Positions 1 to 64,000 of a DNA stretch of 64,000 nt are shown here, piece by piece. The notes below the pieces were generated by a model, which worked only from the letters and a program-made list of their open reading frames with translations, was not told the DNA's origin and did no database searches. A program made the position numbers and the translations under genes. How positions within the stretch are numbered: position 1 is the stretch's first letter; each line of letters starts with the position of its first letter. This stretch comes from Ignavibacteria bacterium (GTDB lineage: Bacteria; Bacteroidota; Ignavibacteria; Kapaibacteriales; UBA2268), in the NCBI GenBank assembly GCA_037445895.1, contig JBBIJO010000003.1, forward strand, positions 14,109-78,108, written 5' to 3'.

Positions 1-889
1 TCATTAAATAGGGGGAACTTTTTCCGAGCGAAATCACATATTCAAACCCTTTGATTGCATATACATATTCACCATCGTTTAAGGATGATTGGGCGAAATT
101 TAATACTTCGTAACCGCGAGAGTTTAGGTTTTTATCCAATTCGATATAAATTTGCAATGCCTTGTCATATCGGTTCACTGAACGAAAGAACCAGCCGAGA
201 AGTGTTTTATATTCACGTTCAAGTCCGTTCGGGGGATATTGTAAAGCATTTTGAATCGAAGGATGTGTCTCTTTGAAGCCAATAAGAAGCCCAATTTTCG
301 CTTGTGCACCCGAAATATCCCTTGTTCGATCAAATATTAAAAGGGTTTCTTGCAATGTTTCTTCGAATCTTTTTGTGATTAGGTAAAGTTTAATAAGCTC
401 TTCGGCAAACAATGAATTTGAATGAAGCTTTTTTCGACCTTCCAATAAAGTTTCAATGGCTAATTCGAATTGTTGAAGCGAACTTTGCGTTGTCGATATA
501 ATAGTATAGCTTTTTTCTTTGTCTGGTTCGAGTTGTATTGCCTTTTGCCAAGCGTCTTTCGCATTAACTAACTTACCAGTTCGCCAGTAGAGTTCGCCAA
601 GCAATGCAAATAGTTCTGTGCTGGGCTTAATGGTAATTTGTTCTTCTACGAAGGGTATTAGTTCGGTGAATTTGTTCAAGGCTTTTTTAGCTCGAACAAT
701 CCCTTCGAAGTATTCCCGATTTGTTTTGTTGGACCGGTAAAGCTCAAGGTAAATTTGTTCGGCATTGACAAAATCGCCAACTTTTTCGTATGATTGAGCT
801 AACTTGCTCTTTTCATACAATGGACTTTGAGCAAAACTCGCAAAGACCGCAAAAAGTATTATTAAATATATTATCTTTGTTTTTTTCAT
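1..889 (-). CDS. TPR-repeat protein with N-terminal signal peptide. The start is in the window and the C-terminus runs off the left edge, so the CDS is partial.
   Basis: A minus-strand ATG sits at 889-887. The reverse-strand translation reads MKKTKIIYLIILFAVFASFAQ and continues open to position 1 with repeated TPR-like helices (AxxxY, LG, A..F..A). The ORF is absent from the ORF track only because it is truncated by the window edge. Confidence 0.6.
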   Translation of the reverse strand, partial: MKKTKIIYLIILFAVFASFAQSPLYEKSKLAQSYEKVGDFVNAEQIYLELYRSNKTNREYFEGIVRAKKALNKFTELIPFVEEQITIKPSTELFALLGELYWRTGKLVNAKDAWQKAIQLEPDKEKSYTIISTTQSSLQQFELAIETLLEGRKKLHSNSLFAEELIKLYLITKRFEETLQETLLIFDRTRDISGAQAKIGLLIGFKETHPSIQNALQYPPNGLEREYKTLLGWFFRSVNRYDKALQIYIELDKNLNSRGYEVLNFAQSSLNDGEYVYAIKGFEYVISLGKSSPYLM

Positions 890-959
890 TTTTTGTTTCA
901 TTGGTTAAGTTAAATCGACGATTTTAGATGTATTGTGTTTTAATGCGAATTGAAAGGGA

Positions 960-2837
960 ATGGCTGGTATTGGCGAAAATTTGACCAAAGTTTACGAAAC
1001 GTTGTCGAAAGTAAATAATAAAATTAATGAGCAAACTTATTGTATACCGACTCTTTGGCTTAATTCAGAATCGATATCGGGTAGAGTTGTGGCTGTCGAG
1101 CCAATATCGTTTTTTAAAACCCAAATTGAAAAAATATTGAATTCGAAACCCGATTATCATATATGTCCAAATCCTATTGTTTACAGTATGCTTTTACGCT
1201 ATACAACAGCGTTCGACCATAATCGCGATGGGAAAATAGATTTGCAAGCTATAAACGGAGATTTCTTCGAAACAGGAACTATTTTAAAGGGTATTTCCAT
1301 TCTTCCATATTTGAAATCAATGGGTGTGAATATTATTTATCTTTTGCCTATCACAAAAATTGGGGTAGATGGAAGAAAAGGGAATTTAGGCTCACCCTAT
1401 GCAATAAAAAACCATTTCAAGTTCGATACGAGATTGGCAGAGCCGTTCTTAAATCTTGATTTAGAAATCCAGTTTAAATCTTTTGTAGAAGCTGCACATC
1501 ATCTTGGAATGAAAGTAATTTTGGAGTTTGTGTTTAGGACAGCAAGTCTCGATTCCGATATTGCTTTGGAGCATCCCGATTGGTTCTATTGGATATACGA
1601 CAGCGTTGATAACGAGCAAGTCGAATTCACAAGCCCACAATTTGATGATTCCACGTTAGAGACAATTTTTAAGATGGTAAAGAAAAGAGATTTTTTTGGA
1701 TTACCTCCGCCAGATAGGAATTATATTGGGCTATTTACTGAACCGCCTGTTGCAGTAGAAAAAATTGGTGATAAGGTCTATGGCTCCCTTTCAAATGGCT
1801 TACGTGTAAGAATTCCGAATGGTTTTGCAGATTGGCCTCCCAACGATATGCAACCAGTTTGGTCCGATGTTACTTATTTAAAATTATATGAGCATAGGGA
1901 CTTCAATTACATTGCCTACAACACCATAAGGATGTATGATACTCGGTTGGTAAAAGAAGGTCATAGAGTTGAACCACTCTGGGAATATCTTGCTAATATT
2001 ATTCCTTCATACATTTCAAAATATGACATTGATGGTGCTATGATTGATATGGGGCACTCGTTACCGGAAGAACTTCTCTCGGAGATTATTCATCGAGCAC
2101 GTCGAGTAAAGCAGGATTTCATATTTTGGGAAGAAAATTTTGTTGTCGAAAAAAAGTCGAGGAAAATTGGTTACAATGCAGTGGTCGGATACTTACCTTT
2201 CGACCAACATCAACCAAACAAACTTCGAGAAATTATCCGAAAATTCGAGTGGAAAGAGTTTTATATTCCTTTCTTTTTAGCGCCCGAAACCCATAATACT
2301 CCTCGTTCTGCACGTTTCGGTTGCGATTTTAATGTGCTTGCTTGGGCTTTTAATTCATTTCTCGAAGGATTGCGGTTTATTCTTTCGGGTTTTGAGCTTT
2401 GCGATTCGAAGCCTTTGAATACTGGCTTATGTTTTACGGAAGACGAGATATTTGCTTTGCCCCCTGAAAGATTGCCGCTTTTTTCTGTGATGCAGTTGGA
2501 TTGGGGCAAAGATGATATAGTAAAAAAAATACAAAGAATTAATCAAACGTATAATAATTATCTGCTTCCTAAGCAAGGCCCGAAAATCGAGCCGCGAATC
2601 GTTTCCGTAAATACTCGCAATAGCAATGTTGTTGTATATAAAAGGAAACTAAAACGAAATGAATGCCTTCTCGTTGTAGGTAATTTTTCTGATTCTATCC
2701 AAACCATTGAATTTGACGAAGAATTTACCTGTAAATATTGTAAGGAATTATTATCTTCTCGAATAATACAAAAAATCGAGAAGAATTTAGATTTAGAGCC
2801 TTATGGTGTAAGGATTTACCATTATGTCGCCCGTTAG
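960..2837 (+). CDS. Alpha-amylase family (GH13-like) glycoside hydrolase.
   Basis: The 625-aa ORF has segments resembling GH13 catalytic regions: GVNIIYLLPI...GSPYAIKNHFKFD, GMKVILEFVF and DGAMIDMGHSLP (compare GFRIDAAKH). The call is at family level only. Confidence 0.5.
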   Translation: MAGIGENLTKVYETLSKVNNKINEQTYCIPTLWLNSESISGRVVAVEPISFFKTQIEKILNSKPDYHICPNPIVYSMLLRYTTAFDHNRDGKIDLQAINGDFFETGTILKGISILPYLKSMGVNIIYLLPITKIGVDGRKGNLGSPYAIKNHFKFDTRLAEPFLNLDLEIQFKSFVEAAHHLGMKVILEFVFRTASLDSDIALEHPDWFYWIYDSVDNEQVEFTSPQFDDSTLETIFKMVKKRDFFGLPPPDRNYIGLFTEPPVAVEKIGDKVYGSLSNGLRVRIPNGFADWPPNDMQPVWSDVTYLKLYEHRDFNYIAYNTIRMYDTRLVKEGHRVEPLWEYLANIIPSYISKYDIDGAMIDMGHSLPEELLSEIIHRARRVKQDFIFWEENFVVEKKSRKIGYNAVVGYLPFDQHQPNKLREIIRKFEWKEFYIPFFLAPETHNTPRSARFGCDFNVLAWAFNSFLEGLRFILSGFELCDSKPLNTGLCFTEDEIFALPPERLPLFSVMQLDWGKDDIVKKIQRINQTYNNYLLPKQGPKIEPRIVSVNTRNSNVVVYKRKLKRNECLLVVGNFSDSIQTIEFDEEFTCKYCKELLSSRIIQKIEKNLDLEPYGVRIYHYVAR

Positions 2838-2868
2838 GTAAAATATCTCAAGTGGATAAAATTTTGAA

Positions 2869-3615
2869 TTAAGCTGTTGTTAACACAGCAATGCAAAGAT
2901 TTTTAACTCCGTTGTTCTTCAAAAGAACACCACAGTTAAAGAGAGTTGAACCAGTTGTAATAACATCATCAACGAGAAGAAAAGATTTACCTTCCAAACA
3001 GTTTTTTCCCATATTTAAAAGAAATACATTTTGAACATTTTTTATCCTTTGTTCGAAATTAAGATTAGTTTGGCTTACCGTGTATTTTGTTCTAACGATA
3101 AGGTTTGGATATGTTGGAAGATTTATGGATTTGCCAATTGCATAGCTAATAACTTCCGATTGATTAAACCCACGCTCGCGTTTTCGAACTTTATGAATTG
3201 GGATAGGAATAATTCCATCGAAAGAGAAATTTAATCTGTTTATTGTTTTGGAAATTAATTCACCTAATTCGACACCAAGAAAGTAACCAACTTTTTGGAA
3301 TTTGGTATATTTTAAAAGGTGTATGATTGATAGCAAATCGTGGTTGTTGCTTGAGTTAAATAAAGAAAAAGCATACGAAAATGGGTTGTTTTCCGCTCCG
3401 AAATTATTATTTATTTTTCCGAGAATATCACCAGAATTTAATGGATGGGGTAATTCCTCGAAGCATTTTTGGCAAAGGTGCTCAGATTTCCATTCAGTTA
3501 AATCAATGATTCTATTGCAAAGGATACAAGTTGGAGGTGCAAGCACATAATTAAACGACTCGAAAACTTGGTGAAATAATTTATTGGTTGCTTCTATTAT
3601 CTTTTGCGTTTTCAT
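2869..3615 (-). CDS. comF: ComF family protein (phosphoribosyltransferase domain with an N-terminal double zinc ribbon).
   Basis: CxxC...CxxC zinc ribbon (CILCNR...CQKCFEE) is followed by the PRTase motif LLVDDVITTGSTL. The start is placed at internal Met 3615 because the longer ORF (to 3678) would overlap the upstream DoxX gene by about 100 bp. Confidence 0.6.
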   Translation of the reverse strand: MKTQKIIEATNKLFHQVFESFNYVLAPPTCILCNRIIDLTEWKSEHLCQKCFEELPHPLNSGDILGKINNNFGAENNPFSYAFSLFNSSNNHDLLSIIHLLKYTKFQKVGYFLGVELGELISKTINRLNFSFDGIIPIPIHKVRKRERGFNQSEVISYAIGKSINLPTYPNLIVRTKYTVSQTNLNFEQRIKNVQNVFLLNMGKNCLEGKSFLLVDDVITTGSTLFNCGVLLKNNGVKNLCIAVLTTA

Positions 3616-4060
3616 TTGATAAATGCTTTTCGAAAGACAGATAAGAAATTGGGAACAAGGCGAGGTAAATCGATGCAAAAATTAAAGCAAGATTTTCGAG
3701 CACTTTTTTCCAGCCTACATATTCAATGTGATGGCTAACGCATCCACAGTTAATGTTAAGCCCTCGTGCAACTGCTGATAATACTCCAAAAGTAAAAATA
3801 ATCAAAATACAAGAAGAAAGCATAGATGAAGTTTTTGTTTTCACTCCGAACAATAAAAGAATACCAATAAAAAGTTCAAGCCAAGGTAAGGTAATTGCTG
3901 TAACTTTTGCAACTACTTCCGATACAAGACGGTAGTTCATAATTTCTTTAGCGAATACCTCTGGTTCAACTATTTTACCAACAGCAGCGTAAATAAAGAT
4001 AAAACCGAGTATTAATCGACATACCAGGCTCAATAGTTTTTGTGTTTTATGCCAATTCAT
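3581..4060 (-). CDS. DoxX/MauE family membrane protein.
   Basis: The 159-aa product has 4 predicted TM helices and a CGC motif (NINCGCVSH) typical of the MauE/DoxX family. Confidence 0.55.
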   Translation of the reverse strand: MNWHKTQKLLSLVCRLILGFIFIYAAVGKIVEPEVFAKEIMNYRLVSEVVAKVTAITLPWLELFIGILLLFGVKTKTSSMLSSCILIIFTFGVLSAVARGLNINCGCVSHHIEYVGWKKVLENLALIFASIYLALFPISYLSFEKHLSNENAKDNRSNQ

Positions 4061-4120
4061 AAACTTTTCATTTTTTTATACTCTGTTTATGACGTAATTT
4101 TGAAAATTGAATTTTGCAAG

Positions 4121-5512
4121 ATGGGAAAAATGTCGTTAGTTCGGTCAATTTCTGGATTGCGTGGAGTTTTGGGCGAATCTTTAACTCCGGAAGTGGTTGT
4201 TCGATACGCTTGTGCTTTTGGTGATTATCTACCCGATGGATTTGTTGTTGTTGGGCGCGATGGCCGTCAAAGTGGCAAATGGATTGAAGAAGTTGTAGTT
4301 GGTAGTTTGATAACAATGGGCAAAAGAGTGCTGCGGGCAGGTATTGTGCCAACTCCAACTCTTCAATTATTAGTGAGTGAATTGGGAGCAGTGGGGGGAA
4401 TCTCGGTAACAGCTTCTCATAATCCCGAGCAATGGAATGGCTTAAAATTTATTAATTCCGAAGGGATTTTTTTAAATTCAAGCGAAATATCCAACTTATG
4501 GAACATCGTAGATAATAATGCATATAAACATCAGAATTTGCCCGATAGTGGCTGGGAAATTATTCCTGAACCCGAAATGATGCATATTCACAGGATTTTG
4601 GGGTTACCAATGTTCAAAGATAGTGATAATTTAAGGCGGATTAGAGAAAAAAAATATAAAGTAGTTGTCGATGCTATTAATTCTTCGGGTTCGAAAATAA
4701 TTCCTATGCTTTTGGACCAGTTGGGATGCGAAGTTATCAGATTGCATTGCAATTTAAACGGGAAGTTTGTCCATAACCCTGAACCACGACCAGAGTATCT
4801 CTATGAAATCTCGGAAGTTGTAAAACGTGAAAATGCTGATTTGGGGGTAGTAGTCGATCCCGATGCGGATAGGTTGGTGTTGATTGATGAAAGCGGGAAT
4901 CCTGTTTGGGAAGAATTAACTATTGTTCTTGCTGTTAATTCTATCGGGATTTTGCAGGAATGTTTCGGTAAACAATTTTCTAAAAGAGTAGTTGTCAATT
5001 ATTCGACTACCGAATTAGTTGAGTTTGTTGCTCACAATTTTGGTTTAAAAGTTTTGCGCGCGCCAGTTGGTGAAATCAATGTTGTCGAAAAAATGAAAGA
5101 TATAAATGCTATAATTGGCGGTGAAGGAAGCGGGGGTGTAATCCTTCCTGCTTGTCATTATGGTCGCGATGCTCTTGTTGGGATAGCATTAATCCTTTAT
5201 TTGCTTACAAATGAGAAAATTAAATTATCTGAATTAATAGCGAAGTTGCCAACAAAGAAAATGCAAAAGTTAAAAATAAAAGTTTCCGATGATTTTGAGC
5301 TTCGTATTTTGAAATTGATAGAACTTTTAAACGTTGATTCATTTGATGTTAATCGGGAAGATGGATTTCGAGTAAGAATTACTGATGGTTGGTTTCATAT
5401 AAGGAAATCGAATACTGAACCTGTTGCGCGAATTGTTGCCGAAACGTCGAAAGAAGGATTTTTCGGCAGGCTACAGAATCTTATTGCAACATTGTTCGAG
5501 GTAATAAATTGA
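4121..5512 (+). CDS. Phosphoglucomutase/phosphomannomutase or phosphoglucosamine mutase (alpha-D-phosphohexomutase family).
   Basis: Active-site serine loop TASHNPEQWNGLKF and N-terminal SGLRG motif are present. The start is set at the Met (MGKMSLV...) at 4121 to avoid overlap with the divergent DoxX gene. Confidence 0.7.
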   Translation: MGKMSLVRSISGLRGVLGESLTPEVVVRYACAFGDYLPDGFVVVGRDGRQSGKWIEEVVVGSLITMGKRVLRAGIVPTPTLQLLVSELGAVGGISVTASHNPEQWNGLKFINSEGIFLNSSEISNLWNIVDNNAYKHQNLPDSGWEIIPEPEMMHIHRILGLPMFKDSDNLRRIREKKYKVVVDAINSSGSKIIPMLLDQLGCEVIRLHCNLNGKFVHNPEPRPEYLYEISEVVKRENADLGVVVDPDADRLVLIDESGNPVWEELTIVLAVNSIGILQECFGKQFSKRVVVNYSTTELVEFVAHNFGLKVLRAPVGEINVVEKMKDINAIIGGEGSGGVILPACHYGRDALVGIALILYLLTNEKIKLSELIAKLPTKKMQKLKIKVSDDFELRILKLIELLNVDSFDVNREDGFRVRITDGWFHIRKSNTEPVARIVAETSKEGFFGRLQNLIATLFEVIN

Positions 5513-6765
5513 TGAAAGTATCTATTCTTACGATTGGAGATGAAATTTGTATTGGACAAATTACCAACACAAATGCTAGTTGGATTGCTCAAAAATGTGT
5601 AGAACAAGGTTGCTTGGTTGTTGCCCATTCGACCGTTGGCGACAATAAAATAGCAATAATTTCCGAACTGGGACGATTGTCTAATTTATCCGATATTATC
5701 CTTATTACAGGGGGGTTGGGACCAACGAGTGACGATTTGACAAAACCCGCACTTGTTGAATACTTCGATGATAAACTTATTTTTCGAGAAGAAGCTTATG
5801 AATGGATAAAAGATTTTTATGCCCAGCGTGGAATAACAGAAATTTCTGAACGAAATAGAAATCTAGCATATTTACCTTCGAGGTGTATTCCATTGCATAA
5901 TAAATTAGGCACTGCGCCAGGTATGAAATTTTTCGATAAGGATAAAATTTTTGTTTCGATGCCTGGGGTGCCGAACGAAATGAAGCACATAATGAATGAA
6001 TATGTAATTCCTTTAATCAGGGAGAATATTCAAACTGAACGTCGAGATGTAGTAGTTTACAGGACTTTGCAAATCTGTGGTATTCCGGAAAGTGTTCTTG
6101 CCGATAAACTCTCGGGGATTGAAAAAATTAGCGGAGGTGTCTCAATAGCATATTTACCTTCGTATATGGGGGTGCGACTAAGATTAGGCTGCTATGGTAA
6201 CTCAGTCAGCGAAGTAGAAACTAGTATGCAACCGGTTATTGAGTTCGTCTATTCAAAAGTTGGGAAATATATCTTTGGCGAAGGCGAAGTTTCGTTGAGT
6301 GAAGTTGTCGGGAAATTGCTGAAGGAAAATGGGAAAACAGTATCGGTCGCCGAGTCTTGCACCGGCGGGATGTTGGGAAGTGTTTTTACAGATATTCCTG
6401 GAAGTAGCGAATATTTTACTGGAGGGGTGATTGTATATAGTAATGATGCGAAGGTTAAGATTTTAGGCGTGGATAGGGAAACGATTAGAAAATTTGGAGC
6501 CGTTAGTAAAGAAACAGCTGTAGAAATGGCAAAAAATGTTCGTGAATTATTTGAGACAGACTTTGGGGTAAGTATCACCGGAATAGCAGGTCCGACAGGC
6601 GGAACAGACGAAAAGCCCATCGGAACAGTATGGATTGCACTTGCTGATGTCGATGGGGTTAATGCTGAAAAATTCCAATTTGGTGGCGACAGAAGAATTA
6701 ACCGAGAAAGGAGTGTGGCTTCGGCTTTAACAAAACTATATTTGAAACTTAGTAGTGCTATCTGA
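5509..6765 (+). CDS. cinA: CinA family competence/damage-inducible protein (MoaB/MogA-like N-terminal domain plus CinA C-terminal NMN deamidase domain).
   Basis: The N-terminus MKVSILTIGDEICIGQITNTNASWIA is canonical for CinA. The product is 418 aa, and the start overlaps the upstream stop (ATGA). Confidence 0.75.
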   Translation: MMKVSILTIGDEICIGQITNTNASWIAQKCVEQGCLVVAHSTVGDNKIAIISELGRLSNLSDIILITGGLGPTSDDLTKPALVEYFDDKLIFREEAYEWIKDFYAQRGITEISERNRNLAYLPSRCIPLHNKLGTAPGMKFFDKDKIFVSMPGVPNEMKHIMNEYVIPLIRENIQTERRDVVVYRTLQICGIPESVLADKLSGIEKISGGVSIAYLPSYMGVRLRLGCYGNSVSEVETSMQPVIEFVYSKVGKYIFGEGEVSLSEVVGKLLKENGKTVSVAESCTGGMLGSVFTDIPGSSEYFTGGVIVYSNDAKVKILGVDRETIRKFGAVSKETAVEMAKNVRELFETDFGVSITGIAGPTGGTDEKPIGTVWIALADVDGVNAEKFQFGGDRRINRERSVASALTKLYLKLSSAI

Positions 6766-7781
6766 TGAGAATACTTGGGATTGAAACTTCTTGCGACGAA
6801 ACTTCTTCGGCTGTTGTCGATGATGGTGCTGTCTTGAGCAATATCATTTCTTCGCAGGTTTTACATAACCTTTACGGTGGGGTTGTGCCCGAAATTGCCT
6901 CGAGAATTCACACGCAAATTATTTCTCGCGTTGTGCAAGAAGCGCTCGAACAATCGCTAACAAAAATCAATGAGATTGAGGGAATAGCTGTAACGTATCA
7001 ACCTGGCTTAATTGGTTCTTTAGTTGTTGGAACAAATTTTGCGAAGGGTTTGGCTATCAGGTTTGGTATTCCTTTGATACCAATTGACCATATCGAAGGG
7101 CATATTTACTCTGGTTTTCTCGAGGGAGAAAAACTCGATTTTCCTTTTGTTACACTTGTGGTTAGTGGGGGACACACAACTTTATATTTTGTCAAATCTG
7201 TTATTGAATATGAAGTTATTGGAGCTACTCGCGACGATGCTGCTGGCGAAGCCTTCGATAAAATTGCAAAAATGCTTGGATTAGGTTATCCTGGGGGTCC
7301 GTTAATAGATAAGCTTTCGAAAGAGGGCGATCCGGCAAGATACCGTTTCCCTCGTGGGCTACTCAAATCCGATGATTTCGATTTTAGTTTCAGTGGATTA
7401 AAAACATCGGTTCGGTATTTTCTACAAAAAGAATTCAAAGGAAGGAATTTAACTGATAAAGAGCTCCGAGATATTTGTGCCTCCGCTCAAAATGCCATTG
7501 TTGAAGTATTAGTCTCGAAAAGTATTAAGGCTTTAAATCGGTTTAGTTGTAAAGCGTTGGTAATAGCAGGTGGGGTTTCTGCCAATTCATTATTACGCAA
7601 GAAGCTTAAGGAGGAAGCCGATAAAAACAATTTCTGCGTTATAATTCCGAAAATGAATTACTGTATGGACAATGCAGCTATGATTGCATATCTCGGTGAA
7701 TGGAAATTAAAACTTTCTACATCAGGACAATTTTATAATTATATGTTTAGAGCAAATGCTACTCCTATTAGATCCCGCTAA
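6765..7781 (+). CDS. tsaD: tRNA N6-adenosine threonylcarbamoyltransferase TsaD.
   Basis: N-terminus MRILGIETSCDETS and the metal-binding HIEGH motif are present in a 338-aa product. The gene is translationally coupled to cinA. Confidence 0.85.
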   Translation: MRILGIETSCDETSSAVVDDGAVLSNIISSQVLHNLYGGVVPEIASRIHTQIISRVVQEALEQSLTKINEIEGIAVTYQPGLIGSLVVGTNFAKGLAIRFGIPLIPIDHIEGHIYSGFLEGEKLDFPFVTLVVSGGHTTLYFVKSVIEYEVIGATRDDAAGEAFDKIAKMLGLGYPGGPLIDKLSKEGDPARYRFPRGLLKSDDFDFSFSGLKTSVRYFLQKEFKGRNLTDKELRDICASAQNAIVEVLVSKSIKALNRFSCKALVIAGGVSANSLLRKKLKEEADKNNFCVIIPKMNYCMDNAAMIAYLGEWKLKLSTSGQFYNYMFRANATPIRSR

Positions 7782-8229
7782 AAAGTGTTTCTAATTTAAT
7801 TTCTCTCGCCAGGAAATTGCTTTATCGAATAATAAAGTTTGTTACAATCCTAATTTCTTGTGGTTCCCCTGTGCAAGCATTGTAAGGCTGTAGTAGTGCA
7901 AGGATGCGATACATAGTTATAGTCTTATAAACTTGGCTATCGGCGTATATAGTTGTGTTAAGAGAATACCACAACAACTAATATATCGTAAAAAATAATT
8001 ATTACTGTGTAATTTGCTATTTTTCAAGGTCTATGGCTTTCATTGAAGTTCATACCCGAGTGCATATATAAGTTTAGAGTTGTGGTGGATGGATAATAGT
8101 TCGAATTCGCGAAGTAAAGTTAGCTCAGCAGAAGTTCCGAAGATGTTGGAATCAACAATTTTCCTTTTCCTCGAATAGTTGAATAAAATCAATTTGGAGT
8201 AATAAAGATTTAATTTGGGATAACAGATT

Positions 8230-9300
8230 TCAATTAAGTTTTGTCCTAACAATGCGGAAACCTAAATTTGTTTTTTGGTCCTCGGGGAAGGCACGGCTCG
8301 ATGCCCTACCAAATGAGGGACCTCGTTGCCAACTTCCGCCCCGAACTACATGGATAGAGCCCGTCTCTGGTCCTTTTGGGTTGGTTTGTGGTGTTACTTG
8401 ATAGTAGAACGGTTCGAACCAGTCCCAACACCATTCCCACACATTCCCGTGCATATCATAAATGTCCCAGCTATTGGGGAGTTTCCTTCCAACTGGGTGA
8501 GGTTTAGAGCCAGAATTCACATCGAACCAGCCCATATCCAAAGGATTTCCATTGCCAGCAAAATCGCTTGTAGAACCTGCTCGGCAAGCATACTCCCATT
8601 CCGCTTCGGTTGGTAAACGATAGCCATTTGCATTTGTGTCCCAAACGACCTTACCTTTTTCGAAAATATAACAAGTGTCTAAACCGAACATTTTAGATAA
8701 TCCGTTACAAAAACGAACGGCAAGTTCCCAATCGACATTCGATACTGGTAAATTTTCGCCAACGAAATAACTCGGATTAGAATCTAAAACTGTTAGCCAT
8801 TGTTTTTGTGTAATTTCGTATTTCGATATAAAGAAAGCGCGGGTAAGTTCTACCTCGTGGACTGGTTGCTCGAAGGCTAGTCCAGTATTTGAACCCATTA
8901 GGAATTTCCCTGCTGGCGCTTCCGAAAAGAATATCCGAGGATAAATAAACCCATTGAATGCAATTGAATTAGTTGTATCTTTCGAAGTATAAATGATTCG
9001 AAGATTTCCTTTGAATAATCCTTTCGGAGCAATAAATTTAATAAAATTATTATTCCACCTAATGGTGAGTTGGGAGTTAATTAGCAAAGTCGAATCCAGA
9101 TAAATCGAAGTAGAATCATTGGGGTAACCTAAATTTTCTCCATAAATAGTTACCACATCAAATGGGTATATTGTATCGGGTTCGATTTTAAAGATTTTAG
9201 GTTCTTGAACAAGGTTTAATGTATTATCTGAACAATTTGTTAAAAATGACAACATAACAGTGAAAAAGAGGCAAATTTTGCTAAAGTCTTTCCAATGCAT
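8230..9300 (-). CDS. Formylglycine-generating-enzyme (FGE/SUMF1) domain lipoprotein, possibly a GldK/PorK-like paralog.
   Basis: A lipoprotein signal (LTNCSD) is followed by FGE-sulfatase motifs GYRLPTEAEWEYACRAG and HGNVWEWCWDW. Confidence 0.65.
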   Translation of the reverse strand: MHWKDFSKICLFFTVMLSFLTNCSDNTLNLVQEPKIFKIEPDTIYPFDVVTIYGENLGYPNDSTSIYLDSTLLINSQLTIRWNNNFIKFIAPKGLFKGNLRIIYTSKDTTNSIAFNGFIYPRIFFSEAPAGKFLMGSNTGLAFEQPVHEVELTRAFFISKYEITQKQWLTVLDSNPSYFVGENLPVSNVDWELAVRFCNGLSKMFGLDTCYIFEKGKVVWDTNANGYRLPTEAEWEYACRAGSTSDFAGNGNPLDMGWFDVNSGSKPHPVGRKLPNSWDIYDMHGNVWEWCWDWFEPFYYQVTPQTNPKGPETGSIHVVRGGSWQRGPSFGRASSRAFPEDQKTNLGFRIVRTKLN

Positions 9301-10456
9301 TATATAATCCTTTTATCAATTCATCGACATCATTTTCGGCGATAATGAGGGGAGGGACCAAACGCAAAACATTTTTCGATGTGGCATTTGTTATAATCTT
9401 TTCCTCGAGAAGGGACTCGACTAATCGCGATGCTTCGAAATTCAACAAAATCCCACACATTAAACCCCGACCTCTAAGCTCGATGACTTTTTGTGGGAAT
9501 TCTTTCGCAACATTTTGAAGTTTTTCCGAAAGATACTTGCTAATTTGCTTTATGTGTGGAATAAGGTTTTGCGAAATCTCATTTATTGTTGCTAATCCCG
9601 AGGCACAAGCAACGGCATTGCCGCCGAAAGTAGTTCCGTGCATGCCCTTTTCGAAAATATTTGCAAGAGATTCTTTTAATAAAATTGCTCCCAATGGTAA
9701 TCCCCCGCCCAAACCTTTTGCAAGGGTAACAATATCTGGTCCAATGTTGAACTTATTGAATGCAAAAAAATCCCCAGTCCGGTATATTCCCGATTGAATT
9801 TCATCGGCAACAACAAGGAAATTAAATTTATTCTTTAAACCCCATAGTGTTGCGATAAATTCTTCTGTTGTTTCTTCCAAACCACCTTCGCCTTGGATAA
9901 ATTCAAGAAATACAGCTGCAACATTTGTATTTACCTCTTTTTTCAACGATTGGGCATCGTTGTAGGGAAGTATTTTGATATTATCCAAAAAAGGTTCCAT
10001 CGACTCCTTGTATCTTGGTTTGTCCATTAAGGAAAGACTACCGTAGGTTCTACCGTGGAACCCATTTGTGAATGCGATAATAATTTTTTTGTTTCGTTGA
10101 TTTCCCCAACGTCGACAAATTTTTAAAGCACCTTCGTTTGCCTCTGTTCCAGAATTTGTAAAGAATATCCTATCGTATCCTGTTAGTTGAAGCAATTTTT
10201 CAGCCATTGCGATTTGAGCATCCTGATAAAAATAATTTGAAAGATGCATATACCTTTTGCACTGTGTCGTAATTGCTTCGAGTATTTTAGGGTGTGAATG
10301 GCCAACTAGATTTACAGCAATGCCACCAAGGAAATCGAGATAAGAATTTCCTTCGATATCATATATCCGTGTTCCTTTTGCATAGTCGACGACTATAGGT
10401 AGTCGTTTATATGTTTGGAGCAGAAGTTGCGACTCCTTTTCTATCAACGAATGCAT
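9281..10456 (-). CDS. argD: Acetylornithine/class-III aminotransferase.
   Basis: The PLP-dependent class III aminotransferase fold is recognisable (GTRIYDIEGNSYLDFLGGIAV, TFGGNAVACA). The start is placed at Met 10456. The upstream 28 codons of the ORF are hydrophobic junk. Confidence 0.7.
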   Translation of the reverse strand: MHSLIEKESQLLLQTYKRLPIVVDYAKGTRIYDIEGNSYLDFLGGIAVNLVGHSHPKILEAITTQCKRYMHLSNYFYQDAQIAMAEKLLQLTGYDRIFFTNSGTEANEGALKICRRWGNQRNKKIIIAFTNGFHGRTYGSLSLMDKPRYKESMEPFLDNIKILPYNDAQSLKKEVNTNVAAVFLEFIQGEGGLEETTEEFIATLWGLKNKFNFLVVADEIQSGIYRTGDFFAFNKFNIGPDIVTLAKGLGGGLPLGAILLKESLANIFEKGMHGTTFGGNAVACASGLATINEISQNLIPHIKQISKYLSEKLQNVAKEFPQKVIELRGRGLMCGILLNFEASRLVESLLEEKIITNATSKNVLRLVPPLIIAENDVDELIKGLYNALERL

Positions 10457-10843
10457 AACCATCCAGAATGTTAAATGCAAAATTAAGTAAAATACGCAAA
10501 GCGAAAACAATTTGAGAAATGGTAAGTGATAGAGCAACAATAGTTAATATTGTTGAGCTCAAAATGTGGTCCGTTTTTCACAAATTTATGAGGTGGAAAA
10601 ATAAATGGACTTGTAATTAATTCAATTGTTTTAATGCCTGATTCAATGTTTGCCAAGTTGCAAGAGATAACAAAATTACACACGTTATATTTTTGTCGGT
10701 AGTTTAAATGGTTGGGGTAGCACAGTCGGATAAAACAATTTGCATAACCCGTGGGGGAAAGAATCACTTCGTCCAAATGAAAGATGTAGATGTATTATAA
10801 AGATATAAAGATATTTATTTCATTATGATTCAAACACTGTGTT

Positions 10844-11752
10844 TTACTTTTGGTCGCCAATAATAAACGGGGGCGATTGTTTGCCTCCAAGAATAATAAT
10901 TTTAGAGTTTTGCGAATTTACAAGCTCCTTTTGAACCTTAATCATTTCGAATTGAAGGATTTTATCGCTTAATCCTGAGTTGATTATTCTTTGAGCATCG
11001 GCTACCCCTTGTGCTTCAACACGTTTTCGTTCGGCTTCTTGGCGTTCTCTTTGTAGAACATATTCCATACGTTGAGCTTCTTGAACCGCAGTAATTTTTC
11101 TTTCGATTGATTCTTTTACTGTTTGAGGCAATGTGATGTTGCGAACTAGCAATCTTTCGAGAATCATTCCACGTTTCTTGAATTCATCGTATATCTTACT
11201 ACGGATATTTTGTTCGAATTCTTCGCGTTTACCAGAAAATAGCGAGATTGCATCGTAGTATGTTGCACTTTCGCGAATACCTGTTCGAGTAATAGGGCGT
11301 ATAATTTTATCCTGATAGTTTATTCCGATTTCGCGGTAAATTTTTGGTGCCTCCGATGGATTAATTCTGTAAAGAACAGTTAAATCAATCGTAACTTCGA
11401 GACCATCGCGGCTAAGAACGTGGATGGGGTCGTCGCCCCCGCCTTGTGCTTCGTCGGTATGCCCAGCCATTGTGTAATTTTGAGTTTGAATCGACATTTC
11501 TTTTATATCGACTAATGGATTTACGATGTTCAATCCTTCGTAAAGGATATTAGGTTGAACTTCGCCAAAAAGGATTTGGACGCCAACGTGTCCGGCATCA
11601 ATTTGACGAATTGCAGATGTGGAAAAGCCAACAATCGCCAAAAACAATCCACCAAGCACAATCAATCTTTTGTGTCTGTAAAGACTATTATAGGATTTTA
11701 AGCCAAAAATCCCAAAAATCAAAATGATAATGCCAATAATTAGCAACAACAT
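10844..11752 (-). CDS. SPFH/Band-7 (prohibitin/HflC-like) membrane protein.
   Basis: An N-terminal TM helix is followed by an SPFH core and a C-terminal coiled coil (QEAQRMEYVLQRERQEAERKR). Confidence 0.7.
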   Translation of the reverse strand: MLLLIIGIIILIFGIFGLKSYNSLYRHKRLIVLGGLFLAIVGFSTSAIRQIDAGHVGVQILFGEVQPNILYEGLNIVNPLVDIKEMSIQTQNYTMAGHTDEAQGGGDDPIHVLSRDGLEVTIDLTVLYRINPSEAPKIYREIGINYQDKIIRPITRTGIRESATYYDAISLFSGKREEFEQNIRSKIYDEFKKRGMILERLLVRNITLPQTVKESIERKITAVQEAQRMEYVLQRERQEAERKRVEAQGVADAQRIINSGLSDKILQFEMIKVQKELVNSQNSKIIILGGKQSPPFIIGDQK

Positions 11753-11779
11753 ATAACATTCCCTTTGATGTTAAACATA

Positions 11780-12778
11780 CTATTTAGATAAATTAATCAA
11801 AACTTTTCCAACTTGTTCACCCCGAAGAATTCTGTTAATTTCTTCGTCGAGTTCTACGAGCAAAACTTCGCGATAGAGGTGATTCAAAATGTATAATTTC
11901 CAATCGCTAGCGAGTTTGCTCCAAATTTCCAACCGTTTCGGCATTTTGGTTTCAGCGGAATCAATACCAATAAGAGAAACTCCACGCAAAATAAAAGGAT
12001 AAACTGTTATTTGTAATTTTTCCGATTCAACTAAACCAACCGAGGTTACAACTCCATCGTAATCGGTAGAGCGAATAACAGTCGAAAGAGTATTGCCTCC
12101 AACGTTATCAACTGTTGAAATCCATTTCCGAGGGAGTAGTGGTTTTCCGCTTGTGTCGTAGGTCTCGGACCGATGGATTACCTCCTTTGCCCCTAAGAAT
12201 TGTAGGAACTTTTGTTGATTGGTTTTGCCAGTCGAGGCAACGACGTAGAATCCAAGCCGAGAAAGTAGCGCTATTGATAAGCTTCCTACTCCGCCAGTTG
12301 CTCCGGTTACTAAAACTTTGCCCATTTGTGGAGTTATGCCCTTACGGAGTATTTCATAGACACATAAACCCGCTGTGAAACCAGCAGTGCCATAAATCAT
12401 ACTTTCTTTTAGTGTTAGATTTTTCGGTAAAGGGACAACCCATTCGGCAGGAACGCTGATGTATTGTTGGAATCCTCCAGATGTATTCATTCCAAGATCG
12501 TAGCCTGTAACGAGAACCTCTTCGCCAACTTTAAATTTGTCGGATTTTGTTTCGGCGACTATTCCAGCTGCATCGACCCCCGGTGTGTGAGGGTAGTTGC
12601 GAGTAATTCCCTTGTGTCCAGCGGCGGATAGCGCATCCTTGTAGTTTAAAGAGGAATAAAGGACTTTAATAATCACATCATTTTGGGGCAAATCGCTTAT
12701 TGTTTTATATCCGATAAACCGACGAAATTTGTTGGGTTCGTATTCTTCGACAATTAATGCTCGAAATTTAGTATCCAT
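11780..12778 (-). CDS. YhdH/YhfP-family MDR oxidoreductase (acrylyl-CoA reductase/quinone oxidoreductase-like).
   Basis: N-terminus FRALIVEE...VLYSSLNYKDALSAAGHKGITRNYPHTPGVDAAG matches the YhdH subfamily of zinc-free MDRs. The GxGxxG motif VTGATGGVG is present. Confidence 0.7.
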   Translation of the reverse strand: MDTKFRALIVEEYEPNKFRRFIGYKTISDLPQNDVIIKVLYSSLNYKDALSAAGHKGITRNYPHTPGVDAAGIVAETKSDKFKVGEEVLVTGYDLGMNTSGGFQQYISVPAEWVVPLPKNLTLKESMIYGTAGFTAGLCVYEILRKGITPQMGKVLVTGATGGVGSLSIALLSRLGFYVVASTGKTNQQKFLQFLGAKEVIHRSETYDTSGKPLLPRKWISTVDNVGGNTLSTVIRSTDYDGVVTSVGLVESEKLQITVYPFILRGVSLIGIDSAETKMPKRLEIWSKLASDWKLYILNHLYREVLLVELDEEINRILRGEQVGKVLINLSK

Positions 12779-12866
12779 TATAAAAAACTAAATGATTTGT
12801 TAAGCTAAAAACCTAAATTTATCAAATTTATTTGAGAAAAACAATATTATTACAGATTATTTTTTA

Positions 12867-12899
12867 TTGTTTATTTTTCGGATAATTACTGCTACTTTG
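12867..12899 (+). promoter_or_regulatory. Candidate Bacteroidota-type sigma-A promoter (TTG ... TAnnTTTG) upstream of the 12926 ORF.
   Basis: TACTTTG at 12893-12899 matches the -7 TAnnTTTG consensus and lies 27 nt before the ATG. A TTG is at 12867. The spacing is somewhat long. Confidence 0.2.
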
Positions 12900-12925
12900 C
12901 GATTTAAAATTTATAGGAGCAAAAA

Positions 12926-15244
12926 ATGTCGAAAAAAGATGAACTTCACGAATTAGAAAAAAATTGTATTGAGGTTAAGGACTACATTGAATTGTTTCGT
13001 AAAGCTTTGGAGGAACCGAGCGATAGGGAATATGCTTCTGAACTAATAGCTACTGCCGAAGAAGAATGTAAGTTTCCCAACGATTTTGTGCTTGTTGCCG
13101 AAGGATATTCGTTGCTTGGAAATCATAAGAAAGCGTATGAATTATATGAAGAGGCAGAAGATAGTGCCTTTGAACCATTAGAATTCGCACAAATAGGAAA
13201 TAGCATATTCGCTTATCTAAATGATTCGGAAAAAGCGAATGAACTGCTTCGTCGAGCAGTGAAGGATGTAACAAAGTTATCCGATGCTGTTTCTCTATTA
13301 GGTATGCTCCAAAATATCCCTCTTGGCGAGGAAGCGTTTCAAGAACTTTTTGGAAAAATTCAAGCACAGTGCAAAAGTTTAGAAGACTATAGAAATGTAA
13401 CCAAGACGATTATCGAAGAGGTTGGCAACATACAACTTGCTAAGACTTTCGTTCAACTAATCGAAAGTAAATTAGATGGAATAGAGGCAATCACCAATTT
13501 AGCTGTTACTATTTTTGAAATGTTCAATGACAAAGAATGGGCAATTAGGTTGCTCGATGAAATAAGCTCCGATGCCAAATTTACAAAGGAGTATATAAAG
13601 CTTGCTGAATGTTACCGTAAATTTTCGGAGTTTGATAAAGCTATGGAATTAATGGAAAATGCAAAAGATTATGCAGTCTTGGGCGAAGAATTTTTGGAAT
13701 TAGCCTTTGCATATTGGGATTTCGAACAAAATACGGATCTGTGTGTGTCCTTGATAGAAAAGTCATTGAAGGATATTAAGGAACAAAAGCGACTGATTGA
13801 ACTTGCCAAATTTTCTTCCGAGAAGTTGAAAAACCAAAATCTTACCCAAAAGATTTTGCTGCAAGTCGAAGCGAGGGCTTCTACAACGAGCGATTATATT
13901 AATCTAATTCAATCTGCCTTTGCTTTGGTAGAAGATGATGAATTCAAAGTTGTAATTTATGATAAACTCCTTGAAAAGATAGTTACACCTGTGGATTTAA
14001 TTTCTGTTGCCGAAGATGTCGTTAATCGAACTGAAGATATTGAAAGAGGTAAAAAATTCTTCGATAAAGCAATTCAAAATTGTTCAACATTGAAGCAAAT
14101 GATTGAAATTGCGGAAAAAGCCAATATATTATTTAAGAATAAGCAGTTTACTTTTGAAATTTTGAACCGAGCTACAAATTTTGCCAAGGAAACCACCGAT
14201 TATTTGCTGATTGCAGAAAAATCTTTTTCACTTATCGATGACAAAATTTTTGGACGTAAGAATCTCGAAACCGCAGAAGAACTTGTTACTAATCTCCAAG
14301 AAATCAAAAATGTCCACGAGTTATTTGTGAGGTTTTTATCCGATGAACTCGAAAGTATCCAAAGAGTAAATGAAAAATTAGCGAAACGCGAAATGTTCCA
14401 ATCCAAATACGATGAATTTCGAAAAATTGAAAGCGATGCCAAATATTTACAAGACTACTTAAATCTTGCTGAAAGGGTAGTAGGCGAGATTGACGATGCT
14501 CATTATTGCCGTAATCTATTGAGCAAAGCAGAAAAATTTCTCGATACCCAATTTCTTAATGTCGAAAACTATTTTAAATTAGCAAAAGCTATACTTAAGT
14601 TAACCGCAGATACAAATTGGGCAATACTTGTGTTCGATAATCTATATTGGAAACGAATTGTATTCATAAATGATTTACTACTATTCTGCAAATTGGTTAT
14701 GGGAGCTTTAGCTGACAAAGAAATGGCAAGAGAGTTATGCGAAAAATATATTAACAACTGGAAAAACAAGGTCGAAAATCCAACTGATGCTCTTAAGATA
14801 GCAAAAATTATGGTTGAATTCGATTTCGTTGGAAAAGATATCGTTTCATTGCTCGACAAATATGTTGGTGATATATGCTCTTTGCCTATTGCTATTGAAT
14901 TTCTTAAATTTGCAACGCGTCAAAACTTTATGGACATTATTGGCAAAATTAAAGAAAAGGTATGGGAATTAGTGCGAAGTTCGGATGATATATTAATGGC
15001 AACAAATGCTTTACTCCAAATTGGTGAGCCTAAAGAAAAAGTGATAGAAAATTATATGAAGTTTGTTGAAAATATTAATGATAGCAATATGCTTTTGTCG
15101 TTTACCGCGAATTTTTATGAACTTTTTGGCAACAACGAGAGGTTCAACGAAATTGTAAGTAAAATTACAACTAAGTTAAACAAACAACAAAAAGAGCGAG
15201 TTAAGAAGATTCATTCAATTTTTATGGAACAAAAATATTGGTAA
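12926..15244 (+). CDS. Hypothetical 772-aa acidic cytoplasmic protein built of about 40-aa helical repeats. Function unknown.
   Basis: The ORF is long, clean, with no signal peptide and an RBS (GGAG) 8 nt upstream. A recurring motif of hydrophobic-x-LA-(E/K)xx spaced about 40 aa apart appears as IQLAKTF, YIKLAECY, LIELAKFS, MIEIAEKA, YLLIAEKS, YLNLAERV, YFKLAKAI, ALKIAKIM and IEFLKFAT. The protein is rich in E/D/K. Confidence 0.65.
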   Translation: MSKKDELHELEKNCIEVKDYIELFRKALEEPSDREYASELIATAEEECKFPNDFVLVAEGYSLLGNHKKAYELYEEAEDSAFEPLEFAQIGNSIFAYLNDSEKANELLRRAVKDVTKLSDAVSLLGMLQNIPLGEEAFQELFGKIQAQCKSLEDYRNVTKTIIEEVGNIQLAKTFVQLIESKLDGIEAITNLAVTIFEMFNDKEWAIRLLDEISSDAKFTKEYIKLAECYRKFSEFDKAMELMENAKDYAVLGEEFLELAFAYWDFEQNTDLCVSLIEKSLKDIKEQKRLIELAKFSSEKLKNQNLTQKILLQVEARASTTSDYINLIQSAFALVEDDEFKVVIYDKLLEKIVTPVDLISVAEDVVNRTEDIERGKKFFDKAIQNCSTLKQMIEIAEKANILFKNKQFTFEILNRATNFAKETTDYLLIAEKSFSLIDDKIFGRKNLETAEELVTNLQEIKNVHELFVRFLSDELESIQRVNEKLAKREMFQSKYDEFRKIESDAKYLQDYLNLAERVVGEIDDAHYCRNLLSKAEKFLDTQFLNVENYFKLAKAILKLTADTNWAILVFDNLYWKRIVFINDLLLFCKLVMGALADKEMARELCEKYINNWKNKVENPTDALKIAKIMVEFDFVGKDIVSLLDKYVGDICSLPIAIEFLKFATRQNFMDIIGKIKEKVWELVRSSDDILMATNALLQIGEPKEKVIENYMKFVENINDSNMLLSFTANFYELFGNNERFNEIVSKITTKLNKQQKERVKKIHSIFMEQKYW

Positions 15245-15259
15245 TCTGATAGGTGATTT

Positions 15260-15904
15260 ATGAGGTTAATATTTCTTGGTCCTCCGGGTGCAGGAAAAGG
15301 AACGCAGGCAGAATTCATTTGCCGGGATTACGGAATCCGACAGCTTTCGACTGGCGATATACTCCGAGCACATCGGAAAAATGGGACCCCACTTGGGTTA
15401 AAGGCTCAACAATTTATGGATTGCGGCGAATTGGTTCCCGATGCGATTATTATCGATATGATTCGGGAAGAATTGCAAAAGCCCGAATTAAAAAATGGGT
15501 ATCTTCTCGATGGTTTCCCGCGCACTATTGCCCAAGCCGAAGCGCTCGATAAACTTCTCGAAGAGATGCATCAGCAACTTGATGCTGTTTTAATTTTGGA
15601 TGTTCCAATCGAAGAGTTGGTTACTCGATTGACCGCAAGAAGGACCTGCAAAGTCTGTGGAAAAACCTATCATCTTATTTATAATCCTCCGAAAGTGGAT
15701 GGAGTCTGCGATTTGGACGGAGGGGAATTATATCAAAGGAGCGATGATAATGAAGCAACTGTTCGTAATCGTCTTTCTGTGTATGAAAACCAGACAAAAC
15801 CATTAATCGAATATTATCGAAAAAAAAATATTGGAAAAAATATCAATGGATTAGGTAAAATTGATGAAATTTACCAAAGAATCAAAGAAGCATTAAACCG
15901 ATAA
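15260..15904 (+). CDS. adk: Adenylate kinase, long form with zinc-binding lid.
   Basis: P-loop [11 protein letters not shown] is present. The lid carries Cys/Asp residues (CKVCGKTYH...VCDLDG). Confidence 0.9.
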
Positions 15905-15930
15905 TACTGTTCTGGCGATTTTGTTGCGAT

Positions 15931-15961
15931 GTAATGGCTGTTTTTTGCAAACAGCCGTTAC
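15931..15961. terminator. Bidirectional intrinsic terminator hairpin between convergent adk and rho.
   Basis: gtaatggctgttt-tttgc-aaacagccgttac forms a stem of about 13 bp with one G-U pair and a 5-nt loop. A T-rich run (attatgaattt) follows on the plus strand. The hairpin abuts the rho stop codon. Confidence 0.45.
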
Positions 15962-15962
15962 A

Positions 15963-17288
15963 TTATGAATTTAAACCCTGCAAGAAATCCCGATTAGATC
16001 GTGTTCCTTTAATTTTATTCATCAAAAACTCGATTGCTTCGACTGTTTGCATTTCGCTTAGGACCTTACGCAAAACCCATACTCGGTTAAGTTCGTCGGA
16101 GGTTAATAGTAGCTCTTCTTTACGTGTTCCAGAACGATTAACATCGATAGCAGGAAAGATTCTTCTGTCGGAAATGCGGCGGTCGAGAACAAGTTCCATA
16201 TTTCCCGTTCCTTTAAATTCTTCGAAAATAACTTCGTCCATCCTACTACCTGTTTCAATTAAAGCAGTAGCAATAATAGTTAGTGAACCGCCTTCTTCGA
16301 TGTTTCGTGCTGCACCAAAGAAGCGTTTTGGTTTGTGAAGAGCATTTGCATCGACGCCTCCAGAAAGGATTTTTCCAGAGTGGGGTGTAACAGTGTTGCT
16401 GGCTCTCGCTAATCGAGTTATTGAATCGAGGAGGATTACAACATCAAGTTTAGCTTCGACGAGCCTTTTAGCTTTTTCGAGAACCATATCTGCAACTTGC
16501 ATATGGCGTTCGGGTGGTTCATCGAAAGTTGAGGAAACGATTTCGGCTTTAACTGAACGTTGCATATCGGTAACTTCTTCTGGGCGTTCGTCTATGAGTA
16601 ATATAATTAACTTTATTTCCGGGTGATTTTTTACTATGGCATTTGCCATTTGTTGCAAAAGTATAGTTTTGCCCGATTTTGGGGGTGCCACTATTAATCC
16701 TCGTTGTCCTTTTCCAATTGGACAAAGAAGATTGACAACTCTCATCGAATACTCGCTTGGGGAAGTTTCGAGGTTAATTCTTTTGACTGGATAGGTAGGT
16801 GTAAGATTGTCGAAAAGTTGGCGGTCGCGAAGTAAATCAGGTTCAAGATAGTTGACAGTTTCAACCTTTAACAAAGCAAAAAACCGCTCCCCTTCTTTCG
16901 GAGGTCGCACTTGACCACGAATAGTATCTCCGGTTCGTAAGCCAAAGCGTTTGATTTGCGACGGAGAAACATAAATATCATCGGGGGATGATAAGTAATT
17001 GTAATCTGCCGACCGAAGGAACCCATAACCATCGGGTAAGATTTCCAATATTCCGGTTGCACTTATGTAGCTTTCTGTTTGAACCTCCTTTGGTTGAGAT
17101 ATTGTTTGGGATTCAAGTATTTTCAGTATGAGTTCCTGCTTGCGGAGGTCTGCAAAGTTTGTAATTCCGAGTGATTTGGCTATTGCTGTTAATTCAGCAA
17201 TCTTTTTGCTTTTGAGGATTTCAACATCGATCATTTCTTTTGTTGGATGATTGTTGTTGATTTCATCCTTTACTGTTGTGTATGCCAT
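15963..17288 (-). CDS. rho: Transcription termination factor Rho.
   Basis: Walker [18 protein letters not shown], the Q and R loops, and the C-terminal GTGNMEL are all present in a 441-aa product. Confidence 0.9.
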
Positions 17289-17463
17289 TTTAACACCTAT
17301 AAGTAGTTATTGAATTTTTGAATATTGTGCTCAAGAAGTTTTGTAGCAGTATTATTAATGATGTAATTTTAAGGAATACAAATATAATTCAAATTTTCGA
17401 GTTTCAAATAAAAATTTTATCTTTGTTATTACGACCATAATTATTAACGTATAAAAGGATAAA

Positions 17464-17730
17464 ATGTTTGAATTGAAAAAAATTAAACTGTTTTTTGCTG
17501 TTTTGCTAATCGGCGTTTGGATAGTTTTATATGTAAGTAATGTAATAGCGACAAATAAACTATTTCGCGAAAAATATGTATTGGAAAGTCAGTTAGAAAA
17601 ACTTCGGGAAGAAAATCTAATCCTTTCGAAAAAAATTAACGAATTGGAAGATGCAGAGCGAATAATACCTTTCGCAAAAAAAAATCTAAATATGAAAGAG
17701 CCCGAAAATCTTCCTGTTATCATAAAGTAA
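17464..17730 (+). CDS. Septum-formation-initiator (FtsB/DivIC/FtsL-like) small membrane protein.
   Basis: The 88-aa product has a single N-terminal TM helix followed by a leucine-zipper-like coiled coil (LESQLEKLREENLILSKKINELED). Confidence 0.45.
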   Translation: MFELKKIKLFFAVLLIGVWIVLYVSNVIATNKLFREKYVLESQLEKLREENLILSKKINELEDAERIIPFAKKNLNMKEPENLPVIIK

Positions 17731-17746
17731 CGAATTAAAGGAGATT

Positions 17747-17771
17747 GGGGCTGTTGACTGCCAACAGCCCC
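17747..17771. terminator. Perfect 10-bp GC-rich hairpin between convergent genes.
   Basis: ggggctgttg-actgc-caacagcccc lies between the 17464 gene (+) and susD (-). Flanking U-tracts are weak, as is often the case in Bacteroidota. Confidence 0.45.
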
Positions 17772-17780
17772 AAGTCCATT

Positions 17781-19133
17781 CTATGGCCAGAAGGTTGCGT
17801 CCCACCAGAGTTGGCTGAATATTGTAATATTTGATCCCACTTGCTTGAAATTTTCGAAATTATAGATTCGTTCCGATTGTGGGTATAAAAATCTGCGGGG
17901 GACTTGGCTACCAGTTACAGGTGTTAGTGTTGGATAATCTGTGCGTCGCCAATCAGTCCAAACTTCTGGATTAAAGAAGCAAGCGATATACTTTTGTTCC
18001 ATAATGTTTTTGAGCGTCAAATTTCCTTCGCCAACACTAACCGTAGCCTGATTCCAATAGGCTTGGGCATCGGCATCGGCTACGCCAATCTTTGCCATCG
18101 AAGCCAGAATTCCATCTTTATATGCGTTGTATGCTGCTGTCGCATTTCCTTTGGCAAGTTGGCATTCTGCTTCGATAAATTTGGCTTCGACATAAGTAAT
18201 AAATAGGACGGGAGAATTAATACTTGCGTAAAATGGACCAAGCGGAGAATCTTTCGAATAGTTGCCGTTACCGTCTTTTTCTGCAATAAATGGTCTTCGC
18301 GGGTCATTAAAAGTATTCATCAAATCCATAATAACGGGGCCCATAGTAATGTCTCCACTTCGTTGAGTAACGAACTGATAAAGGGGATTAGCCTCTGTCT
18401 CTTTGTCGGTAAAAGGCATTTGGAAATCATCATCGTTACTTGTAAAGCCGTTTTGTAGCGCTGCGAGTGCTTCGTCGTATTTCTTTAAGTGAAGATGAAA
18501 TCTTGCTTTCAAGGTGTAAGCAGCTTTAATCCAATTAGCAGTTTTACCGCTATACATAAAGTCGTCGGCTCCTGGTTTTAGCAGACTCGAGGTTGCTTGG
18601 AGATTGCTGATAGCATCGTCGAGCAATGATTGAATAGTGTTATAGATTTGTTCTTGTGTGTCATATTTTGGAGTGAGATTGTCCACACCTTTAAAAGCAT
18701 CGGAATAGGGAATGTCCCCACAGACGTCGGTCCACATCCCAAGAGAAAATGCCATAAGTATTTGTGCTATTCCTTTGTAGTAGGGGGAGTTATTTTTGTC
18801 GGCAAGCTTCATAAGAGTGTATAAATCTACCATAGGACCGGCATACATTGTGTTCCAGGCGTTGTCGATTTCATTCTCGTTAAAAGTGTAATTATAGATT
18901 CCTAAATGTTGCCTGTCCGCTCCAAAAAGTTGCTGTGTGAAACAGCCAGCAAAACGTCCAATATCGCCTCCTAGGACATAAGCTATTCCGGCCTGGGTTG
19001 TTGGCAAAATGGTTTTCATAGGGACATTACTTGGGCTTGTTGGGTCAACGTTGAGATTGGTATCGACCCAACTATCGCAGGAAAATGCGAAAACCGAAAG
19101 TAAAACTACCATAAAAATTGTTTTGGTTTTCAT
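17781..19133 (-). CDS. SusD/RagB-family nutrient-binding outer-membrane lipoprotein.
   Basis: Lipoprotein signal (FAFSCDS) and a TPR-like SusD fold are present. The gene lies immediately downstream of a SusC-like gene in canonical order. Confidence 0.8.
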   Translation of the reverse strand: MKTKTIFMVVLLSVFAFSCDSWVDTNLNVDPTSPSNVPMKTILPTTQAGIAYVLGGDIGRFAGCFTQQLFGADRQHLGIYNYTFNENEIDNAWNTMYAGPMVDLYTLMKLADKNNSPYYKGIAQILMAFSLGMWTDVCGDIPYSDAFKGVDNLTPKYDTQEQIYNTIQSLLDDAISNLQATSSLLKPGADDFMYSGKTANWIKAAYTLKARFHLHLKKYDEALAALQNGFTSNDDDFQMPFTDKETEANPLYQFVTQRSGDITMGPVIMDLMNTFNDPRRPFIAEKDGNGNYSKDSPLGPFYASINSPVLFITYVEAKFIEAECQLAKGNATAAYNAYKDGILASMAKIGVADADAQAYWNQATVSVGEGNLTLKNIMEQKYIACFFNPEVWTDWRRTDYPTLTPVTGSQVPRRFLYPQSERIYNFENFKQVGSNITIFSQLWWDATFWP

Positions 19134-19161
19134 ATATTTCTCCTTGTTATTTAACTTCTAC

Positions 19162-22100
19162 TTAGAAATCAACAGTGATTGTGAAATTGTAGCTTCGAGT
19201 CCCGGGCATATTAAAATAGTCGAGGCCTTGTGCACTATACGCACCCATAAGGTTTGTTTCGGGGTCAACCCCTTTATATTTAGTGTTTAGCCAGAGATTG
19301 CGTCCAGTAAAGGTGAGAATCACATTCGAAAATGGAGTATATTCGACAATCGATTTAGGCAAAGTATAGGAAAGGCTCACCTCGCGTAGTCGAATCCAAC
19401 CAGCATCTTCGATAAAGTCTTCTGTGTTGTCGCCAACGAATCCATTCCCATTACCTAAGGATAACCAACCTTCATCTACTACTACTTTAATGTCGTTTCG
19501 AGCGTTTGATGTTACGAGATTGCCATTTTCATCTAAATGTCCTTTAACTCCCGAGAAGACTGTTGTATCGCCACGATTTTCTGTATCTTTATGCGTTCCA
19601 AAGAAATAAAGAGCACCACGAGTCCCATTCCACATTTTACCACCTTTCTTGATATCGATTAAGAAAGATAGGGTCAAACCTTTCCAGGAGATGGAATTTC
19701 GGAAACCAAGAAGCCAATCTGGATTTGGAGAACCTAATGATTTTTCATTTTTGGAATCAAGTATTGGAAAACCATATTCATCTGAATTTGGGTCGTCATT
19801 GATGACAACGTTGCCATTAGAGTCGCGGAGCCAGCCAAACCCAAAGATTGAACCGTATGGCTTACCTGCAACAATGCGAACCGAAGAGCCTTCGAATCCT
19901 CCGAGAAAGATGTTATCGATTCCTTCGTAAAGCTCATCAACCATATTCTTATTCGTCGAGAAGTTGAGATTTATATCCCATCGCCAGTCGGCTGTATTTA
20001 ATGGTGTAATATTTAAAACTGCTTCCCAACCTTTGTTCGATATTTGTCCTGCATTGAAAACAGCTGCGTAATATCCAGTGGAGCGTGCAATAGGGACACT
20101 AAAGATTTGGTCTTTACTCACAGAATTGTAGTATGTTAAATCCAATGAAAAGAGATTGTCGAGAAAAGCAACATTGAAGCCAATTTCCCACGACGTCGTC
20201 TTTTCGGGGCGAAGTTTATCGTTTCCAAGAACGTCACCTGTTACAAAGCCAACTTGTCCATTGAATGGGAAGGAAACTCCGTTTGTATAACCGTCGGCAT
20301 AGGCTGCTTGAATAAAAGGTGTCGAGATTGCATACAATGGCGCATCCTTACCTACAACGGCATAATTAAAGCGAAGTTTGCCAAAATTAAACCAGCTTCC
20401 TTCGAAGACATCTTTAAAGAGAGTTGTAAATACAACACTTATACTTCCTTGTCCATACCAGAATGAGTTATTGTCTTTCGGCAATGTAGTGGACATATCG
20501 TTGCGAATGCTTCCGTTGAAATACAACCATTCCTGGTAGTCCAAGGATAAGTCGCCGTAGAAACCTAATCTTCGAAGTTTACTTTGAGATTGGCGAACAA
20601 TTTGGCTCGTAGTATTAGACATATGGTAGAAATCTGGAACTATTAAGCCATCTCCCTGTGTGTATAGCGAACTGCCAACCGATTGGAATAAGTTATTCCC
20701 GAGGATTAGTTTTCCAACTAAATCATCGGTTAAGTCGTAATTAAACGTTAAAATTAAATCGGAGGTTAGGTCATTGCTGTATAGTTCGTGATTAAAGATT
20801 TGCCCGGCGGGGTTGGTGTTTGAATATATAGCAAATTCTTGACGTCGTTTATCGAAATAAATGTCTGCTCCGAGTCGATACATTAGGTCTATGTTTGGGT
20901 TGAAATAATAGTTGAGTTGAATATTCCCAATAAAACGGTCAACGTCATCAAAGAATGGGCTTCGGACTACCGTCCAAAATGGGTTATCGTAGAAACCACC
21001 TCCACGATAAGTTCTTTGGGTGCCATCGGCGAACATATAAGCATCGGAATGATTAATTGCATCAGTGCCGTAACCATTCGAATTGTCAAATGTAGGTGGT
21101 GTTCGAAGTAATCCCAACATAACTCCACTAGTGTTGCTACCTTGCTGGACGCGTCTTCCCCCCGAGTTAGTATACATAATATTACCGCTTGCTTTAAGTC
21201 GCGAGGAGATTCTTGCCTCTCCGTTGAAACGAATTGATTGACGTGAAAAGCTTGTTAGGGGAACAATTCCAGAAGATTTAGAGTTAGAAAGAGATAAAAA
21301 GAAAGAGCCAAATTCCGTTCCACCTGTAAAGGAAAGGTTCTGAGTATTTGTCATTCCGGTAACAAAGAAATTATGAAGATTGTCGTATGGCTCAATCTTT
21401 TTGAAGCGAGAGGGGTTATTTACGCTATCAACGAAAGATTTGCTTACAATGCTTCCATTTTTATTAAACTTATTTGGGGTTTGTGTATCCCAATACAGGG
21501 TGTCGATTGACGCGCCCCAACTGCGGCTTTGAGTACTTCCTGGTTGGACGAAATTCCCACCAGCACCTTGGGAGAATTTAGTTTGGGTCTCGGGCAGTTT
21601 ATTCACCTCGTCGATGGATGTAGTAGCAGAAAACGTTACATTAATTTTTTCAGTAGTTACTGCCTGTCCTTTTTTGGTGGTAATGACTATCGCACCGTTT
21701 GCGGCACGTATTCCATAAAGTGCAGTTGCAGCAGGTCCCTTCAATACGGTTACCGATTCAATATCGTCGGGATTTAGGTCGATTGCTCGGTTCGAATAAG
21801 CAACACCCCAAAGTAAGTTATTTGTTCCATTATCAGGATTACTGCTATACGACATTGAGTTGTCTATTAGGATGCCATCGACAACAAAGAGTGGTTGGTT
21901 ACCGCCGAGGAAAGAATTTTGTCCTCGAATTTGGATGTATGCCGAAGCACCTGGGACGCCGGTAGAGTTAACCACTCGGACGCCAGCAACTTTTCCAGTA
22001 ATGGAATTCACAATGTTTGTAGTTCGCGATTCAGAAATTAATTTTCCGCCCATTTCTTCGAGGGAATATCCTATCGATTTCTTTTCGCGTTCCAAACCAA

Positions 22101-22428
22101 TTGCAGTGACGACAACTTCTTCGGTGAGTAATTTATCTTCTTCGAGCGAAACATTGAAGAAATCTTTGCCTTCGATACTAACTTCTTTGGTTTTCATTCC
22201 AACTCGACGAAACACTAAAACCCGTGCACGGAGTGGGACTTTGATTGAAAAGCTTCCATCGCCTTTGGTAAAAGTTCCAATTGCTGTTCCTTTTACCATA
22301 ACTGTAACGCCGGAAAGTGCATTTCCGTTTTCGTCCGTTACCTTACCGCTGACAACCCTTTCCTGTGAAAGAGCCCCAACTGTTGTAACGAAAAATGCAG
22401 CAATAAGGTAAAAAATAAATGTTTTCAT
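19162..22428 (-). CDS. SusC/RagA-family TonB-dependent outer-membrane transporter.
   Basis: Signal peptide, carboxypeptidase-regulatory-like N-domain (VSGKVTDENGNALSGVTVMVKGT), plug (TAIGLERE), about 1090 aa, and C-terminal ...TITVDF. The start is placed at Met 22428 (MKTFIFYL), which is preceded by GGGAG. Confidence 0.85.
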   Translation of the reverse strand: MKTFIFYLIAAFFVTTVGALSQERVVSGKVTDENGNALSGVTVMVKGTAIGTFTKGDGSFSIKVPLRARVLVFRRVGMKTKEVSIEGKDFFNVSLEEDKLLTEEVVVTAIGLEREKKSIGYSLEEMGGKLISESRTTNIVNSITGKVAGVRVVNSTGVPGASAYIQIRGQNSFLGGNQPLFVVDGILIDNSMSYSSNPDNGTNNLLWGVAYSNRAIDLNPDDIESVTVLKGPAATALYGIRAANGAIVITTKKGQAVTTEKINVTFSATTSIDEVNKLPETQTKFSQGAGGNFVQPGSTQSRSWGASIDTLYWDTQTPNKFNKNGSIVSKSFVDSVNNPSRFKKIEPYDNLHNFFVTGMTNTQNLSFTGGTEFGSFFLSLSNSKSSGIVPLTSFSRQSIRFNGEARISSRLKASGNIMYTNSGGRRVQQGSNTSGVMLGLLRTPPTFDNSNGYGTDAINHSDAYMFADGTQRTYRGGGFYDNPFWTVVRSPFFDDVDRFIGNIQLNYYFNPNIDLMYRLGADIYFDKRRQEFAIYSNTNPAGQIFNHELYSNDLTSDLILTFNYDLTDDLVGKLILGNNLFQSVGSSLYTQGDGLIVPDFYHMSNTTSQIVRQSQSKLRRLGFYGDLSLDYQEWLYFNGSIRNDMSTTLPKDNNSFWYGQGSISVVFTTLFKDVFEGSWFNFGKLRFNYAVVGKDAPLYAISTPFIQAAYADGYTNGVSFPFNGQVGFVTGDVLGNDKLRPEKTTSWEIGFNVAFLDNLFSLDLTYYNSVSKDQIFSVPIARSTGYYAAVFNAGQISNKGWEAVLNITPLNTADWRWDINLNFSTNKNMVDELYEGIDNIFLGGFEGSSVRIVAGKPYGSIFGFGWLRDSNGNVVINDDPNSDEYGFPILDSKNEKSLGSPNPDWLLGFRNSISWKGLTLSFLIDIKKGGKMWNGTRGALYFFGTHKDTENRGDTTVFSGVKGHLDENGNLVTSNARNDIKVVVDEGWLSLGNGNGFVGDNTEDFIEDAGWIRLREVSLSYTLPKSIVEYTPFSNVILTFTGRNLWLNTKYKGVDPETNLMGAYSAQGLDYFNMPGTRSYNFTITVDF

Positions 22429-22737
22429 ACTCCCATTACCATTATTGAACAAAAATTATTAATTACGAAGGACCTATTGTTAACGCATCGATATTGTTTA
22501 GTCTGGGGCAGTTATCGTTGGCTTGTCGCGAATTTTAATGCTTAAAGAAAATAGTTTTTTCATAAACGACCCCCTTTTTTAAAAATGTAAAAAATGGTAT
22601 GAAATTTTATTGTAAAATAAGGCACCACTTCCTTTCTCACTTCTTTTATTCATTGACTTGTAAATTAAATCCATTATCAAAATAAGCAATTTTAATTTAA
22701 TGTGCAAATATATGCAAAGATTTTTTTATATTTTTTG

Positions 22738-24549
22738 TTATTCTTGCATTTTATACATTTGTTCAATTAATTCAGAATACTTTCGTTCGACAACGTGGCG
22801 TTTGATACTTAATTTTGGGCTCAATTCTCCGCCATCGACAGTAAAAGATTCTGTGAGAAGAGCAAATTTACGAACCCGTTCGAACTTTGCAATATCCTTT
22901 TGCAAATAGTCTATTTCATCTTTAATAGTCTTAATGATTTGGGGATTTGCAACTAATTCCGATAGTGTATTGTAAGATATATTGAAGGTTTCTGCAAGAG
23001 ATTTCAACTCGTCGAAATTAGGTAATATTAACGCAGTGTTGTATTCACGATTGTCACCAATTAGAATACACTGGTCGATATATTTACTTTGACAGAGTAA
23101 ATTTTCGATTGGTTGCGGTGCAATGTTTTTGCCCCCACTGTTTACGAAAATGTATTTTTTCCTGTCGGTAATCTTAATGTTTCCTTTTTTTGTGATTAAT
23201 CCTATATCTCCGGTATAAAGCCAACCGTCTTCGTCGATTGCCGATTTTGTTGCATTAATGTCGTTCCAGTATCCTTGCATAACATTAGGACCTCGGACTA
23301 ATATTTCACCATCATCGGCAATTTTTACTTCAATTCCATCTAATGGTTTACCAACCGTTCCGATTTCGAAGTCATTGTCTCGGTTTACACTTACGACCGG
23401 AGAAGCTTCGGTCAATCCATACCCTTCGAGGACCCGATAACCAAGCGACCAGAAAAAAATGTTAACATCCGGGTTTAATGGTGCTCCGCCCGAAACAAAT
23501 CGGATGAATTGGATTCCGAATTTTTCGCGAATTTTTGAGAAAACAAGTTTATCGGCTAACTTATATTTGCTCTTGATAATTGGGTTTAATTTTCCTTCTA
23601 TTTTATTTAAGATATAATTTTTTCCAGCTTTAATTGCCCAAAAGAAAATCTTTTGTTTTATAGAGCTTTCCTTTTCTATAGCAGCGAAGATGCGTTTTTT
23701 TATAACTTCCAGCAATCGAGGAACTGTTGTCATTAAAGTGGGTTGAATTTCTTTGATATTCGTTGGAATTGTATCAATTGACTCTGCCAGTGCAATGACT
23801 GCACCACATCGGAATGCGGCATAATAGCCAGTTGTCCTTTCATAAGAATGACACCAAGGAAGAAAAGAAAGGAATACATCCTTCTCCCCAAAATCTATTG
23901 CCTTGGCAGCTGCTTCAATATTCGAAATAACATTGTGATGGGTAAGAACAACCCCTTTTGGTTCGCCAGTTGTTCCGCTTGTATAAATAATAGTCAATAT
24001 ATCGTCGGGTTTGATTTTTCCAATACTTTGTAGTATTATTTGCCGACGCATTGCTTCCGTTCTTAAAACAGTACCTGTTTCAATTATCGAATAGTATGTC
24101 TTTGCCGAAATTTCTATTTCATCGGAAACTTTTATATTATCGAGTACTATTATGTGGCGAATTGATTGGATATTATTAACGACTCCAAGAATTTTGTTCA
24201 GTTGGAAATTATTTGAAACAACAACCGCAATAGCCTCGCAGTTGTTGAAAATATATTCTTCTTGTTTTGGTGTTGTGCTGGGGAAAATTGGAACACTCGT
24301 AGCACCTATTGTTGCAATTGCCACATCGACAATTACCCACTCAATCCTATTTTCGGAAACTAATCCAACTCTATCGCCGCTTCGTATCCCAAAATTCAGC
24401 AATCCAATAGCGAATTTTTCTATTCTATCCCATAATTCACTATAAGTAACATTCACGTAGTCCCCGTTTTGTTTGTATCTGAAAGCAGTTTTGCTTGAAC
24501 CATATTTTTGGCATATTAGATAAAACATTTCAGGAATAGAGGAATACAT
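22738..24549 (-). CDS. Long-chain fatty-acid--CoA ligase (AMP-dependent synthetase).
   Basis: AMP-binding signature IIYTSGTTGEPKGV and GYGLTE are present in a 603-aa product. Confidence 0.8.
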   Translation of the reverse strand: MYSSIPEMFYLICQKYGSSKTAFRYKQNGDYVNVTYSELWDRIEKFAIGLLNFGIRSGDRVGLVSENRIEWVIVDVAIATIGATSVPIFPSTTPKQEEYIFNNCEAIAVVVSNNFQLNKILGVVNNIQSIRHIIVLDNIKVSDEIEISAKTYYSIIETGTVLRTEAMRRQIILQSIGKIKPDDILTIIYTSGTTGEPKGVVLTHHNVISNIEAAAKAIDFGEKDVFLSFLPWCHSYERTTGYYAAFRCGAVIALAESIDTIPTNIKEIQPTLMTTVPRLLEVIKKRIFAAIEKESSIKQKIFFWAIKAGKNYILNKIEGKLNPIIKSKYKLADKLVFSKIREKFGIQFIRFVSGGAPLNPDVNIFFWSLGYRVLEGYGLTEASPVVSVNRDNDFEIGTVGKPLDGIEVKIADDGEILVRGPNVMQGYWNDINATKSAIDEDGWLYTGDIGLITKKGNIKITDRKKYIFVNSGGKNIAPQPIENLLCQSKYIDQCILIGDNREYNTALILPNFDELKSLAETFNISYNTLSELVANPQIIKTIKDEIDYLQKDIAKFERVRKFALLTESFTVDGGELSPKLSIKRHVVERKYSELIEQMYKMQE

Positions 24550-24759
24550 TTTTCATTTCATCCATTTTAATTTTGAACAAAACCAAAATTATATATTAGA
24601 TAATTTTTTCCAAATTTTAGCAATCAATTTTTCTGTTTTTTTAATATCGTGCGATAGATGTAGTAATAAATCTTTGGGGAATGGCATTCTTTACTGTGTG
24701 CCGGAGGTTAGGTAAAATGTCTTGTAGTTTTGGAAAGGCTTTTTCGGGAAAAATCATAT

Positions 24760-25359
24760 TTATTTTGCAATGTAGTCAGGGCAATCCAACCTTAATTCGC
24801 TTTTATAAAGGGACTTTTCGAGTAGCATACAGTAGTGCATATTTTTTTCCCTTTTGTAGTATTTGCAACTATAACACATTCTTTGTAATGATATGATGCC
24901 CGACTCATATAGTTGGTGGATTATATCTAGGAAGTTTTGAAGCAAATTTTCCTTTGCATTCGGGCTTAAGTTTTGTATTGGCTCGAGCAATTTGTTTGTG
25001 TATAAAGAAATTTCTTGGTATAATACGCGACCTGTATGGGTAAGTGCTAATTCAAAACTTCTCGAGTCGGATGGATTGCGTTCCTTTGTGATAAGTTCTT
25101 TGCGAATAAGTGATTGTATTGCATCGCTTACGGTAGGTTTTGTAAGATGAAACTCTTGTGCCAAATAGCTTACCTTGCATTTTTCTCGGCTATGGGTATG
25201 CAAAAAAATCAATATTTGTATTTGGATAGGGGAAAGTCCGAATTTTTTGCTTTGCTCCCAAAGAAGCACCCGAAAAACCTCGGCAATTCGCTCCAGTGCC
25301 GCAATTATTCGATGTTCTATTTGGCTATTTTGTATTTCTAAATCGAATGATGACGCCAT
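24760..25359 (-). CDS. MarR-family winged-helix regulator with a C-terminal Cys-rich extension.
   Basis: A MarR-like wHTH (SPIQIQILIFL...LTKPTVSDAIQSLIRKELI) is followed by a tail with C-x2-C-x11-C-x15-C (CYSCKYY...HYC...LDC). Confidence 0.6.
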   Translation of the reverse strand: MASSFDLEIQNSQIEHRIIAALERIAEVFRVLLWEQSKKFGLSPIQIQILIFLHTHSREKCKVSYLAQEFHLTKPTVSDAIQSLIRKELITKERNPSDSRSFELALTHTGRVLYQEISLYTNKLLEPIQNLSPNAKENLLQNFLDIIHQLYESGIISLQRMCYSCKYYKREKNMHYCMLLEKSLYKSELRLDCPDYIAK

Positions 25360-25415
25360 ACAAAGGGGGTAACCGATTTTTTGTAGAATTTATTTTAATC
25401 GGTTACCCATTTCGT

Positions 25416-26000
25416 TTAAAATTCTCCTTCTTTTACGTAAGGATAACACCAAGTCGTTACGGTTAAAACAACGGCTTTAAACCACGCATTATACATCGAT
25501 TCGACTTCCGATAGCGAATGTCCCATTTTCGACAGGAATGGCTTGATTGTGAACGTTATTGGGTAAATAAAAGCAACCATATATCTAAAATTGACGAAAG
25601 GAACCGAGTGCACACCGTCGGTTTGGTTCTTTTTGATTTTGTGGTGTCGTTTTGCAATTTCATATTGATAATCAAGCCATTTTTGGTCATAATCTTTGAG
25701 GCAAATATCTTTTATCCATTGCCCAAATCGCTGTCGAACTGCATCGAGATATTCAAGAATCGGGTTTCCACCATCAGTGAAAAAGTATACCAAATGCTCG
25801 TTTGAGCCAACATATCCATACCACAGGTCGAGAATTTCATCGATTTGCCCGCTCAAAATTTCCCCTGCCATTCGAAGATATCTGGTATCTTCGTCGGTCC
25901 AAAGCAAGGTTTTTTTGAGTAGTTCCAATTCGTCTAATGTTATTGGCGATATTTCAAGATACGATTGTCCAAAATCATATCCTTTAATATTTCTTTCCAT
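25416..26000 (-). CDS. Protoglobin (Pgb, single-domain globin related to globin-coupled sensors).
   Basis: The whole 194-aa product is collinear with archaeal protoglobins as I recall them. Shared segments are LEDL.LLK, ILDLWYGYVGS, VYFFT, YLDAVRQRF, WLDYQYEIAKRHHKIKKNQTD, VPFVNFRYMVAFIYPIT, KPFLSKMGHS, MYNAWFKA and WCYPYVKEGEF. Confidence 0.8.
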   Translation of the reverse strand: MERNIKGYDFGQSYLEISPITLDELELLKKTLLWTDEDTRYLRMAGEILSGQIDEILDLWYGYVGSNEHLVYFFTDGGNPILEYLDAVRQRFGQWIKDICLKDYDQKWLDYQYEIAKRHHKIKKNQTDGVHSVPFVNFRYMVAFIYPITFTIKPFLSKMGHSLSEVESMYNAWFKAVVLTVTTWCYPYVKEGEF

Positions 26001-26322
26001 ACATTCTCCTTTGTTTTGTTGTTAAATATAATTTGTTATTTGGTAGATTTTAATGTGCGATTTCGCATAGATGACTGTCTTTCACTAGCATTTCTGTTAT
26101 AATGCTATTTCACATTGCAGGCGGACTTTTGTTGGGCACAAGGCTATCAAAATATTGCATAAAAAATCAACTAAATTTTGAAAATACAAAATTAATTAGG
26201 AATCCTAACTAAAACAATTAATTTTTTTTCATTTTTTATTCAAATTATGGAATTCTTGATTTTGGAAGTTTTGTTTTAATAAATCGTTAAAGAATACGTT
26301 TAATTAATTTTTTGAACAATAT

Positions 26323-29300
26323 TTGATAAATGTGCTTCGCTTTTGTATTGCCGCAATCTTTTTTTTGGCAAGTTACAATCTGAATTCTGGGACTTTCGTT
26401 GTTAAGTTTAAGAAGAATTTCGACAGTAAATTGCTTAATGAACGCTTCTCGAATATCAAAGCTCATTTTTCGGAGTTACAGTTTTCTAAGATGTTACAAA
26501 CTTCTGGTAACAAACTCAGAATTTCCTCCCAAAGTTTATTATCTTCTAATATGGCAAATAAATTATTGGGTTACTATGTTCTCGAAATACCGGACTCGTT
26601 AATTGCGAGAACATTAAGTGAAATTAATAGTTTTCCCGAAATCGATTTCATTGAACCAAATATTAAAATTAGTATTGAACAGGATAATGTTAGAGATTCG
26701 GATTTGCAAAAGCAATGGTATATTAATTTTGTGAGGGCACACGAAGCTTGGAAGAAATCTACTGGCAAAGGGATTCGAGTTGGTATTATAGACACGGGAA
26801 TTGATTTTGAACACGAAGATTTGAAAAATCGTATTTGGATAAATCCGCAGGAAGATATTAACCATACTGGTCAGTTCGAGCCTTGGCCCGATAGCGTTAA
26901 AATTAATGGAATCACAGGAGATTTAAATAGAGTTGATGACGACGGGAATGGGTTTATTGATGATATTATCGGATATGATTTTGTTAATCAAACTTATGGA
27001 AATTTAGGTGATTATTCTATTCCCGATGCTATTCCATTCGATGAACACGGTCACGGAACAATGGTTGCTGGCGTGATAGCTGCTGATATTAATGGGATGG
27101 GTATAGTTGGGGTAGCCCCAGGGGTTAAAGTAGTTGCTCTTCGCGCGTTTGATTTGACAGGCAATGCAGAAATCAAAGATATTGCTAATGCGATAGTATA
27201 TTCTGCGCTGAACGGAATTAATGTGTTAAACCTTTCGTTCGGTTCCCAAGAGTATTCTCGTTTGCTCGAAGATGCTATTTCTTTTGCACAATCTATGGGC
27301 TGTATAATTGTTGCATCCGCCGGAAATGATGGAACTATTATTCCACACTATCCATCGGATTTCAATGGGGTTATTTCTGTCGGTTCAATTACCCCCGATG
27401 GGACTATTGCTAATTCAAGCAATTTCGGGCCTAATGTTGATATATTTGCTCCTGGAGTAGAAATTTATACTACTTCTTTAAATAATACTTATCGTTATAT
27501 CTCCGGGACTTCCTTTTCTGCACCAGTTGTTTCTGCCGGTTGCGCTCTTCTTCTTTCTTTTGATTCTACATTGAAGGGAGAGGAAATACTTGGAATTTTG
27601 AAAGCCACACAGAAAAAAATTTTAGGGAAAGGGATGAAATACTCTCACGGTTATGTTGATTTTGCCGAATCTGTAAGCTTTTTTGGCTCTTCGCGGTTCG
27701 AGATTTTGAATATTCACAACGATGATGAATTTTTGAAAGAAGAGGTAATTACAGTTCCAATACAAATTTTTGCATATTCTCCATTTTTCTTTCAATATAA
27801 CCTTTACCTATACAAAAACGACACGACCTTGGTGCAAAGATTAGTTGAACGCTCAAGCGAACAATCGATAGGAAACCGTTTCGACTTTAATATTGGCAAT
27901 TTAGACGAAGGGCAATATACTTTAAAACTAATTGCTACTTTGCGAAATGGCAACCAAATCGAAAAGTCTGTTCGTTTTTTTGTATATAGTCGGGATTCTT
28001 CGATAAAAGTGGAATCGTTAGATTGGGCATCTTGTATTTACGAAAATCGAACCTTTTATGTGTTGGTAACAAGTAGCAATTTACCTACATTTTGCAGAGT
28101 AATCTTCTTTGCGAAAGATGGGAAAAAATTGTTGGAATTAAGTGACGAAACTTATTCACAATCACACTTTATACCTTTTTTGGGTATTGAGAATATAGCC
28201 GATAGGCCCCTAACATTTAGAATCCTTTATACTACAAAATCTGGAAAGGAATATAGTATTGACACAGCCATTAATGAGTTTGGATACAACAATCCTATTA
28301 GTTATTCAAAAAAGTTTAATACATTGCCTTTGTCGTATTTATTTAATTATACTGTTCCTATAAATTCATCGCGCTTCGATGGTTTAATGATAAATCCCTA
28401 TGACAATTTGAATTGGAAGAATCTTGAGCTATACAAATTTTCTGATACAGGATTTGCAAAATTGGCTGAATTGAAAGAACCTTGGATTCCAGTAGATACA
28501 GGAGATTCCAACGGTGATGGTAAATTAGAAGTTTTAACTACACTTTTAGGTCGAACAAGACTTTTGCAACCGGCGGGGGAACCACAAAATTATTTCGATA
28601 ATGTTTTGTTTCAAAGCGAGCCGAATTCTACTCTATGGGCTGCAAAAATGAAGGATTTCAATGGAGACGGCAAAGACGAGCTAATTTGTTTCGATGATAC
28701 ATCTATCCTCGTTATAAGCTATGAAGACGGAAAGTATAAAACCATTTCTCGGATTCTACCTCAAGATTCTTTCGGTGTTGTTGGCACTAAACCGAACATC
28801 CAAATTGCAGATTTTGATTCCGATGGAAACTATGAACTTGCATTATTTACGACTCGAGGGTATCTTCTCATCTACCAATACGATAAAGCCTTGGAACGTT
28901 TCGACCTTGAATACTCACTAAAAACCGAAGGCGACCCCTTTTCTACTGCAGCTTGTATTGGTAAGTTAAAATCAAACCAAAATTTCTCGATTTTCTTTAT
29001 TCAATCGAAATACTTCGAGGACAAGACCCACGAACAATTAAAAGGGTCGTTGTGGAATTTATTCAAAGTCGATGCAAGTTCAAAGGATACATATTCAATA
29101 ACTTACGAAAAATCATTTTATGGAGTGAGGAGTGGCAGTATTCCACAAGGTATTTTTTATAGGAATGGTATAAATGCTGGGAATCTCGATAAAGAAGAGG
29201 GAGACGAGCTATTGGTTTCTTTGTTTCCAAACTTCTATGTGCTGAAATTTGGAGCAGACAGCATTGGATTTACTCCGATTTTGTGGATACCTTTTGTTTA

Positions 29301-30573
29301 TTCAAACTCAGCGATTGTAAATGATTTCGATAACAATGGAGTAAATGAGTTCGGTATTTCAAATTGGGATGGCTTGCGTTTCTATGAGTTAAATGTGAAA
29401 GTTAAACTGTTTACACCATCATTTCTCGATGGCTGGTTGGATTCCACCAATAAAATAAATCTTTATTGGGAAAAAGTTGAAAATGCCGATAAATACGAAA
29501 TTTACGAGGTTTTGCCGAATGGAAGTATTAACCTTGTTGGTATGAGCTATTCGAATGATTTTATGTTGGAAGTCGTTAATCCACCTAACTCTATCGAGTA
29601 TATAGTCCGTGGAATAAATGATAGTGGAAATTACGAGCCTAGTGATTTTACTAATCCAATACGAATTTACTTTTTTAAACCAACCCGTGCATTATCTGTC
29701 GCAGTTGTATCGCCAAAGCAAATAGAAATTCATTTTACGGGGAAACTTCCATTGGTTTTCGCAAACAAATCCGTAATTCAAATCTATGATGAGAATTTGA
29801 AAGAGATTGAGTTCGAAACACTTCAAAGAGCAAACGATACAATTCTAGTTGTGACATTTTTCCAAAAATTGTGGATTGGTAAATATTTAGCCCAAATTGG
29901 GAATTTTCGGGATTATTGGGGTAACCGAACGATTTCAGATGGTATTGAATTCGAAATAGACACAACAAATGTAGTTGATTCTTTGCTCTTTGTTCAAAAA
30001 TTTGAATTTGTAAATAACAATAAGATTAGACTATATTTCAACTCAGCTTTGGATTCTATTTCTGCTACAAACCTGTTGAATTATCGAATTGAACCTTTCG
30101 GAGAAATTGTTAATGTCGAACTCGGTCAAGATATTTCTTCGATACAAATAGAGCTTGGTTCGAATGTTAATATAGTTTCGCTTGGAGTTGACTTCTATCT
30201 TGTTTTGGGGAAAATTTACTCATTAGATTCGACTCGAATTGTTGTTCCACCATTTAATACTATCGCACTAACTCGCGAAGCTCAAGAAATTTCGCATGCT
30301 TTTGCCTATCCTAACCCAATAGATTTATCTAAAGATGAACAATTGACTTTCGCTAATATACCATCGAGTTCAATAGTTGAAATATATGATGCGTATTTCC
30401 GTAAAGTTTTGGAATTAAAGAATGATAGATGGAAAGGAGGGATTCAAATTGATATACGGAATCAAAATCGATTTACTTTTGAAAGTGGAATTTACTATTT
30501 TCGGGTTCGGAAGTTGAACGGTGATGGTATTGAAATTATTTCAAATTTGAAAAAATTTGCAGTAGTCCAATGA
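26323..30573 (+). CDS. Subtilisin-like (S8) serine protease with FG-GAP/VCBS-like repeats and a T9SS C-terminal sorting domain.
   Basis: TTG start with signal peptide. Catalytic triad motifs are GIIDTGID (Asp), HGHGTMVAG (His) and GTSFSAPVVSAG (Ser). Repeats: DSNGDGKLEV, DFNGDGKDELICFDD, DFDSDGNYELALF and DFDNNGVNEFGIS. The last 80 aa (GIYYFRVRKLNGDGIEIISNLKKFAVVQ) look like a Por-secretion-tail. Confidence 0.8.
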   Translation: MINVLRFCIAAIFFLASYNLNSGTFVVKFKKNFDSKLLNERFSNIKAHFSELQFSKMLQTSGNKLRISSQSLLSSNMANKLLGYYVLEIPDSLIARTLSEINSFPEIDFIEPNIKISIEQDNVRDSDLQKQWYINFVRAHEAWKKSTGKGIRVGIIDTGIDFEHEDLKNRIWINPQEDINHTGQFEPWPDSVKINGITGDLNRVDDDGNGFIDDIIGYDFVNQTYGNLGDYSIPDAIPFDEHGHGTMVAGVIAADINGMGIVGVAPGVKVVALRAFDLTGNAEIKDIANAIVYSALNGINVLNLSFGSQEYSRLLEDAISFAQSMGCIIVASAGNDGTIIPHYPSDFNGVISVGSITPDGTIANSSNFGPNVDIFAPGVEIYTTSLNNTYRYISGTSFSAPVVSAGCALLLSFDSTLKGEEILGILKATQKKILGKGMKYSHGYVDFAESVSFFGSSRFEILNIHNDDEFLKEEVITVPIQIFAYSPFFFQYNLYLYKNDTTLVQRLVERSSEQSIGNRFDFNIGNLDEGQYTLKLIATLRNGNQIEKSVRFFVYSRDSSIKVESLDWASCIYENRTFYVLVTSSNLPTFCRVIFFAKDGKKLLELSDETYSQSHFIPFLGIENIADRPLTFRILYTTKSGKEYSIDTAINEFGYNNPISYSKKFNTLPLSYLFNYTVPINSSRFDGLMINPYDNLNWKNLELYKFSDTGFAKLAELKEPWIPVDTGDSNGDGKLEVLTTLLGRTRLLQPAGEPQNYFDNVLFQSEPNSTLWAAKMKDFNGDGKDELICFDDTSILVISYEDGKYKTISRILPQDSFGVVGTKPNIQIADFDSDGNYELALFTTRGYLLIYQYDKALERFDLEYSLKTEGDPFSTAACIGKLKSNQNFSIFFIQSKYFEDKTHEQLKGSLWNLFKVDASSKDTYSITYEKSFYGVRSGSIPQGIFYRNGINAGNLDKEEGDELLVSLFPNFYVLKFGADSIGFTPILWIPFVYSNSAIVNDFDNNGVNEFGISNWDGLRFYELNVKVKLFTPSFLDGWLDSTNKINLYWEKVENADKYEIYEVLPNGSINLVGMSYSNDFMLEVVNPPNSIEYIVRGINDSGNYEPSDFTNPIRIYFFKPTRALSVAVVSPKQIEIHFTGKLPLVFANKSVIQIYDENLKEIEFETLQRANDTILVVTFFQKLWIGKYLAQIGNFRDYWGNRTISDGIEFEIDTTNVVDSLLFVQKFEFVNNNKIRLYFNSALDSISATNLLNYRIEPFGEIVNVELGQDISSIQIELGSNVNIVSLGVDFYLVLGKIYSLDSTRIVVPPFNTIALTREAQEISHAFAYPNPIDLSKDEQLTFANIPSSSIVEIYDAYFRKVLELKNDRWKGGIQIDIRNQNRFTFESGIYYFRVRKLNGDGIEIISNLKKFAVVQ

Positions 30574-31055
30574 AATTAGTTCTTTTCATCCTTATTGTTT
30601 CTTTCGTGGGTGGGACCGCGTGCCAGGATGGATTAAGCCCCGACTTTGGAAAAAAGGAGGGTAATATTTATGGGAATTTAATTATTGTTTCGGGAACCGA
30701 TAGTTGGCCCAGCCCGGATTCTGCTTTAGAGTTAAGGGTTGTTGCTTTCAAGGAGTATCCACCGAAAGATATAATTGGCGAAATTGTTTCTGGTAATGCC
30801 TACTTTACCGATACTTTACCACGTTTCGTCGATACTATTCCTTTTTCTTTGAAGATAGACACTCCCCCAGTCGAGTTGAAATACATTGTTGGAGCATTAC
30901 GTTATGGCTCGCTTGTTCAATGGAAAGTAATCGGGGTTTATACTTTGGATACTTCTTCGAAGCAGCCGGCTACGATTTTTGTCCAACGAGGCGATTTAAT
31001 AAACAAAATAAACATTTATGTTGATTTTTACAATCTGCCCGAACAACCTTTTTGA
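30570..31055 (+). CDS. Small lipoprotein, function unknown.
   Basis: 161 aa with signal peptide and Cys (VGGTAC). ATGA overlaps at both ends imply translational coupling with the protease and the TonB receptor. Confidence 0.5.
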   Translation: MKLVLFILIVSFVGGTACQDGLSPDFGKKEGNIYGNLIIVSGTDSWPSPDSALELRVVAFKEYPPKDIIGEIVSGNAYFTDTLPRFVDTIPFSLKIDTPPVELKYIVGALRYGSLVQWKVIGVYTLDTSSKQPATIFVQRGDLINKINIYVDFYNLPEQPF

Positions 31056-33244
31056 TTGATATGGGTTCGAGAACTGTTTTTATATTTTGTATTTTTCTAT
31101 TGAGTTTGAAAGTTTTGGCATACGATTTTGTCGGATTCGTTTTCGATAAAAATTCGAATCGTCCGCTCGTTGGAGTAACTGTTCGGCTCGAAGGGACAAA
31201 TTACGGGACAATTTCCAACAAAAGCGGATTTTTTCGGCTGACTAATCTACCAAAAGGTGAATTTAACATTATCGTTAGTGCAGTTGGATACGACAGCTTT
31301 CACGGTAGGATTAGCATCCCGTTTATTGATACATTAAAAATTTTTCTTGCCGAGAAAACACTTAGAACAGACGAGGTTGTAGTTTCTGCAACAAAAAGAT
31401 TGCAAGCGGTCCAAGAGGTGCCGGTTAGTGTTTCGGTTATTTCCGAAGAGTTTTTTCAAAAGAGAAATTATTTGCGTTTCGACGAAGCGCTTAGAAATAC
31501 TTCGGGAGTAATAGTGAACAAGGACAATATTAATATTCGCGGTTCTTCGGGGTTCTCACTTGGCTTGGGTTCAAGGGTTGCTTACCTTGTCGATGGATTA
31601 CCTTTCCTTTCTGGCGACAATGCCGATGCAAAATTTGATATTGTCCCCGTCGAAATGATTAATCGAGTGGAAATTGTTAAAGGTTCGGGCTCTGCATTGT
31701 ATGGCTCGAGTGCGATAGGTGGAGTTGTGAATATATTAACGAAAGAACCAACAGACACGACTGCTTATAACATTAGCCTGCAAGGTGGGGTTTATACTAA
31801 ACCTAAATATAAACAGTGGGTATATACAAATAAACTGACTTCTAAAAGCTCTATTAGTGGTTATTATTCGTCGGATTTGGGATATTTTAAACTTGGTTGT
31901 GGAGGCTACGTCTTAAACGATGAAAGCTATAGAAAATATGATAAAAGTTTGCGAGGGAATATCTTTGCTAAACTAAGCAAGGAATTTAGGAATTACGGGA
32001 AACTTATGATTTTTGGTTTTTTTGCTTCGGATAAAAGAGATGATTGGGTGTATTGGAATAGTTTGGACAGTGCAACTATACCTCCAACAAATACAGATTT
32101 GAACCGAAAGTTGCTTTCGAACAAAGGGAGTTTATCGTTGGATTTTAAATTAATAGTTACCGAAAAGACATTTGCGAACATTCGAAGTTCGCTTTACAGC
32201 ACGGATCTATCGATGAATATTCCTTTAAATAATCCAGAATATCGGCAAAGTTCAGCATATAGTTTCAACAACGAGTTACAGTTTAACCATCATTTCCCTA
32301 ATAATATCTTTTTAACTTATGGGTTGAATTATATTCATAATTGGGTAAAATCTAACATCTATGGTTCTCATAAGCAAAACTGGTTGTCTTCCTACGCACA
32401 AGTTGAGCTTTCGAACTTGGATGGCTTGATTATTACTCTTGGAGATAGATTAGATGTTGAAAAATCTGATTCCACCGACACGCAAGTAGAAATTTCCCCT
32501 AAATTGGGGATAAACTACTTATTAGATAAAAGCAACAGCTTGCGTTGCTCGATTGGTCGCGGATTTCGAAGCCCATCGTTAGCCGAAAGATTCTCGTCGA
32601 TTAAATACAGCGGTTTCGAAGTTGTTCCAAACATTGGGTTGAAGTCGGAAAAATCGTGGTTTGCCGAGATAGGCTCTTTGTTAGAATTTCAGGATTGGTT
32701 TTTTCCTACGCAATTTGATTTTGCTTTGTTTTATACTAGATACAACGACTTAATCGAACCGCAATTCGATTTAACGTTGCCAAAACCTGTAATAAAGTTC
32801 CAAAATATTACCAATGCAGAAATCTTTGGAACTGAATTTTATTTGCGAACTTTGCTGTTTCATACCTTACCTTTTACTTTTGGGTTAACCTTTCTCGAGC
32901 CAAGAGATATTGATTCTGCAACGATTTTGAAGTATCGACCAAAGTGGAGTATTGTAACCTCGCTCGCGTTGCCTTATGATAATCTCAATTTTGTTGCCGA
33001 TTTTCGCTATATTAGCAAAATAGACAGAATAGATGAATCACTTCGTATCCAGGTATCTGATTACGATGCACGCGTTCCAATCTATGTGTTAGATTTTTCT
33101 TTGCTCGTCGATTTGAGGAAATACAAGTTACCTTTCCAAGTGAATCTTAGTGTTCAAAATGCTTTAGACTATTATTACGTCGAAATGGTTGGAAATCTGG
33201 CAATGACGAGATTGGTTAGCCTAAAGGTTCAATATTTAAAATAA
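31052..33244 (+). CDS. TonB-dependent receptor with an N-terminal carboxypeptidase-regulatory-like domain.
   Basis: Signal peptide, CarbopepD_reg-like segment (FVGFVFDKNSNRPLVGVTVRLEGTNYGT), plug motifs (DEVVVSATK, NIRGSSG, YLVDGLP, IEIVKGSGSALYGSSAIGGVVNI), about 730 aa. There is no SusD partner. Confidence 0.75.
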   Translation: MIDMGSRTVFIFCIFLLSLKVLAYDFVGFVFDKNSNRPLVGVTVRLEGTNYGTISNKSGFFRLTNLPKGEFNIIVSAVGYDSFHGRISIPFIDTLKIFLAEKTLRTDEVVVSATKRLQAVQEVPVSVSVISEEFFQKRNYLRFDEALRNTSGVIVNKDNINIRGSSGFSLGLGSRVAYLVDGLPFLSGDNADAKFDIVPVEMINRVEIVKGSGSALYGSSAIGGVVNILTKEPTDTTAYNISLQGGVYTKPKYKQWVYTNKLTSKSSISGYYSSDLGYFKLGCGGYVLNDESYRKYDKSLRGNIFAKLSKEFRNYGKLMIFGFFASDKRDDWVYWNSLDSATIPPTNTDLNRKLLSNKGSLSLDFKLIVTEKTFANIRSSLYSTDLSMNIPLNNPEYRQSSAYSFNNELQFNHHFPNNIFLTYGLNYIHNWVKSNIYGSHKQNWLSSYAQVELSNLDGLIITLGDRLDVEKSDSTDTQVEISPKLGINYLLDKSNSLRCSIGRGFRSPSLAERFSSIKYSGFEVVPNIGLKSEKSWFAEIGSLLEFQDWFFPTQFDFALFYTRYNDLIEPQFDLTLPKPVIKFQNITNAEIFGTEFYLRTLLFHTLPFTFGLTFLEPRDIDSATILKYRPKWSIVTSLALPYDNLNFVADFRYISKIDRIDESLRIQVSDYDARVPIYVLDFSLLVDLRKYKLPFQVNLSVQNALDYYYVEMVGNLAMTRLVSLKVQYLK

Positions 33245-33401
33245 TGCCTAGATTGCCTATCTTGGTCGAATTTCTAAATTCTGTGAAATTGGACAATTCA
33301 TTAAAGTAATAATCTATTGAATATTTGTAATAAAACTGAAGCCAATGGTTTTCTTTTTTAACTGTTCGTTATTAAATTGCATTTTTATTCTATAAGTGTA
33401 A

Positions 33402-36400
33402 ATGACTAAATTTAAATGGATAATTATTCAAGCACTTTTCTTTATACTTAGCTACTTTTCTTTTTCACAAAAAGTTGTTGTGAGCGAGTACTATAATATT
33501 ACGGGTATTCCAAATGGAGAATGGACTGAACTTTTAGTTGTGCAAGACAATATAGATATTGTTGGTTTTACACTGCGCGATAATTCTGGGTCAACAGGGG
33601 TGCCAGTTCAATGGACTGGCGGCATTCGATTCAAAAACCATCCACTTTGGAGGAATCTTCGTTCTGGAACAATTATTGTTATTAATCATCGCTATTCTGC
33701 TTCGCAACGAGTTGATGTTGATAAACGCGATGGTTACATTGAAATAGACGCAGAAAATGAGACTTACTTCGAAAAAAGGTGCTTTAGTTGTGTTGTTGGT
33801 ATCGATTGGAACCAGAAAGCTTTGAATATTGCACAAGGAAGCGATATCCTTGAAATTATTGATAATAATGATAACCACGTTCACGCATTAGCACATATGC
33901 CTAATGCTTCGGGAAGCTGGCTCAATTTGCCGCCTCCAAAGATTTCCTACAATGGAAAAATTCCACAGGGAGGCGTTAGTGTTCAAGTTTGCCCCGGAAG
34001 GAATATTACATCTTATAACAAAGGATTTGATGTATTAAACGAGGAGGTTGTGCAATCTTTGGATTATGTTACCAAAGGTAAACCAAATAATCGAAGTAGT
34101 GCCATTGATGTGAATCAATTGTTCTGGCGTAATCTTCGTGAACCAGAATGGAATTCACCTAATTTAAATGCACGCATATTCAGGGATAAGGTTTTACTAT
34201 TATGGAATTCTATAAATGACCCAAACCCAAACGACAGTGTCAATGGATATTTAATCATACGAATACCATCGGAAGAATTGAGCCAGATACAAACTCCAGT
34301 CGATGGTCGAATATATAACGTTGGCGATAAGCTTGGTTCCGCAACCGTGGTGGGAATTGTGAATTTTTCGCAAACAACAAGTTTTGTCGATAAGTTTGCC
34401 ATTCCTTGCGATACAAGCTATACTTATAGAATTTATGCTTTCCGGTATCGTGCAGATGATTTCGGAGAGGACTCGCGTGCTGTTTACGCTCGTGGACGTT
34501 CTTACAACGAACATGTTGTTGGAGAAACCAACGTTTTTAAACAATTACCTCCGACACCGATTTTAAGTATAAAGGAAAATAAAAATAGGTTCTGCAAAGG
34601 CGATAGTACAATTATTTTTATTTCGAATGGCGAATTGCTGCGGGATATGAAAATTGAATGGTTCGTTGACGACAAAGTTATTCCTAACGAAAATAATATA
34701 TTAATTAAAGCAAAAACCGGAGGAACATACAAAGTAAAAGTTACCGATTCTTTAAATTGTCCTTCTTGGTCGGAACGCATAAATATTGACGTTCTTGCAT
34801 TTCCACAAGTTAACCTTATGGTAAATTCTGTAGTAGTGAACAATGATACTTCGTTTGTCGTATGTAAAGACGATACTGTAATTCTTGTTGCACACGGTTG
34901 GTCCAATTACAAATGGTTCAAAAATGGTAAATTGGTCCAGGAAGGAAATCGCTCGACCTTTAATGTAGTAGAAACGGGAAGTTATCGTCTCGAGGCAACT
35001 AACAACCTTTGCACGACGAAAACCCCTGTGGTGACAGTTAAGTTTCTGGACCAGCGTGCTGAATTTAATTACGATACCTTAAATTTTTATGCTGCCAAGG
35101 ATGTGCCATACGTAGATACTACAGTTATTTATTATAATCTTTCAGCCGATACGATTTTTGTTAGTTCATATAGTTTTGAAGGAAGCGGTTTTGAGTTAAT
35201 CACCCCTAAAGTCCCATTTGTAGTTCTTCCTTACGGGGATGTTAACCTTGTTACAAGATTCCATCCCACAATGTCGGGAGTGTTTGTTTCGAAACTGATT
35301 TTGAGAAAGGAATGTGGTGTTTCCGATACTTTATTTCTAAGTGGTGTAAAAAAGTTTGGCGATTTAGGCAGTTCTACCGATGTTTTGGATTTTGGGATAA
35401 TTCCACTGTGCTATGACTATGGAATAGATACAACTTTGAGAATTTACAATCGTAGCTTGGAACTTGTTGAACTCCGAAATTTTGAGATTTATGCCCCGTT
35501 TGTAGTTTTAAGTCCTTCGTTCCCAACTTCTATTTTTCCACAAGATAGCCTCGATATAACGATTCGTTTCGCTGTTAACCAAGAGGGTAGATTCCAAGTT
35601 CCATTAAATATTGTTTATCGAATTAACAATATTTTCGACACTTTAAAATTACTGGTAAAAGGAGATGTAGATTATCCAAAATATGAAATTAGAAAGGATT
35701 TCAACGAACCATTGGTTTTTGGGGAATGTGTAAGTTCGATGGATACTTCTTTTACGATAGTTAATAATTCCAAGTTTCGATTGGAATATGTTTTCGATAA
35801 TCAGGAGAATACTGTTCAATTGTCTTCAAAAAGTGTAGTTCTTGAACCGTATAGTATTGCGAGTATTCCGGTTACCATACGTCCAATCAAGACAGGGATT
35901 GCAGTTTCTAAACTTTTTTGCTACGTATCTCCTTGTGGAATCAGAGATTCTGTTGAATTTCTTGTCGATAAAAAAGGAGTTCTAATTTCTTTTCCCGAAA
36001 TGACAATAGACTTTGGGGATATTTTTGTTTGCAACATCGATTCAATACGTGCTCGAAAAGTTTCGGTTTCTATTGACGGAGATACTTTGGGGTTAGTTCG
36101 AATACGTTCGATACGAGTAGAGGGGAGTTTTTCCTCGAATACTTCTGCTGGAGCAAAATTGAAAAATGGCGAAGAAATTGAAGTTAGTTTTACTCCCGAT
36201 TCTTCTGGCTATTACGAAGGGGAAATTACTTTTCTTTTGGAACCCTGTCTGGATGAATATAAGTTTGAACTTAAAGGAAGATATGTTAAAGGTAATTATA
36301 AATTAAGTTCTAAAATTCTTGATTTTGATTTTGTGGAAATTGGCTTGTTCGAAACTAAGAAGGTGGTTGTCGAGAATACTTCCAACCAAATAATTTATAT

Positions 36401-37358
36401 TGTTGGAATTTCCGATGTTCTTTCGCCGTTTGAACTGGTTGCATCCAAGACTTTCCCCATTATGCTAAAACCCAACGAAAGCATAAATTTAATTTTCAAA
36501 TTTATACCTATTCAAGTAGGTGATTTTATGCAAACAATTTATATTGATTTTGGCTCGCCTTGTTTTGTTATGGATTCCATTGAATTATTCGGGAAAGGAA
36601 TTGAACCACAGCCCAACATTATTACTCTTGCACTCCCATCTATAGAATCAAAACCTATGAAAATTTTACAGATTCCAATATATCTCGAAGTATCGGAAGA
36701 AAAAAGAATTCGGCTATTTCGATTGGAATTCGATATTAACTTCAACTTCTCGCTCTTCGATTTTTATAAAATCGATTTAAATTATAATTTTGATAATGTC
36801 GATACGATTAGGACGTTAGGAAAAGTTTCTTTTCGGTTAGATTTCGATACAAACTCGTTTGTAAGAAGTGGAGTGATTGGATATTTAGTCGGAAGGGTAA
36901 TGTTAGGTGATGAAAAAAGTACACCACTTACCTTCGCCAATGTTGAAGCTTTGGGGAAAGGCGAAATTCGTGTTGAACAACGGAATGGAAAAATTACTTT
37001 GGACAGTATCTGTGCTTTGGATTTAAGGTTAATTTCAACCGAAACTTTGCCAAACGTCACTTTCAAAAAATTTGAAAATGATGGAATATCCTTCGAGGTG
37101 AGCTCTTCCAAAGGTTGGAATAAATTGCACATCAAGGTTATAAACTTGTTGGGTCAAATTGTTTATTCAGATACGAGAAACATTAGGTCTGCAAGTATCG
37201 ACGAACTTACAATACCAGATTCGGAACTGCCCGACGGATTTTATATTTTTGTTTTCGAGTTCATTAGCGAAAATAATTACTATTTACCACAGACTTTGAA
37301 GGCTTTAATAGCAAAAGGAACCTTTCTTGTCTTGTCTTCTACTACAACAACACATTAA
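33402..37358 (+). CDS. Large (1318 aa) cell-surface protein: N-terminal lamin-tail-domain, multiple Ig-like/beta-sandwich modules, T9SS C-terminal sorting domain.
   Basis: Signal peptide. LTD-like segment VVVSEYYNITGIPNGEWTELLVVQDNIDIVGFTLRDNSG...GTIIVI. C-terminal KVINLLGQIVYSD...LPDGFYIFVFEF resembles the T9SS CTD motif. Confidence 0.65.
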   Translation: MTKFKWIIIQALFFILSYFSFSQKVVVSEYYNITGIPNGEWTELLVVQDNIDIVGFTLRDNSGSTGVPVQWTGGIRFKNHPLWRNLRSGTIIVINHRYSASQRVDVDKRDGYIEIDAENETYFEKRCFSCVVGIDWNQKALNIAQGSDILEIIDNNDNHVHALAHMPNASGSWLNLPPPKISYNGKIPQGGVSVQVCPGRNITSYNKGFDVLNEEVVQSLDYVTKGKPNNRSSAIDVNQLFWRNLREPEWNSPNLNARIFRDKVLLLWNSINDPNPNDSVNGYLIIRIPSEELSQIQTPVDGRIYNVGDKLGSATVVGIVNFSQTTSFVDKFAIPCDTSYTYRIYAFRYRADDFGEDSRAVYARGRSYNEHVVGETNVFKQLPPTPILSIKENKNRFCKGDSTIIFISNGELLRDMKIEWFVDDKVIPNENNILIKAKTGGTYKVKVTDSLNCPSWSERINIDVLAFPQVNLMVNSVVVNNDTSFVVCKDDTVILVAHGWSNYKWFKNGKLVQEGNRSTFNVVETGSYRLEATNNLCTTKTPVVTVKFLDQRAEFNYDTLNFYAAKDVPYVDTTVIYYNLSADTIFVSSYSFEGSGFELITPKVPFVVLPYGDVNLVTRFHPTMSGVFVSKLILRKECGVSDTLFLSGVKKFGDLGSSTDVLDFGIIPLCYDYGIDTTLRIYNRSLELVELRNFEIYAPFVVLSPSFPTSIFPQDSLDITIRFAVNQEGRFQVPLNIVYRINNIFDTLKLLVKGDVDYPKYEIRKDFNEPLVFGECVSSMDTSFTIVNNSKFRLEYVFDNQENTVQLSSKSVVLEPYSIASIPVTIRPIKTGIAVSKLFCYVSPCGIRDSVEFLVDKKGVLISFPEMTIDFGDIFVCNIDSIRARKVSVSIDGDTLGLVRIRSIRVEGSFSSNTSAGAKLKNGEEIEVSFTPDSSGYYEGEITFLLEPCLDEYKFELKGRYVKGNYKLSSKILDFDFVEIGLFETKKVVVENTSNQIIYIVGISDVLSPFELVASKTFPIMLKPNESINLIFKFIPIQVGDFMQTIYIDFGSPCFVMDSIELFGKGIEPQPNIITLALPSIESKPMKILQIPIYLEVSEEKRIRLFRLEFDINFNFSLFDFYKIDLNYNFDNVDTIRTLGKVSFRLDFDTNSFVRSGVIGYLVGRVMLGDEKSTPLTFANVEALGKGEIRVEQRNGKITLDSICALDLRLISTETLPNVTFKKFENDGISFEVSSSKGWNKLHIKVINLLGQIVYSDTRNIRSASIDELTIPDSELPDGFYIFVFEFISENNYYLPQTLKALIAKGTFLVLSSTTTTH

Positions 37359-37530
37359 TTACAAAAATTAAATTTAGTTGCCAATTTAGTTTATATAATT
37401 TTTTAGTTATATTACTTTTTGGTAATTTAGTGTTTGAATTTTGGTGGTAGTGCGATATGATACAGATTGATAGGAATATTTATTTACAAAGTTTATCGAT
37501 AGATTTTTATCCTTTGTGGAGAGCTAGCAT

Positions 37531-39108
37531 ATGAGAAAGATATTTATTATTATTGCTATTTTTTCTTTTCTTGCTTTTATAGTTTTAAACACAGTTTTTC
37601 GTACTTGGGATGTTCAATCTCCTTTGGAAAAATTGAAAGAACAATACGAAAATAAGGAAGACACGAAAGCCGTCGATCACTCGCAATTTTCAATATTGAA
37701 GCAAGTATTCGAACACCCTTCGGAAGTAACGAAAGCTTGCGTCAGTTGCCATAACCTTACATCTCATCAAGTAATGAACTCGAGCCACTGGAATTGGGAG
37801 CGCGAAGAATATGTAAAAGGAAAGGGTGTAGTTTATTTAGGGAAAAAGAATGCCATTAATAATTTTTGCATTTCTTCGGAAGGTAACGAACCAAGTTGTG
37901 CGAAGTGCCACATTGGGTTTGGTATGGATAGCAAAGGCAAAGTGTTTACCGATTCGGTAAACATTGACTGTTTGGTTTGCCACGACAATACAGAAACTTA
38001 TAGTAAAGCACCCGAAAAAGGGGGAGCGCCTTCGGAAACGGTAAACCTTAGTTTTGTTGCACAAAATGTTGGGAGACCCCGAAGATCTAATTGTGGAATT
38101 TGTCATTTTTATGGTGGTGGTGGAAATAATGTTAAGCATGGTGATCTTGAAAAGGCAATGTTTGAACCGACCAAAGAGATAGATGTTCATATGGGTGTTG
38201 ACGGTGCTAATATGCAGTGTGTTGATTGCCACGTAACTAAACAACATAATATTTCGGGAAGGCTTTATTCTCTTTCTTCGATGAACCGCAACAGGGTATT
38301 TTGCGAACAATGTCACTTGTCGGAACCACACACCGACGAAATACTTAATGAACATACTCTTAAAGTGTCGTGCCAAACTTGTCATATTCCTATTTATGCA
38401 AAAGTCAACGCGACGAAAACTTATTGGGACTGGTCAACCGCTGGGAAACTTCGAAATGGACAACCATACGTTGAGGAAGATAGTGTAGGAAATGACAAAT
38501 ATATGTCGATAAAGGGAACTTTTGTTTGGGGAAAAAATCTTAGACCCGATTATATTTGGTTTAATGGAAGTGCAACTCATTATTTAAAAGGGGATATTAT
38601 AGAGGATACGACAAAAGTTGTTGTATTAAATAAGTTGTTTGGTTCGTATTCCGATTGGGAGTCGAAAATTTACCCTGTAAAAACTTTTCGTGCTAAGCAA
38701 CCATTCGACCCGATTAATAAAATCCTTATTAGCCCAAAACTTTATGCTGAACGGAAAGGCGAAGGTGGATTCTGGAAGGATTTCGATTGGATAAAGTCTT
38801 CCGAAATAGGTATGAAATTAGCAAATTTGCCTTTTAGCGGGAAGGTGTCGTTTATTGAAACAGAAATGTACTGGCCTGTCAACCATATGGTGGCACCGAA
38901 GGGACAAAGTTTACAATGTAAGAGTTGCCATACACGGAATGGATCTCGTTTGGCTGGTTTGACCGATTTTTACTTGCCGGGGCGCGATAGCTCTGCGACT
39001 GTAGAATTTATAGGCAAATGGCTTGTTATTTTGGTTTTTATAGGTGTTGTTTTTCATGGAAGTTTAAGAATTTATAATAATTTTCGCAATAAACAGGAGA
39101 TGAATTGA
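37531..39108 (+). CDS. Octaheme c-type cytochrome, membrane-anchored (tetrathionate-reductase OTR or HAO-like family).
   Basis: Eight CxxCH motifs (CVSCH, CAKCH, CLVCH, CGICH, CVDCH, CEQCH, CQTCH, CKSCH). N-terminal signal peptide and C-terminal TM helix (WLVILVFIGVVF). RBS GGAGAG. Confidence 0.8.
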   Translation: MRKIFIIIAIFSFLAFIVLNTVFRTWDVQSPLEKLKEQYENKEDTKAVDHSQFSILKQVFEHPSEVTKACVSCHNLTSHQVMNSSHWNWEREEYVKGKGVVYLGKKNAINNFCISSEGNEPSCAKCHIGFGMDSKGKVFTDSVNIDCLVCHDNTETYSKAPEKGGAPSETVNLSFVAQNVGRPRRSNCGICHFYGGGGNNVKHGDLEKAMFEPTKEIDVHMGVDGANMQCVDCHVTKQHNISGRLYSLSSMNRNRVFCEQCHLSEPHTDEILNEHTLKVSCQTCHIPIYAKVNATKTYWDWSTAGKLRNGQPYVEEDSVGNDKYMSIKGTFVWGKNLRPDYIWFNGSATHYLKGDIIEDTTKVVVLNKLFGSYSDWESKIYPVKTFRAKQPFDPINKILISPKLYAERKGEGGFWKDFDWIKSSEIGMKLANLPFSGKVSFIETEMYWPVNHMVAPKGQSLQCKSCHTRNGSRLAGLTDFYLPGRDSSATVEFIGKWLVILVFIGVVFHGSLRIYNNFRNKQEMN

Positions 39109-39800
39109 TGGCACATAGCAAGATTTACATTTATAAAGGGTTCGAAAGGTTTTGGCACTGGATGCAAGCCCTTTTGATTTTTTTTCTTGCCTTCACAGGC
39201 TTCGAAATTCATGGTGTTTATCATTTTTTTGGATTTCGCGAAGCTGTCCGCTACCATAACGTTGCAGCTTATATGTTCATTGCATTGATAATTTTTGCAA
39301 TTTTTTGGCACCTTACTACTGGGGAATGGAAGAATTATATTCCAACGCTTAGAAACATAAAAGCACAATTGGATTATTATTTGTTTGGAATTTTCCGAAA
39401 TGCACCGCATCCAACAAAAAAATCTGTTTTGAGCAAGCTTAATCCTTTACAAAAAATTACTTACTTTGCTTTGAAAATATTAGTTATACCTTTAAGTGTA
39501 TCGTCGGGTTTGTTGTATATGTTTTTTCGTTACCCAACCCGCTATGGTATCGAAGAGATAAGTATCCAAAATTTGAAGTATATCGCTGTTTTTCATACTC
39601 TTGCTGCATTTTTTTTGGTTGCTTTTATTATTGCTCATTTATATCTAATTACAACGGGCAAAACAATCACTTCGAACCTTAAAGCAATGCTCACAGGTTA
39701 CGAAGAATTCGAAGACGATAAAGAGCAGAATGTTATAGAATCGGAAATAGAAAATCCAATCGAAAAGGTTACTTCACAAAAAGAAAGGGTAAAATTATGA
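39105..39800 (+). CDS. Membrane di-heme cytochrome b (Ni/Fe-hydrogenase b-type / cytochrome b561-like subunit).
   Basis: 231 aa with 4 TM helices and conserved His (FERFWHWMQALLIFFLAFTGFEIHG; HTLAAFFLVAFIIAHLYL). ATGA overlap with the octaheme gene. Confidence 0.7.
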   Translation: MMAHSKIYIYKGFERFWHWMQALLIFFLAFTGFEIHGVYHFFGFREAVRYHNVAAYMFIALIIFAIFWHLTTGEWKNYIPTLRNIKAQLDYYLFGIFRNAPHPTKKSVLSKLNPLQKITYFALKILVIPLSVSSGLLYMFFRYPTRYGIEEISIQNLKYIAVFHTLAAFFLVAFIIAHLYLITTGKTITSNLKAMLTGYEEFEDDKEQNVIESEIENPIEKVTSQKERVKL

Positions 39801-40315
39801 ACAAGATTAATTATATGAATCCGTATTTAGCTGGATTTCTTCTTGGATTACTTCTTATTGTTACAGTTTATATTACAGGCCGTGGTTTGGGAGCCAGTGG
39901 AGCATTCAAGAGCTATGTTGTGGCAAGCGCGGAAACCATAGCGCCGTTACATTCCGAAAATTCAAAATTTTATCGGGAGTACCGCAATGAACATAATAGT
40001 AGTAACCCTTTAATGAATTGGCTAGTTTTCGAGGTTACGGGGGTGTTAGTAGGTGCATTCATTTCTGGTTTAATTTCAAATAGGCTAACACTAACTTTGG
40101 AAAAAGGTCCTAATTTGACCAATAGGTTGCGAGTTGTGGCAGCCTTGATTGGTGGCGTTCTTTGGGGTGTGGGATCCCAGTTTGGTCGCGGGTGTACGAG
40201 TGGTGCTGCTTTAAGCGGTATGGCAGTTATGTCAACTGGAGGAATCATTACGATGTTTTCAATTTTTGCAGGAGCATATCTTTTTGCTTTTTTCTTCAGA
40301 AAACTGTGGATTTAA
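39797..40315 (+). CDS. YeeE/YedE-family (sulfur-transport, DUF395) membrane protein, half-size.
   Basis: Family signature GRGLGASGAF ... GSQFGRGCTSGAALSGM in a 172-aa product. ATGA overlap with the cytochrome b gene. Confidence 0.7.
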   Translation: MNKINYMNPYLAGFLLGLLLIVTVYITGRGLGASGAFKSYVVASAETIAPLHSENSKFYREYRNEHNSSNPLMNWLVFEVTGVLVGAFISGLISNRLTLTLEKGPNLTNRLRVVAALIGGVLWGVGSQFGRGCTSGAALSGMAVMSTGGIITMFSIFAGAYLFAFFFRKLWI

Positions 40316-40332
40316 TTTAAGGAGGTTAAGAT

Positions 40333-41523
40333 ATGGGACCTTTGGTGCCAGACGTTGTAAGTAATAACCTGAACTTGATTTTAGCTTTTTTCATTGGAAT
40401 TGCCTTTGGTGCAATTCTTGAACAGGCTGGGTTTTCATCGACAAGGAAACTGGTGGGTTTATTCTATGGATACGACTTCACTGTTCTTAGGGTCTTTTTT
40501 ACTGCTGGTGTTGTTGCAATGATAGGAGTTATGGCGCTTTCTCATTTTGGATTTATCGATATGAATTTAGTTTATGTAAACCCTACTTATCTTTGGTCGG
40601 CAATTATCGGGGGACTCATTATGGGTTTGGGGTTTGTGATTGGTGGTTTCTGTCCCGGCACAAGTATTTGTGCTGTTGCTATCGGAAAGGTTGATGCTAT
40701 TATATTTGTTATAGGAGTATTTTTAGGAGTGTTGATTTTTGCGGAGGGATATCCAGCTTTCGAAGGGTTGTATAAATCCGAATTTTGGGGAAATCCCAAA
40801 ATATTTGAAACATTGAGTATTTCCCCAAATTTATTCGCTTTAGCGATGGTGTGCTTTGCTATGCTTGCATTTTGGTTTGTTGGATTAGTCGAAAGAAAAG
40901 TTAATAAAGAACCTTTGAAGCAATTTAAATTAAGACCATATTATATAGTTCTTTCTATCGTAGGATTTATTCTTTTAGTTTCGGCTTTTACTCTCAAGGA
41001 TAGGAAGTCTGCTATTCTACAAGTTATTCAAGACGAACAGTATGTCAAATCGAACAAATTGGATGTAATGAACGTCGATGAATTTGCTTTCCGGTTGATG
41101 GACAATGAAGAAGAACTCGAAGTTGTCGATTTTAGGGAACCGAATGATGCAAAAACATTGCCTTTACCAAAATCCAAACTTTATACTATCGATAATTTAT
41201 TCGAGAAGGAACCAAGCAAACATTTGCAAGTTCGAGGGAAAAAATATGTGATTGTTGCTAATGATGAGTTTACGGAACGGAAAATCGGGGTGATTGTAAA
41301 TGAATTAGGGTTGAATAGAATGATGATTCTCGAAGGTGGGCTAAATTATTTTAAAGAACAAATAATCAATTTCAAACCGATTCAAAATCCTAAAACTTTG
41401 CTCGAAAGCTATACTAATCGGTTCCGGGAGAAAGCTAGCAAAATTATTCCTGTTCTTATAAATCGAAATAGAACGCTTCAACCAATAGAAAAAAAACAAC
41501 AGAGAGTTCTTGGGGGTTGTTAA
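40333..41523 (+). CDS. YeeE/YedE-family membrane domain fused to a C-terminal rhodanese-homology domain.
   Basis: N-terminal half carries GFVIGGFCPGTSICAVAIG (YeeE motif). The C-terminal 150 aa fit a rhodanese fold (VIVANDEFTERKIGVIVNELG) but have no Cys at the active-site-loop position. Confidence 0.65.
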   Translation: MGPLVPDVVSNNLNLILAFFIGIAFGAILEQAGFSSTRKLVGLFYGYDFTVLRVFFTAGVVAMIGVMALSHFGFIDMNLVYVNPTYLWSAIIGGLIMGLGFVIGGFCPGTSICAVAIGKVDAIIFVIGVFLGVLIFAEGYPAFEGLYKSEFWGNPKIFETLSISPNLFALAMVCFAMLAFWFVGLVERKVNKEPLKQFKLRPYYIVLSIVGFILLVSAFTLKDRKSAILQVIQDEQYVKSNKLDVMNVDEFAFRLMDNEEELEVVDFREPNDAKTLPLPKSKLYTIDNLFEKEPSKHLQVRGKKYVIVANDEFTERKIGVIVNELGLNRMMILEGGLNYFKEQIINFKPIQNPKTLLESYTNRFREKASKIIPVLINRNRTLQPIEKKQQRVLGGC

Positions 41524-41596
41524 TTGGTTAATTTCAGTTGGTTCCGAAAAAGTTTTTTACAAATGATGATATTTTATTAATTTTGTTTTTCGATAT

Positions 41597-41673
41597 GGCG
41601 AGCTTAGCTCAGTTGGAAGAGCATCAGATTGTGGCTCTGAGGGTCACGGGTTCGAGCCCCGTAGCTCGCCCCA
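41597..41673 (+). tRNA. tRNA-His (anticodon GTG) with genomically encoded G-1 and 3' CCA.
   Basis: Cloverleaf by eye: G-1, acceptor GCGAGCT/AGCTCGC, D-arm GCTC-AGTTGGAA-GAGC, anticodon stem TCAGA/TCTGA with loop TTGTGGC, T-arm ACGGG-TTCGAGC-CCCGT, discriminator C, CCA. Confidence 0.85.
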
Positions 41674-41746
41674 ATTGATTAGTCTATAATACCTTTTAAT
41701 TCCCTTTTTGTTATTTTTGTATTTGTTTAATTTTTTTGGTTATACA

Positions 41747-43786
41747 ATGAAACAAACATTGGCATTATCATTGTTAATTGCTTTACTATTTAATTTTTGT
41801 TCTACAAACAACGAAAGTGGCAAGATGAGATTGGTCGACAAACAAACAATACAAAAAACAATTAAAGTTTTAGTTGAAAAATATGGGGAACGAGACCGGG
41901 AAAGAATCGAGCGAGGTGTGAACCAAGTAGCAAATTTTTGGTATGAAGTCGATGGCTCGAAAAAAGATTTTTTTGAATTTTGCTCTAAAAATTTTGTTCC
42001 AAAATCCGACACGTTAGATGAAGTATTCACTCGGCTTTCAAATTATTTCGAGGTATTAGGCGGATATTTTAACAAAATAACGCTCGAATTGAACCGCCGA
42101 CTCCATCTCGATATGGGCGAAATTATGCCAATCGATTTAATGTTTGCTGGCTACGACCCATCAGCAAATTTAACCACCGATTTTTTCAGAAATAAAATTG
42201 CTTTCTATGTTATTTTGAACTTTCCAAATTATTCGCTCGACGAAAAAAATACATTAGGACGTAAATGGTCCCGGAAAGAATGGGCTTTTGCTCGTCTGGG
42301 GGATATATTTACCTCCCGCGTTCCTGCGGAGTTTCTTCAAAAAATTTCGGAAGCTACTACTGCAGCCGATTCCTACATCTCAGAATACAATATCTATGTT
42401 GGAAATCTTATCGATGATAAGGGAAACACTTATTTCCCGAAGGATAAAAAACTAATTTCGCACTGGAACCTAAGGGATGAGATTAAGTCTTTGTATGGCA
42501 AGGACAATGGTTTGTTCAAACAACAAATGATATATCGAGTGATGAAACATATAATTAACCAGACTATTCCGCAGCAAGTTATAAATAATTCGGAATATCA
42601 GTGGAACCCATTCAAAAATATATTGTTTCAAAATGGAAAAGAATTGCCTTTCAAGACCGAACCCAATACACGATACCAACACTTATTGAATAACTTCCTT
42701 GTTCGCAAGGCTGTCGATAAATTTTATCCTGAATATCCTACCTATATCAAACGAAAATTCGAATTGGAGTTTGAAATCTCCGAAAAAGACATTGAAAAAC
42801 TTTTTATCGATTTGATTTCATCGCCGACAGTCAGTAAAGTTGCAGAATTAATTAAAAAGCGATTGGGACGCAATCTTGAGCCATTCGATTTGTGGTATGA
42901 CGGATTCAAAGCTCGCAGTGCAATCCCCGAAGATGAACTTTCATTAACAACTAAAACCAAATACCCCAACCGCGAAGCGTTTGCAAAAGACTTACCAACT
43001 ATTTTAATGAAACTTGGCTTCACATCTGAGCTTGCTAATTTTATTGCCTCGAACGTTGAAGTTGACCCTTCACGTGGCGCTGGACATGCTTGGGGGGCGC
43101 AAATGCGTTCCGAAAAGGCACATCTTCGCACACGAATTGGCAAAGATGGAATGGATTACAAAGGATATAACATCGCAATTCACGAATTCGGACACAACGT
43201 TGAGCAAACCTTAACTTTGCAAAAAGTCGATTATTATATGCTTAATGGAGTGCCAAACACTGCATTCACAGAGGCAATGGCGTTTATTTTCCAAAAACGA
43301 GACCTCGAACTTCTTGGGATAAAAAATCCCAATGCAAATGCAACTCATTTAATGGCATTGGATAATTTCTGGGCTGCTTACGAAATTATGGGTGTGGCGC
43401 TTGTCGATATTTACGTATGGAATTGGATGTATCAAAATCCAAATGCTACCGCCGAAGAATTGAAAAATGCAACTATCAAAATAGCGAAGGAAGTTTGGAA
43501 TAAATATTATGCCCCTGTTTTTGGTGTGAAAGACGAGCCTATTTTAGCGATTTACTCACATATGATTGACTATCCTCTTTATCTTTCAGCATATCCATTG
43601 GGGCATATCATTGAATTTCAGATTGAAAGAAGCATCGAAGGGAAGAACCTTGCCGATGAACTTTATAGAATTTTGACTCAAGGTAGAATTACTCCACAAA
43701 TTTGGGTGGAAAATGCGGTTGGAAGCGAGATTTCAACGAAACCAATGATTGAGTCCGCCGAGGAGGCGCTCAAATTTGTTAATTAG
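41747..43786 (+). CDS. Putative lipoprotein zinc metallopeptidase (HEFGH gluzincin-like motif).
   Basis: Start at MKQTLALSLLIALLFNFCS (signal/lipobox). HExxH occurs as IAIHEFGHNVEQ with a downstream Glu (TEAMAF). Family not resolved. Confidence 0.45.
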   Translation: MKQTLALSLLIALLFNFCSTNNESGKMRLVDKQTIQKTIKVLVEKYGERDRERIERGVNQVANFWYEVDGSKKDFFEFCSKNFVPKSDTLDEVFTRLSNYFEVLGGYFNKITLELNRRLHLDMGEIMPIDLMFAGYDPSANLTTDFFRNKIAFYVILNFPNYSLDEKNTLGRKWSRKEWAFARLGDIFTSRVPAEFLQKISEATTAADSYISEYNIYVGNLIDDKGNTYFPKDKKLISHWNLRDEIKSLYGKDNGLFKQQMIYRVMKHIINQTIPQQVINNSEYQWNPFKNILFQNGKELPFKTEPNTRYQHLLNNFLVRKAVDKFYPEYPTYIKRKFELEFEISEKDIEKLFIDLISSPTVSKVAELIKKRLGRNLEPFDLWYDGFKARSAIPEDELSLTTKTKYPNREAFAKDLPTILMKLGFTSELANFIASNVEVDPSRGAGHAWGAQMRSEKAHLRTRIGKDGMDYKGYNIAIHEFGHNVEQTLTLQKVDYYMLNGVPNTAFTEAMAFIFQKRDLELLGIKNPNANATHLMALDNFWAAYEIMGVALVDIYVWNWMYQNPNATAEELKNATIKIAKEVWNKYYAPVFGVKDEPILAIYSHMIDYPLYLSAYPLGHIIEFQIERSIEGKNLADELYRILTQGRITPQIWVENAVGSEISTKPMIESAEEALKFVN

Positions 43787-44086
43787 AGTTGATTGTTAGT
43801 AGGGATGGATGAAAATTGGTTTAGGAACAAATGTAGTGGAATTTGTTTTATCTTTTGGATATTTTTATATAATTTGCAATAATAATTATAATTGCACTAA
43901 TTATAATCGCATAGCTTTGCCGGCGAGGCCTAATTTTCCTCTTTTGGGAGTTTTTGGCTATTATCCGTATTCGGACTCATTTCAAGAATCCGAAAAACTC
44001 ACACAAAAAGTAAGGCTTCCAGCAAAATACAATCCCCGTTCTTTCTCTATTTGCTTTGTTTTTAGTTATACTTTTTTCTTTTAAGA

Positions 44087-45424
44087 ATGAGATTGTTGTT
44101 TAAAGTAATATTTTTATTTTACTCCGTTAATTTATTATTTGGTTTCGATTCGGATACTTTGAGTAGGGTACCACGGAAACCGATAGTAAGATTTATTAGA
44201 ATTTTCGGGGAAAAGTCCGAACAAAATCCTCCAATACTGATTCTTAGAACCTCAAATTCCGGAATTAACCCAGAAATAGGCGATGCCCATCTTGTTGTTG
44301 AATTCGATGTTGATTCGAGAGTTCCTCCGAATTTGTATGCTCGGTTTTTTCATTGTTCATACGATTGGAATGAAGATGAGAACATTTTTCTCAACGATAT
44401 AACTGCACATCGCACAAGTAACATTTTTTGGGAGTCTGCCCCTATTAATTCTAAGTATTATTCATTTCGCGGGCGAATAACTATTCCCAATGAGCAGGTT
44501 AAATTCAGTTTTGCCGGAAATTGGAAAATTAAGCTTTTCGATTATGAGAATCCCGATTTGCCGTTAGCCGAAGCCAGATTCTTTATTGTTTCGCCACTTG
44601 TTGATGGTAAAATGACATTTTATTCCGATTTTTATAAACCCGAAAAGAATGTTACAGCTTCGGCTTTCGACGTAGAAGTGTCTGTTTTTAGTTCCAAGAC
44701 TTCAAATATCATAGAAAACAATCTTCATAGTGTGATACTTTACAGAAACCATCGTTGGAGCGAACCTTTTGTTATCTCTCAGTTTACTTTCAATGCTTTT
44801 AACAACAACCTTTTTCGGTATAAGTTCGAAACACAGATATATGGTTTTGTTTCGATGGGAAAAGTCTTTAGAATTGATGGTATTCCAGCAGAAAACGGTT
44901 ATCGGGTATTAAATCTTTCCGATTTAGCTCTTTATCCTTCGATATCAAGTGTTGTAAGAATGCCACTTTCCGATATTCGCCGCCGCGGAAGCTACATCGA
45001 ATCGCACGACGATGGTGCAATGATTACAACCTTTATAACTCCTAATTATGATGATTACGTTTATATGGAATTTATTCTCGACCCCGAAGGATGGAAAACC
45101 GATAACGATGTGTTTGTTGTAGGTTCTTTTAACAATTGGGAACCCACTCGCGATTGGCAAATGTATTACGATGATAAAAACAGGTTGTATAGGCTTCGTC
45201 AATGGGTTCGGCGCGCTCGCCATAATTATCTTTATGCAACTGCAAGAGTCAATTCCGACAATAGTACAATCGAGAAAATTGCCTTCGATGAATTCGAAGG
45301 AAATACTGTTACAAGTGGGCATACCTTTATAGCTTTCGTGTATTACCGAAATACAGGTTACGGAGGTTACGACGAAATAGTAGGTGTTGTTGCTGGCTCT
45401 TATTTCTCGTCCACTTTTCGTTAA
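44087..45424 (+). CDS. Hypothetical secreted protein with C-terminal CBM48/AMPK-beta-like glycogen-binding motif.
   Basis: Signal peptide. The C-terminal segment VFVVGSFNNWEP...YRLR matches the GSFNNW signature of CBM48/E-set domains. No catalytic motifs were seen. Confidence 0.45.
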   Translation: MRLLFKVIFLFYSVNLLFGFDSDTLSRVPRKPIVRFIRIFGEKSEQNPPILILRTSNSGINPEIGDAHLVVEFDVDSRVPPNLYARFFHCSYDWNEDENIFLNDITAHRTSNIFWESAPINSKYYSFRGRITIPNEQVKFSFAGNWKIKLFDYENPDLPLAEARFFIVSPLVDGKMTFYSDFYKPEKNVTASAFDVEVSVFSSKTSNIIENNLHSVILYRNHRWSEPFVISQFTFNAFNNNLFRYKFETQIYGFVSMGKVFRIDGIPAENGYRVLNLSDLALYPSISSVVRMPLSDIRRRGSYIESHDDGAMITTFITPNYDDYVYMEFILDPEGWKTDNDVFVVGSFNNWEPTRDWQMYYDDKNRLYRLRQWVRRARHNYLYATARVNSDNSTIEKIAFDEFEGNTVTSGHTFIAFVYYRNTGYGGYDEIVGVVAGSYFSSTFR

Positions 45425-45426
45425 TT

Positions 45427-46722
45427 CTATTTGGAATGTAATCTTTTGCTTTTGCTTGATTCATACTCGAGTTGGAGGATACGAATCTCTTGGTCAAGTA
45501 GTTTTTGATCGCGCCGAGCCATCACTATCTTTGCAGTTTCAATTGAGCGTTCAAAGCTGCCTAATGTAGAATTACTCCTATCGCCTCCCCACGTAAACGA
45601 TGGAATATATTTAGGTAATAGCCCGCTATGGTAAATGTTGCAACAAATTCCAGCAATAGTTCCTGAATTGAATGATGTATTGATGGCAGTTTTAGTATGG
45701 TCTCCGCAAATTAACCCCAAAAATGTTCGTCCTGTATCGAAACTCTCGGTTTCAATACGTACCGAAATTGATTCATAAGTATTTTTTAAATCCGATGTTG
45801 TTGTTCCAGCGCCAATATTGACCCATTCTCCAATGTAAGAATGCCCCAGGAACCCGTAATGTTGCTTATTTGAATAGGCTTGTAGTATCGAATTTTCGAT
45901 TTCACCCCCGACTTTACAGACTTCACCAATAGAAGTTCCTTGAAATATAGTAGAGCCGGATTTGATATTTGTTCTATTGCCAATAAACACGGGCCCTTCT
46001 ATGAAAGTAAATGGTTGAATTTGAACTCCCTCCCCAAGAATTATGGGACCCTTTGACGCATCGAGAACTACATTAGTAGAAATATATGAATCTTTACCAA
46101 TTGTTATTAAGTCTTCATTTATGAGTGAAATGCTGTTGCGTTTTAGTTGTTCGAAGTCAGCAAAATTGTCAAAAAATTTGAAATCTTCTGCAATACAATC
46201 AGAATTGTATTCAATGGCATCCCAAAGAAAGTTTATGATTCTTGGGGGCTCGATTGAAGTTTTTGGGAGTTTGTTAGAATATTTCTCAAGAATTAGCGGG
46301 AAGAATTCCAGATCGAAATCAGTAGGATTAACAATATCGTTTCGAGCAAGATATAAAGCAAGTGGAATGCCATTGGTTGCGAAAACAACCGATTTTGTTA
46401 GTTGTTGGGTAGCAAGGAATTTTTCGTAAGCTTCGAATAAGGACTGCCAAAATTTTTCTGTTGGCAAAATGCCTGCATTGATTATTAATACGTTGCCAAA
46501 CACTACATTGTCGGTATCGATGTTGAACTTTTTTAGAAACAACTCGAGGGTATTTTTCCGGTGGGAATGGAATAATATCTTTGCAGAGGGGAATCGACGT
46601 TGAATTTTTTCGAAGATACGAAAAGCTCCACACCGCACTTCCCACTGCATATGAAGGATACTGAAAGGATATAGGCTTCGAACATATTCATTCTCGAAAA
46701 TGAGAATATAATCGGGCGACAT
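45427..46722 (-). CDS. Putative sugar-nucleotidyltransferase with left-handed beta-helix (hexapeptide-repeat) domain, GlmU-like.
   Basis: N-terminal NTP-transferase-like region. C-terminal hexapeptide repeats (IGKDSYISTNVVL, IGNRTNIKSGSTI, IGEVCKVGGEIENS, IGEWVNIGAGTTT). Confidence 0.55.
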   Translation of the reverse strand: MSPDYILIFENEYVRSLYPFSILHMQWEVRCGAFRIFEKIQRRFPSAKILFHSHRKNTLELFLKKFNIDTDNVVFGNVLIINAGILPTEKFWQSLFEAYEKFLATQQLTKSVVFATNGIPLALYLARNDIVNPTDFDLEFFPLILEKYSNKLPKTSIEPPRIINFLWDAIEYNSDCIAEDFKFFDNFADFEQLKRNSISLINEDLITIGKDSYISTNVVLDASKGPIILGEGVQIQPFTFIEGPVFIGNRTNIKSGSTIFQGTSIGEVCKVGGEIENSILQAYSNKQHYGFLGHSYIGEWVNIGAGTTTSDLKNTYESISVRIETESFDTGRTFLGLICGDHTKTAINTSFNSGTIAGICCNIYHSGLLPKYIPSFTWGGDRSNSTLGSFERSIETAKIVMARRDQKLLDQEIRILQLEYESSKSKRLHSK

Positions 46723-47147
46723 TATTCTGCTTTAATTAGTTCGACTTCAATTATAAGTTTTGAATTTGGCGGTATATTCCGGAATGAACGATTTCCAAAA
46801 CCTAGTTCAGGCGGGATTATTAATTTCCTTTTTCCTCCAACTCTCATTGTTGCTACCCCTTCTTCGAGTCCTTCGATTGCATCTTTATTACCAAGGATAA
46901 ATGACATTGGAATTCCGCTTTTGTATGTGTCTTCGATTATAGTCCCATCCTCGGTTTTCATAATAAAGTTAATTTTAACTTTCTGTTTTGTTCTTGGGAT
47001 TTCTCCACTTCCAATGAAGATGTCGTAATATTGTAAGCCCGAAGGCGTTGTAATCCATTTTTCCGATTCTTTGCTTACTTTGGAAGAACTACAAGAGAAA
47101 AGAAAGATTAAAATTGTTCCCATTAGTAGCAAACTAAATGTTTTCAT
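46722..47147 (-). CDS. FKBP-type peptidyl-prolyl cis-trans isomerase, secreted/lipoprotein.
   Basis: Signal peptide plus LFSCSS. FKBP core: GIPMSFILGNKDAIEGLEEGVATMRVGGKRKLIIPPELGFG...IPPNSKLIIEVELI. Confidence 0.8.
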   Translation of the reverse strand: MKTFSLLLMGTILIFLFSCSSSKVSKESEKWITTPSGLQYYDIFIGSGEIPRTKQKVKINFIMKTEDGTIIEDTYKSGIPMSFILGNKDAIEGLEEGVATMRVGGKRKLIIPPELGFGNRSFRNIPPNSKLIIEVELIKAE

Positions 47148-47173
47148 ACTTCCTCCAATCAGTCTAGATAAAT

Positions 47174-48787
47174 TTATATTGCAATTTTTGATTTCCTGAA
47201 TTTGAGCGCTGCTTTGATAAAACTTATGAACAGAGGAGCTCCGGTTACCGCTCGCGATTTGAGTTCAGGATGGAATTGTGTTCCAACAAACCAAGGATGA
47301 TCACTTAGTTCAATCATTTCGACGAGTTTACCATCGGGTGAAAGCCCGCTCATAACCATTCCATTTTGCTCTAACAATTCACGATACTTATTGTTTACTT
47401 CGTAGCGGTGTCTGTGTCTTTCATAAATCAGCTCCGAATTATATGCTTGGTGGGCAATTGTATGAGGTTGAATTGCACAGGGGTATTGTCCAAGCCGCAT
47501 TGTTCCGCCTTTGTTGCGTATGGATTTTTGCTCTTCCATTAAATCAATAACGTTATGGGAAACTTTTTTCTCGAATTCTGTTGAATTAGATTCTGGCAAA
47601 TTACAAACATTCCTGGCAAACTCGATTATTGCACACTGCAAACCGAGGCAGATTCCGAAGAAAGGTATTTTTCTTTCTCGAACAAATTTAATTGCATTGA
47701 TTTTACCTTCGATGCCTCTTTTCCCGAATCCTGGGCCTACAAGAATTCCATCCAGATGTCCGAGAAGTTCCTCGCAATTTTCTTCGGTGATTAACTCCGA
47801 GTCTATCAATTCAACATCGACAGCGGTATTATTTATCGAACCAGCATGAATAAAAGCTTCGAGTATGCTCTTGTATGAATCCCGATAGCGAACATATTTG
47901 CCAACAAGTCCAATTGTTACCTTATGTTGGGGGCTTTTAATTTTGCGAACGAAGGATTTCCACTCTTCAAAGTCAAGGCCGTTTGGTTTGATATTAAGTT
48001 TTCGTAATACTATACGGTCCATATTATGCCTTAACATAATTAGAGGAACTTCGTAGATTGTTTCGGCGTCGGGTAGGTCGATAACCGATTCTTCTTCGAC
48101 GTTACAGAATAAAGCAATTTTCGATTTGACGTCTTTCGAAAGTCGGGCTTCGCTACGGCATAAAATAATATCTGGAACAATCCCATGTTCCATTAAATCT
48201 TTAACCGAATGTTGGGTTGGTTTAGTTTTCAATTCTCCAGCACTTTTAATAAAAGGCACATAAGTGAGAATAATGTTTATTGCATTTTTTGAACCACGTT
48301 CGATAGCAAATTGACGAGCAGCTTCGAGGAATGGCAAAGATTCAATATCTCCAACAGTTCCGCCAATTTCAACAATTACGAACTGATATTTTCCATCGAA
48401 AACCGAAATCCTGCGTTTAATTTCATCGGTTATGTGGGGGATAACTTGCACAGTCTTTCCTAAATATTCTCCTTTTCTTTCTCTCATAATGACTGTGTAG
48501 TAAACTTGCCCTGCGGTAGTGTTATTGTCCTTATTTAAAGAGCAACCAAGAAATCGCTCGTAATGGCCTAAATCAAGATCTGTTTCTGCTCCGTCGTCTG
48601 TAACATAAACTTCGCCGTGTTGGAACGGATTCATTGTCCCGGGATCGACATTGATGTAAGGGTCTAATTTCATAATTGTGACAGAAAAACCACGTTGCTT
48701 TAAAAGCAAACCTAATGATGCTGCGGCTATCCCCTTCCCGAGCGATGAAACTACACCCCCATAAATAAAAATGTAATTCGTAATCAC
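47174..48787 (-). CDS. pyrG: CTP synthase.
   Basis: N-terminus YIFIYGGVVSSLGKGI. Glutamine amidotransferase triad region GICLGLQ. Product is 537 aa. Confidence 0.9.
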   Translation of the reverse strand: MITNYIFIYGGVVSSLGKGIAAASLGLLLKQRGFSVTIMKLDPYINVDPGTMNPFQHGEVYVTDDGAETDLDLGHYERFLGCSLNKDNNTTAGQVYYTVIMRERKGEYLGKTVQVIPHITDEIKRRISVFDGKYQFVIVEIGGTVGDIESLPFLEAARQFAIERGSKNAINIILTYVPFIKSAGELKTKPTQHSVKDLMEHGIVPDIILCRSEARLSKDVKSKIALFCNVEEESVIDLPDAETIYEVPLIMLRHNMDRIVLRKLNIKPNGLDFEEWKSFVRKIKSPQHKVTIGLVGKYVRYRDSYKSILEAFIHAGSINNTAVDVELIDSELITEENCEELLGHLDGILVGPGFGKRGIEGKINAIKFVRERKIPFFGICLGLQCAIIEFARNVCNLPESNSTEFEKKVSHNVIDLMEEQKSIRNKGGTMRLGQYPCAIQPHTIAHQAYNSELIYERHRHRYEVNNKYRELLEQNGMVMSGLSPDGKLVEMIELSDHPWFVGTQFHPELKSRAVTGAPLFISFIKAALKFRKSKIAI

Positions 48788-48835
48788 TTTCCTTTAATAT
48801 TTGTTTTTAAAATAAATTCAAATATAAAAAAGTAA

Positions 48836-48858
48836 GGGGTAGTTTTAAAGACTATCCC
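48836..48858 (-). terminator. Candidate intrinsic terminator downstream of leuD.
   Basis: ggggtagt-tttaaag-actatccc forms an 8-bp stem with one G-U pair. On the minus strand it is followed by a T-rich tract (ttacttttttatatttgaattt). Confidence 0.4.
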
Positions 48859-48869
48859 TAAATTAATTT

Positions 48870-49364
48870 TTACTTTTGCGATTGGAGAAGCAATTTCCTT
48901 GTGTAGGGAATTAATCCACCTGCTTCGATTATTGCTAAACGCGATTTGTGATGCGGAATCGTCTTAAATTCTTTCTTTATGGTTTTGTTAATAATCTTGT
49001 CGGACAAAAGTTCGAGTTCGTCACCAATGCTTGCTTCGATTTCCGGACAAATAATTGTTGACAATCCTAGATTAATGCTATTTTGGAGAAAAATCCTTGC
49101 GAAATTTTTTGCGACAACGCGTATATCGTAACCCTTCAAGGTGGACACTGCTTGTTCGCGCGAAGAACCACAACCAAAGTTTTTTCCTGCCACGATTACA
49201 TCTCCGGACTCGAACCTATTTTCGGTGAGTAGTTGATGTAGTTCTTTAATATCGCCAAATGCATATTGTGGAGTTTCGCTCGGCAGAACTGTTGCCATAT
49301 ATCGCCCTGGATAAATAATATCTGTTGAGACATCGTCACCGAGAACATATATTACTCGTGCCAT
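48870..49364 (-). CDS. leuD: 3-isopropylmalate/(R)-citramalate dehydratase small subunit (type-2, archaeal-like LeuD).
   Basis: 164 aa with MARVIYVLGDDVSTDIIYPGRY and GKNFGCGSSREQA. Confidence 0.8.
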   Translation of the reverse strand: MARVIYVLGDDVSTDIIYPGRYMATVLPSETPQYAFGDIKELHQLLTENRFESGDVIVAGKNFGCGSSREQAVSTLKGYDIRVVAKNFARIFLQNSINLGLSTIICPEIEASIGDELELLSDKIINKTIKKEFKTIPHHKSRLAIIEAGGLIPYTRKLLLQSQK

Positions 49365-49365
49365 A

Positions 49366-50655
49366 TTAGCCTCCTTTTTTAGGATTTGTAATATACCCTG
49401 TTAAAGCACTTGCAGCAGCCACACTTGGAGAGCAAAGGAAAACTTCCGAATTAGGATTTCCCATCCTTCCTTTGAAATTTCTATTTGTTGTCGATAGAGC
49501 AACTTCGCCGTCGCCTAAGGCTCCTTGGTGCACGCCGAGACAAGGTCCACATCCTGGATTTACGATTACTGCCCCTGATTCCATCAACTCATACAGATAG
49601 CCTTTTGCCATTGCTTCGCGATAAATACGTCCAGATGCAGGAAAGATAAGCATACGAACTCCCTTTGCTATCTTTTTCCCTTTAAGAATTTTGTATGCCG
49701 TTGCTATATCTTCTAGTCTTCCGTTTGTGCAAGAACCCAAAACTACCTGATTTATTTTTATTCCCTCCACATCGCTAATTGGTTTCACATTATCAACAGC
49801 GTGTGGACAAGCAATTTGGGGTTCTAGATTCGACCCATCTATATAAATTTCTTGGCAGTAGTGGGCATCTGGGTCAGGTTGGAATAATTCGATATCTTCT
49901 TGAACACCAGCAATTTCTTGCAGGTAGCGAATTGTTTCTTCGTCCGATGGAACAATACCCGAAGTTGCGCCTGCTTCAACAGCCATATTACAAATTGTTA
50001 ATCTTCCGGACATACTCATTATTTTGATTGTTTCGCCGTGAAACTCAATGACTTTATAATTGGCTCCTTCTGCTCCCAAAATACCTATTATACGAAGAAT
50101 CAAGTCTTTTGGTTCAACGAAGTCTTGAAAATTTCCGTTTACAACTATTTTGATTGTTTCGGGAACTTCGACGTTCAGAATTCTGCCAATAGCCCAAACA
50201 GATGCCATTTCGGTTGCTCCAATTCCGAAAGCAAAAGAGCCTAAAGCTCCGTGGCTTGTCGTATGGCTATCGGTTCCAACAACAACGTAACCAGGTCGGA
50301 CGTAGCCATATTCAGGTAAAATCTGATGGCAAATTCCCATCTCGTTGCCGCGAATATCGTGAAACTTAGTAATTTTTTGTTGTTCTATGAATTCTCTGAC
50401 TTTTTTCTGATTGGAGGCGGTTTTTGAACTTTCTGCTGGGACTCGATGGTCGAAAATAATTGCAATTTTTTGTGGATTCCACACCCGAGGTTCAAGATTT
50501 GTTCCCCTATAAATTTCTAAAAATTGATTAATAACAAGTGCTGCATTTTCGTGCGACATAGCTAAATCAATACGAGGTTCAACAATGTCTCCGACTTGAA
50601 CCTCGTTTGTTCCGATTGCGCGACTTAATATCTTTTGGACAACTGTTTGTTTCAT
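49366..50655 (-). CDS. leuC: 3-isopropylmalate/homoaconitate dehydratase large subunit (type-2 LeuC, aconitase family).
   Basis: 429 aa. Aconitase-family Fe-S ligands GSCTNGR and VNPGCGPCLG. N-terminus QKILSRA...IDLAMSHE. Confidence 0.8.
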   Translation of the reverse strand: MKQTVVQKILSRAIGTNEVQVGDIVEPRIDLAMSHENAALVINQFLEIYRGTNLEPRVWNPQKIAIIFDHRVPAESSKTASNQKKVREFIEQQKITKFHDIRGNEMGICHQILPEYGYVRPGYVVVGTDSHTTSHGALGSFAFGIGATEMASVWAIGRILNVEVPETIKIVVNGNFQDFVEPKDLILRIIGILGAEGANYKVIEFHGETIKIMSMSGRLTICNMAVEAGATSGIVPSDEETIRYLQEIAGVQEDIELFQPDPDAHYCQEIYIDGSNLEPQIACPHAVDNVKPISDVEGIKINQVVLGSCTNGRLEDIATAYKILKGKKIAKGVRMLIFPASGRIYREAMAKGYLYELMESGAVIVNPGCGPCLGVHQGALGDGEVALSTTNRNFKGRMGNPNSEVFLCSPSVAAASALTGYITNPKKGG

Positions 50656-50669
50656 CTTTGTATTCCTTA

Positions 50670-51863
50670 TTAAACTACACCTTCTTTGCGTAAAAGTGCA
50701 AATTCATTTTTATCAATACCAATTAATGCGAGAATTTCTTCTGTGTGTTGCGATAGCTTTGGTGGGGAAGTTTGGACCATTCCAGGTGTTTTTTCAAATT
50801 TTGCAGTCATATTGAAGACTTGGATTTCGCCGATTCCTTCTACTTCGACCGTAGCGAATGTATTACGATGCCGAATTTGTTGCTGATTCAACGCAGACTC
50901 GAGAGAAAGTATTTCCCCCGCTGGAATACCATTTTTATTCAGTAGTTCAACCCAAATGGAAGTTGGTTTTTCCATTAATTTTTTTTCTATTAGTGGGTTT
51001 AATTCGTAACGATTTTTTTTCCGAATATCTCTTTCTTTGAATCTTGTATCTTCTTTAAGATGCGACAATCCAAGCAAATCGGCAAGGGTTTCCCATTGTT
51101 CTTGTTTGTTGGCTGCGATGTTGATGTATCCATCGAGGGTTTTGAACGTCCCCGATGGGGCTGCGGTAAAATTATCGTTGCCGAGCAACTCTGGGTGCTG
51201 TCTTCCAAGCATAAGGTTTGCGACAACCCAACCGAGAAGAGGCATAATGGAATCGAGTAGAGCAATGTCGATAAACTGACCTTCGCCGGTTTTTTCGCGA
51301 TAGAAAAGAGCGGCAACAGTAGCAAATGCAGCGTTTAGTCCCCCGACTGTATCGCAAACAGGGAAACCGCATCGTAATGGATTCAATCGTTTGTCGCCAT
51401 TGATTGCCATTACGCCGCTTAGACCCTGAATGATTTGATCGTAAGCGGGCTTAAATGCATCGGGGCCTGTTTGCCCAAACCCCGAAATTGCGCAATAAAT
51501 TAAACGAGGATTAATTATTTTTAACGCATTGTATCCAATTCCCAGGCGTTCCATAACACCAGGCCGAAAATTTTCAACAACAACATCGGAAATTTTCACA
51601 AGTTTCCGAAAGATTTCCTTGCCACGTTCATCTTTTAAATTTAGCGTAACAGATTTTTTGTTTGAATTTTGAGCAAGGAAACTAGTCCCCATCAACATTT
51701 TGTTGTATTCTGTAACACAGCCAAGTTTGCGTGCAAGGTCTCCTTCGGTTGGATTTTCAATTTTGATAACTTCGGCTCCGAGCCAAGCTAAATGCAAAGT
51801 AGCAAAAGGTCCCGACAATACATTCGTTAAATCAAGAACCCTTATTCCTTCGAGTATTTTCAT
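50670..51863 (-). CDS. Family III CoA-transferase (CaiB/BaiF family).
   Basis: N-terminus MKILEGIRVLDLTNVLSGPFATLHLAWLGAEVIKIE is diagnostic for the family. Product is 397 aa. Confidence 0.75.
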   Translation of the reverse strand: MKILEGIRVLDLTNVLSGPFATLHLAWLGAEVIKIENPTEGDLARKLGCVTEYNKMLMGTSFLAQNSNKKSVTLNLKDERGKEIFRKLVKISDVVVENFRPGVMERLGIGYNALKIINPRLIYCAISGFGQTGPDAFKPAYDQIIQGLSGVMAINGDKRLNPLRCGFPVCDTVGGLNAAFATVAALFYREKTGEGQFIDIALLDSIMPLLGWVVANLMLGRQHPELLGNDNFTAAPSGTFKTLDGYINIAANKQEQWETLADLLGLSHLKEDTRFKERDIRKKNRYELNPLIEKKLMEKPTSIWVELLNKNGIPAGEILSLESALNQQQIRHRNTFATVEVEGIGEIQVFNMTAKFEKTPGMVQTSPPKLSQHTEEILALIGIDKNEFALLRKEGVV

Positions 51864-52761
51864 TTTCCCTCTTAGTTTTATAAATATACCCAGGTAAATC
51901 TTTTATAAAAAAACCACTTGCATATTTTGAAACGGCAATGATTTTCGAAATATCGATATCTTGGCGAAATCCCATTCTTTGAAGCATAAATACAAAATCT
52001 TCGGTGCAAACATTCCCAGCAGGTTGCTTGGTGAAAGGACAACCCCCCAATCCCCCAAAAGCGGTTTCGACATATCGAACGCCTAATTTCAGTGCAGTAT
52101 AAACATTTAATAGTCCCATACCATAAGTGTTATGGAAATGACAAGCAAATTGAGCATTTGGGTTCATCTCCATCAGTTTAGCATACATACGCTCGACTTT
52201 GGTTGGGTATGCCATTCCTGCAGTGTCGGCAAGACTGATGTTTTGTATCCCATTTTTAAAATACTCTTCGACAATTTGGAATACTCGTTTTTCTGGTATC
52301 TCGCCTTCGAAACCACAACCGAAAGCCGATTGAACCGAGACTTGAAGCTTCTTTCCTTCTTTCTTAACAACTTTTGCCATTTCGAGAATTCTGTCTAATG
52401 CCTGCAACGATGTCATTCCAGTATTTTTCGATGAATGTGTATCGCTTGCAGAAACACCCATACATATCATATCAACATTTACTGCCAAGGCTCGTTCCAA
52501 GCCCTTTTCATTAAGAACAAGGGCAGAGAAAATAGGCTTTTGCGGTTCAGCTTTGGTTCGAGAGAATAACTCGAACAAATCGTCTGTGTCTGCCATTTGA
52601 GGGACTTTTTGGGGATTGACAAACGAACCGAGTTGAATTATATCGATGTTTGATTGAATTAATAATTTAACCCATTCTTCCTTTGTAATTGTTGGAACCG
52701 GTTCGCTTTCCATTTGTAAGCCATCTCGCAGCCCAACCTCGTGAATTATCACTTTTTCCAT
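51832..52761 (-). CDS. HMG-CoA-lyase-like (DRE-TIM metallolyase) enzyme. Candidate hydroxymethylglutaryl-CoA or citramalyl-CoA lyase.
   Basis: N-terminus IIHEVGLRDGLQ (compare EVGPRDGLQ of HMG-CoA lyases). Product is 309 aa. The 3' end overlaps the CoA-transferase start by 32 nt. Confidence 0.7.
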   Translation of the reverse strand: MEKVIIHEVGLRDGLQMESEPVPTITKEEWVKLLIQSNIDIIQLGSFVNPQKVPQMADTDDLFELFSRTKAEPQKPIFSALVLNEKGLERALAVNVDMICMGVSASDTHSSKNTGMTSLQALDRILEMAKVVKKEGKKLQVSVQSAFGCGFEGEIPEKRVFQIVEEYFKNGIQNISLADTAGMAYPTKVERMYAKLMEMNPNAQFACHFHNTYGMGLLNVYTALKLGVRYVETAFGGLGGCPFTKQPAGNVCTEDFVFMLQRMGFRQDIDISKIIAVSKYASGFFIKDLPGYIYKTKRENENTRRNKGS

Positions 52762-52776
52762 AAAAGCTCTGCATTA

Positions 52777-53910
52777 TTAGATGTAATTGGCTATTGCTTG
52801 TGCCATTTCTATGGTTGTGTTCGAACCTCCCATATCGTAGGTTCGAATCTTTCCATCTTCAATAACCCTTGCAACTGCATTTTCAATTTGCTGGGCTTTT
52901 TCGGTTTCTCCGAGCCATTCCAACATCATTTTTGCAGCAAGGATTGTTGCCGTTGGGTTGACTTTATACATTCCGGCATATTTGGGTGCCGAACCATGCG
53001 TTGGTTCAAACACTGCGAGTTTTTCTCCGATATTTCCTGAACAGCCGAAACCAAGGCCACCTACCATTTGGGCGCACAAATCAGAAATAATATCGCCATA
53101 TAAATTTGGAGCAACTAAAACTTCGTAATTCAGTGGATTTTTTAGTAACCACATTGTTATTGCATCGACATTTGCTTCGTCTGCTTCAATTTCGGGATAA
53201 TCGCGGGCTACCTCGCGTGCTATTTCGAGGAACAAACCATCGCTTGCTCGAACAACATTCGCTTTATGAATAATAGTAACTTTTTTATGTCCAAATTGCT
53301 TTGCATATTCAAATGCTGAACGAACTATCTTTTCGGAAGATTTCTTTGTGTTGATTTTACAGGAAATTGCAAATTCATCTGAATTCAGTTTGGCGAAAGG
53401 AGTAAAATTAGGCGATAACTTTGTCAATGTGGATTTTAGTTCTTCGGGAACGGGATTGAATTCTACCCCAGCATATAAATCCTCGGTGTTTTCGCGAAAA
53501 ACAACTAAATTAATGTTTTCCTTATAATTCAACGGATTACCTTTGTATGCTTTGCAAGGGCGTAAGCATACATAAAGATTAAACATTTGTCGCATTCTGA
53601 CAATCGGCGAACGGTAGATTAATCCTTTTCCACGAAGTTCAGGGCGAAGTTCCGATTCGGCGGATTTCACAGGTTTGGATGTGATAGCACCAAAAAGTGC
53701 GGCGTCGACGTTTCTCAGTAGTTCGATTGTTCGTTGGGGTAGGGCATCGCCTTCGTTACACCAGAACTCCCAACCAATATCTCCGTGGATGTAATTGGCG
53801 TTGAGTTTAACTTTTTCGAGAACTATTTTGGTTGACTCCATAACGTCGTTGCCAACACCATCGCCCGGAAGCCAAGCAATTCGGTAGTGATTTTTCTTTT
53901 GACTAGCCAT
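52777..53910 (-). CDS. Isocitrate/isopropylmalate dehydrogenase family protein (beta-decarboxylating dehydrogenase).
   Basis: IAWLPGDGVGNDV and NLYGDIISDLCAQMVGGLGFGCSGNIG motifs. The call is at family level. LeuB versus IDH versus homoisocitrate DH cannot be decided by eye. Confidence 0.7.
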   Translation of the reverse strand: MASQKKNHYRIAWLPGDGVGNDVMESTKIVLEKVKLNANYIHGDIGWEFWCNEGDALPQRTIELLRNVDAALFGAITSKPVKSAESELRPELRGKGLIYRSPIVRMRQMFNLYVCLRPCKAYKGNPLNYKENINLVVFRENTEDLYAGVEFNPVPEELKSTLTKLSPNFTPFAKLNSDEFAISCKINTKKSSEKIVRSAFEYAKQFGHKKVTIIHKANVVRASDGLFLEIAREVARDYPEIEADEANVDAITMWLLKNPLNYEVLVAPNLYGDIISDLCAQMVGGLGFGCSGNIGEKLAVFEPTHGSAPKYAGMYKVNPTATILAAKMMLEWLGETEKAQQIENAVARVIEDGKIRTYDMGGSNTTIEMAQAIANYI

Positions 53911-54043
53911 AATTCTTTTATTTTTCTGTTGAACAAGAGCAACACAAAATTACTCAAAAATCACCTCTAAAGCAAAGGTAGCCGAACATTGAAAATCCCT
54001 TGCAGAATATCTTTCCTTTATCTTAATTTACATTTTTTGAAAT

Positions 54044-55720
54044 TTGGATATGGAAAAAAAAGTAAAAGGCAAACCCAAACGTTTCTTTTTTAAGGAAACA
54101 ATTATAATTGCATTGGCATTATTTGTGCTTTATTTCCCGTCTCTAAAGTATCAATTCGTATGGGACGATAAAGAAATTTATATTAACGAAGTAAATTTAC
54201 CACGAACGGAAACCATTTCGGCAATTCCAAACTATTTCGTGCCTAAAAAAGACAAGATGTATATTCCAATTACTTATACTTTTTGGAACATAATATTCAA
54301 TATTGAGAGCACCGACGATAGAGTTTACAATCCATATTCATTTCATTTTTTCAATTTGGTTTTGCACATAATAAACTCGATACTTATCTTTTTAGTGTTG
54401 TTACGACTGTTAGGCTCACGTAGGTTTGCTTTTTTTGGAGCGATGGTTTTTGCTTTACATCCAATACAAGTGGAATCGGTCGCTTGGATTTCCGAAGCTC
54501 GAGGCTTGCTTGCGGGAACATTTGGATTTTCTGCAATGCTTTTATACTTAAAAAACAAAATAGGTCCATTTCGCAATTACTTAATTCCTCTGCTTTTGCT
54601 TTGTTCGATGTTATCGAAGCCGAGTGGAATTGTTTTTCCATTGATTTTAATAGCACTTGATGGTTATTTAAATGGTTTTACACCGTTCAAAAAGCTTTTA
54701 CAGCGTAATATTTTCATATTGATTCTTGTGATACCGTTTATTCTTTTGGCAATGTATGGTGAATCGAGTCGGACAATTGAGTTTTCCGCTCCAATGTGGA
54801 TACGCCCCCTTTTGTGGCTAAACGCAATAGGATTTTATTTGTTTAAAATTTTTATTCCAATAAACTTTTCTGCGTGTTATGGTCTGACATATAGTTATTT
54901 AGTGGCCAACGTATTCAACTTTTTCGCAATATTAATTTTTGTTGGCGTTTTGTTTGTAATGGTTCTTTTGAAAAAAAAGGAATTTTGGTTTGCGATGATA
55001 ATTTTTGTTTTGGGATTTCTCCCAGTATCAAATCTTCTAACCTACTATTATCAATACTGGTCGACAGTGTCGGATAGATATGTTTATTTTTCGATGTTTG
55101 CAATTGCATTTGGTCTTTCTTTTATTGTTAAAGAATACTTTAGCAAGTATTTCTATTATATTTTTGGTATTGTTGGAATAATTTTGTTCTTTTTTTCTAA
55201 AATCGAGTTGCCAAAATGGGAGAATGAAAGAACTTTATGGAGTGATTGTATCGAAAAATACCCTAATCGCATTCCACATCCTTATTTAGGACAAGGACTA
55301 ATATTCCAAAACGACGGGAACTATCCAAGAGCTCTCGACTATTACAATAAAGCTATTGAGTTGGATTCAAATTATTACTTTGGTTATTACAATCGTGGAA
55401 ATTTATACTATGACTTAAAGCAGTTCACTAAGGCAATCGAAGACTATTCGAGAGTTCTAAAAATTAACACTAAATATCTTAATGCCTATGTAAATCGTGG
55501 ATTATGCTTGATGAATCTCGGACAATACGAGGAAGCAATAATCGATTTTACAAAGGCAATAGAATTGGATTCTAAGCAATTTGATGTTTACTATGAACGT
55601 GCTAATTGTTTTATCGAAATTGGGATGAAAGAGAAAGCTGTCGAGGATTTGAAATTTTGTTTGAAACTTAATCCAAATTTTGAACAAGCAAAATCACTTT
55701 TGTATAAAACCTTGAAGTAA
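54044..55720 (+). CDS. Polytopic membrane protein with C-terminal TPR repeats (TMTC/PMT_2-like putative glycosyltransferase).
   Basis: Around 10 TM helices over 380 aa, then 4-5 TPR units (YFGYYNRGNLYY, AYVNRGLCLMNLGQYEEAI, VYYERANCFIEIG). Confidence 0.55.
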   Translation: MDMEKKVKGKPKRFFFKETIIIALALFVLYFPSLKYQFVWDDKEIYINEVNLPRTETISAIPNYFVPKKDKMYIPITYTFWNIIFNIESTDDRVYNPYSFHFFNLVLHIINSILIFLVLLRLLGSRRFAFFGAMVFALHPIQVESVAWISEARGLLAGTFGFSAMLLYLKNKIGPFRNYLIPLLLLCSMLSKPSGIVFPLILIALDGYLNGFTPFKKLLQRNIFILILVIPFILLAMYGESSRTIEFSAPMWIRPLLWLNAIGFYLFKIFIPINFSACYGLTYSYLVANVFNFFAILIFVGVLFVMVLLKKKEFWFAMIIFVLGFLPVSNLLTYYYQYWSTVSDRYVYFSMFAIAFGLSFIVKEYFSKYFYYIFGIVGIILFFFSKIELPKWENERTLWSDCIEKYPNRIPHPYLGQGLIFQNDGNYPRALDYYNKAIELDSNYYFGYYNRGNLYYDLKQFTKAIEDYSRVLKINTKYLNAYVNRGLCLMNLGQYEEAIIDFTKAIELDSKQFDVYYERANCFIEIGMKEKAVEDLKFCLKLNPNFEQAKSLLYKTLK

Positions 55721-55810
55721 GTGAGTATTCTAAAATATGCGAGTAAAGATAGCAGTCGTTGGAAAAATTTTTGTAAGTTGCTTTTTGTAAATTCATTTTT
55801 TGGAGTCAAT

Positions 55811-56023
55811 ATGAAAAAGAATATGGGGTCTTTCGACCGCACGCTGCGGATTATTTTAGCTATTGCTCTCGCAGTGTTAATTGCGTTGGGTCAGATCAAA
55901 GGCATATCCATAATAATTTTTGGAATTGTTGCGATAATTTTCATTGTTACAGGAATTATCGGAATTTGCCCACTTTATTTCCCGTTTAAAATTAACACAG
56001 CCAAAAGAGAAGATAAACGCTAA
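55811..56023 (+). CDS. DUF2892 (YgaP-like) small membrane protein.
   Basis: 70 aa. FDRTLRIILAIAL...GIIGICPLY matches the DUF2892 signature. RBS TGGAG. Confidence 0.6.
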   Translation: MKKNMGSFDRTLRIILAIALAVLIALGQIKGISIIIFGIVAIIFIVTGIIGICPLYFPFKINTAKREDKR

Positions 56024-56067
56024 AGATTAATATAGTGACTAGAGTTATTCTCGCACTCTTATTTGGC

Positions 56068-56799
56068 TTAATTTAAACAGGCATTAAACAAAAGGACAAG
56101 CCCAATAATCAGAAGCAAAATATAAACATACTTTACGAATTTTTCCTGTGGTATTCTTGCGTTGAGTATATTGCCAACGTAAATACTTAAGATTACAAGC
56201 GGTAATGATAGTAAAAAAAGTATCCCAACTTGTTCTGTCCACAGTCCGGCAATACCTTGTCCAGCGATAATGAATAAGTTTGTTGGGAGGAAAATCCCTT
56301 GTAGAATGGTTCTAAAGCGTTCGGATTCCCAACGGCGAAGAGTTCCGTAAATTATTATTGGAGGTCCATTCGAATTGTATGCCCCGCCAAGGATACCAGA
56401 AAATAGTCCAAAAATAGGCGAGTACTTGTCTGTTTTTAACTCGAAAAGTTGTGGATTAAATAGCTTAAATAATGAGAATGCTATTAGAATGATAGCAAGG
56501 ACACCTTTTACAAGTGTTTCGTTCGTTCCTTTAAGGAAAGTTAAGCCTATTGGGATTCCAATAATAGTAGAAATCAGGATTCTTTTAAAGCCTGTAATTT
56601 TCGGTGATTTCCTTTCTTGTAACACAATCCAAATTGCTACGGCTAATGATATGAAGGCAGAAAGAGGCGCAGCGGTTTTAACTCCAATAACTAATGTAAG
56701 CAATGGCATTGCAATTAAGGCATCACCAAATCCAAAGGTTGCCCTCAGAATAGTGGATATAAGAATTATGAGTAGTATTATTATGTATTCGCTCGACAT
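56068..56799 (-). CDS. TauE/SafE-family sulfite/anion exporter.
   Basis: 243 aa with 7-8 TM helices. N-terminus ILRATFGFGDALIAMPLL and an internal repeat typical of TauE/SafE. Confidence 0.7.
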   Translation of the reverse strand: MSSEYIIILLIILISTILRATFGFGDALIAMPLLTLVIGVKTAAPLSAFISLAVAIWIVLQERKSPKITGFKRILISTIIGIPIGLTFLKGTNETLVKGVLAIILIAFSLFKLFNPQLFELKTDKYSPIFGLFSGILGGAYNSNGPPIIIYGTLRRWESERFRTILQGIFLPTNLFIIAGQGIAGLWTEQVGILFLLSLPLVILSIYVGNILNARIPQEKFVKYVYILLLIIGLVLLFNACLN

Positions 56800-56989
56800 T
56801 AAAAGTAATCGCCACAGTTACGTTATAAAACTCCAAAATTATTGATTTTTTGATAAAGTGTTTGGTATTAGCTGTGAAATGGACAAAAAATTAAATTTTT
56901 GAAGACAAAAGAAGGCAATGGTTATGTTATTAAGCAAACGAGTAAACGTTAGATGGAGGATTCTCCAAAAATGAATCCCCCAAACGTTG

Positions 56990-58288
56990 TTATCCCATCA
57001 TTGCAAATAATGGAAATTTGCTTGTAAATTCTTGAACTTCTGCTTTTATTTGGGCAAGGATTTCGTTGTTTTCAATGTTACTTATGACTTTGTCGATGAA
57101 ATCAGCGATTGTGCGCATCTCGGCTTCTTTCATTCCACGCGTAGTCATTGCTGGCGTTCCAATCCTGATACCCGATGTGATAAGTGGAGGTTGAGTGTCG
57201 AATGGGACAGCATTTTTATTTACTGTTATGCCAGCTTTATCCAAAGCAATTTCTGCTTGTTTACCAGTAACTCCTTTGTTACGTAAGTCTATAAGCATAA
57301 GATGATTATCGGTTCCATTGCTAACAAGGTTGTAATCTTTTTCGAGCAACGACTGGGCAAGTGCTTTGGCATTCTTAATAACTTGTTGAATATACCTATC
57401 GAAAGTATCGGTTAAACATTCTCCAAACGCAACAGCCTTTGCTGCAATAACGTGCATTAATGGTCCACCTTGAATGCCTGGCATAACCCAAGAATCAATG
57501 ACTTCGCTCATTTTTTTTACTCTTCCCGATTTCGGTGCAACAATTCCGAACGGGTTTTCGTAATCTTTTCCGATAAGAATGATTCCGCCGCGTGGACCTC
57601 GAAGTGTTTTGTGTGTAGTGCTAGTAACGGCATGGCAATAAGGCATTGGGCTTTGCAAATAACCTTTTGCTATTAATCCTGCTGGATGGGCAATATCGGC
57701 GAAAAGGAATGCTCCAATTTTATCGGCAATTTCACGGAAAGATTTGTAGTCGATTTCACGTGGATAGGAAGATGCACCAACGGTAATCATCTTTGGTTTA
57801 TGCTTCAAAGCTAATTCCTCGACAATGTTCATATCGATTCGGCCAGTATCTTTGTCCAATTCGTATGGGATAAAATTGAATAATCTTCCCGAGAAATTCA
57901 CTGGTGAACCGTGAGTAAGATGACCTCCGTGGGCTAGACTTAACCCCATAACAGTATCGCCAGGCTTAAGGAAAGAAAAATAGATTGCCATATTAGCTTG
58001 GCTACCGCTATGTGGTTGAACATTGGCATATTCTGCTCCAAAAAGCTTTTTAACTCTTTCGCGAGCAAGATTTTCTACAACATCAACCCATTCACAACCA
58101 CCATAGTAACGAGCTCCTGGGTATCCTTCTGCATATTTGTTTGTTAGCACCGAACCTTGAGCTTCTAATGTTGAAGGCGAAACGAAATTTTCGCTTGCGA
58201 TTAGTTCTATTTTTTCATGCTGCCGTTTGTATTCATTTACTAATGCTTCGTGGACTTCCGGGTCTGAATTTTTAACTAAATTATACAT
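56990..58288 (-). CDS. glyA: Serine hydroxymethyltransferase.
   Basis: [38 protein letters not shown] and PLP Lys region [14 protein letters not shown]. The start is placed at Met 58288. Confidence 0.9.
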
Positions 58289-58383
58289 TCGATTTCCTTT
58301 TGAAAAAACATCAAAAATCAAACTTATGTAAAGATTAGGAATTATCAAAGAGCTTAGTCCGGAATTTGATGCCCCATCTGTTT

Positions 58384-59373
58384 TTAAGCTATTCCTTTTG
58401 CCATCAAACTACAAATACAGGCAACATTAATCATATCGTCCACGCTGCAACCCCTTGATAAATCACAATATGGTTTGCTAAGACCTTGAACAATAGGTCC
58501 AATGGCTTGTGCCCCACCGAGTCGTTCGGTAAGTTTGTAACCGATATTTCCGGAATTGAGATCGGGGAAAATAAGAACATTGGCTTTTCCAGCAACTGGC
58601 GAACCTTTGCATTTACGTTCTCCAATCGAGGGAATCAATGCAGCATCGGCTTGCATTTCACCATCGACGTTTATTCCAGGATTTTTCTCTTTTACGATTT
58701 GTGTTGCCTTAATAACTTTATCTACTAATGGATGCTTGGCACTACCTTTGGTCGAAAACGACAACATAGCCACGTAAGGGGTCAAGCCGGTTACAGCGTT
58801 AAAGTTGATTGCCGAAGTTATTGCAATATCTGCCAATTGTTCGGCTGTGGGGTCGGGATTTACCGCACAGTCCGCAAAGCAAAGAAGCTTGCCATCCAAT
58901 ACCATTATAAAATAACTGCTAACAATCGAGATATTCGGAGCAACACCTACGGTGTAGATTGCGGCTCGAATTATATCCCCAGTTGCAGAAATATTCCCGC
59001 CAACAACTACTTGGACTTCATTGGCATCGAGCATCATCCCGGCATAATAGATTGGATTAGCCGTGAGTATACTTGCTTGTTCGGGGGTCATACCTTTTGC
59101 TTTCCGTTTTTCATAAAGTCGTTCGCTATATAAAGTAAAGTTCTCGGATTTTTCTGGTTCAACAATCTTTATTCCTTCAATTGAAATTGAACCAGATTTT
59201 GCTAATTCGGATATTGCATTTGAATTACCAACAAGAATTGGTCGGGCAATTTTATTCTCTTTAAGGAATAGAGCAGTTTGTAGTGTTCTAATGTCTTCTG
59301 CATCGGGAAAAGCAATTTTGTAATTTAACCCTTTTGTGTTTCTTCTTATACTTTCGATGAATGTTAAGCTCAT
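58384..59373 (-). CDS. pta: Phosphate acetyltransferase (Pta, short form) or phosphate butyryltransferase.
   Basis: 329 aa in the PTA_PTB family. It is immediately downstream of ackA. Confidence 0.75.
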
Positions 59374-59389
59374 ATATCACCTATTTAGT

Positions 59390-60634
59390 TTACCAGATGC
59401 GTGGAACATTTAAGACTACTCGGAGTGTATCGCGGGCAATAAGAAGTTCTTCGTTTGTTGCAATGACGTAAACTTCAACTTTGCTATCTTCGGCAGAAAT
59501 TTTCATTTCCTTTGTTCCTATTGCTTTTTCGTTGAGTTCGTCATCAAGTTTTATTCCTAAACTATCTAAATTCATCAGGCAGCGTCGTCGAACCTCCGGT
59601 GAATTTTCCCCAATTCCTCCGGTAAAGCAAATTGCATCAGTTCCGTTGAGTTCTGCAAAATAGGCGCCTATGTATTTTTTAATTCGGTTACAAAAAATGT
59701 TGATTGCTAACGACGCTCGGCGGTCCTGGTGCTCATGTTCCTCTTCGAGTAGGTCGCGCATATCGTTTGTTAAACCTGAAATTCCAAGTAGGCCAGAGCG
59801 TTTATTCAACACATTGAAAACTTCCTCGAGCGAAGTCCCCTCGTTATGGACAAGAAATTCTACGATTGCAGGGTCTATGTCGCCCGACCGAGTTCCCATA
59901 ACTAAACCTTCGAGCGGGGTTAAACCCATAGAAGTATCGATGGAAAATCCATTTTTAATAGCACAAGCAGAACAACCATTCCCTAAATGCAAAGTGATTA
60001 TATTGACTTGTTCTCGTTCAATTCCTTTCAGTTTTCGATATCGGTATGCAATATATCGATGCGAGGTTCCGTGGAAACCGTATTTTCTTATTTTAAATCT
60101 TCGATATAGTTGGTATGGGATTGCGTATAGATAGTTTTCTTCGGGCATTGTCGAATGGAATGCGGTATCGAAAATAGCAACTTGAGGTATTCCGGGGAAG
60201 GCGTCGCGAGCAGCATAAACACCCTTCAAATTTGGGGGATTATGTAGTGGGGCAAGTGGGATACATTCTTCAATTTGGTCGATTACCTCCTCGTCGATAA
60301 GTATGGATTTTTTTAAACGTTCGGCACCGTGGACAATTCTGTGTCCAATTGCGTGAATATCGGAAAGGTCGCGAATCCCCTCTATTAATGTATCTGGATT
60401 ATTTATCCAGCGAATGATATAATTTAGCGCAGCTTTGTGGTCGCGGATGGGTTCTGCGGTTCGTAGGGGAGTGCGTCCGGTTGCATGAAAGGTAATAATA
60501 GCCTGGCTTCCAATTCGTTCGATGTAGCCTTTGGCTAACATTTTGTCTTCATCATTTTTGATTGATTCTAAATCGGTTTGTATGATTTGAAACTTTAACG
60601 ATGAACTACCACAATTCAAAACTAAAACATTCAT
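59390..60634 (-). CDS. ackA: Acetate kinase.
   Basis: N-terminus MNVLVLNCGSSSLKFQI and ASKHG-type ATPase motifs (HLGNGCS, GTRSGDIDP). Confidence 0.85.
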   Translation of the reverse strand: MNVLVLNCGSSSLKFQIIQTDLESIKNDEDKMLAKGYIERIGSQAIITFHATGRTPLRTAEPIRDHKAALNYIIRWINNPDTLIEGIRDLSDIHAIGHRIVHGAERLKKSILIDEEVIDQIEECIPLAPLHNPPNLKGVYAARDAFPGIPQVAIFDTAFHSTMPEENYLYAIPYQLYRRFKIRKYGFHGTSHRYIAYRYRKLKGIEREQVNIITLHLGNGCSACAIKNGFSIDTSMGLTPLEGLVMGTRSGDIDPAIVEFLVHNEGTSLEEVFNVLNKRSGLLGISGLTNDMRDLLEEEHEHQDRRASLAINIFCNRIKKYIGAYFAELNGTDAICFTGGIGENSPEVRRRCLMNLDSLGIKLDDELNEKAIGTKEMKISAEDSKVEVYVIATNEELLIARDTLRVVLNVPRIW

Positions 60635-60751
60635 TTTTGCTCAATCAATTTTAAAACACAAAACATCAAGGTTACAAAATTACTTAAAAAACAAACCTAT
60701 TATCCTCGGTAATCAAATTTAGTGATTTATCCTGTTGTTATCAATTTAGAT

Positions 60752-61957
60752 TTATTTTTTAAAGTATCTTAAAAATCCTAAACAAAGCCATTTTGCTATA
60801 GCTTGTCGATTGTCTGTTTCAATGAACCGATATTGGTTGCTCTTGTTTTGAATGTTTCCAAGTTCAATATAAACAGTCGGTGGGATGGTGTTGCGAAGCA
60901 TAAATAAGTTCCTAGTTTCCACAGTTCCCGAATAGCCACGACCAGGTTGAAATTTCTCGTATTGTAACCGAAGCGTTGATAGGAGTGAGTCTGCCATTGC
61001 TCTACTAATTAAACTTCCTTCTTGATAGTAGAAAAAAACGTCGATTTTCTCTCCTTCGGAACGTGAATCGAGATGAATGTTTACCGAAATGTGGTTTTTG
61101 TAACGAATTTTGTTTTGTTGATATAGTTTGTTTATAATGTTGGCGCAATCTTGAAGTCTTTCTTTTTGGCTATTAGCTATTTGGACACCACCATAAAAAA
61201 CCTCGTCGAAGCTTGGTTTTAAGAATTTTTCGTCGCGAATCCCATCGCTTGTATCGATTGTAATCATATATACTTTAGCCTGGTGCTTTTGCAACTCCAT
61301 AGCAAGACGAAGAGTGATGTCATAAGCATACTCGTCTTCGTGGAGTTCGTTTCCGTCGAATTTTCCGATTGCCCCGGGGTCAATACCACCGTGCCCGCTA
61401 ACGAGGTAGAACACGCATCCTTTTAGTGTCTTATCTTTAGCTTTAATTTTTTTGTATTTTTTGCCGAAATATGGCTCAAATAATTTGTTTGCTTTACTTT
61501 CCTTTTTATGTTTAAGCTTAGTAGTGCTGATTTTTTCTTCTAAAGGATTGCTTTCAGTTTGGAGTGTAAGGAAATGAATTGGCACCCACACTTCTTTTCC
61601 GGATGTTTTGAGTTTTTCGTTCTCCATTTTTTTATTGTATTCGCGAATATTTTGAAGGACGGGTGGTTCTATTTTTTTAGCTAATTGTTTTTCAAAATTG
61701 TTGGATGAATAAACTTCTATAGGAAGTTTATATCGTATTCCCCAAAAAATTTTAAGATTTTTTCGAACTTTTCGAGAATTTAGTTCGCAGAATTCTTTTA
61801 TGTTTTGTGTATTGTAGGGTATTTCGTAAAGTTCAAATAATGTTGAAAGTGTTTGCCCTTCTCTTACTTTTATAGTTAGGTGTTTTTTGCCTTCACTTGC
61901 TACAATATTTATTAATAATAAATTAATCGAAAGAATAAGGAATATTATTTTTTTCAT
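60752..61957 (-). CDS. N-acetylmuramoyl-L-alanine amidase (Amidase_3) with N-terminal LysM-like region.
   Basis: Signal peptide and catalytic region VFYLVSGHGGIDPGAIG...EDEYAYDI. Confidence 0.7.
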   Translation of the reverse strand: MKKIIFLILSINLLLINIVASEGKKHLTIKVREGQTLSTLFELYEIPYNTQNIKEFCELNSRKVRKNLKIFWGIRYKLPIEVYSSNNFEKQLAKKIEPPVLQNIREYNKKMENEKLKTSGKEVWVPIHFLTLQTESNPLEEKISTTKLKHKKESKANKLFEPYFGKKYKKIKAKDKTLKGCVFYLVSGHGGIDPGAIGKFDGNELHEDEYAYDITLRLAMELQKHQAKVYMITIDTSDGIRDEKFLKPSFDEVFYGGVQIANSQKERLQDCANIINKLYQQNKIRYKNHISVNIHLDSRSEGEKIDVFFYYQEGSLISRAMADSLLSTLRLQYEKFQPGRGYSGTVETRNLFMLRNTIPPTVYIELGNIQNKSNQYRFIETDNRQAIAKWLCLGFLRYFKK

Positions 61958-61959
61958 TT

Positions 61960-64000
61960 TTAACTGGATTTTATTTGTTTCTGTAGTTCTTCTAAAAGGC
62001 TAAGTGCTTGCAGAGGAGTTATATTGTTTAAATCTAAATCTAATATTTTATTTCTAATATCATTGTCTGTAAAATCGAAAATTGCTAATTGTTGGAATTG
62101 GAGCCTGTTTTCTATCGATTTAATCTTTTTAGGATTTGGTTTGCTTACTTTAAAAATTACTTGTTCGTTTGGATTGGTTGTTCCAGCCTCTAAGATTTCC
62201 AATATATCTTTTGCTCTTTGAACAACTTCTTTCGGTAAACCAGCCATTTCGGCAACATAAATACCAAATGAATGGTCGCTTGTTCCTCGTTTTACTTTAT
62301 GGGTAAAGATAACTTTTTCTCCTTCTTCGAGCACATCGATGTAATAATTTACAATCTTATCGTATTTTGCTTCGAGTTCGTTGAGTTCGTGATAATGGGT
62401 TGCAAAAAGCGTTTTTGCCTGGATATTATTGTGGATGTATTCAGTGATAGCCCAGGCAATCGAAATTCCATCGAAAGTAGCGGTTCCACGCCCAACTTCG
62501 TCCAAAAGGATTAGGCTTCTTTTGGTCGCATTATTCAGGATGTTTGCCGATTCTTGCATTTCTATTAAAAAAGTGCTTTCTCCTCGGCTAATGTCATCTT
62601 GGGCTCCGACACGGGTAAAAATTCTATCGACGATACCAATTTTTGCGGAATCCGCAGCAACGAAAGACCCTACTTGAGCAAGAAGGACTGCAAGAGCCAC
62701 TTGTCGGAGATAACAAGATTTGCCAGACATATTGGGGCCAGTTATTATATGTATTAATTCCTTGTCGCTCAGCTTTGTAGAGTTGGGAATATAATGTTCT
62801 CCAATTGGCAAGCTTTTTTCAACTACTGGATGTCTTCCGTTTTGTATAATTATTTCAGTCCCGTTGTCCACAACTGGTTTACAAAAATGATTTTTCAAAG
62901 CTAGATAGGCAAAACTTACTAAACAATCGAGTTCAGCAACTATTTGTGAATTTTCTTGCAGTTCCGATATAAATTTTGCTATGTTGAGCAAAACATCTTG
63001 ATACAATTGAGTTTCCAAATTATATAATTTTTCTTCGATGTTTTTGAGTTTAAATTCGATTTCGCGTAGTTCCGGGGTTGTATATCTTTCTGCATTTGTA
63101 AGAGTTTGTTTCCTTATATAACGGGATGGCACTTTTCCTGCATTTACTTTGGAAATTTCTATGTAATATCCAAAGACAAGATTGTAACCAATCTTCAATG
63201 ACTGGATGCCTGTTTTTCGTCTCTCTTCTTCTTGCAGTTTATTGATATGACTTTTGCTATTGCGGGCAAGGGAGAGTATTTTATCGAATTCTTCTGAATA
63301 GCCTTTGCGGATAACGTTACCAGTTCCTACACTGTTGTTTGTATTTTGGTCGATAGCCTTTTCAATGAGAGAACTTATTTCATTTAAATTAACGAATCTT
63401 TTTGAAAGGCTAATTAGATATTCATTGCCAGTGTTTTCAAGAAGTTGCTGTATATATGGTATGGAATCCAAACTTTTTTTGAGGACAAGAAGTTCACGAG
63501 GTGTGGCTTTTGTTGAACATACTTTTGCCGAAAGACGTTCTAAGTCGCCAATTTCCGAAAGTATACTTCGTATTTTCTCCACTAAATTAGTGTTCTTATA
63601 GAAATAATCGACGATTTCCAGCCGCCGATTTATTTTTTCGACGTTTAGCAGTGGGCGTGCAAGCCAATTCTTTAATAAACGACTACCCATCGGGGTTTTC
63701 GTTTCATCTAAAACTGAATAAAGGCTTCCTTCGATATTATTTGACCATGAAAAGTATATTTCAAGATTCCTTCGAGTTGCACTATCCAATATCATATATT
63801 CATTGGGATTAAAAAGCGAGATTTTTTGTATTTGATTAAGATAGAGTTTTTGAGTTTCGTTGATGTAATGGAGTAAAGCACCAGCCGAGATAATACCTAA
63901 CGGTAGTTCTTCGATTCCAAAACCTTTAAGATTAAGCGTTCGGAGCTGTCCAAGAAGTGCTTCCCGAGCAAATGTGAAATCAAAAATCCAGGGTTCCAGT
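61960..64000 (-). CDS. mutS: DNA mismatch repair protein MutS. The C-terminus is in the window and the N-terminus runs off the right edge, so the CDS is partial.
   Basis: Walker A ITGPNMSGKSCYLRQ, STFLIEMQE and a C-terminal beta-clamp motif QLAIFDF. The reading frame stays open past the listed Met to position 64000. Confidence 0.85.
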   Translation of the reverse strand, partial: LEPWIFDFTFAREALLGQLRTLNLKGFGIEELPLGIISAGALLHYINETQKLYLNQIQKISLFNPNEYMILDSATRRNLEIYFSWSNNIEGSLYSVLDETKTPMGSRLLKNWLARPLLNVEKINRRLEIVDYFYKNTNLVEKIRSILSEIGDLERLSAKVCSTKATPRELLVLKKSLDSIPYIQQLLENTGNEYLISLSKRFVNLNEISSLIEKAIDQNTNNSVGTGNVIRKGYSEEFDKILSLARNSKSHINKLQEEERRKTGIQSLKIGYNLVFGYYIEISKVNAGKVPSRYIRKQTLTNAERYTTPELREIEFKLKNIEEKLYNLETQLYQDVLLNIAKFISELQENSQIVAELDCLVSFAYLALKNHFCKPVVDNGTEIIIQNGRHPVVEKSLPIGEHYIPNSTKLSDKELIHIITGPNMSGKSCYLRQVALAVLLAQVGSFVAADSAKIGIVDRIFTRVGAQDDISRGESTFLIEMQESANILNNATKRSLILLDEVGRGTATFDGISIAWAITEYIHNNIQAKTLFATHYHELNELEAKYDKIVNYYIDVLEEGEKVIFTHKVKRGTSDHSFGIYVAEMAGLPKEVVQRAKDILEILEAGTTNPNEQVIFKVSKPNPKKIKSIENRLQFQQLAIFDFTDNDIRNKILDLDLNNITPLQALSLLEELQKQIKSS

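Follow-up and report, generated by a model that had tools for sequence, protein, structure and literature searches.

Known TPR solenoids and how this locus compares

TPR proteins (Pfam clan CL0020; TPR_1, 2, 6, 7, 8, 12, and 14) are built from antiparallel helix A/B pairs that stack into a solenoid with a 34-residue period, and the 772-aa protein encoded in the 64-kb stretch of DNA analyzed here (the window) shares this organization, together with hydrophobic residues at positions 4, 7, 11, and 24, small residues at positions 8, 20, and 27 in about half of its repeats, and the lack of catalytic motifs. It departs from the clan in the degeneracy of its repeats, which fall below gathering scores, in the interruption of its array by a conserved 29-residue helix, and in its size, since it is unusual for a cytoplasmic protein of bacteria to have as many as 21 repeats and essentially no other domain. 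The best Foldseek matches were Ctr9 (Paf1 complex), Ski3 (SKI complex), TTC21B/IFT139, and the OGT TPR domain (E-values of 1e-10 to 1e-6), all-TPR superhelices of comparable length that hold several subunits of their complexes. Identity to these proteins is just 10–13%, and the TM-scores of 0.13–0.27 mean that either the superhelical path differs or the global shape of the model is unreliable. They are, moreover, eukaryotic proteins of unrelated pathways, and common descent is unsupported beyond the repeat type.

Other TPR systems are more distant in organization. BcsC, with its TPR domain, and PilF have signal peptides and reside in the periplasm or outer membrane, and Rap proteins such as RapH have a catalytic or 3-helix N-domain, both unlike the 772-aa protein, while the class II chaperones of type III secretion are encoded beside their substrate genes and have about three TPRs versus 21 here; none of these systems carries the conserved N-terminal and hinge motifs described below. 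Genetic evidence connects DVU2210, a TPR-containing YcaO protein of the sulfate reducer Desulfovibrio vulgaris, with sulfate activation and with sensitivity to molybdate (PMC7774982). It was rejected as an analogue because its ATP-dependent YcaO domain carries the phenotype (PMC7774982); the 772-aa protein lacks a YcaO domain, and its detectable similarity to DVU2210 ends at the generic TPR.

The TPR gene and its likely co-transcription with adk

The features of the locus are given below with the evidence for each.

12779..12925, + strand: intergenic region from the divergent alcohol-dehydrogenase-like gene to the TPR gene, presumed promoter (sequence read)
12926..15244, + strand: TPR gene, encoding an acidic, cytoplasmic, all-TPR protein of 772 aa (sequence, composition, AF2 model)
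15245..15259, + strand: 15-nt spacer from the TPR gene to adk, containing AGGTGA at 15251-15256 (sequence, terminator scan)
15260..15904, + strand: adk, adenylate kinase of 214 aa, downstream gene of a likely two-gene unit (Pfam ADK and ADK_lid in orthologs)
15928..15964, unstranded: 16-bp hairpin between the convergent adk and rho (dG −24.5 kcal/mol, z −5.5, 0 of 200 shuffles as stable)

The ORF is complete and real, as the sequence-only reading had held in calling it long and unambiguous, and an AGGAG ribosome-binding site (12915-12919) lies 6 nt ahead of its ATG. The acidic character claimed for its product was confirmed by 138 acidic versus 105 basic residues and a pI of 4.92, and the absence of a signal peptide was likewise borne out because the N-terminus is charged. 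The protein also proved to have no TM segment, in line with the earlier description: its sole hydrophobic stretch (residues 578-596, KD 2.04), which was considered as a putative membrane segment, is modeled with high confidence as a buried repeat helix, and its counterparts in homologs are polar.

The placement of the gene just upstream of adk was correct, with adk starting 15 nt downstream, and the corresponding gap measures 11–15 nt across 13 loci. No terminator-like site was found between the two genes, so co-transcription, for which this spacing argues, is likely. Their transcript very probably would begin from a promoter within 12779-12925, where a promoter scan gave weak sigma-70-like matches only and did not locate the promoter, and would end at the hairpin at 15928-15964, which is likely a bidirectional terminator closing the unit; ribosome-binding sites are present in the unit as well. 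Against co-transcription, the Ca. Thermonerobacter ortholog and adk fall into different, although both evening-peaking, clusters of a hot-spring metatranscriptome (PMC6338057).

A 34-residue period identifies the repeats as TPRs

Self-similarity analysis of the 772-aa protein using BLOSUM scores revealed peaks at lags 34, 68, 102, and 17 (z of 6.2, 4.6, 5.2, and 4.3, respectively), and lag 34 was the top lag in all eight members of the family tested (z 4.6–12.9). Residues 16-457 stack as 13 repeats in a register of exactly 34 residues. The period of 40-43 residues proposed from the sequence is therefore wrong, as lags 40-43 reach a z of only −1.5 to 2.1, and with it the count of about 18 repeats of about 40 residues, since the model contains 21 helix pairs. 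Known repeats with longer periods (Sel1, 36–44 residues; HEAT, 37–47; Armadillo, approximately 42; PPR, 35) were considered as alternative identities and rejected, as no peak at lags 35-47 exceeds that at lag 34, and Sel1 and PPR Pfam matches are marginal or absent.

The TPR assignment was further examined by scoring the size and hydrophobicity pattern of the signature W4, L7, G8, Y11, A20, F24, A27, and P32, for which 102 of 168 positions matched, compared with 70.8 ± 3.5 in shuffled sequences (n = 500; z 8.9). Positions 4, 7, 11, and 24 fit nearly always, whereas small residues occur at 8, 20, and 27 in about half of the repeats, and the canonical Pro32 is absent from every repeat scored, which sets the array apart from the clan consensus; the match is thus significant, yet to a degenerate form of the signature. 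The LA(E/K) motif following an aromatic or aliphatic residue, around which the repeat had originally been described, is genuine and equals TPR positions 4, 7, and 8.

Profile searches gave a graded picture. A Pfam and NCBIfam scan of the 772-aa protein returned nothing above threshold and no model covering the whole protein, its best Pfam match being TPR_14 at 20.8 bits (gathering score 23.5), and PDB sequence searches gave no covering match either; the statement that the protein as a whole belongs to no recognized family thus stands. Weak TPR-clan matches occur both within the 772-aa protein and among its close homologs (up to 11 of 14), with TPR_2 matched in 11 of the 14 (best E-value 4e-6), and one relative (P0023) exceeds the TPR_8 gathering score (27.0 versus 25.7 bits). 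An hmmsearch of the PDB with a profile of the protein's own repeats recovered consensus-TPR designs, namely 8bu0 at 1.2e-11 along with 7obi, 2fo7, and 1na0. Among the other comparisons, hhalign gave no significant match between the repeat profile and one three-repeat CTPR consensus sequence (CTPR3), phmmer of the protein against the PDB returned no matches, and the 14-homolog profile against the PDB gave marginal unrelated matches only (a designed helical protein at 0.009 and an E1 enzyme at 0.03).

These results weigh heavily on the proposal that the protein represents a new type of helical repeat, 40-43 residues long and with no relation to TPR, HEAT, Sel1, or PPR. That the protein lies below every Pfam repeat threshold and that the LA(E/K) motif exists both speak for a new repeat, but the self-similarity spectrum, the 17-residue helix spacing, the signature score, the recovery of consensus TPR designs, and a fold resembling TPR/HAT proteins all contradict it, and we regard it as extremely improbable. 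The candidate new family fails because a 34-residue period is precisely the TPR one, and the stated mismatch to the TPR consensus is equally refuted by the signature, the own-repeat profile, and the TPR-clan matches in homologs. The 772-aa protein is a degenerate TPR solenoid of ordinary 34-residue repeats.

Predicted fold and conserved regions

The AF2 model (pLDDT 89.9) comprises 44 helices, i.e., 21 helix pairs and two caps, with helices of 12–16 residues starting approximately every 17 residues. The predicted helix pairs are stacked and the fold matches TPR/HAT solenoids, which answers in the affirmative the suggestion that an AlphaFold model might reveal a solenoid, although a pTM of just 0.51 leaves the overall superhelix shape uncertain. 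Of the original description of a helical repeat protein, the all-helical, repetitive nature was thus supported, and the repeat length and number were not. The protein divides into the following parts.

12926..12973, + strand: N-terminal cap helix (residues 3-11) and conserved start motif, residues 1-16 (alignment, conservation)
12974..14281, + strand: TPR 1-13, residues 17-452, 26 helices every 17 residues in an unbroken 34-residue register (model, conservation, signature)
14294..14434, + strand: hinge, residues 457-503, a helix at 457-470 and a 29-residue helix at 475-503 (model, conservation)
14447..15169, + strand: TPR 15-21, residues 508-748, 14 helices (model, conservation, signature)
15182..15232, + strand: C-terminal cap helix, residues 753-769 (alignment, model)

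The predicted layout is accordingly an N-terminal cap, 13.5 TPRs in the 34-residue register, a long conserved hinge helix, seven TPRs, and a C-terminal cap. Conservation is distributed unevenly along these parts. The start motif reads M-x-x-K-x-E-L-x-x-x-E-K-N-C in close relatives and MAT[KR]xxLE...C family-wide, with Cys14 conserved in 91% of 55 non-redundant members and absent from many short-form members, which weighed against a putative Cys14/Cys48 redox pair. Repeats 1-3 are the best-conserved part of TPR 1-13 (D33, E45, P51, E78, and E86), and it is in the hinge that the family's most conserved motif lies, EKLxKRExxQxKYxEF (K484, R488, Q492, Y495, and E502). D524 and Y527 are conserved in TPR 15-21, conservation is poor from about residue 560 onward, and the C-terminal end is EQKYW in close relatives.

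A constrained family recurring in sulfur-metabolizing bacteria

An exhaustive homolog search recovered 443 relatives, so the family is widespread rather than confined to one strain; approximately 45 of these are full-length at 767–788 aa. A repeat of the word-indexed search with the wider family alignment returned the same 14 proteins and no further ones. The hosts are Kapaibacteria and beta- and gammaproteobacteria, with sulfate-reducing Kapaibacteria and Thiobacillaceae among those named, and a short-form subfamily (615–621 aa) bears Hydrogenophilales and Thiobacillaceae names. Indels are nearly absent among homologs of 35–67% identity, and length variants are set apart by 153 (9 × 17) and roughly 100 residues (about 6 × 17). 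The Ca. Thermonerobacter ortholog (JGI24185J35167_100002316) appears in a hot-spring metatranscriptome as one of the genes listed as transcribed, where it belongs to expression cluster E (PMC6338057 Table S1). Some JGI records already label relatives as "TPR repeat protein," and a literature search for TPR proteins associated with aprBA/qmoAB or with Kapabacteria returned nothing relevant. Overall, this is a conserved, uncharacterized family of fixed architecture (approximately 770 aa) under clear constraint, and its sole unusual feature is its recurrence in sulfur-metabolizing bacteria.

Whether the gene always adjoins adk or rho, as had been asked, can be answered in the negative: no neighbor is universal, and the recurring ones are adk, qmoAB, aprBA, and flhBA.

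Functional interpretation of the TPR family

We consider it likely that the 772-aa protein is a soluble, acidic, cytoplasmic alpha-solenoid made almost entirely of degenerate TPRs, probably a scaffold or adaptor without catalysis, and likely co-transcribed with adk. The long TPR solenoid makes a cytoplasmic protein-binding scaffold the most likely role, in agreement with the scaffold suggested from the sequence. Such a protein would probably lack catalytic activity and hold partner proteins or peptides, as other long TPR proteins do. Binding may take place at repeats 1-3 and around the hinge (residues 440-535), which are put forward because conservation is concentrated there, and the fast-evolving C-terminal array may serve as a spacer or a lineage-specific surface.

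Two more specific roles were weighed, beginning with the sulfur genes among the recurring neighbors. The protein could serve the dissimilatory APS reductase module as an accessory scaffold, tethering or assembling soluble AprBA and/or QmoAB and perhaps Adk, with Adk recycling the AMP that AprBA produces or uses up. This role would apply to bacteria in which sulfate reduction or sulfur oxidation proceeds via APS, and we treat it as a possibility on the unlikely side. In its favor, qmoA-qmoB immediately precede the TPR gene in the same orientation at nine loci (L015, L017–L020, L044, L047, L051, and L067), one of which (L015) reads qmoA-qmoB-TPR gene-adk, and aprB-aprA-CxxCxxCC lie upstream at two (L023 and L027; NCBIfam equivalog scores of 945 and 196 bits). 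In addition, adk follows the TPR gene in the clade of the window's protein, a GlpE rhodanese lies downstream at L024 and L025, and SufE is nearby at four loci. The hosts that could be checked are sulfur dissimilators, and the short form, predicted to come from sulfur oxidizers, was then found under Hydrogenophilales and Thiobacillaceae names. The AprA adjoining the TPR gene is closest to Gammaproteobacteria and Chromatiales AprA, and an AprA match and a TPR homolog (P0040) lie on one contig of 3,425,439 bp. Complete sat-apr-qmo-dsr sets are present in Kapaibacterium Ch6 and Ca. Thermonerobacter (PMC7509429, PMC6338057), but in both organisms qmoAB and aprBA are located elsewhere in the genome. 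The window itself contains neither apr nor qmo, and most loci have no sulfur genes within 5–8 kb (L022, L026, and L028–L041), such that the tally across approximately 90 loci is nine for qmoAB and two for aprBA, with the majority unlinked. Each linkage may also be one lineage-level event (within-group identity of 66–92% for QmoB and 88% for AprA), and the samples, from hot springs, aquifers, and soda lakes, are rich in sulfur bacteria, which biases the host list. No classical sulfate reducer occurs among the few named homologs, and the protein therefore cannot be a core component. It is to this same limited, tentative degree that the family may be an unrecognized accessory of APS-based dissimilatory sulfur metabolism, joining AprBA and QmoAB, possibly with Adk, in one complex in sulfate-reducing Kapaibacteria and sulfur-oxidizing beta- and gammaproteobacteria.

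Flagellar neighbors suggest another role, that of an export chaperone or regulator that binds either substrates or, at the type III export gate, the cytoplasmic FlhB/FlhA domains, which we judge improbable. Small acidic TPR proteins do act as type III secretion chaperones, and at ten loci (L061, L064–L066, L068, L071–L073, L079, and L082) the short form directly precedes flhB-flhA-flhF-?-fliA-motA on the same strand. In Kapaibacteria, the TPR gene is divergent from fliP-fliR-flhB-flhA at three loci (L012, L014, and L016). However, the ten short-form loci probably all stem from a single lineage of betaproteobacteria (Hydrogenophilales/Thiobacillaceae), the neighbors at other short-form loci are instead hslU, a DsbD-like gene, or ispH, and secretion chaperones have about 160 aa and three TPRs versus the 772 aa and 21 TPRs found here. 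The adjacency to flhBA is itself restricted to the short-form subfamily, and the window locus and most long-form loci have no flagellar neighbors.

Implications for the family

The repeat type is ordinary, and what remains useful is the family itself, with its strict architecture, its constraint, its transcription in situ, its occurrence in uncultured Kapaibacteria and sulfur-oxidizing proteobacteria, and its lack of a Pfam or NCBIfam model. Electron and adenylate channeling among Qmo, AprBA, and the adenylate pool is incompletely understood. A functional basis for the recurrent linkage to qmoAB, aprBA, and adk would make the family a soluble organizer of the Qmo-AprBA-adenylate step; without such a basis, it would be another lineage-restricted TPR scaffold.

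Gene, protein and probable transcription unit with adk

The reading frame under study encodes a 772-residue protein, here called X, and both the gene and its setting are as the sequence-only reading described them. The protein is acidic (138 Asp+Glu against 105 Lys+Arg; pI 4.92), with abundant Glu, Leu, Lys and Ile. Its N-terminus (MSKKDELHELEKN) is charged and therefore without a signal peptide, as proposed, and the proposed absence of a transmembrane segment is likewise borne out: the sole hydrophobic window, residues 578-596, was rejected as a membrane segment because the predicted model buries it as a helix of high confidence and homologs are polar there. The downstream position of adk was also confirmed, and no terminator-like site was found in the spacer between the two genes.

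12926-15244, + strand: gene of X
AGGAG, + strand: ribosome-binding site of X, 6 nt 5' of the ATG
Stop codon of X to start of adk, + strand: 15-nt spacer, with AGGTGA ahead of adk
15928-15964: perfect 16-bp hairpin 3' of adk, before the convergent rho (dG -24.5 kcal/mol, z -5.5)

The hairpin overlaps the final bases of the rho stop codon and is likely a bidirectional terminator common to adk and rho. In the window organism, X and adenylate kinase are very probably made from one transcript. Expression, on which the earlier reading had made its proposal depend, was traced through the Mushroom Spring ortholog P0163, which lies on contig JGI24185J35167_1000023 and adjoins adk (_15), with rho as _14 and an ftsL-like gene as _13, so that gene order identifies it as gene _16. 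Table S1 of Thiel et al. 2019 (PMC6338057) places gene _16, a "hypothetical protein", in expression cluster E ("strong evening") and adk in cluster D ("weak evening"); the ortholog, as assigned by gene order, is therefore transcribed in situ.

A degenerate TPR, with a predicted solenoid fold

The sequence-only reading proposed about 18 copies of a 40-43-residue repeat unlike TPR; both figures proved wrong. When self-similarity was scored with BLOSUM62 against 300 shuffles, X peaked at a lag of 34 (z 6.2-6.3), followed by 102, 68 and 17, while lags 40-43 gave z of only -1.5 to 2.1. The same lag came first in each of the eight family members examined (z 4.6 to 12.9), and when X is divided into 34-residue pieces starting at residue 16, 13 repeats (residues 16-457) align without any indel. 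AlphaFold2, given 14 homologs, confidently predicts an all-helical structure (mean pLDDT 89.9; 757 of 772 residues reach at least 70) of 44 helices, with a helix start every 17 residues over 17-457, one 29-residue helix at 475-503 and 15 further helices. This count and spacing give an N-terminal cap, 21 helix pairs in place of the 18 copies, and a C-terminal cap, a predicted solenoid whose overall curvature is not trustworthy because pTM is only 0.51.

Across the 21 repeats, the eight TPR signature positions are met 102 times out of 168, against 70.8 +/- 3.5 in shuffled sequences (z 8.9; no shuffle above 81). Positions 4, 7, 11 and 24 are hydrophobic almost always, a small residue occupies positions 8, 20 and 27 in about half of the repeats, and Pro32 is absent from all 21 repeats in this scoring. 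Judged by its residues, the best-matching repeat, 220-253 (TKEYIKLAECYRKFSEFDKAMELMENAKDYAVLG), shows the classical TPR pattern (Y4, L7, A8, Y11, A20, M24, A27). In Pfam, X itself yields sub-threshold TPR hits only (TPR_14, 20.8 bits against 23.5); of 14 close homologs, up to 11 match TPR-clan models, and the TPR_8 gathering score is exceeded by one relative further away. A profile made only from the family's own N-terminal repeats retrieves consensus-TPR designs in the PDB, including 8bu0 (1.2e-11), 7obi (1.8e-10), 2fo7 and 1na0. Foldseek against the PDB with the X model returned Ctr9, Ski3, IFT-A TPR subunits, PRPF6/SYF1 and OGT (E 1e-10 to 1e-6), which are long TPR/HAT scaffolds, at low TM-scores. 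The period, the signature and the profile and fold matches overturn the claim of no match to TPR, and the proposed new repeat family, which a match to a known repeat family of the same periodicity was to refute, was rejected. The repeat is a degenerate TPR, and at the level of repeat and fold X is a degenerate yet clear member of the TPR class.

A second TPR protein lies in the window (54044-55720, 558 aa; Pfam TPR_1 7e-35 and many other TPR models). The window genome thus encodes textbook TPRs, whereas the repeats of X are too degenerate for thresholds.

Family size, forms and conservation

A word-indexed search returned only 14 relatives, all of 766-773 aa; an exhaustive HMM search raised this to 443 (E <= 1e-3), of which 79 reach E <= 1e-30, and about 45 cluster representatives are full-length (767-788 aa). 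Scanning genomes and metagenomes turned up 15 + 63 loci, whose G+C ranges from 0.32 to 0.74. Named sources are Candidatus Kapaibacterium Ch6, Ca. Thermonerobacter MAGs, "Ignavibacteria bacterium", "Gammaproteobacteria bacterium", and Hydrogenophilales, Hydrogenophilaceae, Betaproteobacteria and Thiobacillaceae MAGs. Some JGI records name relatives "tetratricopeptide (TPR) repeat protein". X as a whole is covered by neither a Pfam nor an NCBIfam model, and the description "no recognisable family" holds at the whole-protein level: its family is uncharacterised, distinctive in its fixed architecture and without a curated model. Five low-G+C loci (L006, L015, L016, L017 and L019; 0.34-0.44), from binchicken and SRP co-assembly MAGs, are titled "uncultured Hyphomicrobiales bacterium"; L006 carries Kapaibacteria-type synteny including SusD-like genes, and the label looks wrong.

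Long form: 767-788 aa
Medium form: about 670-680 aa (e.g. loci L052, L055, L056), lacking query residues ~44-143 (~100; about 6 x 17)
Short form: 615-621 aa (loci L064-L073, L079, L082), lacking query residues 47-199 (153 = 9 x 17)

As read from these missing segments, the length variants arise through loss of whole helix units. Both shorter forms retain the N-terminal 45 conserved residues, and the start motif MAT[KR]xxLE...C...D[YF]..LA is common to all three. Conservation is focused on residues 1-90 (C14, D33, E45, P51, E78, E86) and on 440-535 around the long helix (K484, R488, Q492, Y495, E502, D524, Y527), and the last 200 residues are poorly conserved. X evolves far faster than every neighbouring gene (35-38% identity where Adk has 74-79%, Rho 84-88%, Band7 ~80% and ADH 71-78%; loci L001-L011 and L021), yet its length stays constant within a few residues, with almost no indels.

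Other features of the window

At 37531-41523, a 525-aa multihaem cytochrome c (Pfam Cytochrome_cB 1e-64, Cytochrome_C7) is followed by two small ORFs (39105-39800, 39797-40315) and then by a membrane protein of the YeeE/YedE "Sulphur transport" type (40333-41523). These genes may form a cluster for respiring or transporting sulfur compounds, a hint that inorganic sulfur is handled by the window organism. Four large ORFs were also described:

960-2837: 625 aa, no Pfam match at 1e-8
41708-43786: 692 aa, no Pfam match at 1e-8
33402-37358: 1318 aa, sole match a Cep192_D4-like domain
26323-30573: 1416 aa, subtilase

Given the T9SS plug-like protein at 44087-45424, all four are probably secreted or displayed on the cell surface by a Bacteroidota-like organism.

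Gene neighbourhoods and proposed role

In the window clade and two sister clades the entire neighbourhood is syntenic across 13 loci, with X-adk gaps of 11-15 nt; this synteny is genome-wide and therefore carries little functional information.

Gene order: cinA, tsaD, FGE-sulfatase-like, aminotransferase, band-7, ADH <- -> X, adk, <- rho, ftsL-like, susD, susC

Whether X always adjoins adk or rho had been asked, and none of its partner genes is universal. Nine low-GC loci have X 3' of a qmoA-like and a qmoB-like gene of the same strand (gaps 23-235 nt). Both of these encode HdrA-type flavoproteins, and the qmoB-like product carries ferredoxin and MvhD/FlpD domains; locus L015 reads qmoA-qmoB-X-adk. 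In two high-GC loci (L023, L027) X follows aprB-aprA and a CxxCxxCC protein, and AprA is 82-89% identical to AprA from Gammaproteobacteria and Chromatiales MAGs. The short form stands directly 5' of flhB-flhA-flhF-?-fliA-motA in ten loci, and X is divergent from fliP-fliR-flhB-flhA in three Kapaibacteria loci. Elsewhere X sits between unrelated genes (PEPCK, pcnB, DUF1249, phosphoglucomutase, hslU, DsbD-like, ispH, Lon-like + sufE, glpE, secA/argJ and others).

The CxxCxxCC-domain protein (PF03692, ~300 aa, no NCBIfam name) lies directly 3' of aprA (L023 3973-4893; L027 1594-2481) on gammaproteobacterial-type contigs, is 65-67% identical between the two, and may be an unrecognised AprBA companion in these sulfur oxidisers. 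In Ca. Thermonerobacter, two conserved hypothetical genes lie between aprA and qmoC (Thiel et al., PMC6338057).

X is most probably a non-catalytic cytoplasmic TPR scaffold, whose conserved N-terminal repeats and hinge (residues 457-503) would serve to bind partner proteins or peptides. A more specific but rather improbable idea places the family in APS-based dissimilatory sulfur metabolism; it is suggested by two non-homologous linkages, to qmoAB and aprBA, although each may represent a single lineage-level event and sulfur genes were not seen at most X loci. In its favour, the AMP of the AprBA reaction is handled by adk; against it, neither apr nor qmo occurs within the 64-kb window. Full sat-apr-qmo-dsr sets are present in Kapaibacterium Ch6 and Ca. 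Thermonerobacter (PMC7509429, PMC6338057), where, however, apr and qmo sit elsewhere in the genome than X. The short form was guessed from G+C and flagellar context to come from a Thiobacillus-like sulfur oxidiser, and Hydrogenophilales and Thiobacillaceae names followed; an AprA match and the X homolog P0040 each lie on a contig of 3,425,439 bp. The habitats sampled are nevertheless biased toward sulfur bacteria. A role in flagellar export, raised by the flhBA neighbourhoods, is very improbable, as these come from probably one betaproteobacterial lineage and one divergent arrangement.

The novelty claimed for X, a new repeat, is absent; the restricted distribution of its family, together with the repeated occurrence of qmoAB, aprBA and adk as neighbours, provides a concrete, cheaply testable hypothesis.

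Follow-up and report, generated by a model that had tools for sequence, protein, structure and literature searches.

To our knowledge, protoglobins have been dissected structurally and used as engineering scaffolds; their cellular role is still unknown. The closest described relatives of the protein analyzed here are the protoglobins of M. acetivorans and Aeropyrum pernix (PDB IDs: 2veb and 7ute). Protoglobins fall within the sensor (S) globin lineage (PMC7475203), as do the globin-coupled sensors (HemAT and others), in which such a globin is linked to a sensing or regulatory function. Among DNA-binding regulators, the classical MarR autorepressors (MepR, MexR, OhrR, and ST1710) combine a winged helix-turn-helix (wHTH) and a dimerization fold with a palindrome over their own promoter, and the regulator is encoded inside the operon that it controls. 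NsrR and IscR (Rrf2 family) and FNR are Fe–S cluster regulators of globin and NO-stress genes. In them, a Cys-ligated labile metal center controls DNA binding, and globin genes are among the targets; NsrR controls hmp. In the RsrA–SigR–thioredoxin and OxyR–glutaredoxin systems, a Cys-rich sensor stands over thiol-redoxin genes that could reset it.

Here, we analyze a 64-kb stretch of DNA from an Ignavibacteria bacterium (the whole stretch is referred to as the window; GC content 37%, AT-rich). It contains a real, conserved, and uncharacterized two-gene regulatory module, consisting of a protoglobin gene (Pgb) and a gene for MarR4C, a regulator of the MarR family whose C-terminal module contains four Cys residues (Cys4). 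With the classical MarR autorepressors, MarR4C shares the fold, a palindrome over its own promoter, and the position of its gene inside the operon. MarR4C differs from all solved MarRs, which end at about profile position 155, in an extra 45-aa module with four Cys residues, and its Cys residues are located in this tail, whereas OhrR and MexR sense redox through Cys residues in the core. The proposed likeness to NsrR, IscR, and FNR consists of a Cys-ligated labile metal center (putative in MarR4C) controlling DNA binding, of globin targets, and of a local, redox-themed regulon, but MarR4C belongs to another protein family, and its Cys spacing and operator differ. The RsrA and OxyR systems are similar in that a Cys-rich sensor (a putative one in MarR4C) is placed over thiol-redoxin genes; MarR4C has no sequence relationship to them, and the operon in the window contains no redoxin gene. 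We found no literature on the MarR4C regulator or its operator, and no regulatory context of this kind for protoglobins was found in the searchable literature.

Locus organization and the protoglobin

The Pgb ORF (25416–26000, minus strand) and the MarR4C ORF (24760–25359, minus strand) are located on the same strand in this order with a spacer of 56 nt (25360–25415), exactly as given in the preliminary description of this DNA. The intergenic region 26001–26322 is common to the Pgb operon and a divergent S8 peptidase gene (26323–30573, plus strand), which is followed by a TonB-dependent receptor gene (31052–33244). The preliminary description had the pair share its upstream region with the protease/TonB operon; the shared region is real, but synteny with these genes is kept solely in the closest relative (locus L001), and the promoter element beside the operator (see below) faces Pgb. 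Co-regulation of the divergent genes was set aside on these two grounds.

The 194-aa product of the first gene had been called a protoglobin from its letters alone, and the searches bear this out. Far from lacking a protoglobin or globin match, it hits the protoglobin family PF11563 strongly (E = 8.7e-31; 107.5 bits, cut-off 25) and MaPgb (PDB ID: 2veb) with E = 1.9e-72, residues 4–194 aligning to 5–195 as a collinear single domain that includes the N-terminal pre-A extension. Both motifs cited in the preliminary description, WLDYQYEI..RHH and WCYPYVKEGEF, occur in it, and the residue mapping gave 107 identical residues out of 193 (~55%) with the M. acetivorans protein. The proximal His119 lies within the RHH motif, and the distal and tunnel residues (Trp60, Tyr61, Phe74, Val88, Phe92, Phe144, and Ile148) all match M. 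acetivorans Pgb. His119, Trp60, Tyr61, Phe92, and Phe144 are invariant or nearly so among 23 bacterial homologs. The likeness to the M. acetivorans and A. pernix proteins covers length, full-length collinearity, and identity at His F8, TrpB9, TyrB10, PheCD1, ValE7, PheE11, PheG8, and IleG11, with Cys E20 also present. As judged from the sequence, the ORF encodes a true protoglobin with an intact heme pocket. It differs from the two described proteins in its bacterial host (FCB group) and in the context of its gene, an operon that is controlled by an operator and has a regulator dedicated to it. Fusion of the globin to an output domain was not found: Pgb stands alone, and an ORF of its own encodes the regulator. 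Unlike in the globin-coupled sensors, globin and DNA-binding protein are thus separate polypeptides, and the evidence described below points to the globin as the regulated gene, not the input domain.

Core fold of the regulator

The last gene of the operon encodes a 199-aa protein, whose MarR-like wHTH was pointed out in the preliminary description. Pfam MarR_2 (PF12802) matched with E = 5e-14 (52.6 bits, cut-off 27), covering only residues 40–101 (25057–25242, minus strand), and MarR (PF01047) matched with E = 2e-10 (40.7 bits, cut-off 24.6). The recognition-helix motif TK(A/P)T(I/V)SD is almost invariant in alignments A1 and A2. In the AF2 model (pLDDT 83), a MarR fold extends over residues ~7–152, where dimerization helices (7–40, 108–129, and 133–152) flank the wHTH, giving a complete MarR fold. 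The best Foldseek matches were MepR, MexR, and ST1710, with target-normalized TM-scores to MepR and MexR of up to 0.81. In this ORF, a 45-aa tail follows the full MarR fold. Profile searches gave no homology to Fe–S regulator families (Rrf2 NsrR/IscR, FNR, SoxR, WhiB, ArnR, and SufR): the Rrf2 match (E = 0.01; 16.4 bits versus a cut-off of 30) was confined to the HTH, and the NCBIfam matches to ArnR and MsvR were far below their cut-offs. The subfamily is large: there are 1499 full-length homologs (~200 aa), it occurs in at least 548 species representatives, and clustering at 50% identity gives 186 groups.

Operator and promoter

A palindrome is located upstream of Pgb at 26192–26212, with arms at 26192–26201 and 26203–26212 and the core TTAGGA-W-TCCTAA at 26196–26208. 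The core has one exact match in the 64 kb, versus 0.01 expected, and an inverted repeat was detected at the site. From 190 unique sites, a 19-bp consensus, TAGTTAGGAwTCCTAACTA, was derived. Of the 82 regulator loci, 77 have the palindrome upstream of the operon, including positions before internal genes, and so do most Pgb loci; it overlaps the promoter in nearly all MarR4C operons. Hence, a palindromic operator at the regulator's own promoter, as expected for autoregulation, is present both in the window and in these 77 loci. The operator palindrome is newly described here. MarR4C presumably binds it.

The promoter in the window is a candidate Bacteroidota-type −7 box, TAATTTTG (TAnnTTTG; 26187–26194, minus strand), read from the sequence, which faces Pgb. 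It begins 1 nt past the operator core, and transcription would start at ~26180. Such a box occurs at offset +1 or −3 from the operator in ~95 of the 190 sites and never in the reverse orientation; its function as a promoter is presumed from its fit to the consensus known for Bacteroidetes. The half-sites recur in Chloroflexota, where they directly follow a TTGACA-17-TATAAT promoter. A σ70 promoter and terminator scan was uninformative, with fewer promoter-like sites than in shuffled sequence; the promoter that matters here is Bacteroidota-type.

In most Pgb loci, the operator lies 30–112 nt upstream of Pgb. In locus L172, Pgb is a transcription unit by itself and comes with an operator of its own, and Pgb loci without a regulator in reach also lack the operator, with one exception (L136). 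From this pattern across loci, Pgb appears to be a direct target of the regulator.

Linkage of Pgb and MarR4C across genomes

Among metagenomic loci selected by Pgb, the regulator was found within 2.8 kb in 57 of 80; of the Pgb loci that extend 1.5 kb or more to each side, only 12 are without it. All four Chloroflexota regulators that were sampled through the regulator itself adjoin Pgb. The neighborhood comparison proposed in the preliminary description, which allowed that the two genes might never be adjacent in relatives, showed adjacency kept in Ignavibacteriota, Kryptoniota, Kapaibacteriota, Bacteroidota, and Chloroflexota. The pair is also present in an isolate, Flavobacterium maritimum, in the arrangement Pgb–DUF2024–MarR4C, and one Kapaibacteriota locus is divergent to a nosZ cluster. 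Judged by these comparisons, the adjacency of Pgb and the regulator is far beyond chance. The adjacency might still be fortuitous and the palindrome a chance AT-rich repeat, given the base composition of the window and the fact that, with two mismatches allowed, palindrome-like matches in it occur at about the chance rate. However, only 0.01 exact sites are expected per window, and well over 100 independent loci, spread over several phyla, have this site and this pair of genes. We therefore rejected this explanation, to which we give next to no credence.

The preliminary description read the pair as a possible heme-protein sensor with its regulator. In its explicit form, a split globin-coupled sensor, Pgb would sense the gas and signal by protein contact, perhaps via the Cys-rich tail, to MarR4C as an output module only. 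The deep linkage of the two genes, which extends from Chloroflexota to the FCB group in differing gene orders, would fit such a partnership, as would the S-lineage ancestry of Pgb and a regulator tree in which all deep branches are Pgb-linked, albeit with biased sampling. However, ~75 of the 85 regulator-selected loci have no Pgb at the locus and retain the same Cys4 tail and operator; because both are unchanged there, MarR4C seems able to sense alone, with Pgb as a regulated target. Moreover, the operator accompanies Pgb as it would any target gene, including a copy of its own when separately transcribed, and a sensor would not normally be tightly repressed by the very module to which it signals. 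Some operons also encode a second Pgb with a signal peptide, which could not touch a cytoplasmic regulator. The reading of the preliminary description is thus unsupported as it was stated, and we consider a split sensor distinctly improbable. Sensing probably falls to the regulator, by way of its Cys4 site, with Pgb as a target.

The Pgb-less loci combine the regulator and operator with other cargo. The commonest MarR4C target is a CPxC thioredoxin-like gene (Trx77; a relative of PDB 2k8s), found in 69 of the 85 loci; genomes of this type may still have a Pgb at another place. In most Bacteroidota, this gene, the Cys3His protein DUF2024, and truncated hemoglobin take the place of Pgb; a CPGC protein and others also occur, and glutaredoxin is present in Chloroflexota MarR4C operons. 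By their family assignments, the cargo genes share a redox theme of thiol and heme chemistry.

The Cys4 tail

The tail comprises residues 156–199 (24763–24894, minus strand) and is a putative metal- or redox-sensing module, with the pattern QRMC162-x2-C165...H175-x-C177...R-x-D-C193-P. The alignment check suggested in the preliminary description upheld the conservation of the four Cys: they do not vary among 65 homologs, and a deeper sampling of 35 tails, which reaches relatives with only 25% identity, leaves no other tail residue invariant. Adjacent residues (QRM, the His at ~90%, and R-x-D) are also conserved. The spacing C-x2-C-x9-15-C-x15-C is not a canonical Fe–S or zinc-ribbon signature; four invariant Cys are compatible with a (putative) Cys-ligated Fe–S cluster. 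Model confidence for the tail was moderate to low (pLDDT 63–73 in the full model and 69 for the tail alone, the latter from an alignment without metagenome-derived tails), and the tail models matched no known fold. A tail-only search of 1.84e9 representatives gave no other domain architecture apart from one single TPR fusion (P0270); a match with six tail stretches (P0249) was rejected as a spurious low-complexity repeat. We found the tail described in no paper and represented in no Pfam or NCBIfam model and no PDB entry. By these comparisons, the tail appears to be a new C-terminal Cys4 domain of a large, uncharacterized MarR subfamily. The tail may bind a metal.

The tail may have a purely structural role, as a Zn(Cys)4 knuckle stabilizing the dimer, with a small ligand bound between the dimerization and DNA-binding domains as in a classical MarR. 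The four invariant Cys and the short β-strands in the model resemble small zinc knuckles, and the core is a canonical MarR nearest to the ligand-responsive MepR, MexR, and ST1710. Nevertheless, the conserved QRM, His, and R-x-D go beyond the needs of a bare knuckle, the cargo theme is thiol and heme redox rather than efflux or catabolism, and no candidate ligand pathway is linked to the loci. We regard this combination as unlikely, though worth keeping in mind.

A C-P dipeptide with His or Tyr nearby resembles heme-regulatory motifs. Since the tail in the window contains Cys193–Pro194 with a nearby His, MarR4C might be a heme-responsive repressor that allows globin apoproteins to be made only with heme available. 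Two kinds of globin are among the targets, and PefR, a heme-sensing MarR, is among the fold matches (rank 48). Pro194, however, is replaced by Lys, Ala, Gln, or Glu in some homologs, the commonest targets (Trx77 and DUF2024) are non-heme proteins, and a single axial heme ligand does not need all four Cys to be invariant. Heme sensing is very improbable in our estimation.

Leader, uORF, and intergenic hairpin

A Shine–Dalgarno sequence, AAGGAG (26006–26011, minus strand), was read 5 nt before the Pgb ATG and is conserved in the related loci L001, L168, L005, and L030. The ~180-nt Pgb leader also contains a short ORF, MQYFDSLVPNKSPPAM (26110–26160, minus strand). A uORF at the same place has the ending ..NKSPP in both L001 and L168, its counterpart in L166 reads ..NKSPS.., and codon changes between relatives are synonymous (AGT/AGC and CCG/CCA). 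The leader is not a known riboswitch, because an Rfam scan of 24500–26500 at E ≤ 1 gave no match. The leader and its conserved uORF suggest a possible further layer of control.

Between Pgb and the regulator gene, an inverted repeat forms a predicted stem-loop (25360–25415, minus strand) with a perfect 12-bp stem, GGGTAACCGATT/AATCGGTTACCC, spanning 25367–25408 (predicted ΔG −21 kcal/mol). L001 and L168 have a hairpin at the same position, there followed by a T-run, and L005, L030, L049, and L166 have hairpins of different sequence at this position. The stem-loop probably acts as a partial terminator or as an attenuator, setting the ratio of Pgb to regulator. The operator, this hairpin, and the uORF are absent from the preliminary description.

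Proposed mechanism

Here, we propose a negatively autoregulated Pgb–MarR4C operon in which the Cys4 module senses and Pgb is the effector; we put the probability of this model as a whole at about 60%. The MarR4C dimer would bind TAGTTAGGAwTCCTAACTA, filling the promoter spacer and overlapping the −7 box, and an occupied operator would block RNA polymerase. Repression rather than activation is suggested by the position of the operator. The sensor would be the C-terminal Cys4 module of MarR4C itself, which may hold a metal center, either an Fe–S cluster or a Zn-thiolate. O2, reactive oxygen species, or NO may oxidize or nitrosylate the center, and the signal may be transmitted through the adjoining dimerization helix to bring MarR4C off the DNA. 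A redox or NO signal acting via Fe–S or Zn-thiolate is suggested by the cargo genes, themselves without proven functions. Derepression would then produce protoglobin, which may bind or detoxify O2, NO, or reactive nitrogen species; this biochemical role of Pgb is likewise presumptive. The intergenic hairpin would keep regulator synthesis low. At the level of sequence, comparison of the loci establishes the gene identities, the operon order, the overlap of operator and promoter, and the co-inheritance of Pgb and the regulator.

Discussion

More speculatively, MarR4C might represent a new class of metal-center gas or redox sensor, perhaps the first MarR with an Fe–S cluster, whose dedication to switching on Pgb predates the divergence of Chloroflexota from the FCB group and which was re-used in Bacteroidota for truncated hemoglobin and thiol-redoxin genes. 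We advance this wider view tentatively. Through the module, two orphan folds from structural genomics (the relatives of 2k8s and 2hfq) gain a regulatory context. The pairing and the operator are common to two distant phyla and offer a testable handle on protoglobin function, and cultured hosts exist: F. maritimum and possibly Roseiflexus and Melioribacter. For operons of the Trx77 type, Tenacibaculum or Flavobacterium can serve as hosts. The question of what Pgb is for becomes tractable as the question of what frees MarR4C from TTAGGAwTCCTAA. If MarR4C is indeed a metal-center sensor, its inducer would reveal the physiological role of protoglobins.

Protoglobin gene and locus layout

The two open reading frames of the preliminary description were recovered unchanged. 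The protoglobin gene (Pgb; 25416–26000, minus strand, 194 aa) and the MarR-type regulator gene (here MarR4C; 24760–25359, minus strand, 199 aa) lie on a common strand with a gap of 56 nt, and their upstream region (26001–26322) is shared with a divergent S8 peptidase gene (26323–30573, plus strand), as had been stated. Past the peptidase gene lie a 161-aa ORF and the gene of a TonB-dependent receptor (31052–33244), and an AMP-binding acyl-CoA ligase gene (22738–24549) and a SusC/SusD pair lie downstream of the regulator. The GC content of the window is 37%. A multiheme cytochrome c gene (37531–39108, plus strand) was found ~11 kb away from the Pgb operon; its product matches Cytochrome_cB (E = 1e-64) and contains motifs resembling c7 and c3. 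Multiheme cytochrome genes are likewise present near the Pgb operon of locus L005.

The protoglobin call was confirmed by the Pfam Protoglobin model (107.5 bits for the 194-aa product; cut-off, 25). The protein aligns end to end with the Methanosarcina acetivorans protoglobin (M. acetivorans, PDB ID: 2veb; E = 1.9e-72) and also with A. pernix Pgb (PDB ID: 7ute). In the residue map, 107 of 193 positions are identical, and the proximal His (H119), TrpB9, TyrB10, PheCD1, ValE7, ArgE10, PheE11, ArgF7, PheG8, IleG11, and Cys E20 are retained. The protein collection contained 1873 Pgb homologs. Many of these belong to Bacteroidota, Ignavibacteria, Kryptoniota, and Kapaibacteriota, and their label is already "protoglobin domain-containing protein"; therefore, a bacterial protoglobin is in itself not new. 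Bacterial protoglobins were known previously (PMC7475203), and the window globin adds a member to this established family. In several Bacteroidota-type operons (L127, L134, L147, L153, and L164), the cytoplasmic Pgb is followed, ~600–1250 nt past its start, by a second paralog of 216–228 aa (PF11563, E = 4e-24) with RHY in place of RHH. This paralog bears an N-terminal signal peptide and looks like an exported protoglobin.

The regulator and its Cys4 tail

The regulator is a MarR-family member. The Pfam MarR and MarR_2 matches are limited to residues 40–101, and none of the NCBIfam models matched at cut-off. In the AF2 model (pLDDT 83), approximately residues 7–152 form a complete MarR fold, and the tail that follows consists of short β-strands modeled with lower confidence. 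Foldseek and PDB profile searches matched MepR, MexR, ST1710, and similar proteins, and all of these solved structures stop where the tail starts. Full-length homologs of ~200 aa numbered 1499, and MarR4C occurs in at least 548 species representatives among the GTDB genomes.

The motif QRMC-x2-C...H-x-C...R-x-DC of the 45-aa tail is invariant across 65 homologs. When relatives of 25–35% identity were added, the four Cys of the preliminary description were the sole invariant residues; the His is ~90% conserved (otherwise Tyr or Pro), and the Pro that follows the final Cys is variable. A tail-only search of 1.84 billion representatives returned 186 clusters, in effect all C termini of ~200-aa MarR proteins or their fragments. 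No solved fold matched the model of the tail by itself, and this C-terminal domain is without a Pfam or NCBIfam model, a solved relative, or a paper in the searchable literature. The four Cys may hold an Fe–S cluster or Zn, or may act as thiols alone. A structural Zn knuckle only, combined with a classical small ligand, was rated lower than a sensing role of the Cys4 module. Heme sensing via the C–P dipeptide of the tail, which contains the variable Pro, was also rated lower.

In one close relative (L168, 4651–5049; L169, 2849–3247), whose Pgb is 72% identical to that of the window, the regulator gene is called at only 132 aa, without the Cys4 tail. A frameshift, natural truncation, or decay to a pseudogene may account for this. 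For a 306-aa Chloroflexota homolog (P0403), the annotation places a glutaredoxin and a MarR domain in one product, through either a genuine fusion or a read-through in gene calling. This homolog underlines the link between redoxin and regulator.

Operator and promoter

The same palindrome precedes the first gene of nearly all MarR4C operons. When 2.6 kb upstream was searched in 82 non-redundant regulator loci with up to two mismatches to TTAGGAWTCCTAA, at least one site was found in 77. Many loci have further sites before internal genes, and almost none occur elsewhere in the 10-kb loci. A 19-bp palindrome, TAGTTAGGAwTCCTAACTA, is the consensus of 190 unique sites. About half of these abut the Bacteroidota −7 box TAnnTTTG, which points into the operon every time and never in the reverse orientation. 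In Chloroflexota, identical half-sites (TTTAGGAGTACTAAA) are located directly 3′ of a TTGACA-17-TATAAT promoter. In the window, the operator core (26196–26208) is the sole exact match in 64 kb (0.01 expected), with extended arms at 26192–26201 and 26203–26212, and the −7 box TAATTTTG (26194–26187, minus strand) lies 1 nt past the core. An operator within the promoter is the classical arrangement of MarR repressors. We infer from this arrangement that MarR4C binds the operator and represses. A perfect 10-nt inverted repeat (AAAATTAATT/AATTAATTTT; 26188–26197 and 26216–26225) flanks the operator and may reflect mere AT-richness or an extension of the binding region.

The distance from the operator to the downstream Pgb ATG is ~190 nt in the window clade, compared with 30–110 nt elsewhere. 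The 5′ leader of the window Pgb is ~180 nt long and contains a short ORF (26110–26160, minus strand), MQYFDSLVPNKSPPAM-stop, whose end ..NKSP(P/S) is kept via synonymous changes in L001, L168, and L166 (MKFLKNKSPP-stop in L001 and MKCPKNKSPP-stop in L168). It is a possible leader peptide with a regulatory role, stalling at Pro-Pro-stop. An Rfam scan of the leader gave no match. Between Pgb and the regulator, a perfect 12-bp stem-loop (25367–25408; predicted ΔG −21) was found. Seven related loci have a hairpin in this spacer; its sequence is identical in two, where a T-run comes after it, and different in four. We read the stem-loop as a partial terminator, which would lower regulator expression relative to Pgb.

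Gene neighborhoods

Among 80 metagenomic loci fetched with the Pgb profile, 57 carry MarR4C, encoded on the strand of Pgb and no more than 2.8 kb away; it is located downstream of Pgb in 42 of them and upstream in 15. The gene is missing from only 12 loci with flanks of at least 1.5 kb on either side. Where no regulator is nearby, Pgb loci are also without the operator, with one exception (L136). In the Chloroflexota locus L172, Pgb is on the opposite strand and is preceded by a second operator copy. In L001, the closest relative (identity of 77% for Pgb and 69% for the regulator), the two genes adjoin directly as in the window, and the same order recurs in a Melioribacter MAG, Kryptoniota, Kapaibacteriota, and a "Chlorobi" CHB1 bin. 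DUF2024 stands between Pgb and the regulator in Chitinophagales, in Saprospiraceae, and in the isolate Flavobacterium maritimum. The adjacency of Pgb and MarR is conserved in relatives, with examples from Ignavibacteriota, Kryptoniota, Kapaibacteriota, Bacteroidota, and Chloroflexota. The contig of L006 (= L001; CAZPSM010000028.1) carries the label "uncultured Hyphomicrobiales bacterium." By S8 peptidase synteny, Pgb, and regulator, its genes most resemble sequences of the Ignavibacteria and Kapaibacteria type, and the bin label is therefore probably an error.

The upstream-type regulators are 24–38% identical to that of the window and keep the four Cys. A search from one of them placed this divergent group in Chloroflexota (Anaerolineae, Roseiflexus, and Chloroflexaceae), where Pgb adjoins in 4/4 contexts examined, usually with a glutaredoxin gene in between. 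In a neighbor-joining tree of 134 regulators, every deep branch is Pgb-linked, and the thioredoxin-linked regulators form nested Bacteroidota clusters. Sampling for the tree was biased, and the four Chloroflexota cases are unbiased; taken together, they suggest that the Pgb–regulator link is old and the Bacteroidota cargo secondary.

The regulator-selected sample comprised 85 loci, in all of which MarR4C closes a short same-strand operon of variable content. The first gene in 69 loci encodes a CPxC thioredoxin-like protein of 77 aa that is related to PDB 2k8s; in 10 loci it is Pgb. The two never share a locus in either sample. The operons also encode DUF2024, a Cys3His protein related to PDB 2hfq and termed "metal-binding" (PMC6393860), in 57 loci, after which truncated hemoglobin (PF01152; 10 loci) or a GGACT-like protein (9 loci) may come; and a conserved, operator-preceded 245-aa secreted protein in 30 (L008, L023, L045, and others). 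The N terminus of the secreted protein bears a CDKCG motif, a Gly/His-rich stretch reads GGDGGHGGG, and the protein matched neither Pfam nor NCBIfam. In 26 loci (L002–L004, L017–L022, and others), from Tenacibaculum and many Flavobacteriia, genes for a 247-aa AAA ATPase, a YggS-type PLP-binding protein, or both follow the regulator as possible members of the regulon, often with overlapping stop and start codons. In Kapaibacteriota L166 and L167 (1–3700; Pgb 73% identical to that of the window), the Pgb–MarR4C operon is divergent from a nitrous-oxide reductase cluster encoding cytochrome c, the NosZ propeller, NosL, and NosD.

Proposed mechanism

Here, we propose that MarR4C is an autoregulated repressor that senses its signal through its own Cys4 module, with Pgb as a regulated target. 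This is the reading that the data best support. The chief reason for it is the unchanged tail and operator in loci where Pgb is absent; a further one is that Pgb bears the operator as the other target genes do. The reading of the preliminary description, in which Pgb is the heme-based sensing partner of MarR4C, is rated lower. The cargo genes encode thiol-redoxins, the Cys3His protein, and two kinds of globin, with a signal-peptide-bearing second Pgb in some loci; together with the one Kapaibacteriota operon back to back with a nosZ cluster, this gene content points to oxidative or nitrosative stress or to O2/NO handling. The autoregulated MarR4C repressor would work like the NsrR/IscR-type and RsrA/OxyR-type circuits but is not a member of those families. 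As a conserved module, Pgb, MarR4C, and the operator are apparently previously undescribed, and they put the physiological role of protoglobin within experimental reach.

Follow-up and report, generated by a model that had tools for sequence, protein, structure and literature searches.

A Gly-Gly-Cys-tailed rhodanese domain encoded with an octaheme cytochrome c points to a possible cysteine-arm sulfur carrier for the OTR family

The analysed window, a stretch of 64,000 nucleotides, contains four genes on the plus strand that encode an octaheme cytochrome c of the OTR family, a membrane cytochrome b and the two halves of a split YeeE/YedE transporter, the second of which is fused to a rhodanese-fold domain ending in an invariant Gly-Gly-Cys (GGC). 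With its GGC tail, this catalytically dead rhodanese, predicted to be exported, suggests that the OTR family works with a sulfur carrier of the cysteine-arm kind for which we know of no earlier description. We consider it reasonably probable, though far from certain, that the operon as a whole constitutes a menaquinol-driven periplasmic reductase of S-S bonds (tetrathionate or polysulfide) combined with a covalent sulfur carrier and a sulfane-sulfur importer.

Inspection of the open reading frames and of the stop/start junctions confirmed the four genes and their tight coupling, both proposed by a sequence-only reading of this DNA. According to the ORF listing, they occupy positions 37531-39108 (525 aa), 39105/39108-39800, 39797-40315 (172 aa) and 40333-41523 (396 aa). 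Some details of the junctions had to be corrected. The ATGA overlap reported at 39105 reads TTGATG; the stop codon TGA of the OTR gene lies at 39106-39108, and the cytochrome b gene probably starts at ATG 39108, which results in an overlap of 1 nt and has an AGGAG 8 nt upstream, or at TTG 39105. The ATGA overlap at 39797-39800, between the cytochrome b gene and the first YeeE half, is correct, and the gap before 40333 is 17 nt long instead of 18 nt and holds an AGGAGG. We saw no terminator-like sites on the plus strand within the four-gene cluster.

The first gene product (37531..39108, plus strand) scored 574.8 bits against TIGR04315 (cut-off 375) and is 47% identical to PDB entry 1SP3 (E 5e-123), with the GKKN motif aligned and Lys105 at the position of K56, the haem-2 lysine ligand of the Shewanella OTR. 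These results place it in the OTR family and exclude HAO, ONR and MccA as its identity. An N-terminal signal or anchor is followed by the periplasmic catalytic domain with the eight CxxCH motifs that had been noted earlier; the Cys and His of all eight are invariant in 77 homologues. The protein ends in a transmembrane (TM) tail anchor (aa ~494-515, IGKWLVILVFIGVVFHGSLRIY; 39010..39075, plus strand) that contains the conserved His509 and is followed by basic residues. All 80 related loci encode a tail of this kind, with the motif H(G/A)xxR, and His509 is kept in 96% of the sequences. The second gene (39108..39800, plus strand, alternative TTG start at 39105) encodes, as had been claimed, a membrane cytochrome b, here of the HyaC/FdnI/PhsC type (PF01292, 92 bits). 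Its closest NCBIfam model is PhsC, with 104.7 bits under a cut-off of 204. Six His are invariant, and the gene directly follows that of the OTR in 78/78 loci with enough sequence; the protein is presumably the quinol-oxidising partner of the tail-anchored OTR.

The third and fourth genes do encode two YeeE halves, which matched the C-terminal and the N-terminal half of PF04143, respectively; the halves were assigned after PMC11582611 and PMC7449682. Half A (172 aa; 39797..40315, plus strand; profile positions 177-310, 81 bits) corresponds to the C-terminal half (H8-H13) of StYeeE and is therefore PmpA/YedE1-like. Its sole invariant cysteine among 53 sequences, Cys133 in GRGCTSG, is the counterpart of StYeeE Cys293 on the periplasmic side. 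Half B and two further TM helices take up 40333..40992 (plus strand; profile positions 4-161). Residues 1-138 correspond to H1-H6 of StYeeE and are PmpB-like, and the added helices lie at aa 165-191 (H7-like) and aa 202-220. In the profile alignment to 6LEO, which spans residues 5-93, the invariant Cys107 pairs with C91, while the position of C22 is taken by Gly33. Each half thus has exactly one invariant cysteine. The split YedE1E2/PmpAB proteins, also with one cysteine per half, import zero-valent sulfur and need both cysteines to do so, whereas the full-length form did not import it (PMC10812762). Against the TsuA equivalog model the two halves scored 46 and 19 bits with a cut-off of 400; the best sub-threshold NCBIfam match of half A is nevertheless TsuA, and both halves show sub-threshold matches of similar strength to the YedE/FdhT selenium-transporter models. 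Thiosulfate import belongs to full-length, three-Cys TsuA; the sequence-only reading had named it as a property of YeeE/YedE (TsuA) proteins, and for a split pair built like YedE1E2 it is not supported.

The rhodanese-fold domain of the fourth protein (aa ~244-345; 41062..41367, plus strand) was modelled by AF2 with a pLDDT of 80-90 over aa 230-380 and matched single-domain rhodaneses in Foldseek (probability 1.00, TMt 0.6-0.7), which confirms the proposed fold; PF00581 is on record for close homologues. Ala309 stands in place of the loop cysteine (VxVA309-N-D311-E312), and A309, D311 and E312 are conserved among homologues. The sequence-only reading was thus right about the loop in calling the domain cysteine-free, but it missed the invariant cysteine of the C-terminal GGC. 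This motif, followed by the stop codon (41512..41523, plus strand), is reached through a helix and a basic flexible linker (aa 346-393; 41368..41511, plus strand), for which AF2 predicts a helix at 356-378, then disorder, with a pLDDT <50 from residue 386. The linker sequence differs between lineages, while the terminal GGC is kept: G394, G395 and C396 show no variation among 52 close homologues, and GGC with 0-2 extra residues forms the C-terminus of the orthologue in 51/52 related loci from several phyla. Among 2183 ORFs of the fetched loci, 97 have a GGC-type ending, nearly all of them within these clusters. Judged from this conservation, the terminal GGC is a candidate for a sulfur-carrying swinging arm.

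A periplasmic position is predicted for the rhodanese domain, because the fourth protein has six hydrophobic peaks (TM helices) with an N-out YeeE N-half, the positive-inside rule separates its two sides (K+R 6.0 versus 1.1), and the Rhd-GGC part has homologues that stand alone with a signal anchor (P0180, P0182, P0188) or are GGC-terminated lipoproteins; AF2 modelled the TM region with low confidence. This location would not be that of TusA. It bears on the explanation given by the sequence-only reading, in which OTR and cytochrome b make thiosulfate from periplasmic tetrathionate, a TsuA-like split YeeE imports it, and a cytoplasmic Cys-free rhodanese replaces TusA/YeeD. Both the OTR assignment and the PF04143 matches agree with this explanation, as does the best match of half A, and YeeD works at the cytoplasmic face of YeeE in the characterised system (PMC11073785). 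However, the predicted topology places the domain outside the cytoplasm, the terminal cysteine is present and invariant, the C22 equivalent is Gly with one conserved cysteine left per half as in the sulfane-sulfur-importing YedE1E2, and the TsuA scores are low. In addition, thirteen OTR-cytochrome b loci retain the Rhd-GGC protein without the YeeE pair. We therefore regard this explanation as unlikely, and the role of the domain as a stand-in for TusA as not upheld.

The co-occurrence survey found the complete order of OTR, cytochrome b, YeeE and YeeE::Rhd in 46/80 species-level loci from several phyla with differing flanks. Hosts comprise Ignavibacteria, the Bacteroidota isolates Sunxiuqinia rutila and Saccharicrinis sp., and MAGs labelled Chthonomonadia, Pirellulaceae, LCP-89 and Delongbacteria. 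The observation speaks against a lack of co-occurrence together with HAO-type clustering, which would have undermined the sequence-only reading, and conservation of the cluster amid unrelated flanks supports its link to sulfur chemistry. The steadiest partner of OTR-cytochrome b, however, is the exported GGC-tailed rhodanese rather than the YeeE pair: the former is encoded at 64/70 informative OTR-cytochrome b loci, the latter at only about three quarters of them. At 13 of these 64 loci, the GGC protein is a lipoprotein rhodanese of ~170 aa without the YeeE pair; at five informative loci no GGC protein is encoded nearby (L081, L082, L083 from Melioribacter roseus, L085 and L086). The YeeA-YeeB-Rhd-GGC module is also found 3' of a PhsA/PsrA-like molybdoenzyme-FeS-NrfD set. 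Whether the operon type is undescribed, as had been claimed, has a divided answer, since the pair of Otr and cytochrome b561 was already noted (PMC7509429), while our literature search found no description of the YeeE/Rhd-GGC part accompanying it.

From these data we infer a direction of electron flow, a substrate and contacts of the arm with the OTR or the channel. Cytochrome b would oxidise menaquinol and pass the electrons on to the octaheme OTR, held on it by the C-terminal tail anchor, and an S-S bond would be reduced at the active site with the Lys-ligated haem 2. The third protein may form one half of the split channel and the fourth the other, its two added TM helices putting the dead rhodanese and the GGC tail into the periplasm. 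The terminal thiolate could attack tetrathionate or polysulfide/S0, resulting in Cys-S-S-SO3- or a Cys-persulfide, and the arm might deliver its sulfur cargo to the OTR to be reduced, in the manner of the SoxY arm or of Wolinella Sud. It might also hand sulfane sulfur to Cys133 of half A on the periplasmic side, from where a relay through Cys107 of half B would lead to the cytoplasm, a route demonstrated for the split importer YedE1E2. That the carrier belongs with the reductase is suggested by the co-occurrence at 64/70 loci, by the module beside the PhsA/PsrA-like set and by a divergent SoxY/SoxZ that adjoins otr in lucinid symbionts (PMC11237559). Furthermore, otr transcripts rose 36-fold after addition of tetrathionate to sediment microcosms (PMC8528874). 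Conversely, the tail of the fusion proteins is basic and its attraction to an anion-binding site is not obvious, which counts against an arm.

The enzyme could also work oxidatively, similarly to Sox or TsdA: it would couple thiosulfate or sulfide to the Cys arm (cf. SoxXA-SoxY) or form tetrathionate, cytochrome b would feed the electrons into the quinone pool, and bound sulfur would enter the cytoplasm through the channel to be oxidised there. We consider this improbable, even though the arm resembles the SoxY carrier, SoxY/SoxZ adjoins otr in sulfur-oxidising symbionts, and YeeE-like SoxT proteins bring in sulfur for oxidation (PMC11582611). We found no sHdr, Dsr or Sox genes in the window or the related loci inspected, and the same module goes with a Psr/Phs-type reductase. 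The potential of menaquinone is about -70 mV. The tetrathionate/thiosulfate couple, at +198 mV as cited in PMC8528874, lies far above it, so that for these FCB-group organisms, most of them anaerobes, reducing quinone would be energetically unfavourable.

Slightly less credible still is a function of OTR-cytochrome b as a nitrite/hydroxylamine reductase in ammonification or detoxification, with YeeE/Rhd as an unrelated, co-transcribed sulfur-assimilation unit. Several genome papers cite in vitro reduction of nitrite and hydroxylamine by the Shewanella OTR (cited in PMC11237559 and PMC7509429), which also counts against the reading favoured above. An unrelated unit is nonetheless difficult to reconcile with overlapping stop and start codons, with synteny across phyla despite unrelated flanks, with exported GGC-rhodaneses at 64/70 informative loci and with a module shared with a Psr/Phs-like enzyme; moreover, the neighbourhood of the cluster and the related loci inspected contained no nitrogen-cycle genes. 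Periplasmic reduction of selenite or selenotrisulfides (or a corresponding tellurium function), in which selenium would be imported by a YedE-like protein and carried by the Cys arm, is very improbable: the YedE/FdhT matches of both halves rival those to TsuA, and models of selenoprotein-linked rhodaneses give weak matches to the related rhodaneses, but the selenium-model scores are far under cut-off (e.g. 32 versus 350), selD, selA and YedF are absent from every inspected locus, and both partner enzymes, OTR and the Psr/Phs-like one, come from families that reduce sulfur compounds.

The preferred reading, an S-S-bond reductase with a carrier and an importer, combines features of several known systems. 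The Shewanella oneidensis OTR shares the eight CxxCH motifs, the lysine ligand position with the adjacent NNFC cysteine, and the 47% identity, which extends over the whole catalytic domain. Only the window type has the TM tail anchor with its conserved His and a PF01292 cytochrome b always next to it, whereas Shewanella-type OTRs are soluble proteins of ~460 aa encoded beside a monohaem cytochrome c and a DUF3373 protein. As these function without cytochrome b or Rhd-GGC, OTR chemistry as such does not require the arm. The Ignavibacteriae MAG Ch128a, from the same phylum, has the same core of Otr and cytochrome b561, for which a quinol-linked reduction of tetrathionate or nitrite was proposed; its description covers two genes and mentions neither the YeeE halves nor the rhodanese domain with its GGC tail (PMC7509429).

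With PmpAB/YedE1E2 of Serratia and Cupriavidus the window pair has in common two adjacent half-size genes, the C-half-like one first, and the cysteines at the positions of StYeeE Cys293 and Cys91 (PMC11582611, PMC10812762). In contrast to PmpAB, half B is extended by two TM helices and by a rhodanese-GGC module of ~175 aa predicted to be periplasmic, and the pair belongs to a respiratory operon, while PmpAB/YedE1E2 are found beside PDO or ArsR-type genes. TsuA/YeeE with TsuB/YeeD (6LEO, 8J4C) is of the same PF04143 fold family, and the counterparts of Cys91 and Cys293 are kept in the window; there, however, a single 9-TM chain with three cysteines works with a cytoplasmic TusA-like partner, whereas the window pair is split, has Gly at the Cys22 position, bears its accessory domain on what is predicted to be the opposite side of the membrane, and no TusA-like gene occurs in the cluster. 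SoxY is a periplasmic carrier, as proposed for the fusion protein, and its flexible C-terminal peptide likewise holds at its very end a cysteine in a Gly-Gly-Cys context, reportedly a GGCGG motif (Sauve et al. 2007). The resemblance is one of analogy and not of membership, since the SoxY fold differs from a rhodanese, SoxZ is missing, and the partner would be a reductase instead of SoxXA/B/CD. The domain may finally be likened to Sud of Wolinella succinogenes (1QXN), a periplasmic rhodanese-fold polysulfide-sulfur transferase that acts with a quinol-dependent polysulfide reductase and is its best PDB sequence match, at an insignificant E of 0.16. In Sud, the cysteine of the rhodanese loop bears the sulfur; in the window protein this position is Ala, and the terminal cysteine is the only candidate carrier residue.

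The cluster consists of four open reading frames on the plus strand, which encode an octaheme cytochrome c of the OTR family (37531-39108), a cytochrome b with two possible starts (39105/39108-39800), a first YeeE/YedE half (half A, 39797-40315), and a second half fused to a rhodanese domain (half B, 40333-41523; protein 4). The first junction had been read as an ATGA overlap at 39105, whereas the sequence there is TTGATG: the TGA of the OTR gene ends at 39108, and the cytochrome b starts either at TTG 39105 or at ATG 39108, the latter with a 1-nt overlap and an AGGAG 8 nt 5' of it. The ATGA overlap at 39797, between cytochrome b and half A, is genuine as the sequence-only reading had it, and the spacer between half A and half B, which holds AGGAGG, measures 17 nt instead of the 18 nt given for it. 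A terminator scan found no terminator-like hairpin on the plus strand within the cluster. Because of the overlaps, the 17-nt spacer and this absence of an internal plus-strand hairpin, co-transcription of the four genes is the natural reading of the sequence. Promoter-like matches were no commoner in the cluster than in shuffled sequence, and when the cluster was scanned for Rfam families and terminators, the sole match was a tRNA-His (GTG) at 41598-41673, 74 nt 3' of it. A palindrome, AAAGTTTATCGATAGATTTT, lies at 37488-37507, about 25 nt 5' of the OTR start codon, and could be an operator site.

The neighbours of the cluster in the window are a TonB-dependent receptor, Rho, CTP synthase, and other housekeeping genes. 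A SusC/SusD pair (17781-22452) and a 1318-aa Ig-repeat protein (33402-37358) lie on one side; on the other are a 692-aa ORF without Pfam or NCBIfam match at E ≤ 0.01 (41708-43786) and a homologue of the type IX secretion plug protein (44087-45424; NF052315, 96.2 bits, just below the cut-off of 100). The 692-aa ORF would have a lipoprotein-like N-terminus if it starts at ATG 41748. The plug protein homologue, the Ig-repeat protein, and the SusC/SusD pair mark the source as belonging to the FCB group. No further sulfur genes were found in the 64-kb window, and the GC content is even across the region. The closest homologues are found in Ignavibacteriales MAGs (62-68% identity), which makes an uncultured bacterium of this group the probable source.

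The 525-aa product of the first gene belongs to the OTR family according to TIGR04315 (574.8 bits, cut-off 375; aa 48-481 on profile positions 1-440), and over the whole catalytic domain it shares 47% identity with the Shewanella OTR of known structure (1SP3). The eight CxxCH motifs by which it had been recognized as an octaheme protein are readable in the translation and invariant among 77 homologues. Equally invariant in this set are Lys105, located in a GKKN motif, and its neighbour Cys113. Lys105 aligns with residue 56 of 1SP3, a lysine that is reportedly the axial ligand of the active-site haem and lies outside the CxxCH motifs. At the C-terminus lies a TM helix (aa ~494-515) that includes the conserved His509, with basic residues after it, and such a TM tail is present in all of the best 80 of >590 OTR relatives. 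The second product matched PF01292 at 92 bits (gathering cut-off 30.1) and has six invariant His among 77 sequences, so that both the score and the His ligands for two haems b agree with this family. Its nearest named relative is PhsC (equivalog NF011582, 104.7 bits, under the cut-off of 204), and it is a relative of PhsC without being PhsC itself.

Two additional features of this pair concern histidines. The six invariant His of the cytochrome b (39108-39800) are two more than two haems b require, and His509 in the tail-anchor helix of OTR (39010-39075) is kept in 96% of the 77 homologues, followed by a conserved Arg. Together, these residues could serve an extra haem or a His-mediated subunit contact.

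Half A (172 aa) matched the C-terminal half of the PF04143 profile (81 bits) and half B the N-terminal half (56.6 bits; gathering cut-off 27). A profile of protein 4 aligns with residues 5-93 of StYeeE, the TsuA/YeeE structure 6LEO, such that Cys107 corresponds to Cys91 and Gly33 to the position of Cys22. Each half has one Cys that is invariant among 53 sequences, namely Cys133 in half A, assigned to StYeeE C293, and Cys107 in half B. The matches to the TsuA equivalogs all stayed under cut-off (NF052577 / NF041049: 46.2 and 19.4 bits vs 400, 24.5 bits vs 645), and no TusA-like YeeD/TsuB partner was found in the window cluster or in related loci. The model scores, the split chain with its two invariant Cys, and the missing TusA partner speak against the proposed TsuA-type thiosulfate import.

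Residues ~244-345 of protein 4 (396 aa) adopt a rhodanese fold in the AF2 model (pLDDT 80-90), and Foldseek searches with this domain returned single-domain rhodaneses (probability 1.00, target TM-score 0.6-0.7). We relied on structure for this assignment because PF00581 gave no match to the window domain at E ≤ 0.01, NCBIfam gave none for aa 225-396, and the best PDB sequence match was only Sud at E 0.16; PF00581 is on record for close homologues of protein 4. The active-site loop (VIVA309NDEFTERK), in which A309, D311, and E312 are conserved, does not contain the catalytic Cys, in agreement with the sequence-only reading. However, that reading of a cysteine-free domain overlooked the very end of the protein, ...RVLGGC; in 52 homologues with 58-62% identity, these final three residues do not vary. 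Loci from several phyla share this ending: in 51 of 52, the orthologue terminates in GGC, sometimes with one or two residues added, including cases in which the 30 residues before it show no sequence relationship. A search of residues 225-396 against 1.84 billion cluster representatives returned only 75 clusters, nearly all of them this fusion or fragments of it. The fetched loci together contain 2183 ORFs of ≥80 aa, of which 97 terminate in GGC with 0-2 residues added; almost all of the 97 lie in these gene clusters, and a rough estimate of the chance expectation is less than one. No NCBIfam model reached its cut-off for any of these exported rhodanese-fold proteins and domains with a C-terminal Gly-Gly-Cys (Rhd-GGC), and their database names are only "rhodanese-like" or "YeeE/YedE family".

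The charge of the tail differs between forms, as noted at the class C loci L058-L084 (for example L058 9861-10364 and L059 9186-9710): in the lipoprotein rhodaneses of ~170 aa the tail is acidic or neutral (..HDSGGEVGGC, ..SAPASSGGC), while it is strongly basic in the YeeE-fused and signal-anchored forms (..KKQKRVVGGC, ..KKKKKKRMPEGGC). We also considered a QbsE-like cleavable tail that exposes a Gly-Gly thiocarboxylate. This was rejected because a beta-grasp fold is absent and because, to our knowledge, the periplasm lacks the ATP-dependent activation that thiocarboxylate carrier chemistry needs.

Three independent lines argue for a periplasmic location of the rhodanese domain of protein 4. 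First, StYeeE starts outside, its helices H1-H6 lead back to that side, and H7 then crosses to the inside (PMC7449682). Protein 4 shows six peaks, comprising the H1-H6 unit and hydrophobic helices at aa 165-191 and 202-220, and six helices on an N-out start place its C-terminal part outside. Second, Lys and Arg average 6.0 in the predicted cytoplasmic loops of 54 family members versus 1.1 on the other side. Third, the stand-alone homologues P0180, P0182, and P0188 (~205 aa) combine an N-terminal signal anchor with a Cys-less rhodanese, a K-rich tail and a terminal GGC, and other stand-alone homologues of the domain are lipoproteins (lipobox Cys) that likewise end in GGC. The AF2 model of the membrane part (pLDDT <50) was too poor for topology. 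The six helices, the positive-inside rule, and the signal-anchored or lipoprotein homologues led us to reject a YeeE half with a single linker TM and a cytoplasmic rhodanese as TusA replacement; the domain that had been put in the place of TusA is predicted to face the periplasm instead.

To assess how widely the arrangement is shared, we scanned one genome per species, obtained >590 OTR relatives, and surveyed the best 80 by tblastn and ORF analysis. Among these 80, a cytochrome b lies directly 3' of OTR in all 78 loci with enough sequence, and the four-gene order of the window recurs in 46 loci, which bears out the association. Among the 70 informative loci, the YeeE pair is present in about three quarters and an exported GGC-ending rhodanese in 64. 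In 6 of the surveyed loci, a lipoprotein tandem rhodanese that retains the catalytic Cys and ends in GGC separates the YeeE pair from cytochrome b, in some cases together with an outer-membrane protein of the Alginate_exp type, and an extra signal-anchored Rhd-GGC follows the fusion. In another 13 of the best 80, YeeE genes are absent and the gene that directly follows the cytochrome b encodes a lipoprotein rhodanese of ~170 aa, which has the catalytic motif YCKKGxR and closes its acidic tail with VGGC or SSGGC. Five informative loci of this sample, one labelled Melioribacter roseus, have neither.

An Alginate_exp-family protein is located between cytochrome b and the tandem rhodanese in L066, L068 (5651-6907), L071, and L075, and at 7049-8296 in L065; this insertion in Bacteroidales-type clusters suggests a putative outer-membrane entry route for the substrate. 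At L037 (9762-10500), the half B orthologue ends at ~246 aa without rhodanese or GGC in an otherwise complete four-gene locus, probably owing to a frameshift or a pseudogene. The genes flanking the cluster vary between lineages. A MarR-type regulator is often found 5' of the OTR cluster in relatives and is absent at that place in the window; the differing flanks and this regulator are consistent with a cluster that may move as a unit.

The channel and the carrier also occur next to a different enzyme. The cluster that contains P0182 (L087-L089, 1088-8243) encodes a PhsA/PsrA-like molybdoenzyme, an FeS subunit, an NrfD-type anchor, half A, half B, two Rhd-GGC proteins, and TatC. The best model for the molybdoenzyme is PhsA (474 bits, under the equivalog cut-off), half B is unfused (201 aa) and stops after an H7-like helix, and both rhodaneses are signal-anchored, Cys-less and end in EGGC. 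Due to this cluster, we regard the channel and carrier module as accessory to two or more types of periplasmic, quinol-dependent reductases of sulfur compounds that are unrelated to one another. A CcdA/DsbD-like reductant channel for haem attachment was rejected as the main reading because the module also follows the Psr/Phs-like molybdoenzyme, an enzyme that is no cytochrome c. Shewanella-type OTRs (~460 aa), by contrast, have no TM tail; they either stand alone or are encoded next to a DUF3373 protein and a monohaem cytochrome c. Neither Rhd-GGC nor cytochrome b was found beside them in Shewanella algae (L092) and Malonomonas rubra (L093), which indicates at least two electron-input architectures in the OTR family.

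Family assignments, fold, residue conservation and gene linkage lead us to infer a route in which menaquinol would be oxidised by the cytochrome b and the electrons would pass on to the tail-anchored OTR, where an S-S bond would be reduced. Protein 4 would capture tetrathionate on its terminal thiolate as Cys-S-S-SO3-, or polysulfide/S0 as a persulfide, and the loaded Cys would be presented to OTR, in the manner of Sud with polysulfide reductase and of SoxY with the Sox enzymes. From the arm of protein 4, sulfane sulfur could also reach Cys133, at the outer channel mouth, then Cys107, and finally the cytoplasm. The relay step is proposed because the split pair YedE1E2 imports zero-valent sulfur and requires one Cys per half, whereas full-length YedE3 gave no stimulation of uptake (PMC10812762). 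Tetrathionate is the only substrate of the OTR family with support from a natural setting, in which otr of another lineage was induced 36-fold by it (PMC8528874); polysulfide or sulfane sulfur is an equally good candidate because a Psr/Phs-like enzyme shares the module. We slightly favour this overall mechanism, and our confidence in the anatomy is much higher.

Among the competing explanations, thiosulfate import with a cytoplasmic Cys-less rhodanese replacing TusA, as initially put forward, is weakened by the GGC tail, the periplasmic topology, the co-occurrence pattern, and TsuA scores far under cut-off, and we consider it unlikely. An oxidative, Sox-like direction appears less probable again, as it is thermodynamically unattractive with menaquinone and no oxidation genes lie nearby. 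What OTR does in vivo has been debated since 2004, and tetrathionate, nitrite, and hydroxylamine have each been put forward as substrates. A nitrogen-oxide reductase accompanied by an unrelated sulfur unit is at odds with the conserved linkage and ranks a little lower still; the near-constant operon partnership with exported rhodaneses and sulfur channels points to a sulfur role of the membrane-bound OTR sub-type on the basis of gene context. Selenium handling, which has its sole footing in sub-threshold YedE matches, is very improbable.

The proposed quinol-to-OTR route could be extended. Membrane-bound OTRs and some Psr/Phs-type reductases may act on protein-bound sulfur and not on free anions, the persulfide or thiosulfonate of the GGC arm being the substrate and the fusion arm also loading the cysteine-relay channel. 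We put this forward tentatively and hold it to be doubtful; if true, it would represent the reductive counterpart of the SoxXA-SoxY logic, and one tethered thiol would join respiration to sulfane-sulfur import. The proposed sulfur role and GGC carrier are open to direct testing, as the gene cluster occurs in several cultured organisms, among them Sunxiuqinia rutila, Saccharicrinis sp., Marinifilum breve, and Labilibaculum.

The cluster had been regarded as an undescribed operon type. This does not hold for the pair of Otr and cytochrome b561, which was reported from an Ignavibacteriae MAG (PMC7509429), and it stands for the YeeE/Rhd-GGC part: in open-access papers we found no description of a cluster of Otr with YeeE, YedE or rhodanese, of a C-terminal GGC tail on exported rhodaneses, of an Rhd-GGC fused to a YeeE half, or of the near-constant link of Rhd-GGC to tail-anchored OTR-cytochrome b pairs. 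The GGC tail defines a candidate class of periplasmic sulfur carriers, and its fusion to a channel half provides a testable picture of how a cysteine relay of the YeeE type might receive sulfane sulfur from the periplasm, a step so far postulated in SoxT / YedE1E2 models. The membrane-bound OTR sub-type is widespread in Ignavibacteria, Bacteroidota, and relatives, organisms that are common in sediments, aquifers, and bioreactors.

Several known systems share parts of this design. Split YeeE pairs and their likely heterodimer have been described (PMC11582611, PMC10812762), and a model of periplasmic sulfurtransferases feeding YeeE proteins was drawn for sulfur disproportionators (PMC12142623). 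As in the PmpA-PmpB gene order (PMC11582611), the C-half-like gene comes first in the window, and PmpAB / YedE1E2 likewise consist of two adjoining half-size genes with one conserved Cys each. These are 4-TM proteins of ~130-140 aa without extra domains, unlike half A with its 172 aa and half B with 396 aa, six TM helices and a rhodanese domain. TsuA/YeeE, on the other hand, is a single 9-TM chain with conserved C22/C91/C293, whereas the window protein is split and has a glycine in place of C22. The window OTR differs from Shewanella OTR in its terminal TM helix. Sud is a known periplasmic rhodanese that serves a sulfur reductase, and among carriers with a C-terminal Cys arm, SoxY is the classical one. 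Divergent SoxY/SoxZ are encoded directly 3' of otr in lucinid symbionts (PMC11237559). Protein 4 resembles SoxY in having a Cys in Gly-Gly-Cys context at the extreme C-terminus of a protein that is exported, by prediction in the case of the window; it differs in its rhodanese fold and in that the cluster contains no SoxZ-like gene. The GGC protein of the window is hence an analogue of SoxY and no member of the SoxY family.
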